Shown here piece after piece: positions 1 through 40,512 of a stretch of 40,512 bases of DNA. The stretch's first letter is position 1; each line of letters begins with the position of its first letter. The stretch lies in contig JBEBHE010000003.1 in NCBI GenBank assembly GCA_040081205.1, positions 1 through 40,512 of the forward strand, given 5' to 3'. The stretch comes from Burkholderiales bacterium (GTDB lineage Bacteria > Pseudomonadota > Gammaproteobacteria > Burkholderiales > SG8-41). The notes under the pieces were generated by a model. It searched no databases, was not told the origin of the DNA, and saw nothing but the letters and a program-made list of their open reading frames with translations. The position numbers and the translations under genes were made by a program.

Positions 1-30
1 ATATAGGATGCTACTGCAAGCCGATAGTTA

Positions 31-459
31 TTAAATCAGCTTACTGAAGACACCACCACTTGAGATCGTAAATAACAACGGCCCCTGTCTGCCGGCTGCG
101 CGGCGCGCCATACCGGGCAATGCGCGAACCAGCAATTGCGCCAGATCCTCGCCACCCATATCAACACCCGTCGCAACAAATCCGCGTAGTTTTGCAGTTT
201 GGTATGCGGCGCGCTCTAGGGGGTTGCGGCGGATGTGCTGGTCTTTGGTGATCAATACCCATTCGCGCCGCCCAACTTCCGGTATCCAATCCACATCCGG
301 TGCGGATTGCGCGAAGTGATCGATGTGAACTTCGACCTTGGCGCCAGCCGCGCGCAAAGCATCCGCCACCACATACCGCCCGATCTGATAGTCGAGAAAG
401 AAAGTGAGCGAAGCCAGCCGCTCGGCGTCACGCCGCGCGTGGCTCGCTGCGGAGGGCAT
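31..459 (-). CDS. PIN-like toxin, VapC45 type
   Basis: FFLD near the N-terminus, 'APDVDWIPEVGRREWVLITKDQHIRRNPLE' typical of VapC45-like PIN proteins; overlaps the upstream DUF433 gene. Confidence 0.8.
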   Translation of the reverse strand: MPSAASHARRDAERLASLTFFLDYQIGRYVVADALRAAGAKVEVHIDHFAQSAPDVDWIPEVGRREWVLITKDQHIRRNPLERAAYQTAKLRGFVATGVDMGGEDLAQLLVRALPGMARRAAGRQGPLLFTISSGGVFSKLI

Positions 460-1117
460 TCTGCACGACTTCCGACGGGACGTCGTAGTCCTTCGCCAAC
501 GCTTCTACCGATTCGCCTGAATAGAAGCGCTCAGCCAGAACAGCGGTTCGCAAGCCATAGCCGTCCAGCACTGGCCGGCCGAAAGAAAATCGCGGATCGA
601 TTACTACGTCACCTGCTGGCGTGCCGACCTTGGTATCTTGGCGCACCGGCGCAGGGAACAGCACAATTTTTTCAGGTAGCCCCTTGGGATCGCGACGCAC
701 GCGTTTCAATCGGTCACGTATCACTTCACGCATCTGCACCTGGCCCTGCTGGGTTGCACCGATCAATGCGCCGAACTTTTCAACAAACAAATCGACGCCA
801 TCGGTTTCAAATTGCTCTTCCGCGAGCGGCCGACGGGTCTTAAAACTGCGGCGCAGGTACTCAACAGCCTTACGCACTTTGGGCAGCGGAATGCTGTGCT
901 CGCGTCTTATGCCCGCGAGAACAAATGCTTCGACCAGGTTGATGAACGACAAACGCTTCTCAGCACGATCAGCAATATCAATCACCGCACGGAAGCGTTG
1001 CTGGCCGACCATCCACGCGCGCAAAGTCGATTTGGGCAGGCGCAGGTAGCCCGCCGCCTCTGCAATGCTATAGGCGGGCACTTCTCTAAGATCTTGTTTT
1101 GTAAAGTTTTTTACCAA
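428..1117 (-). CDS. DUF433-domain antitoxin with N-terminal HTH, VapB45 type
   Basis: 'YSIAEAAGYLRLPKSTLRAW' HTH, 'LSFINLVEA', C-terminal 'VIDPRFSFGRPVL...GESVEALAKDYDV' DUF433. Start placed at TTG 1117 (uncertain); the ORF-track extension to 1354 looks non-coding. Confidence 0.85.
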   Translation of the reverse strand: MVKNFTKQDLREVPAYSIAEAAGYLRLPKSTLRAWMVGQQRFRAVIDIADRAEKRLSFINLVEAFVLAGIRREHSIPLPKVRKAVEYLRRSFKTRRPLAEEQFETDGVDLFVEKFGALIGATQQGQVQMREVIRDRLKRVRRDPKGLPEKIVLFPAPVRQDTKVGTPAGDVVIDPRFSFGRPVLDGYGLRTAVLAERFYSGESVEALAKDYDVPSEVVQNALRSEPRAA

Positions 1118-1452
1118 ACCCGTCAGTCTCTTGGTTACACGATGAATACTAACGTTCTGTCGCCACAATGGCAACTTTGCGCGCTGCGCAACGCATACCT
1201 GCGACGATAGGTGCAGCAAATTCGCACCACAAGCGCTGATTGCAGAAATAATTCCGCATCCTTTGGCCCAGATGACATGCCACGTTCGGCGGCAAACTAA
1301 TAGTGACAACAACAGTTGGCGCAGACCAACGCAAATAGGTAAGCATCGGCCCAACTATTCTCGTCACTACGCTGACAAGGGACTTGTCACGCGAGCATTG
1401 GTGAATGCCGCGCGCCGCTGTTGCAAAAATATTTATCTATTTCGCATTTTCT

Positions 1453-1670
1453 TTGAAACTTTTTTCCGGCGCATCGTCATAGCGGCAATTGCGGGGTATG
1501 TTTTATTTTTGCTCCGCATACTCTGTGACGGATAAAGGACTTCTTTGGACGTCACTAGACAGCACTGGATTATCGGTGGCTTCGTCAGCCCGTTTGATCC
1601 GCTTCAAGCATCACCCGTAGCACCGCGGCACCAAAACCGGACAAATCTCCTGAAAGCCGGTGGCCGCAAG
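1453..1670 (+). repeat. Structured direct repeat, copy 1 (core 1561-1670)
   Basis: Core aligns to 9944-10052 with 7 substitutions + 1 indel; 1453-1518 aligns to 9864-9931; extra hairpin GTGACG/CGTCAC at 1526-1555. Confidence 0.95.
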
Positions 1671-1682
1671 CATGACCAAATG

Positions 1683-2942
1683 TCATGATTTACTGCCGAC
1701 CATCATACCTAGCCATACCGAAACAATCATTAAAACGAGACCCGGCACTATTCGAGCCGCGTAAATTGCACCTCCCGATTTGAAAGCGACCAATGCTTTC
1801 ATTAGTGTATTTGTCGAAAGGCCGATCAGTATGGTTGTGACTGCGTCTGCGCTTGAAATTTTATTTGAAGCCATCAACGAAGCAGCCGATGCTGCCGTCG
1901 CGTGCGCGTCAGCCAACCCGGTGATGGCGGCGCCCAGCAACATGCCAGATGCGCCAAGCCATGCATTCAATCCGCCTGATATCACCAACACCAAGCTAAC
2001 CAACGCAGCGAATCCAGCGGCTGTCTTCAGATCAAATGCGCGGACCTTGTCATCCACTTTCTTCAGTGGGCCAACAGGCGCCCTGCGGAAGAAGAACATT
2101 AGTCCGTAAAGAGAAGCAGCCAGTCCGCCAAGACCCAGTGGCAGTGCCAGTGGCGCCAGCAGCGCGGGCTGTACCGTCAAAATCACAATGGTCATTTGAA
2201 CGATGGTGGCAATGGAGGACAGTACGGCGCCGGCGACCGCGCCGTTCATCAGTGCTTTCTGTCGAGAGGCCCGTTCACCCATTGAATAAATGGTGGCGGT
2301 GCTGGAAACAAAGCCGGAAGCGAAACCTGCGAGTGGCAGACCGTAGCGCGGACCCAGCGAACGCATGGCGACATAGCCCAACGCGCTGATCGCCATCACC
2401 AGTACCACCAAGCGTGCCATTGCGCGGGGATTCAGCGCTTCAAACGGTCCCAGATAGCGGTCAGGCGCCAACGGCAGCACAATCAACGCTACTGCAGAAA
2501 ACAGGATGATGTCGTGCAATTCCTGTTCGCTGAGCACTCTTCGCACAAAGTAGTGGATGCGGTTTCGTGCCGCAAGAAGCAAGGCAACGACAGCGCCAAT
2601 GCCGGCGGCCAATAATGGCTCTCGGATTGCCAAGCCACCCAACACACAGGTCAGAATCAGCGCAAACTCAGTCGTGATACCCGGATCTGGTGCTCGCGTT
2701 CGACGGTAGGCGACCAACGCCCCTGCTCCGACAAGCGTCGTTGCCCCAAACAGTAATAACTCGCCTTCCAACAACATACTAACCGCACCGAGTAAAGCCG
2801 ACACAACAAAAGTGCGTATTCCAGCGGCACTTCTGTTTGGTCCGGTTTCTTTGCGACGCTCTCGCTCCGCCCCGATTAGCAGGCCTACCCCAAGCGCAAC
2901 GCTGAGGCCGAGGAGAGCGTTTGCGGATGGAACTGTGAGCAT
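1683..2942 (-). CDS. MgtC/SapB family + DUF4010 membrane protein
   Basis: 'GLLIGAERER...AAGIRTF...GITTE' MgtC motifs, 'GFASGFVSSTA' DUF4010, many TM segments; start at ATG 2942. Confidence 0.9.
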   Translation of the reverse strand: MLTVPSANALLGLSVALGVGLLIGAERERRKETGPNRSAAGIRTFVVSALLGAVSMLLEGELLLFGATTLVGAGALVAYRRTRAPDPGITTEFALILTCVLGGLAIREPLLAAGIGAVVALLLAARNRIHYFVRRVLSEQELHDIILFSAVALIVLPLAPDRYLGPFEALNPRAMARLVVLVMAISALGYVAMRSLGPRYGLPLAGFASGFVSSTATIYSMGERASRQKALMNGAVAGAVLSSIATIVQMTIVILTVQPALLAPLALPLGLGGLAASLYGLMFFFRRAPVGPLKKVDDKVRAFDLKTAAGFAALVSLVLVISGGLNAWLGASGMLLGAAITGLADAHATAASAASLMASNKISSADAVTTILIGLSTNTLMKALVAFKSGGAIYAARIVPGLVLMIVSVWLGMMVGSKS

Positions 2943-3230
2943 ATTGCGGCACCTTAAAATCGTATACACATCGAAATCATGCGTCACCAACAGCAAACAA
3001 GATTTTTTTGCGGCGGGCGTGCCTCCAGTTCACAAAATGGCAGCGTCAACCAAATAACATTAAACACTTGGCGTTATCGGTGAACGCATACGTCAATGGA
3101 AGCATAGCGTAAGTAAGTGCCACTGCATTACCTCACATGGCAGCAATTCGTTGTCTGTTCGTTTGCGTACTTACCTGTCCTGAATTCACGCATATCCTAC
3201 AGTTGTCACCACGCTTCCAAGTCCTCAACC

Positions 3231-3271
3231 TTGATTTGGGTCAAGCTGAATACAGGGGGCTCCCCTACAAT
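3231..3271 (+). promoter_or_regulatory. FNR/CRP-family box with class II promoter geometry
   Basis: TTGAT-TTGG-GTCAA (3231-3244; consensus TTGAT-N4-ATCAA) and TACAAT -10 at 3266-3271, which centres the box near -41. Confidence 0.65.
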
Positions 3272-3336
3272 AGTGCAGTTGCCGGGATACCTTAGCCCCT
3301 GCGATATGCAGCTCTTGATTCACCACGGTTCTTTCC

Positions 3337-4572
3337 ATGACTGCACCACTATTGCTTGCCTGGATCTGTGCTGCGCTACTGCTGCAGGTGGTGGCGGGGA
3401 TAAGCGTGGCCGTTTGGCGACAGCATCGCGCTCCGAAAAAACCATCAGACACCGTGCGCGACTTACATTCTCCGTTGGCGTCAGGCGCTTGGATTGGATG
3501 GCGCGAATTCCGTGTTGCGCGCCGTGCATTCGAGGACGAGGTTCATTCGCAGTGTTCTTTCCATCTCGAACCGGTTGATGGTATCGAGTTGCCGCAGTTC
3601 AAACCGGGACAATTCCTCACATTTCAACTTGCGGTTGGGGACGACGCTCAGGCACGCACCATCGTCCGCTGCTACTCGCTCTCCGACCGGCCAGCGCCGG
3701 GCGGCTACCGTGTCACTATCAAGCGCGTGCCTGCGCCAGTAGATCGACCGGATCTGCCTCCGGGCGCATCCTCCACGCACTTTCATGATCGAATACACGA
3801 AGGTGACATCCTCAGAATCAAAGCTCCATCAGGACATTTCCATATCGACGACGATGCAAAGGTGCCAGTGGTGCTTATCGCTGGCGGCATAGGCGTTACG
3901 CCCATGATGAGCATGCTACGCTGGTGCCTCGATGAGCAGCCAGAGAGAACCGTTCACCTCTACTATGGACTGCGACACGGCGGGGAAGAAGCATTCAAGA
4001 CACTTCTCGAATCCTTAGCCGCAAGCCACCCTCGGTTCCATCTGAACGTAGTCTACAGCCGCCCCGGCGTTAACGACGTCCAAGGCCGCGACTACCAACA
4101 CGCAGAGCACGTCAACATTGACCTGTTGCGTCGAACCTTGCCTCACGGCAGGCATCAGTTCTATGTCTGCGGCCCGACCGCGATGATGGAGAATCTGGTC
4201 CCTGCAATCGTCGCGTGGGGCGTGCCGGAACAGGATATTCACTATGAGGCGTTCGGCCCGGCGTCCGTGCATCTGAATCATGCGGCTCACACAACATCAA
4301 TCAACTACACCTCAACTCCGGTTGAGGTGCGATTTGAGCGTTCGGGCCGCACCTTACTGTGGGACGGGCAGGATGGCAGCCTGCTGGAATTCGCAGAGCG
4401 TCACGGGGTTCCAGTGGATTCCGGTTGCCGGGCCGGCAGTTGTGGCAGCTGCGAAACCAGGCTAATCGCGGGAACCGTGCGCTACGTGAAAGCGCTCGAT
4501 CATGACATCACGCCGGGGCATTGTCTGCTGTGCATGGGTATCCCAACTTCCGCCATGGCGTTGGAAGCTTAA
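3337..4572 (+). CDS. Membrane-anchored FAD/NAD(P)H oxidoreductase with C-terminal 2Fe-2S ferredoxin
   Basis: N-terminal TM helix, RCYSLS (FAD), GGIGVTP (NAD), YVCGP, EAF, CRAGSCGSC...C. Confidence 0.9.
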   Translation: MTAPLLLAWICAALLLQVVAGISVAVWRQHRAPKKPSDTVRDLHSPLASGAWIGWREFRVARRAFEDEVHSQCSFHLEPVDGIELPQFKPGQFLTFQLAVGDDAQARTIVRCYSLSDRPAPGGYRVTIKRVPAPVDRPDLPPGASSTHFHDRIHEGDILRIKAPSGHFHIDDDAKVPVVLIAGGIGVTPMMSMLRWCLDEQPERTVHLYYGLRHGGEEAFKTLLESLAASHPRFHLNVVYSRPGVNDVQGRDYQHAEHVNIDLLRRTLPHGRHQFYVCGPTAMMENLVPAIVAWGVPEQDIHYEAFGPASVHLNHAAHTTSINYTSTPVEVRFERSGRTLLWDGQDGSLLEFAERHGVPVDSGCRAGSCGSCETRLIAGTVRYVKALDHDITPGHCLLCMGIPTSAMALEA

Positions 4573-4576
4573 GCAC

Positions 4577-5155
4577 ATGCACGCAAGATTGTTCAGTCGC
4601 CAGATTTTGCCCTTTTTGCTGGCCTTTAGTGCACTGGTGGCGGTTGCATTGCTCCTTGATGCTGCACTGCATTTGCTGAATGCTGTCTGGATCGGACGCT
4701 ACCTTGGCATACCCGGCACGCTGCTGATCCTGCTTTCATTTGGATATTCCTTGCGCAAGCGCAAAATGATCAGCGCCGGCCGACCTGCCACGCTTCTGCG
4801 CCTGCACGAACGCATGGCTTGGCTTGGGTCCCTATTGATTCTGGTGCATGCAGGCATCCATTTCAATTCCATTCTGGCATGGCTGGCGGTAGGCGCAATG
4901 CTTATCAACGTGACTAGCGGGCTGACCGGAAAGTATTTGCTGGAACGTTCCCGGATGCGCATGGCGGAAGCGCGTCAGCAAATGCGTCAGCAGGGCATTA
5001 CAACGGCAGAAATGGAAGACCGCATGTATTGGGACAGCTTGACGTTCGACGTGGTTAAGCAGTGGCGCGCGGTGCACTTCCCGATTACCCTGGCATTTGC
5101 CGTCCTCGCGTTGGCACATATCATTGCCATTTTCCTGTTTTGGGGCTGGCATTGA
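4577..5155 (+). CDS. Integral membrane protein with conserved His in TM helices (possible heme b ligands)
   Basis: About 5 hydrophobic helices with LRLHE, LVHAGIH, WRAVH, LAHI; starts 4 bp after the oxidoreductase stop. Confidence 0.75.
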   Translation: MHARLFSRQILPFLLAFSALVAVALLLDAALHLLNAVWIGRYLGIPGTLLILLSFGYSLRKRKMISAGRPATLLRLHERMAWLGSLLILVHAGIHFNSILAWLAVGAMLINVTSGLTGKYLLERSRMRMAEARQQMRQQGITTAEMEDRMYWDSLTFDVVKQWRAVHFPITLAFAVLALAHIIAIFLFWGWH

Positions 5156-5877
5156 CGCGCTGGCTTTTGGCCCTGATCGTCGCCAATTTGATTGGGCTAC
5201 TGGCGCTGGTGTTCATTTTTCCGCACCTGATGGTCAGTCCCGGCGCGCTAATGGACGGGCACGCCCATCTCGCCACTGACTGCTTTGCCTGTCATGCGCC
5301 GTTACGTGGCGCAGCGTCGCAACGTTGTGTGACATGCCACGCAGTGCCCGACATCGGATTACGTACAACCAACGGTGCGCCGATTGCCCAAAAAACACTC
5401 AAAACCTCGTTTCATCGGGAATTGATTGAGCAGGACTGCATGGCATGTCACAGCGATCACCAGGCCCCGAGACTGACGCAACGCAGCCGTAAGCCCTTCT
5501 CACACGCACTTTTGCGCGCCCCTGTGCGCGATCTTTGCGAAGCGTGCCACAAAGCACCCACAGATAGTCTCCACCGCCAAATCACCGGCAATTGTTTGCA
5601 ATGCCACCGCCAAGAAAAATGGAAACCCGCCACCTTTGAACATGACAAGCTATTTCTGTTGGATCGTGATCACAACACAACATGCGTAACGTGCCATGCA
5701 AATAATGACTACAGCCGCTACACCTGCTATGGCTGCCATGAACACCAGCCGGACAAGATTCGCAGGAAGCATGAGAAAGAAGGCATTCGGAACTTCGAAA
5801 ACTGCGTCGAATGTCACCGCAGCGCAGATGAAAAGCCGCGTGAGCAAGGAAATCGGGACCGGCGGCGCCGGGATTGA
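5152..5877 (+). CDS. Octaheme cytochrome c (class III / cytochrome c3-like)
   Basis: Eight CxxCH motifs (CFACH, CVTCH, CMACH, CEACH, CLQCH, CVTCH, CYGCH, CVECH), N-terminal TM/signal, TTGA start-stop overlap with upstream gene. Confidence 0.9.
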   Translation: MTRWLLALIVANLIGLLALVFIFPHLMVSPGALMDGHAHLATDCFACHAPLRGAASQRCVTCHAVPDIGLRTTNGAPIAQKTLKTSFHRELIEQDCMACHSDHQAPRLTQRSRKPFSHALLRAPVRDLCEACHKAPTDSLHRQITGNCLQCHRQEKWKPATFEHDKLFLLDRDHNTTCVTCHANNDYSRYTCYGCHEHQPDKIRRKHEKEGIRNFENCVECHRSADEKPREQGNRDRRRRD

Positions 5878-6124
5878 ACCGTTTTCGGTCATGTCGATGT
5901 TCGGCTACGATTTAGTTCTGCCTACAGTCCTTCTTAATACATGCTGGAATGGAATCACCTTTCCCTGATGGGGCTCACTACTTGAAATATTCTATGGTCG
6001 TCCACCCGTTCCTCGATCGCGTGTATCAGATAGCGTCCTTCCTAGTGTTGTCCCATCCTGCGAGTAACGCCGTGGCACCGATGTATCCACGCCGGCAAAG
6101 AGTATGTTGTTGTAATCGCACGGT

Positions 6125-8905
6125 TTGTGTGCCGGCCGAGGCAACCACGCATTCGCACTTGACAAGGCTTCGGCAGTGAAACCCGTCGCAGCGCCCTTAG
6201 CACCGCACACGGTACCCGTCGAGGCTATTGTGGCAGCCTTGAATGTGCGTCCCGATGCCGGCTTGCAGAGCGGCCAGGCCGCAGAGAGATTGGCGCAATT
6301 CGGCCCGAATCAGTTGCCGGTTACTCCACCACGATCACCCTGGCGCGTTTTGTTCGTCCAGTTCAAGGGGGTCATGATTGTTATCCTCTTCGGCGCAGCA
6401 CTATTGGCGGCCCTTGTGGGCAGCTACAAAGACGCGCTGGTCATTCTGGCGGTCATCGTAATCAACGCATTCGTGGGCTTTTACCAGGAATACCGAGCAG
6501 AGCGCAGCCTTGACGCCCTTAAGTCGATGTTGCCCGTCAAGGCACGCGTGCGTCGCGATGGCAGCAGTCATGAGATTCGCGCCGACGCCCTGGTTCCCGG
6601 CGACATGCTGCTACTCGAGGCGGGGGACAATGTGGCTGCCGACGGACGCATCGTCATGGCAGCAGGTGTCGAAATCGACGAATCCGCATTGACGGGGGAA
6701 TCGCTGCCTGCAAGCAAGCAGATTGCGCCGCTGGCAGCGGCGACTGCGCCCCTCGGCGACCGTAGCAACATGGCTTACATGAACTCCTTGGTCACACGTG
6801 GCCGCGCCGAGATGGTGGTCACGGCCACTGGCTCTCGCACCGAGATGGGGCGCCTCTCTCTGGAATTGGCGGCTACCGTAGAAGTGCCAACCCCCTTGCA
6901 GAAGCAACTCGACCAACTGGCCAAGCGCCTGGGTGCAATCGCCTTGGTTCTGGTAGCACTGTTGTCCCTGATGCAGTATCTGCGCGGTGCCACGATCGTT
7001 CACATCATGCTGGATGCGATCGCGCTGGCCGTTGCTGCGATGCCTGAAGGGTTGCCAGTCGTGGTGACCGTCACGCTGGCCTTGGGCATGCATAAACTGG
7101 CCCGACAGCATGCAATCGTCAAGCGTCTCGCCAGCGTAGAGACATTGGGTTGCACGACGGTGATCTGTTCCGACAAGACCGGGACGCTGACTCTCAACCA
7201 GATGACGGTGAGGACCGTCTGCTACGAGGGCAGGTCGTTCGAAGTGTCCGGAGAAGGCTATGCCACGAACGGCTCGATCACTGATCTCATGGGCCATACC
7301 GCCCTAACCGACTTCAATGCATTGCTGGTTCCAATAGTGGCTTGCAACGACAGCCGCATCGTCTACAACCACGGTGATGACGCAAAAGTCGTTGGCGACC
7401 CCATGGAGGCCGCGCTGCTTGTGCTGGCAGCTAAGGGCGGCGTCGTGCGTGATGATGTCGAACGCGCCTTGCCACGCTTGGCAGAGTTTCCCTTCGATTC
7501 CGCGCACAAGTTCATGGCCACCTTCCACGACGACGGACATGAGGTGAAGGTGTTCGTCAAGGGCGCGCCGGATGTGCTGCTTGCACACTGCACCAGTTGG
7601 CGCTCCGTAGGCACAGAGCAGCCACTGGACGAGTCGTGCCGGCAGCGAATCGACGCAGACTACCAAGCACTTGGCCAGCGGGGCTTGCGTGGGCTGCTGA
7701 TTGCGTCGCGCACGGTACCATCGACCAGCTTCGATGCGACAAAGGATCTGTCCTCCTGGATCGATGAGTTGTGCTTTATCGGACTCGTCGGCCTGATGGA
7801 TCCGCCGCGCGCCGAAGCGAAGCAGGCTATCGCCGAATGCGGGCGGGCGGGAATTGCCGTGAAGATGATTACCGGTGATCATCAGACTACCGCTACTGCA
7901 ATTGCAGCGGAACTGGGATTTGTGGGGCGCACCGTGTCGGGCGCCGAACTCGACCGTATGTCTCCGGAGCAACTCGCAGCCGTCGTTAACGACGTCGCCG
8001 TGTTCGCGCGAGTGACGTCTGGCCACAAGGTGGCCATCGTGAGGGCGTTGCAGACCAACGGCCATGTTGTCGCAATGACGGGTGATGGAGTCAACGATGC
8101 GTCCGCAGTAAAACAGGCTGACATTGGCATCGCCATGGGGATCAATGGCACGGCGGTTGTAAAAGAAGCTGCCACCATGGTGCTGACCGATGACAACTTC
8201 GCTACTATCGTCACCGCAGTCCGGCACGGACGCACCCTGTACGACAATATCTTGAAGTTTGTACGCTTCCAACTCTCGACGACGATCGGCGCGATCTTGA
8301 CCGTGTTCATTGCACCGCTTTTGGGCCTGCCCGAGCCGTTTACGGCACTGCAGATCCTGTGGGTCGCAATTATCATGGACGGGCCGCCCGCTGTCTCTTT
8401 GGCACTCGACTCCGCACGCCCGGGCATCATGGACGAGCCGCCGCGCCCGCGTGCCGAACCGGTTCTACCCCTGAGGCGTATAGCACGCGTTTTTGCCTAC
8501 GGTGCCACAATAGCAGCGGGCACGTTGACGGTGCTCTATTATGGGTTGCAGACAGGGGCCCAGGACCGCGCCTTAACCTTGGCTTTCACGACCTTTGTGC
8601 TGTTTCAGTTCTTCAACGTGTTCAATGCTCGCAACGAAGCGGGATCGGCATTCAACGCGCAATTGTTCCAAAACAGGATGCTGTGGTTTTCACTCGCCGG
8701 CACTTTAGCCCTTCAGGCGCTTGCGGTGCACTGGGCGCCGGCTTCAACGCTCTTTGGAACGACAGGCATGGCTTTGGAAGACTGGCCGATGGCCATCGCA
8801 GTTGCCTCTTCGGTGCTAGTGTTTGAAGAGGTACGTAAGCTCGGATCGCGCGCTTGGCGGTCATGGCAGCGACCGCACCTGAAGATTTCCAAGGCTGTCA
8901 CCTGA
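6125..8905 (+). CDS. Cation-transporting P-type ATPase (P2-like)
   Basis: TGES, PEGLP, DKTGT, KGAP, TGD, GDGVNDA motifs; start uncertain (GTG 6125 or 6176). Confidence 0.95.
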
Positions 8906-9088
8906 GGCGACTACTGAGCTGTGTTGACGTCGTATATTCGCCGGACTCGTATCACATTCATTCCATTCTAACGCAAGCGTGCGCCTGCCGCCGAGGGCTC
9001 ACTGGTACAGCAGAGGCGCGGCGGTATGTTGGGCGCCCGACTCTCGGTCGCGCACGCGCGTCGTAACGTGGGCAGACTAGAAACGAAG

Positions 9089-9364
9089 TTACGGACGTCG
9101 ACGCCGAGCGACTAGCCGCAAGGGTATGTTCTCCACATCAAATCCTATCTCCGTACGTCCGGATTTTTCATACTGGAACCGCATGGCATCGACAGATCCG
9201 GTTGGTTTTTCTGGGTCACCCCACACCTGAAGTACCTCTTTGTAAAGTTGCCCGTTGAGATCGCTGAGCAATAGCCTGAAGTGAATCTCGAACCGCGTCG
9301 ATCGTGAACCCACATCGTTAAGGTCTGACTGCGGTTGTCCAATGACTGCTTTGTGCTGCCCCAA
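9089..9364 (-). CDS. Hypothetical protein or gene fragment
   Basis: 91-codon ORF with protein-like composition and TTG start; no recognisable motif; may be part of a degraded gene extending to ~9635. Confidence 0.3.
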   Translation of the reverse strand: MGQHKAVIGQPQSDLNDVGSRSTRFEIHFRLLLSDLNGQLYKEVLQVWGDPEKPTGSVDAMRFQYEKSGRTEIGFDVENIPLRLVARRRRP

Positions 9365-9863
9365 TGCAAAATAAATGGCTCCTCAGGTTCGCGATTTCTT
9401 GTTCAATTTCTGTGAAGCTACCGCTCTAAACAAGAAATACTGATTTTCGTCGATGCGGATTTTGGAGGACCGCCATTGCGTTAAGCAGTCATTGTCGTTC
9501 GACTTAACCGTAATCACGTCGATATGGAAAGCTGTCTTCGTCTTCGCGAATTGGCGACAGACTGCTAGGGGTAGAAAGGACTCATCCAGAATTTCCGTTT
9601 GCTGTCATTGAGATTTCTCGTAAGCGGCCACTCATTTTCCTTTCACGCAGCCGTTCAAACTAGCAAGGCGGCTCGGGAGTTGTTTCTGGAAGTTTGGCAA
9701 ACTTGGCATCTTCATGGCGCAGCCATTCTGATTTCCTTCGAAGCAGACGCCCATCCCGAGCCACGGGCTTAGACGGACTGTTCGCAGTGCGAACAGTCGT
9801 TTGGCGGTTAAACTTAAGAAAATAATTCTCGTCGAACAGACCAAACCCATGAATCATATGTCA

Positions 9864-10052
9864 TTGAAACTTTTTTTCTGGCGCAAAGTCAAAGCGGCAA
9901 ATGCGAGAAAGATTATTTTCGTGGTCTCGCACAACCAGTGGATAGCACCGGATTATCGGTGGCTTCGTCAGCCCGTTTGATGCGCGTCAAGCATCGCCGT
10001 AGCACCGCAGTATCAAAACCGGACAAATCTCCTGAAAGCCGGTGGCCGCAAG
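9864..10052 (+). repeat. Structured direct repeat, copy 2 (core 9944-10052)
   Basis: Matches copy 1; the last 39 nt are identical and similarity ends abruptly after GGCCGCAAG. Confidence 0.95.
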
Positions 10053-10435
10053 GTCTGGAGGTATTGGTAAGAAATGCCCCTCGCGTATTTTCGCGTTTGG
10101 CACAAGCAGCACGTTAAGTCAGACTTACCCGCATGTAGATTTGCGCATGCGGGCACTACGTTAAGTTGGCAGTCTGCCCGCGCCTCTCCGGTACGGGCAT
10201 CCGTAAGCACCGCTTGGTACCACGTTAGCGGCACCCCATCGCACCCAGCGCCAGCAGCTGGCGGAGTCGATCGCCTTCGATCGTCCGTTCGCTGCGCCAG
10301 GGTTCCACGTCAAGTTGCGCCAGTCATCTGGGCCAGCGCGCGTCGTAACTAGATAGCGCCAGCTGCTAGTGACGACGCGCGGAATCTCTGCGTCATCAAG
10401 CATTTAAGTAGTGGTTTTTGTAATGACCGTCAGTA

Positions 10436-10735
10436 GTGATAGGCCGTTCTGGCCCATCACATCGTAAGGAACCGTGCAATGCGGTTCGTCCCAGCCCTCC
10501 TATGGGCGTCTAGTACCGCGCCTCCCTGGCGCAACCCGTGAGTCCGGGTAATGACTCAGCGATGGTCAGCAACTCCAACAGGAGGCGCCATCGATGCCAA
10601 TGCCGTGTCGGGCAGGCAAGCAGCAAAACAACGACACAAACCGGGAGTGGTGTCCCGAGGTCCCTCGTAGCGCTCCCATGCCAAGGCATGGAGCCGGACA
10701 GTAACACTTACCTGACAAGCGTTACACACCGACAC
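10436..10735 (+). ncRNA. Putative structured RNA/leader upstream of Integrase_1-type recombinase
   Basis: At least 9 consecutive hairpins read by eye, some with plus-strand G-U pairs; no credible ORF; no family recognised. Confidence 0.45.
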
Positions 10736-10755
10736 AATTTGACGAAAGGAATGCA

Positions 10756-11622
10756 ATGAAGGACCTGAACTACGAACTGAAATTGCTGTGCCAGCGTAAC
10801 CGCGACGGCAGCTACGCCACGCAACATGCGCGGGAGGACATCCTGACCCAGATCGCGAATCAGCTGCATGCACAGGGGTTCAAGGACATGAAGGCGACCA
10901 GCTTAAAGCCCAAGCACGTGACCTCGCTGGTGGAGCACTGGAAATCGCAATCACTGTCTGCTGGGACGATCAAGAACCGGATGACGGTGCTGCGATGGTG
11001 GGCGGAGAAAGTAAACAAGGAGAATGTAATGGCGCAGGACAACGATAACTACGGTATCGCAAGACGAACATACGTCACTAACCTCAATCAGTCCCGGAGC
11101 CTTACAGCCGGTGATTTAGCCAAAGTGACTGATCCGTACACTCAGCTATCACTGAAACTGCAGGCCGCGTTCGGCCTGCGGCGCGAAGAATCCATCAAGA
11201 TCCGTCCGGAATGGGCAGACGGGAGTGACCGGATCACGCTTCAGGCAAGCTGGACCAAAGGCGGTCGGGAACGGGAAATCCCCATCCGAAATGAACAGCA
11301 GCGAAACGTGCTGAACGAAGCCAAGCAACTGGCGGGCAAGGGAAGTCTGATCCCTTCAGACAGAACTTATGTTCAGCAACTGCAACGCTTCAAGTCGCAG
11401 TGCCAAACCGCCGGCATCTGGCATGTGCATGGCCACCGCCATCATTACGCACAAGACCGATACCGGGAACTGACCGGCTGGCTTTGCCCAGCACAGGGCG
11501 GGCCTACGTCCAAGCAATTGTCGCTGGAACAGAAGTGCCTGGATCATAAGGCGCGACTCACCATCAGTAAGGAGCTAGGGCACGGGCGCGTGAACATCGT
11601 ATCGGTCTATTGCGGCAAATAA
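10756..11622 (+). CDS. Tyrosine recombinase, Phage_int_SAM_2 + Integrase_1 type
   Basis: N-terminus 'NRDGSYATQ...LKPKHV...GTIKNRMTVLRWW'; catalytic R (FGLRREES), K (TKGGRER), HxxR (HGHRH), H (LGHGR), Y (VSVYCG); RBS AAAGGA. Confidence 0.9.
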   Translation: MKDLNYELKLLCQRNRDGSYATQHAREDILTQIANQLHAQGFKDMKATSLKPKHVTSLVEHWKSQSLSAGTIKNRMTVLRWWAEKVNKENVMAQDNDNYGIARRTYVTNLNQSRSLTAGDLAKVTDPYTQLSLKLQAAFGLRREESIKIRPEWADGSDRITLQASWTKGGREREIPIRNEQQRNVLNEAKQLAGKGSLIPSDRTYVQQLQRFKSQCQTAGIWHVHGHRHHYAQDRYRELTGWLCPAQGGPTSKQLSLEQKCLDHKARLTISKELGHGRVNIVSVYCGK

Positions 11623-11808
11623 AAAATCGTCCTGTTTAACTGTAAATACTATTTACACGCGAAGTCGATGCGATACCAGCAAGCGGAAGGTACTGGAGCG
11701 TTTTCCACGGTGGCGGGCGGGCGGCGCCCTACTCGCACGCAAAGCCCGGCGCGGTGGGAAACGCCAACTATTACGCGCGATGTGGGAATTCCAAGTCACC
11801 TGTGAAGT

Positions 11809-12153
11809 ATGAACACCGACCCTGAAAGCGACGAGCGCTTGCCCCTGCCAGTGCGCCGCTGCCTGACCAAGGAACAGGCGGCGGATTACTTGGGCATCGG
11901 CGTAACGCTACTACTTCAGTCGGGGCCACCGGCAATCAAGATTGGCCGGCGTTCGATTTGGGATGTCATTGACTTGGATGCGTGGCTGGAAGAATATAAG
12001 GGCCGAGGGCGGGCCAGAAAGGAGACTTTATGGCCCGTGAAAGCGGACTCTACCGGCGGCGAGACTCGCGCTACTGGTGGATCGATGTTGCATTACCGAA
12101 CGGCCGACGCTTATGCCAAAGTACTCGGACTGAAGACCGAAAAGAAGCGCTAG
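11809..12153 (+). CDS. Excisionase/AlpA-like HTH protein
   Basis: 'LTKEQAADYLGIG...IKIGRRSIWDVIDLDAWLE' pattern; overlaps the integrase start by 124 bp. Confidence 0.7.
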   Translation: MNTDPESDERLPLPVRRCLTKEQAADYLGIGVTLLLQSGPPAIKIGRRSIWDVIDLDAWLEEYKGRGRARKETLWPVKADSTGGETRATGGSMLHYRTADAYAKVLGLKTEKKR

Positions 12154-13094
12154 CCTTAATTGCCAAGCTCAAAAGCGAAGCATTCAGGCAAGCGCATTTT
12201 GGCGTAAAGCCCAAGCGTTCATGGCAGGAAGCCGTAGTCCGGTATCTCGAAGTAAAGGCCTCGCTTAGAAGCATTGGAGATGTAAAACGTATCTGCCGAA
12301 TCCTTGATCCAGTACTCGGTAAAAAGTACTTAAACGATATCGACGGGGATATGGTTTGGCAGGTATGTGAGCGGTTGTTACGCCGGGGAATTAAACCGGC
12401 CACTGTGAATCGCTATCTTGCAACCATCCGCGGCATTCTGCGGATGGCACGGGATGAATGGCAGTGGATCGACAACCATCCCAAAATCCGATTGCTTCCG
12501 GGTGAGGTGGAGCGTGACCGATGGCTTACGAGAGATGAGGCAGCCCGCTTGATCGCGGCCTGTCCTGCTCACTTGGCAGCCATCGTGCGCTTCGCCCTGG
12601 CGACAGGGTGCCGCGCTTCGGAGATTACCGGGTTGGAATGGCGTCGGGTGGATTTGGATCGCCACACGGCATGGCTAGACCATACCAAGAATGGCACGCC
12701 GAGAGGCGTCCCGTTGAATCGAGATGCGGTTGCCGTCTTGGAAGCGGAGCAAGGCAAGCATCCGGTTTATTGCTTCACCTATCGAGGCGCGCATTTTTCC
12801 GGCGCAGTGGGTAACTCGGCATGGTATGAAGCGGTAAAACGGGCGGAGCTTGGAAACTTCCGATTTCACGATTTGCGGCACACTTGGGCCTCATGGCATC
12901 GTCAGTCGGGAACATCGACGGATGAGCTAAAAGACTTGGGCGGCTGGAAGTCGCGTGTGATGGTGGATCGTTACGCCAAGTTTGCCACTGAGCATTTAGC
13001 GGTGGCGGCAGCCCGGATTGAATCGGGCCTGTCGGGCGCAAACGTAGGAAATGTTCTACGTTTTCCCTACGGTGGTGAAATGAAGTTAGGCTGA
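12030..13094 (+). CDS. Phage-type tyrosine integrase (island integrase)
   Basis: TGCRASEI, TKNG, FHDLRHTWAS, GGWKS, RYA; RBS AGGAG; adjacent to the tRNA 3' end. Confidence 0.95.
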   Translation: MARESGLYRRRDSRYWWIDVALPNGRRLCQSTRTEDRKEALALIAKLKSEAFRQAHFGVKPKRSWQEAVVRYLEVKASLRSIGDVKRICRILDPVLGKKYLNDIDGDMVWQVCERLLRRGIKPATVNRYLATIRGILRMARDEWQWIDNHPKIRLLPGEVERDRWLTRDEAARLIAACPAHLAAIVRFALATGCRASEITGLEWRRVDLDRHTAWLDHTKNGTPRGVPLNRDAVAVLEAEQGKHPVYCFTYRGAHFSGAVGNSAWYEAVKRAELGNFRFHDLRHTWASWHRQSGTSTDELKDLGGWKSRVMVDRYAKFATEHLAVAAARIESGLSGANVGNVLRFPYGGEMKLG

Positions 13095-13119
13095 GAGTGC
13101 GCTAACTATCTGAATTTGT

Positions 13120-13195
13120 TGGTGGCCAAGGGCGGAATTGAACCACCGACACACGGATTTTCAGTCCGCTGCTCTACCAACTGAGCTACTTGGCC
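13120..13195 (-). tRNA. tRNA-Phe (GAA)
   Basis: GGCCAAGTAGCTCAGTTGGTAGAGCAGCGGACTGAAAATCCGTGTGTCGGTGGTTCAATTCCGCCCTTGGCCACCA: 76 nt cloverleaf, GAA anticodon, encoded CCA. Confidence 0.98.
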
Positions 13196-13216
13196 CCTTA
13201 CTTCAGGAAGCGCGCT

Positions 13217-13244
13217 ATTTTATCGTACAGCGCGAGTAGCGCAA
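13217..13244 (-). promoter_or_regulatory. Sigma70 promoter of tRNA-Phe
   Basis: TTGCGC-N16-TAAAAT followed by a GC-rich discriminator (AGCGCGC). Confidence 0.55.
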
Positions 13245-13279
13245 ACCCTTGATTTACAAACAGTGTTGATGCGACAAGC

Positions 13280-13313
13280 AAAAAGAAACCCCGCGGAGCG
13301 GGGTTTCTTTTTT
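13280..13313 (-). terminator. Rho-independent terminator of groEL (bidirectional shape)
   Basis: AAAAAGAAACCCCGC-GGA-GCGGGGTTTCTTTTTT. Confidence 0.9.
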
Positions 13314-13392
13314 AGGGAGAGGAGGTAACGGAGGGAACCGTAGGTTCTCTCTGTTCGTAACATCCCCCGCAGGGAATGTAATCGCGCAGCGA

Positions 13393-15063
<1,671 letters not shown>

Positions 15064-15071
15064 TCAGCGGC

Positions 15072-15362
15072 TTACTTTTCAACCACGCCCATGATGTCTT
15101 CTTCGCGCATCACCAGCAGCTCGTCGCCGTCAACTTTGACGGTTTGGCCGGAGTATTTGCCGAAGAGCACACGGTCGCCGACTTTGACGTCGAGCGGAAT
15201 CAATTTGCCGTCATCGCCACGCTTGCCTGTACCAATGGCTTTGACTTCGCCTTGATCAGGTTTCTCTGCGGCGGTGTCGGGGATCACGATACCGGAAGCG
15301 GTTTTGCGTTCCTCTTCCAGCCGCTTCACGATAATACGGTCGTGCAACGGACGAATTTTCAT
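15072..15362 (-). CDS. groS: Co-chaperonin GroES
   Basis: [14 protein letters not shown]...[13 protein letters not shown]; RBS AGGAGA. Confidence 0.99.
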
Positions 15363-15446
15363 AAACTTTCTCCTGTTGAATTTTTGACGGAATCTTCGGA
15401 GCGGCGGCGGGCGACCATCGTGTAATGGCACACTGCCGGAGACTTG

Positions 15447-15473
15447 TTAGCACTCAACCCCGATGAGTGCTAA
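15447..15473. promoter_or_regulatory. CIRCE element (HrcA operator)
   Basis: Exact TTAGCACTC-N9-GAGTGCTAA upstream of groES; a possible sigma32 -35 (TTGAAA, minus strand) at 15495-15500. Confidence 0.95.
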
Positions 15474-15581
15474 TGTAATGCCGTACCGCAGCAATTTCAA
15501 TAGGTTTGTACTTAAAAACAGGGGGTTGGCCAGTAATCCGCTGGGCCGTCTGGTTTACCTATTTAAGCTAAGTATTTGTTT

Positions 15582-15962
15582 TTATTGTATTTTTATGGCA
15601 AGCACTGGCTGCACAGAAGTGCTTGCGGATGTGCGGATCAGCTCTACGCCATCCACTGTCATTTTCCAGCGTCCCGCATCCTCACGCGGCGGCCTGGACA
15701 CCACAAAAGTGGTAGTCCACAACCCCACGCCAACCACAAAGTTATCGCCCTCAAATTTTTTCAGCGGCGCTGTAATCGAGGTTTTGACGCCGCCCTTTAA
15801 GCGCCGGTAATCCACGCTGCCATCCTGCGTAATCAGCAAACTCATACCCGGCGCGTTCCATTGTCCGACGTATGCGGATTTCTCCGGCGGCACTGGATTC
15901 GCGCAGGCCGCAAGCAGCAACATCGCCGTTACCAACATCGCCAGCACATTCCGGTTTTTCAT
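15582..15962 (-). CDS. Putative lipoprotein
   Basis: MKNRNVLAMLVTAMLLLAAC lipobox signal. Confidence 0.8.
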   Translation of the reverse strand: MKNRNVLAMLVTAMLLLAACANPVPPEKSAYVGQWNAPGMSLLITQDGSVDYRRLKGGVKTSITAPLKKFEGDNFVVGVGLWTTTFVVSRPPREDAGRWKMTVDGVELIRTSASTSVQPVLAIKIQ

Positions 15963-16050
15963 CGTCACTCTCGGCGCAATGGCGCGCAAGTGCATAGCAT
16001 GCAACGGCCGCACTAAAACAAACCATCGCCTATGTAATGATCCAGCGTGA

Positions 16051-16701
16051 TCAGGTCGCCTCGGCAAACCGCTCCGTGCGTGGCCCCGGCACACCAAAAC
16101 GATACACCGTTTGCCGCTTGCCGTCGCAGCTCGGCGGGATCGGATTGAGAGGGCACGGTCCGGCGCGGCGGCCTTCCGTCGATAAGGTGGCATCTTCTGC
16201 CACGTCGCCCCAGATACCGCCGCTCACCGGGCGAAACAGCCACATTAAATAACCTTTCGCCGCCGCGAGCCTTAACAGCTCATCGGCATCCGGCGCATCA
16301 CTCACCACCAGCTGCTGTCCGTTAACGCCATACGGAAACGCGCCAAACGCCTGCCTGCATTCCAGCGGCTCGGAATCACGCGCGCCGGGACGTGAACACG
16401 CCGGGCGCTCGGCGCGGGACACATCCCACGCGCCCATTTTCCATGCCGCATCGAGCGCGGCCTGATCCACCGCAACCAGATCGCCCCAGCGCTCATTCAC
16501 CTGCAAAGCGGAGCTTGGAATCGGCGTAAACGCCACCGGCTGCGCGCCTTCTATGTCAGCGAGTTTCTCTCGAATGAAACCATGCCAGTGCAGTGTGAGT
16601 ATCACGGGGGTATCGGGGCACGGCACTGCCGCCAGCGTAACGCCCACCAGCGGCAGGTGCGTGGCAGCAATCTGGTCTTCGATGCGTTCAAGCAATTCCA
16701 T
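16051..16701 (-). CDS. Conserved hypothetical protein
   Basis: 216-aa ORF with strong RBS (AAGGAG) and host-like codon usage; no GGDEF or other motif seen. Confidence 0.75.
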   Translation of the reverse strand: MELLERIEDQIAATHLPLVGVTLAAVPCPDTPVILTLHWHGFIREKLADIEGAQPVAFTPIPSSALQVNERWGDLVAVDQAALDAAWKMGAWDVSRAERPACSRPGARDSEPLECRQAFGAFPYGVNGQQLVVSDAPDADELLRLAAAKGYLMWLFRPVSGGIWGDVAEDATLSTEGRRAGPCPLNPIPPSCDGKRQTVYRFGVPGPRTERFAEAT

Positions 16702-16932
16702 GATCGACTATCTCCTTTTCAACAATGAAGCGGTGATAAACTCGAAAGCGAAAATGCAAAACACGTGCCATGTAAGAAACAACAACGGCAATACGCAGGA
16801 AAAGTTAACCGCCGCGCCGTCAGGATGGCAGTGCTTTTGTAACCAGGTGTTGCCCGTGAGCAGTCAAACGTATGAGTGAAGTTTCGATTTCTCCTGAGCG
16901 TTTGCGAAAGTTTTAGTACATCCACACCCAGA

Positions 16933-18273
16933 ATGCAAACCAGCACTCGCAATAGTCTGCTGCTAAACCGCAGCCTTGCCGCCGTGTGGCACCCCTGCAC
17001 CCAAATGAAGCAACACCCGTCGCTGCCGCTCATTCCCGTGGCACGCGCAGCGGGATGCTGGCTGTACGACTTCGACGGTAACCGCTACCTCGACGCGGTA
17101 AGTTCATGGTGGGTCAACCTGTTCGGCCACGGCAACGCGCACATCAACGCCGCGCTGCGCGATCAGCTCGACACGCTGGAACACGCGATGCTCGCGGGTT
17201 TTACCCACGAGCCGGTGATTGAACTGTCGGAGCGTTTGTCCGAGCTTACCGGCAGCAAACTCGGCCACTGTTTTTACGGCAGCGACGGCGCATCGGCCAT
17301 CGAGATTGCGCTCAAGATGAGTTTTCATTATTGGCGCAACAGCGGCGAGCCGGCAAAAACTGATTTCGTCAGCCTCAAAGGCAGTTACCACGGCGAAACA
17401 CTGGGGGCGTTGTCGGTCACCGACGTGGCATTGTTCAAAGACACCTACGCACCGTTGCTGCGCGCAAGCACGCAAGTGCAAAGCCCCGACTGGCGTTTGG
17501 CCGACGCGGGCGAATCGCCGCGCGATTACGCGTTGCGCGCCGCGCGCGATCTGGAAAAGCATCTGGAGCAACATCATGCGACGACGGCTGCGCTGATTGT
17601 CGAACCGCTCGTGCAGGGCGCCACCGGCATGGCGATGTACCACGCCGCATACTTGAGCGAGGCACGCGCGCTGTGCGATCGCTACCGGGTGCATCTCATT
17701 GCTGATGAAATCATGACCGGCTTTGGGCGCACCGGCACTTTTTTTGCGTATGCGCAGGCCGCCGTTTCGTCACAGTTCGCGCCGGATTTTTTGTGTCTGT
17801 CAAAAGGCATCACCGGCGGCTATCTGCCGCTGTCGGTGGTGATGACGCGCGATGAAATCTATCAGGCGTTCTACGACGACAGCGTCACGCGCGGATTCCT
17901 GCATTCGCATTCCTACACCGGCAACGCGCTGGCGTGCCGTGCCGCTTTGGCAACGCTGGAAATATTTGAACAAAAACAAATACTTAATTCAAATCGCGTA
18001 CTGAGCGATGCCATCACTCATGCCGCGCTGGGCATCGCCAGCCATCCGCGCGTTAAACACTTTCGCAACACCGGCATGATCTGGGCGTTCGACGTTGAAA
18101 CCAGCGACCCTTCGTTCGCGCGCAACTTTTATCAGCGTGCGCTTTCCAAAGAACTGTTGTTACGCCCGATTGGCAACACGGTCTATTTCATGCCGCCCTA
18201 TGTGATTAACGAGGAAGAAATCGCGCTGCTCACCGGTCGTACGCTGGAAATTATCGATACCCTTAGCGCATGA
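16933..18273 (+). CDS. bioA: Adenosylmethionine-8-amino-7-oxononanoate aminotransferase
   Basis: VWHPCTQM, DAVSSWW, YHGET, ADEIMTGFGRTG, SKGITGG, HSHSYTGN, LRPIG. Confidence 0.95.
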   Translation: MQTSTRNSLLLNRSLAAVWHPCTQMKQHPSLPLIPVARAAGCWLYDFDGNRYLDAVSSWWVNLFGHGNAHINAALRDQLDTLEHAMLAGFTHEPVIELSERLSELTGSKLGHCFYGSDGASAIEIALKMSFHYWRNSGEPAKTDFVSLKGSYHGETLGALSVTDVALFKDTYAPLLRASTQVQSPDWRLADAGESPRDYALRAARDLEKHLEQHHATTAALIVEPLVQGATGMAMYHAAYLSEARALCDRYRVHLIADEIMTGFGRTGTFFAYAQAAVSSQFAPDFLCLSKGITGGYLPLSVVMTRDEIYQAFYDDSVTRGFLHSHSYTGNALACRAALATLEIFEQKQILNSNRVLSDAITHAALGIASHPRVKHFRNTGMIWAFDVETSDPSFARNFYQRALSKELLLRPIGNTVYFMPPYVINEEEIALLTGRTLEIIDTLSA

Positions 18274-19676
18274 AACTCTATTTTCATGGCGGCGTGCAGG
18301 GCGTGACCGGTTCCTGTCATCGCGTTGAAACCGGCAGCACGCAGTTTTTGGTCGATTGCGGCATGTTTCAGGGCGGACGCGAAGCCGACGGCAAAAATCA
18401 CCAGCCGTTTGCGTTCAACCCGCGCGATATCGAGTTCGTACTGCTCACGCACGCACACATCGATCACTCCGGGTTGTTGCCGCGCCTCGTCGCCGAAGGT
18501 TTTACCGGCCCGATTTACGCCACCGCCGCGACCTGCGATTTGCTGGAAGTGATGCTGCTCGACAGCGCGCACATACAGGAGAAAGAGGCAGAGTGGCGCA
18601 AGGCGTCCCGGCAGGGGCGCGCACGCGACAGCAAGCCCATCTACACTGCGCGCGACGCGCAACGCACGTTGCAACAACTGCGCGTGGTCGCCTACGGCGA
18701 GGAAATTCACCCGCACCCGGCACTGCGCTGCATTTATCGCGACGCCGGACACATCCTCGGTTCCGCCATTATCGAAGCGTGGATCACCGAAGCGGGTCAC
18801 GCAAGTAAGCGTTCCATCAAAGGCGTGTTCTCCGGCGACATCGGCCAACCCGCGCGTCCGCTGGTGCGCGACCCGACGCCGATTACCGAAGCGGATTTTC
18901 TGCTGGTCGAATCGACCTACGGCAACCGGCTGCATCGCTCGATGGAAGACACGCTGCTTGAACTCGAACACGCCATCACTGACACGCTGCAACGCAAACA
19001 CGGCAATGTCATTGTGCCTGCGTTCGCCGTCGGCCGCGCGCAGGAAATGCTGTACCTGCTGGCCGATCTGCATCGCAAAAAGCGTCTGCCGCCGATGAAA
19101 ATTTACGTCGATTCGCCGCTGGCGATGAAAGCTACCGAAATCACGCTGCGTCACATGGCGATCCTCGATCCGGATACCGCCGACGTGATGAACTGGACAA
19201 ACACGCACCGCAGCGGCATGCAGGTTCAGTTCGTGCAGGACGCTGAGGAATCCCTGCGGCTGCACGAAATCAAACACGGCGCCATTATTATTTCTGCCAG
19301 CGGCATGTGCGACGCCGGCCGCATCAAGCATCATCTGCGTTACAACCTCGGCCGAAAAGAAAGCACCATACTCATCACCGGCTTTCAGGCGGCAGGCACG
19401 CTGGGACGGCGCATCGTCGATGGCGCGAAAGAAGTGCGCATTTTCGGTGTGCCGGTTCCAGTGCGCGCGGATATTTACACTATCGGCGGCCTGTCGGCGC
19501 ACGCGGATCAAAGCGGCCTGGTCAATTGGCTGTCGCATTTCAAGCGTGCGCCGGCGCATACGTTTATCGTGCATGGCGAGCCTGAAACAGCAGACATTTT
19601 CGCCGGCGTCGTTCGCGACAAACTTCATTGGAACGGCGTGGTCGTCCCAACCCTCGGTAGCGACGTTAGTTTATAA
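18270..19676 (+). CDS. MBL-fold metallohydrolase, beta-CASP RNA-processing family
   Basis: VTGSCH, THAHIDHSG, AGHILGS, SGD, ESTYG, AFAVGR, SAHAD, VHGE. Confidence 0.95.
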   Translation: MKLYFHGGVQGVTGSCHRVETGSTQFLVDCGMFQGGREADGKNHQPFAFNPRDIEFVLLTHAHIDHSGLLPRLVAEGFTGPIYATAATCDLLEVMLLDSAHIQEKEAEWRKASRQGRARDSKPIYTARDAQRTLQQLRVVAYGEEIHPHPALRCIYRDAGHILGSAIIEAWITEAGHASKRSIKGVFSGDIGQPARPLVRDPTPITEADFLLVESTYGNRLHRSMEDTLLELEHAITDTLQRKHGNVIVPAFAVGRAQEMLYLLADLHRKKRLPPMKIYVDSPLAMKATEITLRHMAILDPDTADVMNWTNTHRSGMQVQFVQDAEESLRLHEIKHGAIIISASGMCDAGRIKHHLRYNLGRKESTILITGFQAAGTLGRRIVDGAKEVRIFGVPVPVRADIYTIGGLSAHADQSGLVNWLSHFKRAPAHTFIVHGEPETADIFAGVVRDKLHWNGVVVPTLGSDVSL

Positions 19677-19698
19677 CCGCCACACAGCAACGGCAGCC

Positions 19699-21114
19699 AT
19701 GACACTACGTAAACACTTGTTTTTAGTGTTATTTTTTTGCGGCGTTTTTCCCGTCACTGTGCACGCCCAACTGCCGCCGCCGGTGGCGCAAGCCCTCGCC
19801 CGTGCCGGCATCGCCGAAACCAGCGTCGGCGTGTACGTGCATGAAATCGGCGCGGCGGAACCCGTGGTTGCGCATCGCGCCGAACAACCGCTGAACCCGG
19901 CGTCGGTGATGAAACTCGTCACCACCTACGCCGGCCTCGAACTGCTCGGCCCTGCGCATCAGTGGAGCACCGACATTTACACCGAAGGTGTGATGCTGCA
20001 GGACGTGCTCGTCGGCAATCTCATCATCAAGGGCGGCGGCGACCCGAAATTCACTATTGAAAATTTCTGGATGCTGCTTCGCGCCTTGCGCGCCAAAGGC
20101 GTGCGCGAAATTCGCGGCGACGTATTACTGGATCGCGGCCTGTTCACCACCGATCATCCGGATTCGGGCCGTTTCGATGGCGAGCCGACACAGCCGTACA
20201 ACACCACGCCTGACGCGTTGCTCACCAATTTCAAAACGTTTACGCTGACCTTTGCGCCCGAAGCCGATGGGCGCGGCGTGCGCATCGCGGTTGATCCGCC
20301 GCTGCCGCAAATCCAGATTGTCAACAACCTCACACTCGGTGACGGTGCGTGCGGCAACTGGCTGGCACGGATCAAAACCCAAGTGCAGGACACCGGCGAT
20401 ATCGCGCGGCTGACGTTTGCCGGCCCTTACGCACGCCAGTGCGCCGAACAAAGCAACTATTACAGCGTGCTCGGCCACCGCGAGTATGTCGCCGGATTGT
20501 TTCAGCACTTGTGGCGCGACCTTGGCGGCGTGTTCAACGGTCGCGTGCGTGACGGCGATGCCAATGCCAATTCGGTCAAGCTGGTCAGCCAACGCTCGCT
20601 CGCGTTGTCGGAAATCGTGCGCGACATCAACAAATTCAGCAATAACGTGATGGCGCGGCAATTGTTGCTCAGCATCGGCTCGGCAACTGGCGCAGCAGCA
20701 ACACCCGACCGCGCCGGCCGCGCCGTGCAGCAATTCTTTGCCAGCCGCGGCCTGCCGATGCCGCAACTGGTGATCGAAAACGGCTCCGGGCTGTCGCGCA
20801 TCGAACGCGTCAGCGCACGCGATCTCGGGCAAATGCTGCAAGCCGCGTTTCGCAGCCCGGTGATGCCGGAGTTCATCGCGTCGATGCCGCTGGTCGGCGT
20901 GGACGGCACCATGTACCGGCGGCTAACCAACAGCGGCGTTGCTGGGCAGGCGCACATCAAAACCGGTTTAATCGCCGGCGTGCGCGCCATGGCAGGTTAC
21001 GTGCTGGATGCCAAGGGGCGGCGCGTGGCGGTGGTGATGCTCATCAACCACGCGAACTCGTTCAACGGCAATGCGGTGCAGGATGCGTTGTTGCGGTGGG
21101 TGCATGGGCGGTAG
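19699..21114 (+). CDS. dacB: D-Ala-D-Ala carboxypeptidase/endopeptidase PBP4
   Basis: PASVMK (SxxK), SNN, GSGLSR, KTG; signal peptide. Confidence 0.95.
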   Translation: MTLRKHLFLVLFFCGVFPVTVHAQLPPPVAQALARAGIAETSVGVYVHEIGAAEPVVAHRAEQPLNPASVMKLVTTYAGLELLGPAHQWSTDIYTEGVMLQDVLVGNLIIKGGGDPKFTIENFWMLLRALRAKGVREIRGDVLLDRGLFTTDHPDSGRFDGEPTQPYNTTPDALLTNFKTFTLTFAPEADGRGVRIAVDPPLPQIQIVNNLTLGDGACGNWLARIKTQVQDTGDIARLTFAGPYARQCAEQSNYYSVLGHREYVAGLFQHLWRDLGGVFNGRVRDGDANANSVKLVSQRSLALSEIVRDINKFSNNVMARQLLLSIGSATGAAATPDRAGRAVQQFFASRGLPMPQLVIENGSGLSRIERVSARDLGQMLQAAFRSPVMPEFIASMPLVGVDGTMYRRLTNSGVAGQAHIKTGLIAGVRAMAGYVLDAKGRRVAVVMLINHANSFNGNAVQDALLRWVHGR

Positions 21115-21199
21115 GCACTGCCGCAATTATCTGGAACAACACTCAGCCGCGTGATTCCGTCACCGAGGCCAAGAAGCCGCTGCCATTCAACACGCAGCG

Positions 21200-21787
21200 T
21201 TATTTTAATTCTTTCGCGCCTGCTATCTGCGCTTTCAGCTTTCTCAACACGTCCTCTGCTGCACGCCTTCCCGACAGGCCGAAGTCTCCCGTCCCTGAGA
21301 ATTCTGAAAATGTTGCTCTGCCATTTCCCATTGTGAGGTTCTTGTAAACCTGTGTACCCGTGATGTCCTGAACGTAATACTCGATCGTTATTGAAAACTG
21401 CGTGGGTGGCCACGTAAGCACTCCGTCCGACGAGGACGACGCGGTAATTTTAGGAACAAGCACCAGTGACACATTGTTTTTAGTGAGCGTCGGCGCATCG
21501 TTAATTTTTCTTACCAAAGTAACGCGGGAAAATACTGTGCTTAGTGCCTGAAAAATTCCCGCCTCAAGATCGCGGTAAAGGAAATAACTGACCAAGTCCC
21601 CGCCACCTCCTGGAGTAGTAACCTCCCGATCCCGGTCTTCCTGGCTAATAACGTAAGCCACGCTTTTCTGAATACTGGCGCCGGCACTATCGGAAAGCTC
21701 TGCCTTCGGCGCTATATTAATCGGATGCGCGCAGGCACCTACCAGCGCTACGGTCAATATGACACAAAGTCTGCCAAGCATTTTCAT
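21200..21787 (-). CDS. Putative lipoprotein
   Basis: LVGAC lipobox; more AT-rich than neighbours. Confidence 0.8.
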   Translation of the reverse strand: MKMLGRLCVILTVALVGACAHPINIAPKAELSDSAGASIQKSVAYVISQEDRDREVTTPGGGGDLVSYFLYRDLEAGIFQALSTVFSRVTLVRKINDAPTLTKNNVSLVLVPKITASSSSDGVLTWPPTQFSITIEYYVQDITGTQVYKNLTMGNGRATFSEFSGTGDFGLSGRRAAEDVLRKLKAQIAGAKELK

Positions 21788-21798
21788 CGGGGCCCCCT

Positions 21799-22350
21799 CT
21801 ATTTAAGCGCAGCGATGAATTCCTTGTCGGCGTACAAGGCGGATAAAAACTTTTGGACGAGATTAGGATAGGCCTGCACACCACGTGGTATGGCAACCGC
21901 ACCCGCAAATGACGATTCAAAAGTAATCGTCACTGATTTCGTTTTATCGAATCGAATCTGGCTGTCGCGCTTTACGGTAATGCGCGCTTCCATAATCCCG
22001 GTGCCCTCGCTAATGCTTCCCACGCTAACATCGTTTTGTATCAAAACACCGCCTATTTCGATGGTGGATTTATCATCGAAAATCCGTGCTATGTTCAACT
22101 CGGACCGGATGGCATCCTCCAAATACTCTGTGAACTTTCCGCCCACCGGGGACGCCATCGATGATCCGCGTAGTGAAATAGCTTCGTTGTTTGCGGTCTT
22201 CGGGTCGGCCTGAAATTTACCAACGCGCGCCTTGTTAATACCTGAATCACGGAGCATCTGCGCGTTCTCGACGGACGCCGAGTAATTTGGCGCCGTTAAC
22301 GCGCATCCCGAAATCACAGCAAAAACCAAAATTGCAAGCAAAGCGCGCAT
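21799..22350 (-). CDS. Putative lipoprotein
   Basis: MRALLAILVFAVISGC lipobox, RBS GGAGG; more AT-rich than neighbours. Confidence 0.8.
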   Translation of the reverse strand: MRALLAILVFAVISGCALTAPNYSASVENAQMLRDSGINKARVGKFQADPKTANNEAISLRGSSMASPVGGKFTEYLEDAIRSELNIARIFDDKSTIEIGGVLIQNDVSVGSISEGTGIMEARITVKRDSQIRFDKTKSVTITFESSFAGAVAIPRGVQAYPNLVQKFLSALYADKEFIAALK

Positions 22351-22408
22351 CACAAGGCCTCCTGTGTAATCAAAAATTTTGTTAAGCAATACGCTCAACG
22401 GATTCACA

Positions 22409-23887
22409 TCATAGTTTCAATTTTTTCCACAGTACATCTATTCGCTCTTTCACCGCCTGATCCATCGCTATCGGAGTACCCCAGCGCCGATCCGTTTCCG
22501 CAGACCACTTGTTGGTGGCATCGATACCCATCTTCGAACCCAGGCCCGCTACCGGACTGGCGAAATCGAGGTAGTCAATCGGCGTTGCGTCCGCGATCAG
22601 CGTGTCGCGCCGCGGATCGACGCGCGTGGTGAGCGCCCAGATCACTTCTTTCCAGTCGCGCACGTTGACATCGTCGTCGGTGACAATGATGAACTTGGTG
22701 TACATGAATTGCCGCAAAAAACTCCAGATGCCGAACATCACGCGTTTGGCGTGACCGGCGTATTGTTTTTTGATGCTGACGCAGGCGATGCGGTACGAGC
22801 AGCCTTCGGGCGGCAGGTGAAAATCGACGATTTCCGGAAACTGCTTTTTCAGCAACGGCACGAACACTTCGTTCAGCGCCACGCCGAGCATTGCCGGTTC
22901 GTCGGGCGGTTTGCCGGTGTAGGTGCTGTGGTAGATCGCGTCGCGCCGCTGCGTGATGCGTTCGATGGTGAACACCGGAAATTTTTCCTGCTCGTTGTAG
23001 TAGCCGGTGTGGTCGCCAAACGGGCCTTCGAGCGCGGTCTCGCCGGGGTAAATGAATCCTTCGAGAACAATCTCCGCGCTGGCCGGCACCTGCAAGTTGT
23101 GCGATAGGCACTTCACGATTTCGGTTTTTTCGCCGCGCAGCAAGCCCGCGAACTGATATTCACTCAGACTATCCGGCACCGGCGTCACGGCGCCCAGCAC
23201 GGTGGCCGGATCAGCGCCCAGCGCCACCGCTATCGGGTACGGTTCGCGCGGATTTGCCAGCGAGTGATCGCGAAAATCCAGTGCGCCGCCGCGATGATCG
23301 AGCCAGCGCATAATGACTTTGTTTTTGGCGATAACCTGCTGGCGATAGATGCCAAGATTCTGGCGTGGCTTGTGCGGCCCCCGTGTGACCGTCAGTCCCC
23401 AGGTAATCAGCGGCGCCACATCGCCCGGCCAGCAGGTTTGTATCGGCAGACGCGCGAGATCCACGCCGGCGCCTTCAAAAATGATTTCCTGACACGGCGC
23501 ATTCGACACCACACGCGGCGTCATGGTCATGATTTGTTTCAGCAGCGGCAGTTTGTCCCATGCGTCACGCAGACCCTTGGGCGGCTCCGGTTCCTTGAGA
23601 TACGCCAGCGTTTCACCGATTTCACGCAAGCGTGCAAGCGGGTCTTCATCCGGAGACGCGCCCATGGCGAGCGCCACGCGCTTCACGCTGCCGAACAGAT
23701 TACCCAGCACTGGCATGGTGTAACCCTTCGGCTGTTCAAACAGCAACGCAGGCCCGCCCGCCTTCAACACGCGGTCGCAAATTTCGGTCATTTCCAACCG
23801 GGGATCGACCTCAGCACCGACACGCTTCAATTCACCCAGCGACTCGAGTTGTGCGATAAAATCACGCAAGCATTTGTTTTTATTCAT
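22409..23887 (-). CDS. ubiD: 4-hydroxy-3-polyprenylbenzoate decarboxylase
   Basis: [50 protein letters not shown]. Confidence 0.97.
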
Positions 23888-24230
23888 TATTTTTATGGCC
23901 CGTTTTCCGTCCATACGCCACTTCCGGCTCAGGCAAATCGATATTCACCATGATCGCGGAAAAACTTTTGCCATGCGGGTCGCTCGACAGTGACGTCGTG
24001 ACGCCGCCAGCCAATGCGTCGTGCAATACAAAATTCAGCGCACCGATATTCGGTAATTCGTAGCGCTCGATTTTGCCTTTGACCCGATTACCGTATGCGC
24101 CGCGCACGCGCTCGATAGTCACCTGATCCTGCAACAGACGGAAATCGCGCTCGTCGTACGCAATCACGGAAACATTCAGCGTATTGCCTTTGTCACCGGC
24201 GCGACAGTGCGCGATTTCGCGCAGCTTCAC
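23880..24230 (-). CDS. AtuA-related small protein
   Basis: [14 protein letters not shown]...[12 protein letters not shown]...DPHGKS. Confidence 0.85.
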
Positions 24231-25606
24231 AGCGACAACACCCGCACTTCGGTTTTCACCTCGCTGCGATCCAACAAAATCGAGCGCACGCCGATCACTT
24301 CTTTCACCTGCATGAAATCACTCGCCCCGCCGTACGGGCCGTTGGTGTAAAGCGTCTGCACTTCTTCGCCGACGGCGGCTGCGTCTGATTTATTTTGAGA
24401 ACGTCCGCTGACGCGCAGGCGAACCTCGTAGGGTTCTGCCGCGTCGTTATGCGACGCCTCTGCGTGCAGCGACGAATGCCCGATCAAATCGACGCGCAAT
24501 TCTTCGAGACTGATTTTACGCAACGCCAGGCGTTCGCGCACAATGTCGCCCGCGAGCTTGGCGCGATCGAGCGCGCCCGGCCCGGCATACGCCATGTGAC
24601 CTTCGCCGACGTAACCGGCGCGGTAGCCCACGCTGACTTTGTAGGTACCGGTGCGCGGCGCGGCCTGCCCGCCCTTGAAAACGACATCGCAGGCCGCCTC
24701 GCTTTCGCTCTGGCTGAATTTGACGGCGGTGAAATCTGCCACGCAATCCGGCGTGACATAGCGTGACGGATCATGCACTTCATACAGCAGTTGTTCCTTG
24801 CACGTGGCGAGCGTGACCGCGCCGCCGCTGCCCTCGGGCTTGGTGATAAATGCCGCGCCATCCGACCGCATTTCACAAATCGGAAAGCCCAGCCGCGCAA
24901 GACCCGCGACATCCTTGTAACCGGGATCGGCGAAATACCCGCCCGTGATCTGCCCTGCGCATTCCATCAGATGCCCGGCTACTGTCGCCTGTCCGAGTTT
25001 AGTGTAGTCATCATCGCGCCACTGCAATCCGTCGAGCATGCAGCCGACAAACAGCGACGGATCGGCCACGCGCCCGGTAATCACCACGTTCGCGCCGGAC
25101 GCCAGCCCCGCCGCCACCGCATCCGCGCCCAGATACGCATTGGCAGACACCATCATGGGTTTGATCGTGTCCAAAGGTTCGCCGTCTTCCATCAGAAGCA
25201 CGTTGATGCCCCGCACCAGTTCCGTAACATCATCGCCCAGCACCACGGCCACGGTGAGACTGCCCATGCCCAGTTCGCGCGCCACGCGCAGCACCGCTTC
25301 GCCTGCCGCCAGCGGATTCGCCGCCCCCATGTTGCTGACGATACGCACGCCACGCGCCATCGCCGGTTTAAGCACGAGCCGCAGGCGCGCTTCCAGCATC
25401 GGGTTATAGCCGCGCGCGGGATCGCGCAATTTTTCGAGCTGGCCCAGCGCTATGGTGCGCTCGGCAAGCGTTTCATAGACGAGGTAATCGATGGCGCCGC
25501 GTTCAACACATTCGAGCGCAGGCTCCCAACGGTCGCCAGCGTAGCCCGCGCCGCAACCGATGCGCACACTGGTTACGATAGACTTATTCGGGCTGGATGC
25601 CGGCAT
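24227..25606 (-). CDS. Acyclic terpene utilisation AtuA family (DUF1446)
   Basis: RIGCGAGYAGDR, ETLAERT, ANAYLG, GRVADPS, GHLMEC, EQLLYE; start uncertain. Confidence 0.9.
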   Translation of the reverse strand: MPASSPNKSIVTSVRIGCGAGYAGDRWEPALECVERGAIDYLVYETLAERTIALGQLEKLRDPARGYNPMLEARLRLVLKPAMARGVRIVSNMGAANPLAAGEAVLRVARELGMGSLTVAVVLGDDVTELVRGINVLLMEDGEPLDTIKPMMVSANAYLGADAVAAGLASGANVVITGRVADPSLFVGCMLDGLQWRDDDYTKLGQATVAGHLMECAGQITGGYFADPGYKDVAGLARLGFPICEMRSDGAAFITKPEGSGGAVTLATCKEQLLYEVHDPSRYVTPDCVADFTAVKFSQSESEAACDVVFKGGQAAPRTGTYKVSVGYRAGYVGEGHMAYAGPGALDRAKLAGDIVRERLALRKISLEELRVDLIGHSSLHAEASHNDAAEPYEVRLRVSGRSQNKSDAAAVGEEVQTLYTNGPYGGASDFMQVKEVIGVRSILLDRSEVKTEVRVLSL

Positions 25607-26543
25607 CCTTGATCGCCTTGGCCCACTTCACGGTTTCGACGCGCGTGCGTTCAGCGAGTTGCGCCGGCGTGTGCGGGCTGGTTTCAACACCGAATGCTAT
25701 CAGCCGGTCTTTGACATCCTTGCTGTTGGCGGATTGATTGAGTGCAGTGTTGAGGCGATCGATCACCGCTTGCGGCGTGTTGCGCGGCGCGTAAGCGGCA
25801 AACCACGCGATCAGCTCGTAACCTTTCAGTCCGCCCGCTTCTTCGACCGTCGGCAGATCAATCAGCGCTGTGCGCTTGATTGATGTCACCGCCAAGCCAC
25901 GCACCTTGCCCGCCTTCACCTGCGGCATGGTCACCGCCAGATCCGCAGTGAACATCATTACCTGCCCTGCAATCAAATCGCTGATGGCATGCGGCGAGCT
26001 TTTGTACGGCACCATCGTCAGTTTGATGCCTGCCATGTTGGCGAACATCTCCGTGGACACGCGCTGCGAGGTGCTGGCGGAAGCGTAGAGGAACTCACCG
26101 GGTTTGGCTTTCGCCAACGCGATCATTTCTTTCAGGTTTTTTGCGGGCAGGCTGTTGTTCACCGCCACGATCAACGGCACCGAACCGAGAAACGCAATCG
26201 GCATAAAGTCTTTTTCCTGATCGTACGGCAGCTTTTTGTACAGACTCACCAGCGCAGCATTGGTGCTGTTGGTGCCGCACAAAATCGTATATCCGTCCGG
26301 CGCGGCTTTCGCCACGGCTTCGGCGCCGATCAAACCGTTGGCGCCGGGCCGGTTATCAACCAGCCCCGATTGCCCGATCTGCTCATTAAATTTTTGCGTG
26401 TAGCTGCGCGCCACGGTGTCGGTGGCGCTGCCGGCAGCGAATGGCACGACCACGCGTATCGGCTTCGCAGGATAATTTTGCGCCAGCGCGCCGGTGGCGA
26501 ATACCGCAGCAGACCCCGCCAGTATGAAGCAAGACAAACGCAT
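25584..26543 (-). CDS. Tripartite tricarboxylate transporter substrate-binding protein (Bug/TctC)
   Basis: AQNYPAKPIRVVVPFAAGSATD, NRPGANG, PDGYT, VPYK. Confidence 0.95.
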   Translation of the reverse strand: MRLSCFILAGSAAVFATGALAQNYPAKPIRVVVPFAAGSATDTVARSYTQKFNEQIGQSGLVDNRPGANGLIGAEAVAKAAPDGYTILCGTNSTNAALVSLYKKLPYDQEKDFMPIAFLGSVPLIVAVNNSLPAKNLKEMIALAKAKPGEFLYASASTSQRVSTEMFANMAGIKLTMVPYKSSPHAISDLIAGQVMMFTADLAVTMPQVKAGKVRGLAVTSIKRTALIDLPTVEEAGGLKGYELIAWFAAYAPRNTPQAVIDRLNTALNQSANSKDVKDRLIAFGVETSPHTPAQLAERTRVETVKWAKAIKDAGIQPE

Positions 26544-26613
26544 GGATACTCCTTGATGATAAAAGCAGAACGAATGATATTAACCGTGGAACCCGAACCA
26601 CGTCGAGCGCGAA

Positions 26614-27552
26614 TCAAAGTCCCGGGAATTTGAAGAGAGGGAACCGGAAATAGTAGTCGAGCGCGAGGCCTGCAAACACTGCGGCGCCCACCCAGTTGTT
26701 ATTCATAAATGCCCTGAAACAACCGTCGCGGTCGCGCGTCTTTATGAGCTGAAACTGATAAGCGATCAGCGCCGTCGCGAGCGCAAGCCCCACAAAATAC
26801 ACCACGCCCAGCTTCTGCCACACGCCTACGCCCGCCATGACGGCGACAAACAGTCCCTGGAACAGCATTACCGCTGCCACATCAAACACGCCGAACAGCA
26901 ACGCCGATGATTTGAGATTCATTTTCATGTCGTCGTCGCGATCCACCATCGCATACTCGGTGTCGTAGGCAATCGCCCAAAATATGTTCGCGGCCAGCAG
27001 CGCCCACGCCAGCGGCGGAACATTGTTCTGGTAGGCGGCAAACGCCATGGGGATCGAAAATCCAAACGCGATGCCCAGATACGCCTGCGGCAACGGGAAA
27101 AACCGCTTGGTAAATGGATAGGTAGCAGCCAGAAACAGCGCGGCAAATGATAGTGCAATCGTCAATTTGTTGAGAAACAACACCAGCCCGAACGCGAATG
27201 CCGCCAGTACGGCGGCAAGTACTAAGGCTTCGTTGGGACTGATCAAACGCGCCGCCAGCGGCCGTCCGGCAGTACGCTTCACTTGCGGATCAATGTCGCG
27301 GTCGGCGTAATCGTTGATGACACAACCCGCGCTGCGCATCAGCACGGTGCCAACCATAAAAATCAACACGATCTCCATGCGCTGATAAAGCGGCGAGGCA
27401 AACCATAGCCCCCATAGCGCCGGCCACAGCAACAGCAATATACCAATGGGTTTGTCGAGCCGCATCAGCTTTTCGTACGCGTCGAGCCGTTCCTTGAACG
27501 TCAACTTTCGCGTCAGTTTTTGCACCGGCTCTTGTGTCTGTTCTTGCGTCAT
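26614..27552 (-). CDS. ubiA: 4-hydroxybenzoate polyprenyltransferase
   Basis: LMRLDKPIG, MRSAGCVINDYADRDID, YDTEYAMVDRDDD. Confidence 0.97.
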   Translation of the reverse strand: MTQEQTQEPVQKLTRKLTFKERLDAYEKLMRLDKPIGILLLLWPALWGLWFASPLYQRMEIVLIFMVGTVLMRSAGCVINDYADRDIDPQVKRTAGRPLAARLISPNEALVLAAVLAAFAFGLVLFLNKLTIALSFAALFLAATYPFTKRFFPLPQAYLGIAFGFSIPMAFAAYQNNVPPLAWALLAANIFWAIAYDTEYAMVDRDDDMKMNLKSSALLFGVFDVAAVMLFQGLFVAVMAGVGVWQKLGVVYFVGLALATALIAYQFQLIKTRDRDGCFRAFMNNNWVGAAVFAGLALDYYFRFPLFKFPGL

Positions 27553-28094
27553 AACGTGAGCACTCCTGGCAAGAAAACTTCGGTCACCAGTATAGGCGAT
27601 TTACCGACGATAAACAGCGAACGCCGGGCCCACGGTGTACCACCGGGCATCGCGACGCGCGACGCGCGTCGATACAACTCGTGGCCACGTCCCAACTTGC
27701 GCTGTCGCAGCATCAGCCGCCGGATGCGTGGATCGGTAAACAGCGCAGCACCCAATGGCCGCGACCCCATGCCCTGCATCAACCGCCAGCCCGCGCCACG
27801 CTCGCCCGGCGCGAGCACGCTGTGGGCATACACCACCGGCATCGCGCCACAGTAGAGAACGACATCTCGCGTCAATACCCGTGCACCGCCTATGCCGCCT
27901 GCACTACCGCGCGCCAGAAATTGTTCATCTTTATGCAAGCGGCGGCGCCCTTGAAAAATTACTTTGACTTTCATCCCCGGCGAACGCGCTTCGATGCGCC
28001 GCGTCAGTGAGCCGCGATCGGTGAGCCACTGGTGTAATTTTGCCGCCGCGCAGGGCGTGCGCTGCCAACAAGTGTCTCTTGGAATGTTTGTCAC
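27549..28094 (-). CDS. ubiC: Chorismate-pyruvate lyase
   Basis: WLTDRGSLT, RPLGAALF, WARRS, LVTEVFLP. Confidence 0.93.
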   Translation of the reverse strand: MTNIPRDTCWQRTPCAAAKLHQWLTDRGSLTRRIEARSPGMKVKVIFQGRRRLHKDEQFLARGSAGGIGGARVLTRDVVLYCGAMPVVYAHSVLAPGERGAGWRLMQGMGSRPLGAALFTDPRIRRLMLRQRKLGRGHELYRRASRVAMPGGTPWARRSLFIVGKSPILVTEVFLPGVLTL

Positions 28095-28149
28095 GTGCGA
28101 TATTTTTTCTTCCTCCGATTATCGCAGAGTTTTTGCGGAAATCGGAACC

Positions 28150-30333
28150 TCAAACTTTGAGAAACTCCCCGCGCGCGCCCAGCCAGCGATGAAGATGCGC
28201 GCGCGCCGCCTGCGGGTTTTCAGCGAGCAGTGTCGCGGCTGCATCGCGCGCGGCATCCAGCAAATCCACATCCGCGCTCAAGTCGGCAAAGCGCAGCAGC
28301 GGTACGCCGCTCTGCCGCGCGCCGAGCAGCTCGCCGGGGCCGCGCATGCGCAAATCGTGACGCGCCACTTCGAATCCGTCGGTATTTTCAAAAACGATTT
28401 TCAGCCGCTCGCGCGCCATCGGCGACAGCGGTGTGCGGTACAGCAAAATGCACGCACTCTGCGCCGCACCTCTTCCGACTCTTCCGCGCAGTTGATGCAG
28501 TTGCGCGAGCCCCATGCGCTCCGCGTTTTCAATCACCATGAGCGAGGCATTCGGCACATCAACGCCGACTTCGATCACGGTGGTCGCCACCAGCAACTGC
28601 ACTTCATTACGCTGGAACGCATGCATTACCGCAGATTTCTCGTCGCTCTTTAACCGCCCGTGTGCGAGGCCTACCTTGAGATCGGGAAATGCGGCGCTGA
28701 GCGTTTCGTAGGTTTCGAGCGCTGCTTTGAGTTGCAGCGCTTCCAGTCCAGCATGGCCCGGCTTGCGCAGTGGCTTCGGTTTTTTGGCATCGGGCGACTC
28801 GTCGGCGACTATTTCTTCAACCAGCGGGCACACCCAGTATGCCTGGCTGCCGGCCGCACACGCCTCACGCACGCGCGCAATCACTTCGTCGCGGCGCGTG
28901 TCCGACACAAGCTTCGTTATCACCGGCGTGCGGCCCGGCGGCAACTCGTCGATCACCGACACATCGAGATCGGCGTAATAACTCATCGCCAGCGTGCGCG
29001 GTATCGGCGTCGCGCTCATCATCAATTGATGTGGTTGCGCGCTGGCTTCCGGCTTACCGTCTTTGGCGTAAGTGCCCTTCAGGCGCAACGCGAGCCGCTG
29101 GCGCACGCCGAAGCGATGTTGTTCGTCGATGATCGCAAGGCCCAGATTATTGAACACCACATCGTCTTCAAACAGTGCATGCGTGCCGACGACAATCGGT
29201 GTTTTACCAGTAGCTATTTCTGCAAGTATTTGTTTTTTAATGGGGTTTTTTGTGCTGCCGGAAAGCCACGCGACCACGATACCGAGCGACGCCAGCCAGC
29301 CGGAAAACTTGCGATAGTGCTGCTCGGCGAGTATTTCCGTGGGCGCCATCAGCGCCACCTGATAGTTATTTTCCACGCACTGCAGCGCCGCAATCGCCGC
29401 CACCACAGTTTTGCCGCTACCGACATCGCCCTGCAACAGGCGTTGCATCGGATGCGGTTTCGACAGGTCTTCGCGTATCTGCGCCACCGCGCGTTGCTGC
29501 GCGTTCGTGAGTTCAAAGGGAAGCGCCTTCAATAAGCGGCTGACCAGCGTGCCTTTCGGTCGCAGCGCTGGCGCGCCCACGCCGCGCCGGCGCTGTTGAT
29601 GCACGCGCATGGAAAGCTGCTGCGCGAGCAACTCGTCAAACTTCATGCGCAGCCATGCCGGATGCGTGCGCGATTGCAGGTCTTGCTGTGAAACCTCGGG
29701 CGATGGGTTGTGTAAAAAAAATACGGCATCGCGAAACGTTGGAAAATGGTGTTGCTTTATCAGCGCATCCGGCAGTGTGTCTTCCAGTGTTTCGGATGCC
29801 AGCGCGCGCCCGATCAACTTGCGCAGCGTGTCCTGTCCCATGCCGGCGGTGGTCGGATACACCGGCGTCAGCGCCTCGGCTACCGGCAGGCCCTGCTCAA
29901 CGATACGATAACGCGGATGCACCATCTCCGCACCGAAGAACCCCTGGCGTATTTCGCCGAACGCGCGCACGCGGGCGCCCGGCGTAAAGTGCTTAACCTG
30001 ACTGCCATAGAAACTGAAAAAACGCAGCGTCACCACACCGCTGCCGTCTTCCAGGTGGCACACCAGCTGGCGGCGCGGGCGATACTTGATGTCGCATTCG
30101 ACCACCGTGGCTTCGATCAGCACATCGCGCGCGGCTGGCGCGTCCCTGATCGGATACAGATGCGTTTCGTCGTCGTAACGCAGCGGCAGGTGCAGCACCA
30201 GATCGAACTTGCTGGCGATATTGAGCTTTGCCAGCTTGTCGAGCGTGCCTTTGGAGAGACCCGCTAGAGATGCGTGAGGCGTTAGGCGTGAGGCGGCGTC
30301 TCGCTGGGTATTGGACTTCGCCTCACCCTTCAC
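28150..30333 (-). CDS. recG: ATP-dependent DNA helicase RecG
   Basis: HLPLRY, QGDVGSGKT, DEQHRFG, SATPIPR, QLRGRVGRG, RGPGE; start uncertain because a repeat overlaps it. Confidence 0.97.
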   Translation of the reverse strand: MKGEAKSNTQRDAASRLTPHASLAGLSKGTLDKLAKLNIASKFDLVLHLPLRYDDETHLYPIRDAPAARDVLIEATVVECDIKYRPRRQLVCHLEDGSGVVTLRFFSFYGSQVKHFTPGARVRAFGEIRQGFFGAEMVHPRYRIVEQGLPVAEALTPVYPTTAGMGQDTLRKLIGRALASETLEDTLPDALIKQHHFPTFRDAVFFLHNPSPEVSQQDLQSRTHPAWLRMKFDELLAQQLSMRVHQQRRRGVGAPALRPKGTLVSRLLKALPFELTNAQQRAVAQIREDLSKPHPMQRLLQGDVGSGKTVVAAIAALQCVENNYQVALMAPTEILAEQHYRKFSGWLASLGIVVAWLSGSTKNPIKKQILAEIATGKTPIVVGTHALFEDDVVFNNLGLAIIDEQHRFGVRQRLALRLKGTYAKDGKPEASAQPHQLMMSATPIPRTLAMSYYADLDVSVIDELPPGRTPVITKLVSDTRRDEVIARVREACAAGSQAYWVCPLVEEIVADESPDAKKPKPLRKPGHAGLEALQLKAALETYETLSAAFPDLKVGLAHGRLKSDEKSAVMHAFQRNEVQLLVATTVIEVGVDVPNASLMVIENAERMGLAQLHQLRGRVGRGAAQSACILLYRTPLSPMARERLKIVFENTDGFEVARHDLRMRGPGELLGARQSGVPLLRFADLSADVDLLDAARDAAATLLAENPQAARAHLHRWLGARGEFLKV

Positions 30334-30348
30334 GCCTCACGCCTCACG
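30273..30348. repeat. Inverted heptamer (CGTGAGG/CCTCACG) tandem-repeat hairpin
   Basis: CGTGAGG-CGTTAGG-CGTGAGG-CG (30273-30295) and CGCCTCAC-CCTTCAC-GCCTCAC-GCCTCACG (30319-30348). Confidence 0.85.
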
Positions 30349-30724
30349 AAACAACCATGATCGCGTCGATCTCTACCAAAGCATCGCGCGGCAAACTCGC
30401 CACGCCGATCGCTGCGCGCGCGGGGTACGGCTCGTTCAGATACGTCGCCATGATCTCGTTCACTTTGGCGAAGTGCCTGAGATCGGTGAGATACACGGTA
30501 AAGCGCACCACATCGTTGAGCGTGCCGCCCGTGGCTTCAGCTACGGCTTTGAGGTTGTCGAACACACGGCGTATCTGCGCATCGATGCCGTCAACCATCT
30601 GCATGGTTTGGGGATCAAGGCCGATTTGGCCCGAGCAGTACACGGTGTTGCCGGCGCGCACCGCCTGTGAATAGGTGCCGATGGCTTTGGGAGCGGCATC
30701 GGTATGGATAATACGTCTGTCCAT
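30344..30724 (-). CDS. RidA/YjgF/UK114 family enamine deaminase
   Basis: [29 protein letters not shown]. Confidence 0.95.
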
Positions 30725-30730
30725 GGTGAG

Positions 30731-31909
30731 TTACGCCGGTAGTTGCAATACGTACTTCGACAGAATGTTGCGCTGAATTTCATTCGAGCCACCGTAAATC
30801 GTACCGGGGCGCGAGATGTAGAACGGCGACATCAAGTCGATTTTTTCATCGCCCAGCGTAATCTCGTCGGCGAACGCACCATATTCCGCGCCGGCTTCCA
30901 GCAACAACTCGGAAAGCTTTTGATAAGTGTCCATGGCGAACACTTTCAGCATCGAGACATCAGGACCCAGCGCTTCGCCGCGCCGCACTTTATCCACGTA
31001 GCGGCGGTATAGCGACGTCAGATCGTTTAAATCCATTTTCAATTGCGTGTAGCGATCCACAAAACCGGGATCGTCAAACAGTTTTTGCGCGCGCGCCAGG
31101 GCATCCAGTTGTTCAAACGCCTGCAACGGACGACGCGGACTGCCAATCGACAGCCGTTCAAACGTGAGCAAACCCTTGGCGATGGTCCAGCCTTCATTGA
31201 GCTTGCCAACGAGATTGTCTTTGTGCGTGCGCACGTTATCAAAGAACACCTGGCAGAATTCCTCGTGCCCGGCGATGTTACGGATGGTACGCAGCGTAAT
31301 CCCCGGCGTCTTCATGTCGAGCAGAAAAAAGCTGATGCCACGCTGTTGCTTCGCCGTCTTGTCGGTGCGCGCCAGCACGTAAATATTGGTGGCATCGTGT
31401 GCCATCGAAGTCCAGATTTTGCTGCCGTTGATGACGTATTCGTCGCCTTCAAGCACGGCCTCGGTACGCAGGCTCGCGAGATCGGAGCCGGCGTTCGGCT
31501 CGGAATAGCCCTGACACCATACATTTTCACCGGCGATGATTTTCGGCAGATACTGCGCGCGCTGCGCGTCGGTGCCAAAACGTATCAGCGTCGGCCCCAC
31601 CATCGTCAAACCTTGATCGGGCATGCGGCCCAATCCGGCGCGCTCGGATTCTTCCCAGTAAATAATCAGCTTGCCCGGTGCGAGGCCCATGCCGCCGTGC
31701 TCGCTAGGCCAATTGGGTGCAAGCCAGCCTTTTTTCGAGAGCTTGATCCACCAGTCGCGCGATTCCGACCAGCGCAGCCGGCGCGGCAGGAAACGCAGGT
31801 GATCGGGAAATTCTTTTTCGAAATACGCGCGCAGATCCATGCGGAAAGCGTCGTCGCCCAGCGCATTCCAGTCGGTTTTCACGGTAGTGTTCGCTTCACT
31901 GAGGCTCAT
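30731..31909 (-). CDS. Acyl-CoA dehydrogenase family protein
   Basis: WCQGYSEPNAGSDLASL, NGSKIWTS, TIYGGSNEIQRN. Confidence 0.95.
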   Translation of the reverse strand: MSLSEANTTVKTDWNALGDDAFRMDLRAYFEKEFPDHLRFLPRRLRWSESRDWWIKLSKKGWLAPNWPSEHGGMGLAPGKLIIYWEESERAGLGRMPDQGLTMVGPTLIRFGTDAQRAQYLPKIIAGENVWCQGYSEPNAGSDLASLRTEAVLEGDEYVINGSKIWTSMAHDATNIYVLARTDKTAKQQRGISFFLLDMKTPGITLRTIRNIAGHEEFCQVFFDNVRTHKDNLVGKLNEGWTIAKGLLTFERLSIGSPRRPLQAFEQLDALARAQKLFDDPGFVDRYTQLKMDLNDLTSLYRRYVDKVRRGEALGPDVSMLKVFAMDTYQKLSELLLEAGAEYGAFADEITLGDEKIDLMSPFYISRPGTIYGGSNEIQRNILSKYVLQLPA

Positions 31910-31911
31910 GG

Positions 31912-33048
31912 TTACACCACTCCTTCCAGAATTTCCGTTTTCGCGTAACGCCGCCGGTGGGTATTACCATTGCCGAGCCACGCCGCCAGTGTCATGGCGC
32001 GCTTGACGTAAAGGCCCACGTCGCAATCTTCGGTATAACCAATCGCGCCGTGCAGTTGTATCGCCTGGCGCGTAATCAATAATGCGGCATCGGTACAGCG
32101 CGCTTTGACGCGACTGGCGGCTGCACTGCGTGCTTTCGCATCGGGTTCGCTGTCGAGCACACCGAGGCAATCCGCGAGCACGGCGCTGGATAACTCCTGC
32201 TGGATGTAAAGATCCACCGCGCGATGTTGCAGCGACTGGAAGCTGCCGATGGGTTTGCCGAACTGCACGCGCGTCTTCATGTAGTCAAGGGTCATCTCCA
32301 GCGAGCGGCCCATGATGCCGCACAACTCCGCGCTGACGATGGCCGCCGTGTGATCGATGGCGCGCGCCAGCGATGCGGAAGCTGCCGCGCCGGTGTTGAT
32401 GACGTTTTCTTTCGCTACGTTCACGTCGGATAACGTTAGCGTGCCCGATTGCCGGCCGTCAGCGAGCATATCGAACATTAGCGAAGCGCCCGCCGCATTG
32501 CGCGGCACCCACAACAGTTGCATGCCTTGTGCGGAATTCGCGGAAACGATGTAGCCGTCCGCACTCGAGGCCCCCATCACGAAACGCTTGCTGCCGTTCA
32601 CGCGGAAGCCGCCTTCGAACGGTGTCGCCTCCGCACTGATCTTGCTAACATCCAGTGTGCCCGCCTGCTCCTGCCACGCCGTGGCCGGAAGCATATCGCC
32701 GGATACCAGACCCTCGAGCAATTTTTTCTTCAGCGGATTATTGTTGCTGTCAGCGAGCACGCGTGCGGCGAGAACCGCAGCGGCGGTCAACGGCTCCGGC
32801 ACCAGCGCGCGCGCAAGTCCTTGCGCGACTATCGCCATGTCACCCAGCTGTAGTCCCATGCCGCCGTACTGCTCTGGCACCAGCACGCCGAGCCAGCCGA
32901 GATCCGCCATTTGCTTCCACACCGCGCGGTCACATTCGGTTTTGGTTTCGCGCAATTTGCGCACCCGCGCAACATCAACACCGCGCGCAAAATCCGTGAC
33001 GCTATCCGACAACATCAAGCGGTGTTCGCTGGAATCCTGCTGAGACAT
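31912..33048 (-). CDS. Acyl-CoA dehydrogenase family protein (partner subunit)
   Basis: RVQFGKPIGSFQSLQH, QLHGAIGYT; tandem with the preceding ACAD. Confidence 0.93.
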   Translation of the reverse strand: MSQQDSSEHRLMLSDSVTDFARGVDVARVRKLRETKTECDRAVWKQMADLGWLGVLVPEQYGGMGLQLGDMAIVAQGLARALVPEPLTAAAVLAARVLADSNNNPLKKKLLEGLVSGDMLPATAWQEQAGTLDVSKISAEATPFEGGFRVNGSKRFVMGASSADGYIVSANSAQGMQLLWVPRNAAGASLMFDMLADGRQSGTLTLSDVNVAKENVINTGAAASASLARAIDHTAAIVSAELCGIMGRSLEMTLDYMKTRVQFGKPIGSFQSLQHRAVDLYIQQELSSAVLADCLGVLDSEPDAKARSAAASRVKARCTDAALLITRQAIQLHGAIGYTEDCDVGLYVKRAMTLAAWLGNGNTHRRRYAKTEILEGVV

Positions 33049-33200
33049 GCACTATTGCTCCACAAAATATTATTAAAAACAAGTGGTTACGATCACCTAG
33101 CGCATGGCACGCAGATCGGACGTAACGGGAGAGTCACACTGTAACGAATATAATTGCGGCGCTCAACCGCGATTCACAATAGCAACCGCAAAGGATCACC

Positions 33201-33710
33201 ATGAACATCTCCATGTACAACTCGTCCGTCCCGGTAATGATCAAAATGCTGGGCAACCTCGAAGCCATTCTCGATAAAGCCATCGCGCACGCAGCCGCGC
33301 GCAAGATTGATGACTCGGCGTTTGTCGAGGCACGTCTGTTCCCCGACATGTTTACCTTCGCACGGCAGATACGCATTGCCACCGATATGTCGAAGGGCGC
33401 GGGCGCGCGGCTTGCCGGTATCGACATTCCAAAATTCGAGGATAACGAGAAAACACTGCCGGAACTTAAGGCGCGAGTGCGCAAAGCGATTGATTTTCTG
33501 AAAACGCTGACATCCTCGCAGATTGACGGCTCAGAAGAACGCGCGATCACTATTACTGCCGGCGGCAAAACCCTCAACTTCAAAGGTCTCGATTACCTGC
33601 AATCCTGGGCACTGCCGAATTTTTATTTTCACGTCGCTACCGCCTATAACCTGCTGCGTCACGGCGGCGTTGAAATCGGCAAAATGGATTATCTGGGCAA
33701 AGTGCAGTAA
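33201..33710 (+). CDS. DUF1993 family protein
   Basis: ARLFPDM, LPNFYFHVATAYNLLRHGGVEIGKMDYLG. Confidence 0.9.
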   Translation: MNISMYNSSVPVMIKMLGNLEAILDKAIAHAAARKIDDSAFVEARLFPDMFTFARQIRIATDMSKGAGARLAGIDIPKFEDNEKTLPELKARVRKAIDFLKTLTSSQIDGSEERAITITAGGKTLNFKGLDYLQSWALPNFYFHVATAYNLLRHGGVEIGKMDYLGKVQ

Positions 33711-33717
33711 CGCGTTT

Positions 33718-35136
33718 TCAGCTTTTCAGCGATTGCGCGATATGCTCTGCAGCACGCATGCCGAATGTAATGCCCTTAATCAAACCACCGACATAGCCGC
33801 CACCGGTACCGCCTTCGAGGCCACCGGTGGTGGCGCCCACCGCGTACAATCCTTCGATCGGCGCGCCACGCGTGCTCATGACTCGGCCATCGCCATCGGT
33901 GAAAATGCCGCCAAAGGTGTAGGTCATGCCAGCGCACAGCGGCACGGCAAAAAAGGGCGCCTTCGAAATGGGCAAGGGCACGATCGGCTGCGCGCTGCGC
34001 GCTGGCGTCAAGCCGGCGGTTTTTCCAGCGGCCAACGCTTCGTTATAGCCTTGCACCGTGCGCTGCAGGGGCTCGACCGCGATGCCGGTTTTCGCCGCCA
34101 ATTCGCCAAGCGTGTCGGCCTTGATAATGGTACCGCCGGCATTGGCGAGCTGCGGATTGGCCGGGATGCGCGCGGTGCGACCCGGCCCTTCCCAGATCGC
34201 GGTATCGAGGATCGCCCACGCGGACAATGGATTCGCCAGCCGCGCAATGGTATTGGCAACAAACACGCCGCCCAAGCCTTCATCAACAAACCGTTCGCCG
34301 GCATCGTTGACGACGATACCCACTGTGCCCAATTCGTCGAGTTGCGGATACGGCCACACCTTGTCGTTGGTGAACGAATCGCGGGAAAGCATGTGTCCGT
34401 AGAAATACTTGAGTTCAGAGAACTGCGCGCCCATCGCTCTGGCCATGCACATGCCGTCGCCAACACCGGTGCCTGCGCCGCGCGTTTTGACTTTGGCAAA
34501 ATCAATGCCCATGTGCTCGCGCACCAGCGCGGGATTTCCCTGATAACCGCCGTCGGCGAGCACAACGGCGCGCGCATGGAACTGTTGTTTGGCGGAACCT
34601 CCATCGCCTGCTGCGACTTCGATACCGATGCACTGGCCTTCTTTTTCCATCAATGCAGCGGCAGGCAACCTGAACATTTTGCCGCCGCGTTTTTCAAGAT
34701 TCGCCACCAGTTGCCGCAGCGTGACATCCGGGCCGCGGCCTTTCCAGTCGAGGCCCGCCACGATCGGCCGCGGCGGGGCGAGTACATGCTGCTGCCATAC
34801 AATGTTGCCGACACGGATGTATTTCGCGCCCTCATCCCGCAGCCAGTCGATGGCGCGGCCCGCGGTGGTCGCCAGCGCCCGCGAAAGCTCTGGATCGGCT
34901 TTGCCGCTGGTGGCGTCTTTGATGACATCCATCAGCTTTTCGGCAGGATCTTTCGCGTTGTGGCAAGCGATGTGCAGCACACCGCCCGAATAGCGCGAGT
35001 TGCACAGATACCGCTCGTCAGTGCCGCGTTCCAGCACCGCCACTTTCAAACCCTGCTGGGCAGCGCGGTTGGCGGCGGAAAGGCCGGCAATGCCACCGCC
35101 GACGACGACCACATCAAATGATTCGTTTGTATTCAT
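33718..35136 (-). CDS. FAD-binding oxidoreductase (TcuA/flavocytochrome c flavoprotein-like)
   Basis: DVVVVGGGIAG, LADGGY, GDG, TYTFGGI, GLYAVG; no signal peptide. Confidence 0.85.
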   Translation of the reverse strand: MNTNESFDVVVVGGGIAGLSAANRAAQQGLKVAVLERGTDERYLCNSRYSGGVLHIACHNAKDPAEKLMDVIKDATSGKADPELSRALATTAGRAIDWLRDEGAKYIRVGNIVWQQHVLAPPRPIVAGLDWKGRGPDVTLRQLVANLEKRGGKMFRLPAAALMEKEGQCIGIEVAAGDGGSAKQQFHARAVVLADGGYQGNPALVREHMGIDFAKVKTRGAGTGVGDGMCMARAMGAQFSELKYFYGHMLSRDSFTNDKVWPYPQLDELGTVGIVVNDAGERFVDEGLGGVFVANTIARLANPLSAWAILDTAIWEGPGRTARIPANPQLANAGGTIIKADTLGELAAKTGIAVEPLQRTVQGYNEALAAGKTAGLTPARSAQPIVPLPISKAPFFAVPLCAGMTYTFGGIFTDGDGRVMSTRGAPIEGLYAVGATTGGLEGGTGGGYVGGLIKGITFGMRAAEHIAQSLKS

Positions 35137-35492
35137 TTATCTTCGGGTGGTGACGTCACCACAATGAAAGTCAGATCGGTAAACCCGGTGTTGAACAACG
35201 CGTGCTCCGCCCCCGGCGGAATAAAAATCACATCCTGCTTGCGTACCACGCGCCGCACGCCGTCGATTTCCATCAAACCTTCGCCGTCGAGCACATGGTA
35301 AATCTGCTCCTGTATTTTGTGGCGATGCGCCGCCACATGCGCTTTGGGCTGATAACTGGAAATGCGGTAATCAAAATGCTTTGTCGCTGCGTTTGCCGGC
35401 GTCACCAGCATTTTGGAATACGCGCCGTTCTGATGGCCCGCGTCGGGCTGCTCCCACAGAAATTCGGCGGCGTTTTTGATGAAGGCGCTCAT
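35133..35492 (-). CDS. Cupin domain protein
   Basis: HRHKIQEQIYHVLDGEG...IPPGAEH. Confidence 0.9.
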   Translation of the reverse strand: MSAFIKNAAEFLWEQPDAGHQNGAYSKMLVTPANAATKHFDYRISSYQPKAHVAAHRHKIQEQIYHVLDGEGLMEIDGVRRVVRKQDVIFIPPGAEHALFNTGFTDLTFIVVTSPPEDK

Positions 35493-35583
35493 GCGGTCTC
35501 TCGCATTCCGGTTTTTGACAGGCTGATTGTAATGCACGACTTACTGCTAGACTTGACGCATATACACGCCAGGAGAATTCCAT

Positions 35584-36327
35584 ATGTCGCAAACGTTTTT
35601 TACCGGTCGCATCGGATTGCTCGCGCCTTCCTCCAACACTACGGTTGAAACCGAATTTTTCAAGGTGCTGCCCGAAGGCGTGACGCTGCACACCGCGCGT
35701 CTGCCGATCACCACGGTCACACCGGAATCCATCGGCAAAATGGCCGACTCGCTGGACGTCGAATCAAAGCTGCTGGCCTCAGCCGATGTGGATGTGATTA
35801 TTCTCGGCGCCACCGCGCCAAGTTTTCTCAAGGGCCTGGGCTACGACCGCGAGGTCAGCCAGCGCATCACCAACGTCACCGGCAAACCGGCGACGACTAC
35901 ATCGACCGCACTGCTGGAAGCATTCAAGGTACTCGGCATTTCACGCATTGCGCTGGGCTCGGCTTACAGCCCGACCGTCAACGATATCTGCGCGAATTTT
36001 ATCGAAGCGAACGGTATCAAGGTCGTCGCCAAGGACGGGCTTAACGTCATCGACAATCTGCAAATCGGCCGGCTGGATGTGCAGACCGCCTACGATCTGG
36101 GCAAAAAAGTGGATTGCCCGGAAGCGCAGGCGATTGTCCTGGCATGCACCAACTGGAAAAGCTTGGACATTATCGAACGGCTCGAACAGGATCTCGGCAA
36201 GCCCGTATTGAGCACGTCGCAAGTCAGCATCTGGGGTGCGCTGAAGAAAATCGGCTACACCGGCAGCATTCCCGGTTACGGGAAACTGTTACGCACCTTC
36301 GGCAACGCACAACAAAAAGCGGCTTAA
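35584..36327 (+). CDS. Maleate isomerase / arylmalonate decarboxylase (Asp/Glu racemase superfamily) protein
   Basis: RIGLLAPSSNTTVETEF, LACTN, EQDLGKPVLS; RBS AGGAG. Confidence 0.88.
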   Translation: MSQTFFTGRIGLLAPSSNTTVETEFFKVLPEGVTLHTARLPITTVTPESIGKMADSLDVESKLLASADVDVIILGATAPSFLKGLGYDREVSQRITNVTGKPATTTSTALLEAFKVLGISRIALGSAYSPTVNDICANFIEANGIKVVAKDGLNVIDNLQIGRLDVQTAYDLGKKVDCPEAQAIVLACTNWKSLDIIERLEQDLGKPVLSTSQVSIWGALKKIGYTGSIPGYGKLLRTFGNAQQKAA

Positions 36328-36348
36328 AAGCTATTCAATAGCGGAGGG

Positions 36349-36510
36349 CTACTTCCGCGCCAGATATCCCGCAATAGCGGCAATCGCCGCTGCCAGCAGC
36401 GCATACTCCCACCAATGCAAATGAACGGATGTTGCGCCATGTCCTTCGTGCGCCCAGCTACTGGCGGCTGCCGTGAAGAAAAGAAAAACACTCGCTGCTA
36501 GTCGATACAT
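36349..36510 (-). CDS. Small His-rich membrane protein (53 aa), not in ORF track
   Basis: [53 protein letters not shown]: signal peptide, His cluster, TM helix; RBS GAGGG; overlaps the ureG stop. Confidence 0.7.
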
Positions 36511-37127
36511 AGGATGCCCTCTTTTTCGATATGGCTGATGACGGTGTCCAGTCCCTGCCCGGTTTTCATATTGGTGAATACAAACGGCTTGGCGCCACGC
36601 ATCTTGCGCGCATCACGATCCATCACTTCAAGTGAGGCGCCCACCATCGGCGCGAGATCAATTTTATTGATAATCAGCAAATCGGATTTGGTGATGCCCG
36701 GCCCGCCCTTGCGTGGGATTTTATCGCCGGCGGCCACATCAATCACGTAAAGCGTTAAATCGGATAATTCCGGGCTGAACGTCGCCGCCAGATTGTCGCC
36801 GCCGGATTCGATGATGATGAGATCGAGCGCAGTAAACCGCCGGTTCAGGCGCGCCACCGCTTCGAGATTAATCGATGCGTCCTCGCGTATCGCGGTGTGC
36901 GGACAACCGCCGGTTTCCACGCCGATGATGCGCTCGGGTGCTAACGCTTCGTTGCGCACCAGAAACTGCGCGTCCTCTTCCGTGTAAATATCGTTGGTAA
37001 CGACAGCGATGTTGTATTTATCGCGCAGCGCAAGGCACAGCGCGAGTGTTAACGCGGTCTTGCCGGAGCCGACAGGACCGCCAATGCCGATGCGCAGGGG
37101 CTGCGTGTGATTGGTGCTGGATGTCAT
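36498..37127 (-). CDS. ureG: Urease accessory GTPase UreG
   Basis: [27 protein letters not shown]. Confidence 0.98.
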
Positions 37128-37804
37128 GAGCGAAAGATTCTGCTGTATTGGGTTTCATGGCGACTGGAAAGCATCGCCAATCCCGGCGCGAAATTTCCCA
37201 GTTCATGGTCGGCGCGCGCGGCGGCAATCTGAGCGATAGTATCGAGCTTTGCACCCAGCGCGAGCAAAATTTTTTGCCCGGCGGTTTGCCCCAGCGGCAC
37301 CGCCTTGATCGCGGCCATGGCCTGATTTTCAATCCAACTCCAAAGATACGCTATCAGTGCCGACGAAGGTTTAATGCGCCATTGCGCGGCGGCGCAGGCG
37401 TACGCGGTGGGAAATGCGGGTTCATCGATTGCTTGCAGGCGCGTGAACGACATCGCGTTTTCTTCATGCAGTTCGCTCAGCAAACGCGTCAACGAATAAC
37501 CCATCTGCACCGTCTCGGCGCGCAACTCAGCGGATTCGCGACTGGCGAGAAACAGTGCGTTCCAGTATTCGATCGCTGCCAAATCCGCGGCGCGCCAAGC
37601 ATGATGCAAACGCAACAACACTGGTGCTTCCATTGCCGCCACCGACAGCTCCAGCACATCGCCGATCCAGCGTTGCGCGCTGGCCGCGTCATGCACGATG
37701 CCGGCTTCGACCGCCGATTCCAACCCTTGCGAATAACTGTAAGCGCCCACCGGCAGCGTGGGGCTTGCGAGTTGCAGCAGCCGCGCGAGATGTGCGTCGC
37801 TCAT
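37124..37804 (-). CDS. ureF: Urease accessory protein UreF
   Basis: [20 protein letters not shown]...[11 protein letters not shown]. Confidence 0.97.
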
Positions 37805-37831
37805 CCGTTAAAATTTTGTAAGCATTTGTTT

Positions 37832-38341
37832 TTAAACATTTTTTATATACTCGTGAATACGCCCTGCATGCCCTGCCTCGTCGCTGTGATGATGGTGGCC
37901 ACCGCCATGGCTACCATACGCGCCGGCCTCCGGTTCAAACGGCGCGCGCATCGTCGTCAGCGTCGCGCCCAACCCTTTGAGCATTTCCGCAAGCACGTGA
38001 TCCGCAGCAATACGCAAAAATCCGTCGCCTACCTGCACCGGCACATGGCGATTGCCCAAATGATAGGCAGCGCGCGTGAGCGCCATTGCGTCGGCACACG
38101 CTATATGCAGCACGTCTTCGGCTTCCGATATCACTTCTACAAAACGCCCGTCGCTGGCGAGCAACAAATCACCACCACGAAGAATTTCTCCGCGCGGCAA
38201 CAATAACCACGCGTCTTCGCCGTCCACGAGTTTGGTGCGCAAGCGGCTCTTCTGGCGCAAATCGAATGGGAGCTTCAATTGCACCTGCGCGGCGTGCCGG
38301 CGCGCTTCGGCAGCAGCCAATTTGGTTTTGATCTCGATCAT
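37832..38341 (-). CDS. ureE: Urease accessory protein UreE
   Basis: [23 protein letters not shown], His-rich tail; TGATG overlap with ureC. Confidence 0.97.
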
Positions 38342-40038
38342 CAGAACAGAAAATAACGTTGCGCCATCGGCAGCACTTTCGCAGGTTCGCACACCAGCAA
38401 TTCGCCATCAGCACGCACTTCATAGGTCTCGGCATCCACCTCGATTTTCGGCTGCCAGTTGTTGAGCACCATATCTTTCTTGCCGATTTTTCTGACGTTG
38501 CGTATAGCTTCCAGCGGCTTCGACAAACCCAGCGCTTCAATCGCCGGATTTTTCAGCGCGGCCTTCGATACAAAGGTGAGCGAGGTACGCAGTGCTTTAC
38601 CGAAACTGCCGAACATCGGCCGGTAATGCACCGGCTGTGGCGTGGGAATCGACGCATTCGGATCGCCCATCGCGGCGGCGGCGATCATGCCACCCTTAAT
38701 GATCAGTGAAGGCTTTACACCGAAGAACGCTGGCTTCCACAACACCAGATCAGCGAGCTTGCCTTCCGCGATAGAGCCGACCACGTGCGACACGCCGTGC
38801 GCAATCGCGGGGTTGATGGTGTATTTCGCGATGAAACGCTTCACACGCGCGTTATCGCTTTCCTTCGGATCGCCCTTCAAACTGCCGCGCTGCATTTTCA
38901 TTTTGTGCGCGGTCTGCCAAGTGCGAATGATGACTTCACCCACGCGGCCCATCGCCTGCGAGTCGGACGACATCATCGAAAACGCACCGAGATCATGCAA
39001 AATGTCTTCGGCGGCAATGGTTTCCTTTCGAATGCGTGATTCGGCAAACGCCACATCCTCGGCAATCGCCGGATCAAGGTGATGGCACACCATCAGCATG
39101 TCGAGATGCTCGGCGATGGTATTGACCGTGTACGGCATCGTAGGGTTGGTTGACGACGGCATTACATTCGGTTCGCCGCACACCTTGATGATATCCGGCG
39201 CATGACCGCCGCCCGCACCCTCGGTATGAAACGTGCAGATGGCGCGGCCTTTCATCGCCGCTACCGAGGTTTCGACAAAACCAGACTCGTTCAGCGTATC
39301 GGTGTGGATCGCCACCTGCACATCCATTTTATCGGCGACCGACAAACAGTTATCGATAGCGGCAGGCGTGGTGCCCCAATCCTCGTGCAGCTTGAGACCG
39401 ATGGCGCCGGATTCGATTTGCTCCTTCAGCGGCGCGGGTTTACTCGCATTCCCTTTGCCGAGAAAACCCAGGTTCATCGGAAATGCTTCCGCTGCCGCCA
39501 GCATCGAGTGCATATGCCACGGCCCCGGTGTGCAGGTTGTCGCGAACGTGCCGGTCGCCGGTCCCGTACCGCCGCCAATCATGGTGGTCACGCCCGACAT
39601 CAGCGCTTCTTCAATCTGTTGCGGGCAAATAAAATGTATATGTGTATCGATGCCACCGGCGGTAACGATCATGCCTTCGCCCGCGATGATCTCGGTGCCC
39701 GCGCCGATAGGAATGGTGATGCCGGGCTGTATGTCCGGATTGCCGGCCTTGCCGATTTTCCAGATGCGGCCGTTCTTGATGCCGATGTCGGCCTTGATGA
39801 TGCCCCAGTGATCGACAATCAATGCGTTGGTAATTACGGTATCGGCCACTTTCGCGGAAACCAACTGGCTTTGCCCCATGCCGTCGCGTATCACTTTACC
39901 GCCGCCAAATTTCACTTCTTCGCCGTGAATGGTGAAGTCTTTTTCGACTTCAATCCACAGTTCGGTGTCGGCAAGCCGCACGCGATCGCCTACCGTGGGG
40001 CCAAACATTTCGGCATAAGCCTGGCGAGTGATTTTCAT
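38341..40038 (-). CDS. ureC: Urease subunit alpha
   Basis: [42 protein letters not shown]. Confidence 0.99.
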
Positions 40039-40071
40039 GATCTATCTGGCCCCCTATGCGCCAACACTAAC

Positions 40072-40103
40072 CCTGTCATTCCTGCCTGCGCGGGAATGAC
40101 AGG
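40072..40103. repeat. REP-like palindrome (GTCATTCC...GGAATGAC type)
   Basis: CCTGTCATTCCTGC-CTGC-GCGGGAATGACAGG between ureB and ureC. Confidence 0.75.
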
Positions 40104-40175
40104 AGAGGTTTCGTACGACATTCAATAGGCATTGGAAACCCTTCAAAACCCGCAGACAAGCCTGATAGGCTGTTT

Positions 40176-40481
40176 TCACAATGCCCCCATTACCTTTCCA
40201 GCAAATCCATAGACCTTGCGCGCACCTGCGAGCGCGACGAGTTCCACGGTGCGCGATTGCCCCGGCTCGAAACGCACCGCCGTTCCCGCCGCGATGTTCA
40301 GCCGATAGCCCCGTGTCTTTTTGCGGTCAAATTTGAGCGCGTCGTTGGTTTCGAAAAAATGGTAGTGCGATCCCACTTGAATCGGGCGGTCGCCGCTATT
40401 GGTGACGGCTACGGTAATCGTGGCGCGCCCCACGTTGATCTCGATCTCACCCGGCGCAACTTTCATTTCTCCAGGAATCAT
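40176..40481 (-). CDS. ureB: Urease subunit beta
   Basis: [27 protein letters not shown]. Confidence 0.98.
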
Positions 40482-40491
40482 CGTGGCTCTC

Positions 40492-40512
40492 TCAAACGAT
40501 AGGGTTATGAAC
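40492..40512 (-). CDS. ureA: Urease subunit gamma, 3' end only (truncated by window)
   Basis: Reads ...VHNPIV*, the usual UreA C-terminus, directly upstream of ureB. Confidence 0.8.

Follow-up and report, generated by a model that had tools for sequence, protein, structure and literature searches.

What is the role of a non-coding element that occurs twice, in direct orientation and 8.2 kb apart, near the genes of a recombinase-like protein and an integrase? The element was noticed in the window, the whole stretch of 40,512 nucleotides of Burkholderiales DNA analysed here, and a first description based on the letters of the DNA (hereafter the sequence-only reading) had taken it for a unit of about 200 nt under selection for plus-strand secondary structure, and hence for a non-coding RNA or a folded single-stranded DNA site. 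The two direct copies lie where that reading had placed them:

1453 to 1670, plus strand: copy 1, an orphan of the distal module that has lost its 3' end (sequence comparison, Pfam).
9864 to 10052, plus strand: copy 2 as first drawn, that is, the distal ~200 nt of a longer block.

The duplication is real. The cores of the two copies (1553–1670 and 9936–10052) are identical at 106 of 116 aligned positions (91.4%) and their 5' parts at 52 of 75 (69.3%), a likeness that is far beyond chance; a third copy was absent from the window in nhmmer searches, whether the profile covered the core or the complete block. An interpretation of the copies as attL and attR was rejected, given their 91% identity, the indel that distinguishes them and the position of both recombinase genes outside the repeat pair. 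An insertion-sequence or MITE end was likewise discarded: no inverted repeat joins the ends of either copy, and the left flanks differ, without target-site duplication.

Relatives were sought by scanning a collection of species-representative genomes with an 18-mer of the core. This returned 21 loci, three of which proved by blastn to be true relatives (L020, CAMDLH010000191.1; L005, CANKUB010000281.1; L010, JALHRQ010000013.1), all from Burkholderiales or Betaproteobacteria MAGs and each carrying a single copy, while the other 18 share just the seed match of 18–23 nt. Five sequences in all underlie the structural and conservation tests of the element. In L020, homology to copy 2 runs to position 10492 (87% identity over 9855–10492; 87% over 670 nt), and in L005 to position 10730 (82–84% in blastn pieces over 9950–10730, 72.6% as one alignment); in L010, patchy matches continue up to a homologous gene, with sequence between the patches that is not alignable. 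The right border given to copy 2, and with it the ~200-nt unit, was therefore wrong. By these alignments the element is the distal ~200 nt of a unit about four times longer than drawn, which ends at the start of a recombinase-like gene (10756):

9855 to 10750, plus strand: the complete ORF-free conserved block ("mob leader"), ~0.9 kb, before the recombinase-like gene.
9936 to 10075, plus strand: the conserved core, the sole part found in all five copies.
10106 to 10166, plus strand: two direct repeats of 14 nt inside the block, 86% identical and 47 nt apart.
9780 to 9794, no strand assigned: a palindrome, GTTCGCAGTGCGAAC, 61 nt left of the block.

L020 has the palindrome at a similar place, 59 nt left of its block, and in L010 it is separated by 4 nt from the ATG of the recombinase-like gene. 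L005, L020 and copy 1 lack that gene. No ORF is kept among L020, L005 and L010, and indels of 1 nt and 2 nt occur; the element is therefore non-coding. To this extent the sequence-only reading holds, but the element is part of a ~0.9-kb block and not a self-contained gene of 200 nt. A 92-aa ORF (10074–10352) behind a GGAGG was dropped as a candidate gene, having no Pfam or NCBIfam match and not being kept in L020, L005 or L010.

The same alignments bear on how the two copies are related. Copy 2 is 95.7% identical to L020 in the core and 87.0% in the 5' part, as against 91.4% and 69.3% to copy 1. Since copy 2 is nearer to a sequence from another genome than to its neighbour, the window copies represent separate lineages of one family, and on this comparison they are not the product of a recent local duplication; the sequence-only reading was right that no simple duplication is involved. 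It had also credited copy 1 with an extra hairpin (1526–1555). This stretch is present in L020, L005 and L010, so that copy 2 has lost ~29 nt and copy 1 has gained nothing, and the left arm of the supposed hairpin is, as read from the alignment, not conserved. The family reads on past ...GCCGCAAG into GTCTGGAGGTA..., the point at which copy 1 ends and runs into the 3' end of a cargo gene: the break at position 1670 interrupts the most conserved run, and 13 nt separate it from the stop codon of an MgtC/DUF4010 gene (1683–2996, minus strand).

From the end of the block onward lie, in order:

10672 to 10694, plus strand: a hairpin at the end of the block, 62–84 nt before the ATG.
10756 to 11622, plus strand: a 288-aa tyrosine-recombinase-like protein with Phage_int_SAM_2 (PF12834) and Integrase_1 (PF12835) domains (Pfam).
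11809 to 12153, plus strand: a 114-aa ORF whose HTH_17 match is weak (E 6e-4, short of the Pfam cut-off); it may encode an excisionase or an AlpA-like regulator.
12030 to 13094, plus strand: a tyrosine recombinase of the Phage_integrase family, its 3' end facing the tRNA.
13120 to 13195, minus strand: tRNA-Phe (GAA), likely the integration site of the island.

Recombinase-like gene, HTH ORF, integrase and tRNA-Phe in this order form the layout of an integrative element, and the locus is a genomic island at a tRNA gene. Between the copies lie genes for the MgtC/DUF4010 protein, a ferredoxin-reductase-like protein, a multihaem cytochrome and a type II P-type ATPase, the cargo to which copy 1 is fused; a PIN_10 gene and an HTH_66/DUF433 gene flank copy 1 on the left. 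The tRNA-Phe region is not repeated elsewhere in the window over 13 nt or more, which places the far end of the island outside it. The hairpin just before the ATG is folded from a different sequence in each of the window, L005 and L010.

The 288-aa protein is a candidate for an atypical relaxase. Its Phage_int_SAM_2 match spans residues 1–83 (E 5e-19), no NCBIfam family matches it, and at least 7996 relatives in the protein collection are named just XerC, XerD or integrase; at least 120 close homologues share 67–95% identity with it. By tblastn the gene family occurs in 201 plasmid records, many of them of 4–15 kb. Of ten plasmid loci, three (pSIO1, pAhaem5227a and a Pleionea plasmid) have a gene for a type IV coupling protein no more than 240 nt downstream, either as the next gene or with a single small ORF in between, and the other seven have none; an arm-type integrase follows the gene, as it does in the window, in one of the ten, and six show neither. 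At least 550 nt without an annotated gene precede it in eight of the ten, a soft count because PLSDB gene tables are incomplete. The gene thus combines a tyrosine-recombinase fold with an integrase neighbour and, in 3/10 plasmid loci, a conjugation gene. Among the papers listed by a literature search on the two domains, none connects the family with relaxases, one passage calling it a prophage integrase, and a search on pSIO1 returned nothing relevant.

If the protein acts on DNA close to its gene, where would its target be? About 1 kb upstream of the gene was scanned in twelve gene-bearing loci (the window, L010 and L022–L031), and all twelve have a long inverted repeat, 370–1116 nt before the ATG. 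In the window it heads a cluster of three hairpins, 269–419 nt upstream of the ATG:

10337 to 10381, no strand assigned: the long inverted repeat, GTAACT...AGTGAC, with 16-nt arms that are 94% complementary.
10436 to 10487, plus strand: two further hairpins (10436–10460 and 10469–10487).

The exact motif GTCACT/AGTGAC is present in eight loci (L022, L024, L026, L029, L030, L031 and, with long loops, L025 and L027). Arms with one mismatch are found in two, L023 and the window, whose form is common to L020 and L005, and in two more both arms have changed with pairing kept (GTCCCT/AGGGAC in L010, GTCATT/AATGAC in L028). The outer arms differ by lineage yet stay complementary, giving stems of 14–24 bp around loops of 4–91 nt. 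The exact pattern, of which ~0.05 are expected per 40 kb, has no occurrence in 18 unrelated loci and none in the window. Complementary arms around a variable loop fit recognition of a hairpin and not a recombination core of fixed spacer. The GTCACT...AGTGAC repeat is probably the DNA target of the recombinase-like protein, and its window member at 10337–10381 is the best oriT candidate in the block. In the four sequences compared, the hairpins at 10436–10487 have 85.9% of cells paired, with three pairs changed on both sides, values reached by 7–11 of 500 shuffles; in the long repeat 93.4% of cells pair and a single pair has changed on both sides, a level that 131 of 500 shuffles attain.

Folded single-stranded sites are used by tyrosine recombinases at integron attC and at CTX phage attP. 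The family of the window resembles them in that the arms of the inverted repeat stay complementary while sequence and loop (4–91 nt) vary, a likeness in sequence pattern that concerns 10337–10381, not the element first described. The suggestion of a folded single-stranded DNA site thus fits better elsewhere in the block than where it was made. The same is true of the features of an oriT (compact, 125–186 bp, rich in inverted repeats, conserved with a relaxase family): the twice-occurring element does not show them, and the inverted repeat, with its 12 of 12 loci, does. The repeat is absent from copy 1. Conversely, no counterpart of the element was found by nhmmer upstream of the gene in ten plasmid loci (best E 0.032); unlike the inverted repeat, core and element are lineage-specific.

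Taken together, the two copies represent the outer end of the block, copy 2 complete and in its place and copy 1 cut off, and so most likely part of the control region for DNA transfer of the island, not a free-standing RNA gene. More specifically, but as a tentative first choice that could well be wrong, I propose by analogy with Salmonella genomic island 1 (SGI1) that the element forms the promoter-proximal, distal end of the leader of a mobilization module, and that copy 1 is an orphan remnant of one. The block would be the region that acts in cis in the control and transfer of a mobilizable island; of its parts, the hairpin cluster at 10337–10487, with its GTCACT-type repeat, would be the oriT-like DNA target of the recombinase-like protein; and a plus-strand leader would be read through this site towards the gene, as in SGI1. 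Copy 1, without inverted repeat and gene, may have been orphaned by tandem accretion, deletion or recombination. The layout of an SGI1-type leader is present in the window, the block lying upstream of the gene on the same strand with the hairpin cluster in between. At its distal end there is a hairpin, no consensus promoter and no T-run.

That hairpin, hereafter hairpin A, supplied the main structural argument of the sequence-only reading:

1490 to 1518, plus strand: hairpin A of copy 1, 7 bp including one G-U, 15-nt loop.
9902 to 9931, plus strand: hairpin A of copy 2, 7 bp, perfect, 16-nt loop.

In a leader, hairpin A would be a 5' stem-loop that limits or shapes read-through, a role in which pairing would be kept while the sequence drifts. 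The changes are as had been described: TGCGGGG/CTCCGCA (1490–1496/1512–1518) becomes TGCGAGA/TCTCGCA (9902–9908/9925–9931), with two compensatory replacements of G-C by A-U and one of G-U by G-C. When the five transitions seen between the copies are placed at random on the 14 stem positions (2002 placements), all seven pairs are kept in 15.3%; 4.5% keep the pairs with at least two double changes, and 1.5% leave all pairs Watson-Crick. Over four sequences, 26 of 28 cells are paired and two of seven pairs change on both sides, a covariation reached by 73 of 500 column shuffles. A selected hairpin at this position is plausible; its compensation is suggestive, not strong evidence of structure. Hairpin A sits in the least conserved part of the element. 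Together with an AT tract it is present in copy 1, copy 2 and L020, whose arms are those of copy 2; 5 bp are left in L010, and in L005 an IS3-type transposase gene stands in its place. It is therefore not universal in the family. No T-run follows it.

Several observations weigh against a leader: the missing promoter and T-run, ordinary fold energies, a core without covariation, a hairpin A that is not universal, a distal part that is the most conserved here and the least needed in SGI1, and the absence of the gene from L005, L020 and copy 1.

In the core, the claim of selection on plus-strand structure finds no support. When the helices proposed earlier and two additional ones are followed across five copies, none of their 23 pairs has changed on both sides, and 401 of 500 shuffles score as high in covariation as the alignment itself. 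The stems GGCT/AGCC and ACCGG/CCGGT are indeed invariant. The CACYG/CGGTG hairpin, said to keep its pairing through a G-U (CACTG/CGGTG against CACCG/CGGTG), does so only in part, its central pair being unpaired in three of five family members. The internal repeat exists (15 nt, 87%) but is not conserved in L005 and L010. The core further contains a CCGG/CCGG and a GGCC-GCAA-GGTC hairpin. Its consensus folds use different helices on each strand, each with its own G-U pairs, and DNA folds of the core in four copies are ordinary on both strands (z -0.11 to 0.94). Consensus folds of the whole block on both strands reveal no clear strand asymmetry, with counts for L010 that are unreliable in badly aligned stretches, where many pairs are broken. 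In practical terms, a single compensated stem seen in two copies is too little to go on, the conserved part being without covariation.

Invariance without covariation leads to the main rival explanation, in which the core acts as double-stranded DNA, a platform bound by a regulator, a host factor or an accessory protein of the relaxosome, which cooperates with the inverted repeat 290–470 nt downstream and for which transcription is irrelevant. The invariant run of the core (43 nt across the four full copies and 37 nt across the five) would then reflect constraint on the sequence itself, and short repeats, direct and inverted, within the core and following it, the retention of the core in all five copies, three of them without the gene, the failure to find a promoter, and the conserved palindrome nearby, which suggests control of the operator type, are all in keeping with such a platform. 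However, 18 nt of the run were forced by the 18-mer search pattern, so that the apparent invariance is inflated by the way in which the homologues were found; L005 and L010 have kept neither the internal direct repeat nor the CACYG/CGGTG repeat; and no candidate for the binding protein stands out. I regard this explanation as somewhat unlikely, though one to be taken seriously.

Could the element simply have no function of its own, being conserved through recent transfer of the block between hosts, with chance accounting for hairpin A? The ease with which random transitions keep the stem (15%) and shuffles attain its covariation (73/500), fold z-scores near zero and the truncation of copy 1 would all be expected. 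Between copy 2 and L010, however, the core is 80.0% identical and the adjacent gene 67.6% at the nucleotide level (63.5% at the amino-acid level), so that the core, the best conserved part of the whole block, is more constrained than a protein gene. A core better conserved than the gene, set between stretches that cannot be aligned, indicates selection rather than recent transfer, and I consider an element without function unlikely.

The proposal implicit in the sequence-only reading, that each copy is an independent gene for a trans-acting small RNA with its own promoter, is doubtful to a greater degree. Two copies in one genome would suit such a gene, the invariant C/U-rich loop TCTCCT could pair with Shine-Dalgarno sequences, and the plus-strand helices hold 13 G-U cells, with one of five unpaired cells being A-C; the helices were drawn on the plus strand from the outset, which biases the G-U count. 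The borders tell against it. They have neither promoter nor terminator: a scan for sigma-70 consensus promoters found none in 9700–10900 and none in 1300–1800. Copy 2 continues unbroken into 700 nt of further conserved sequence, and copy 1 ends by truncation, not at a terminator. A sigma-54 or sigma-70 promoter picked out by eye at the left end was set aside, its spacing being wrong and the scan giving 0 sites. Fold-energy z-scores of the two copies as RNA are unremarkable (-1.58 and -0.27 on the plus strand, 0.52 and 0.04 on the minus strand). No Rfam family matches: at gathering score, Rfam 15 finds only a tRNA and a 5_ureB_sRNA in the whole window, both elsewhere, and at E <= 10 it finds nothing in 1300–1800 or 9750–10250 and a single chance-level match (E 6.9) in 10000–10800. 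The covariance-model search agrees with the sequence-only reading, which had not recognised the family.

That the direct copies are recombination sites for excising or exchanging the 8.2-kb cargo, by way of the recombinase-like protein or of homologous recombination, is most improbable: direct orientation around cargo genes, a tyrosine-recombinase-like gene adjoining copy 2 and a copy 1 whose break within the invariant run might be the trace of a crossover or nick are what it would predict. Against it, the repeats show 91% identity, not 100%, and a 29-nt indel sets them apart; copy 1 has no GTCACT inverted repeat, the family-wide candidate target of the protein; the relatives are single-copy; and the window contains no repeat of the tRNA-Phe end.

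Returning to the transfer-control reading, a bolder extension of it may be stated, although I give it little credence: the PF12834/PF12835 family, very large and uncharacterized, might comprise recombinase-like enzymes that act on a folded GTCACT...AGTGAC hairpin site and that, in this betaproteobacterial lineage, need a structured leader RNA of which the core is the functional domain. If so, the requirement of SGI1 for its sgm-sRNA would exemplify a general RNA-assisted mode of DNA transfer or recombination, and the end of copy 1 (1670) would mark a point of processing or strand exchange.

How does the locus compare with known mobilization systems? The region appears to belong to a known kind, the non-coding transfer and control region before a recombinase-like relaxase gene, of which the window holds a member without match in Rfam, plasmids, phages or E. 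coli (blastn in distant mode: copy 1 against plasmids and phages, the whole block against plasmids and E. coli genomes). According to passages of PMC8152469 and PMC6414798, MpsA of SGI1, MobK of pIGRK and TcpM of pCW3 are relaxases that resemble tyrosine recombinases, and a passage of PMC8152469 describes them as having no core-binding N-terminal domain of their own. Membership of the 288-aa protein in this subgroup was rejected, as it has its own N-terminal Phage_int_SAM_2. The oriT regions of MobK and TcpM are non-coding DNA with inverted and direct repeats directly upstream of the recombinase-like relaxase gene, as is the block. Their minimal oriTs, of 125–186 bp, are close to the gene, in contrast to the element first described, which is 700–890 nt away, and to copy 1, which lacks the inverted repeat, the best oriT candidate. 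In an excerpt of bioRxiv 10.64898/2026.01.13.699239, tyrosine-recombinase-like relaxases are classed as MOB_M, commonest in chromosomes and in 96% of cases near an integrase, and islands carrying only an oriT are reported. The window likewise has its gene beside an integrase, and the non-coding region without the gene in L005, L020 and copy 1 is what would be expected of such oriT-only hitchers.

If the transfer-control reading is correct, the island in the window is mobilizable, but of a type whose integrase-like relaxase leads standard tools to class it as non-mobilizable; transfer would start and be controlled in the non-coding DNA before the gene. The inverted repeat, seen upstream of all the family members looked at, provides a simple signature for finding cis sites, including those of islands that carry only the site.

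The closest parallel is SGI1. Passages of PMC6414798, PMC9299015 and PMC8409611 give its oriT as 125 bp with three stem-loops, and arithmetic on the coordinates in those passages places it ~290–410 nt upstream of mpsA. As described in parts of PMC9299015, a transcript of ~700 nt (the P5 leader) starts from a distal promoter, mostly stops at a terminator-like hairpin 66 nt downstream, and otherwise crosses oriT and yields by processing the sgm-sRNA, which lies beside mpsA and is required for transfer; its 5' half is more variable than the rest and more dispensable. Compared by layout and coordinates only, both loci have a tyrosine-recombinase-like gene preceded on its own strand by a long ORF-poor region, with a hairpin near the distal end of that region and a GC-rich cluster of three hairpins ~270–420 nt before the gene; a further hairpin just before the gene, 62–84 nt before the ATG in the window, recalls one at the start of mpsA, and both hosts are integrative elements with a separate integrase. 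They differ in that the window block is ~170 nt longer and shows no promoter, and in that the distal part is the best conserved in the window and the most dispensable in SGI1. The window protein has its own N-terminal SAM-like domain, with no mpsB-like gene identified, and its host is a betaproteobacterium, not an enterobacterium. Such a region has been dissected in SGI1 alone, where an RNA proved unexpectedly to be needed; the same layout in a second, unrelated lineage would make it possible to tell whether the need is general.

A long inverted repeat with arms containing GTCACT...AGTGAC lies 370-1116 nt upstream of the PF12834/PF12835 tyrosine-recombinase-like gene at all 12 gene-bearing loci examined (the window, the Burkholderiales/Betaproteobacteria MAG locus L010 and ten plasmid loci, L022-L031), and at none of the 18 unrelated loci. 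The positions are as follows, in the coordinates of each locus.

Inverted repeat upstream of the recombinase-like gene
Window: 10337-10381
L010: 1727-1762
L022: 1373-1395
L023: 3801-3840
L024: 942-962
L025: 4352-4456
L026: 3600-3622
L027: 2385-2499
L028: 2758-2790
L029: 772-795
L030: 2990-3017
L031: 2990-3018

The GTCACT...AGTGAC motif is exact at eight of these loci, carries one mismatch at two and is changed with compensation on both arms at the remaining two. The arm sequences flanking it are lineage-specific and nevertheless keep their complementarity, and the loop ranges from 4 to 91 nt. On the other side of the gene, directly 3' of it, six of the ten plasmid loci (L022, L024, L027, L029, L030 and L031) have a small hypothetical ORF of about 70-105 aa, which precedes the coupling-protein gene wherever the latter is present; this ORF could encode an accessory partner.

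A palindrome, GTTCGC-N3-GCGAAC, lies about 60 nt to the left of the block, the conserved ORF-free stretch in front of the gene, both in the window (9780-9794) and in the related MAG locus L020 (1731-1745). In L010 (2283-2297) the same palindrome stands just ahead of the recombinase-like gene, 4 nt from its ATG, and it may be an operator common to both ends of the module. Within the block itself are two 14-nt direct repeats, GCAGCACGTTAAGT (window 10106-10119) and GCACTACGTTAAGT (10153-10166), which are spaced by 47 nt and retained in L020; by eye, ACGTTAG near 10223 forms a third, weaker unit.

In the MAG locus L005, an ORF of 98 aa together with an antitoxin gene of the MqsA family occupies the position of the recombinase-like gene, and the distal part of the block is swapped for an IS3-type transposase gene (L005 296-996 and 2213-2830 cover both swaps). 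The non-coding block is therefore able to persist without the gene.

Elsewhere in the window, a match to Rfam 5_ureB_sRNA (104 bits; 39606-39891, + strand) sits antisense inside the gene for the urease alpha subunit, which occupies 38341-40038 on the - strand and has Urease_alpha and Amidohydro_1 domains. The match is probably a consequence of the conserved coding sequence and not of a small RNA. A family of AT-rich direct repeats of 28-43 nt (AAG.ATTTGTTTTTA...) is dispersed over the right half:

AT-rich direct repeats: window 15569-15596, 19710-19737, 23867-23894, 29223-29250, 37819-37846

To the left of copy 1 of the duplicated element, a PIN_10 gene overlaps an HTH_66 + DUF433 gene (31-1354, - strand), and the two together resemble a toxin-antitoxin or defence module. 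Between the two copies lies the cargo:

Cargo: window 1683-8905

It comprises genes for an MgtC/DUF4010 membrane protein and for an FNR-like reductase that has a 2Fe-2S domain, a 217-aa ORF with no family assignment, and genes for a multihaem c3-type cytochrome and a type IIA P-type ATPase. For the ATPase, the closest NCBIfam model, matched below its cut-off, is the PMR1-type calcium pump.

Follow-up and report, generated by a model that had tools for sequence, protein, structure and literature searches.

In a Burkholderiales bacterium, the gene of an Integrase_1 tyrosine recombinase is preceded by a large non-coding element, and very probably this element is genuine, structured and under selection, and belongs with the Integrase_1 module. 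The DNA that we analysed, here called the window, is a stretch of 40,512 nt. Within it the element extends over approximately 9862-10740 (~850 nt here, 0.65-0.95 kb elsewhere), and the source genome contains three copies. RNA and gene form a module of ~1.9 kb between two copies of a 15-19-bp palindrome; one large Integrase_1 branch comes with a big folded RNA and a palindrome pair as a portable unit. An earlier note on this DNA, made from its letters without database searches, had described a 300-nt run of hairpins directly upstream of the recombinase. That run (10436-10735) is real and represents the 3' half of the conserved element, which reaches much further upstream than the note had it, to ~9862. 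The parts of the module are listed in Table 1; domain M3 as a whole covers ~10320-10740 (420 nt).

Table 1 Parts of the RNA-recombinase module and their positions in the window.
Feature	Position	Strand	Remarks
Left bounding palindrome CTGTTCGCAGTGCGAACAG	9778..9796		7-bp arms GTTCGCA/TGCGAAC; flanks copy A
ECF/sigma-E-like promoter motif	9864..9893	+	TTGAAACTT, 16 nt, (G)TCAAA
RNA domain M1, 120 nt	9955..10075	+	Four helices (one GNRA-capped) and CCGG/CCGG pseudoknot; alignment A3
Variable linker M1-M3	10076..10319	+	Low conservation; only ~45 nt in loci such as L032
M3 5' part	10320..10432	+	Small hairpin CCAG/CTGG 10320-10331, near-invariant palindromic hairpin, variable hairpin
M3 near-invariant palindromic hairpin, 13-14 bp	10339-10352 with 10366-10379	+	8/13 pairs unvarying
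M3a'	10433..10559	+	First five stems of the earlier note, including H-type pseudoknot 10534-10558; alignment A6
M3b, most conserved core	10560..10740	+	Covariance model R1 built on last 180 nt
M3b helices	10560-10594; 10605-10637; 10642-10657; 10660-10663 with 10696-10699; 10672-10694	+	Covariation
M3b invariant motifs	CAGUAACACUUACC 10699-10712; ACACACC 10724-10730	+	Sequence conservation
Integrase_1 / Phage_int_SAM_2 tyrosine recombinase, 288 aa	10756..11622	+	Pfam
Right bounding palindrome CTGTAAATACTATTTACAC	11640..11658		Outer and centre bases as left copy; inner bases differ on both arms

The RNA is previously undescribed. Rfam 15 gave no match at E<=1 for window 8800-12200 and none at gathering score in five related loci (29,757 bases), and our literature search on the Pfam names, the invariant motifs, large non-coding RNAs with integrases and RNA-guided tyrosine recombinases returned no description of it. 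A blastn comparison of the element with plasmids also gave no match. No credible open reading frame is present at 9870-10755. A protein-coding reading of the element was considered and rejected, there being ~3 stops per frame in all six frames and no 3-base periodicity; the gap-run lengths modulo 3 were 1035/187/134.

To follow the element through related bacteria, we scanned GTDB genomes, which yielded 178 stretches encoding relatives of the recombinase, and kept the best 80. Conservation upstream of Integrase_1 homologues, one of the conditions that the earlier note had set, was borne out: among these best 80 of 178, the M3b covariance model R1 matched 70 of the 72 countable loci at E<=0.001, in every case on the strand of the gene and upstream of it (of the other eight loci, four had matches cut off by the locus end and four had <=35 nt upstream). 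The two remaining loci were L068, without a match, and L072, with a weak one (12.9 bits). Profile searches likewise placed the element upstream of the gene and on the same strand in loci with >=60% protein identity. The R1-matched loci include a Halieaceae-type clade of 55-59% protein identity, in which M3b ends at, or <=4 nt from, the ATG. M3b is all that is shared at this distance: R2, the model of M3a', had no match in loci of 55-59% identity, nor in the divergent copies of genome G006. Over all loci, the element is contiguous with the Integrase_1 ORF in ~90%.

Within the source genome, the gene has three paralogues: copy A in the window, copy B on contig C78 (78% amino-acid identity) and copy C on contig C215 (63%), and all three have kept the non-coding DNA upstream. 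A and B share 93% identity over the block 10316-10730, compared with 74% nucleotide identity for the gene; the high identity of M3 could in part be due to gene conversion within the genome. The distribution among other genomes is patchy. R1 matched 8 of 151 genomes in a sample of the order (with seven copies in G006 and four in G118) and 3 of 151 in a sample of the class. PF12835, in comparison, was present in 18 of the 151 genomes of the order sample. RNA and PF12835 occurred together in G000, G006, G089 and G137, and G015, G060, G072 and G118 (87-99% complete) carried the RNA without any PF12835 match. Strains in culture also carry the module, namely Thauera sinica CGMCC 1.15731, Pseudohalioglobus lutimaris HF004 and Parahaliea mediterranea DSM 21924, so that its function is directly testable.

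We then compared the proposed structure with that of the relatives. Folding energy separates the hairpin run only modestly from chance: the + strand of 10436-10755 folds at -119.7 kcal/mol against -106.4 +/- 5.9 for shuffled sequences (z -2.25; 4 of 100 as good), and the - strand reaches z -2.00. Judging from the aligned sequences, it is conservation, rather than folding energy, that lifts the hairpins above chance. All the inverted repeats that the earlier note listed are present in the DNA, and eight of its ten proposed pairings are kept and covary in relatives. These are the 10436-10460 stem, GAACCG/CGGTTC (10469-10487), GCCC/GGGC, GCGCC/GGCGC, CGATGG/CCATCG, CCATGCC/GGCATGG, the pairing of GTGTCG with 10632-10637, and the pairing between the loop of ACCCG/CGGGT and 10553-10558. 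The last forms a pseudoknot that reads GAGUC/GACUC in the window's clade and GAGCC/GGCUC in the main clade (variable pair CG:44, UA:3), and its enclosing CCC/GGG stem is 74% paired. The other two stems are not conserved. In place of GGGAGTG/CGCTCCC, relatives keep CGGGA/UCCCG (10642-10657) and GCUC/GAGC (10672-10694), and the site of GTAAC/GTTAC falls in an invariant unpaired motif. The second partner suggested for GTGTCG, at 10729-10735, exists only in the window's copy, so that the proposed switch is unsupported.

Compensatory change was assessed on hand-curated structures, counting pairs against 500 shuffles and against slid controls. In the MAFFT alignment of M3b (55 sequences), 96.0% of cells were paired and 12 of 44 pairs had changed on both sides (shuffle mean 8.0; 0/500 as high), with 92 changed cells against 26 in shuffles and 4-14 in slid controls. 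With 73 model-aligned sequences, including the distant clade, M3b had 95.2% of cells paired, 22 of 36 pairs changed on both sides (shuffle 15.4; 0/500) and 223 changed cells against 48 (slid controls 9-26), a result that is biased by construction towards the model's own structure. For M3a' (49 sequences), 87.5% of cells were paired, changes on both sides were seen in 14 of 37 pairs (9.3 in shuffles, 0/500 as high; 0-9 in slid controls), and 72 cells had changed against 24 (slid controls 0-22); for M1 (47 sequences) the values were 98.0%, 7 of 25 pairs (2.6; 0/500) and 27 cells against 9.8 (0-3). RNAalifold, applied to 55 M3 sequences, predicted 62 pairs, 22 of them with compensatory change; one long-range pairing among these, between the 5' end of M3 and GGACAG, was discarded in favour of GUCC/GGAC, which covaries.

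The pseudoknot of M1 covaries (pair 75-101 is GC:31, AU:8, GU:6), and the variants of the M1 hairpin loop (GCAA, GAAA, GCGA) all remain within GNRA. In a third candidate pairing, the invariant loop GUGGUG would bind the 3' tail ACACACC; both sides change in the related distant loci L070, L071 and L077 (GUCGUG with CACG), but not in L073. In the hairpin at 10339-10379, three of the 13 pairs have changed on both sides and eight never vary, and the variable hairpin that follows (~10380-10432) allows no column-by-column alignment. At window 10366-10445, and in relatives, a short motif, (A/C)GUGACG, has three direct copies; an inverted fourth lies in the 5' arm of the invariant hairpin. Since the motif recurs, this arm could pair with any of three partners, and the repeats may be either a switch or a repeated protein site.

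The tested helices contain 123 G.U cells and 75 A.C cells, a mild bias. The GNRA consensus and the promoter motif are, as sequence signals, stronger indicators of the strand than this bias. Together with the pseudoknots and the constant orientation relative to the gene, both also speak for action as RNA on the + strand; we infer that M1 and M3 belong to one molecule. These features bear on the alternative that the hairpins work only as DNA, as recombination or accessory sites in the form of attC-like folded single strands or protein-binding repeats, with no RNA involved. A GNRA consensus that holds on the + strand only, two covarying pseudoknots, invariant unpaired motifs, a promoter motif pointing into the element and the excess of G.U over A.C cells all argue against it, as does the fixed order of >15 helices, which is unlike cassette sites. 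On the other hand, the best fold match of the recombinase is an integron integrase on folded attC, the 13-bp hairpin (10339-10379) hardly varies in sequence, which would suit a protein site, GTGAC occurs three times directly and once inverted, and partial copies have breakpoints inside the element (window 1450-1670, L108 and the G006 loci). Weighing both sides, we consider a purely DNA-level role very unlikely.

The left end of the element carries a predicted promoter of the ECF sigma-E type. Of 28 aligned left ends, 26 have a GGAACTT-like box (TTGAAACTT here, 9864-9872), and all 28 have a GTCAnA-like box (9888-9893) 16-17 nt further on. The motif fits the sigma-E/AlgU class of ECF promoters, whose consensus is GGAACTT, 16-17 nt and a TCAAA-like box. 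A scan of the source genome with the motif returned only two sites, too few to outline a sigma-E regulon. When 9600-11900 was scanned for sigma-70-type sites and terminators, none was found on the + strand within the unit, and there is no terminator or sigma-70 site between element and gene. In one metatranscriptome run, four contigs of relatives fell on M1 and M3 (10016-10071, 10477-10705, 10516-10550 and 10628-10690); they are a weak hint only, because DNA can occur in such libraries. These contigs do not cover the ORF, which we counted as evidence of nothing.

To our knowledge, Integrase_1 is a widespread tyrosine-recombinase family that has never been characterised. Our literature search brought up only passing mentions of its domains (PMC9769806, PMC8371274), one of which places such a gene next to mcr-4.3 on a Shewanella plasmid (PMC9769806), and a tblastn search with Integrase_1 found it in 221 plasmid records. 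The 288-aa protein of the window passes both curated Pfam cut-offs for Phage_int_SAM_2 and Integrase_1 (PF12834, 5.1e-19, 69.1 bits, cut-off 22; PF12835, 1.4e-10, 41.7 bits, cut-off 23) and matches no further Pfam family. All six catalytic residues (R142, K168, H225, R228, H276, Y285) are invariant in 39 homologues and kept in 84. Its AlphaFold model (pLDDT 87.6) is that of a plain two-domain tyrosine recombinase with no extra domain; residues and modelled fold together place the protein in the tyrosine recombinase superfamily. The best fold match is the integron integrase IntI on folded attC (2a3v, E 3.8e-6) and the second XerH-difH, followed by Tn1549 Int, lambda Int and Cre, with TM 0.5-0.6 for IntI, XerH, lambda Int and Cre. 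No PDB entry matched the protein by sequence, and NCBIfam gave nothing specific, its integron-integrase model included.

The palindromes that bound the module have the form GT-N4-A-N-T-N4-AC, with 7-bp arms around one central base. Copy B is bounded in the same way (C78 5160-5178 and 3006-3024), and the 19-bp pattern has only four matches in the 4.7-Mb genome, all of them flanking module copies A and B. Among 70 fetched loci with enough sequence, 34 had the 15-bp motif 700-2000 nt before the ATG. A copy followed the gene within 250 nt in 29 of 87 loci, 14 of 67 had the motif on both sides, and there were 11 further matches in 457 kb; by these counts the motif class is enriched at module borders in related loci. 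The inner bases differ between clades on both arms (TAGC/GCTG, TCGC/GCGA, AAAT/ATTT).

Downstream of the gene lie an HTH_17 (AlpA-like) ORF, a P4-type integrase (12030-13094) and a tRNA-Phe (13120-13195, minus strand), which mark the region as the tRNA-proximal end of a genomic island. The cargo upstream comprises an MgtC/DUF4010 protein, a ferredoxin reductase, multihaem cytochromes and a P-type ATPase. In related loci the flanking genes vary (metal resistance, AbiE, restriction enzymes, transposases, DUF932), and the P4-type integrase is usually not adjacent. PADLOC gave no match. The HTH_17 ORF (11809-12153) overlaps that of the P4-type integrase (12030-13094) by 124 nt, and one of the two start codons is probably mis-set. 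The island of copy B (L089 on C78, 1584-5400) repeats the layout of the window, with tRNA-Met, P4-type integrase, HTH_17, Integrase_1 and RNA; its cargo is a CusCBA-type efflux system.

What does the RNA do? The earlier note had offered a cis-regulatory leader or a recombinase-associated cofactor or guide. A conserved, structured, recombinase-associated RNA on the strand of the gene is what we find, and this would fit either a leader or a cofactor; guide-like complementarity did not exceed controls in three tests, and the switch is not conserved. The reading that we prefer, while giving it slightly less than an even chance, is that the element is a cis-acting structured leader of the recombinase transcript that gates expression of the recombinase. 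We prefer it because of the ~90% contiguity with the ORF, the abutment of the start codon in the distant clade and three negative tests for guide-like complementarity. The element would be transcribed from the ECF-type promoter as the 5' part of the recombinase transcript, and the folded leader would act at the RNA level, chiefly in cis, setting the amount of recombinase after envelope-type stress and, in the window, the amounts of the downstream AlpA-like protein and island integrase as well. It would probably hide or expose the translation start and might bind the recombinase itself, with the palindromes as the likely DNA sites of the enzyme. Three further observations are relevant to a leader: there is no terminator before the gene, the alternative pairing near the start is not conserved, and six loci have a 0.3-0.9-kb insert behind M3. 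As a leader, the element would be among the largest and most ornate known from bacteria and would link envelope-type stress to island recombination.

The three tests concern a different possibility, in which the RNA, as a stable molecule acting in trans, would assemble with Integrase_1 and serve it as scaffold or specificity subunit for recombination, whether at the palindromes or at new sites, by analogy with the bridge or seek RNAs of IS110/IS1111. The layout of end, non-coding RNA, recombinase and end is that of IS110, and the RNA is large, has invariant unpaired motifs and is more conserved than the protein. We looked for guide-like complementarity. Stretches of at least 7 contiguous nt, complementary or identical, were no longer between the RNA and its own flanks (mean 8.7-9.4 nt) than between the RNA and the flanks of other loci (mean 8.9-9.4 nt), so that over 44 loci there is no excess above the cross-locus controls. 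The variable base of CACUnACC matched the palindrome arm in 15 of 16 cases for n=A and 11 of 15 for n=G, but in only 4 of 21 for n=U, and clade membership confounds the comparison. An excess of palindrome-arm 6-mers in the RNA was rejected as a signal, being due to the palindrome itself within the scanned span and to GTCAGC in one clade. The protein is moreover an ordinary two-domain tyrosine recombinase without an extra domain, and four RNA-positive genomes lack an Integrase_1 gene. Multiple copies and patchy occurrence (seven copies in G006; 8/151 and 3/151 genomes), copies that an insert with a terminator-like site separates from the gene, and a mini-element of RNA and palindrome without a gene (L105) would nevertheless suit a partner acting in trans. 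On balance we regard a trans-acting partner as unlikely. It is likewise doubtful that Integrase_1 proteins are RNA-partnered tyrosine recombinases, in which the RNA would be needed for, or direct, recombination at the palindromes and the capture of neighbouring cargo; if true, RNA dependence would be a first within the tyrosine recombinase superfamily, and the mobile module, self-contained as it is, would be new. An RNA that works with the enzyme would be a new principle for tyrosine recombinases and of interest for genome engineering.

The preferred leader reading must also accommodate copies that are separated from the gene. Inserts of 0.3-0.9 kb with GACTGCA repeats follow M3 in B78, L009, L010, L011, L013 and L106; in the first five they separate M3 from the Integrase_1 gene, and L106 has no such gene there. 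Each contains 5-9 GACTGCA heptamers with an 11-nt period (copy B, L089 on C78, ~3975-4235), an array that, by its sequence, looks like an iteron or centromere-like protein-binding array. Within the insert of copy B there is, in addition, a hairpin with a T6 run that resembles a terminator, a consensus match only. Among 17 copies that we fetched from seven other genomes, eight were without an adjacent Integrase_1 gene (L096, L101-L107 in part, and L110; L101 is cut off by the contig end). Of the solo copies, eight have a readable neighbourhood, and three of these face a convergent gene; hsdM-hsdS and a large serine recombinase are among the adjacent genes, as is a P4-type integrase on the opposite strand. 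L105 is a mini-element consisting of the RNA, ~130 nt and the palindrome, with no gene. The uncoupled and solo copies, together with the RNA-positive genomes lacking PF12835, count against a purely cis role.

The same copies raise the question of whether the element is an independent cargo RNA, or a portable promoter-leader cassette, that would serve the mobile element or any gene located downstream, with the recombinase as merely the commonest neighbour. Full-length, high-scoring copies (147-176 bits) in genomes without a PF12835 match (G015, G072, G118), solo copies ahead of hsdM-hsdS, a serine recombinase and other genes, and the element's own promoter motif are what such independence would produce. 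Against it stands the regularity at loci chosen by their protein, 70 of 72 of which carry the element adjacent to the gene and in its orientation, as well as the distant clade, where nothing or almost nothing parts M3b from the start codon; the solo copies sampled are few, and the three that face convergent genes would fit relics. We find independence from the recombinase improbable.

We also compared the module with known systems. The IS110 recombinase consists of a DEDD (RuvC-like) domain and a Tnp domain. The module resembles the IS110/IS1111 elements with their bridge RNA or seekRNA (PMC11208160, PMC11208158) in having a structured non-coding RNA between one element end and the recombinase gene and in being small, end-bounded, multi-copy and patchy. 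Unlike them, its enzyme is a tyrosine recombinase (Integrase_1), not of the DEDD or serine type, and so without the domains of IS110; its RNA is 3-5 times larger, and guide-like complementarity to ends or flanks was not found. Features shared with integrons are the small two-domain tyrosine recombinase with IntI on folded attC as its best structural match, the adjacent outward-reading promoter, the variable cargo alongside and the insertion at one hot spot between M3 and the gene. In contrast to integrons, the protein has no NCBIfam integron-integrase match, there are no cassette arrays among the neighbouring genes, the promoter faces towards the recombinase gene and not away from it, and the hairpins form one fixed, conserved architecture.

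Xer/dif-type sites (XerH-difH, the pdif modules of plasmids) have an 11-6-11 layout. Here, too, short palindromic sites bracket a module, and XerH on difH is the second-best fold match. The site of the present module differs in having 7-bp arms and one central base (15-19 bp), and the module differs in encoding the recombinase within itself and in having a large RNA as part of the unit. Among the large 'ornate' bacterial RNAs that reside in mobile DNA are ROOL, GOLLD and HEARO/omega RNA, HEARO being tied to one ORF. The element shares with them its size, many helices, pseudoknots, GNRA loops and residence in a mobile element, but matches none of these Rfam families and differs in taxa and in partner protein. 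Structured leaders of integrase and conjugation genes are similar in position, being on the strand of a recombination gene and immediately ahead of it, again without an intervening terminator; they measure 70-350 nt, whereas the element here has ~850 nt, two separable domains and persists without the gene.

Several partial copies were seen in addition. One lies in the window itself (1372-1670) and consists of a palindrome, CTGACAAGGGACTTGTCAC (1372-1390), a promoter motif (1454-1491) and an M1 that is cut after GGCCGCAAG (1670). Its part at 1450-1670 shares 92% identity with 9941-10053. The truncated copy is directed into the MgtC/DUF4010 gene at the 3' end of the latter, and together with the full copy it brackets 8.4 kb of metal/redox cargo. 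M3a-like pieces are found upstream of the promoter and M1 of the full element in L097-L100 (G006) and L108 (G089), which suggests, from their arrangement, tandem or nested partial copies with breakpoints inside the RNA gene. Finally, past the right palindrome, a GC-rich imperfect hairpin, GCGTTTTCCACGGTGGCGGGC ... GCCCGGCGCGGTGGGAAACGCC (window 11700-11775), is conserved between copies A and B.
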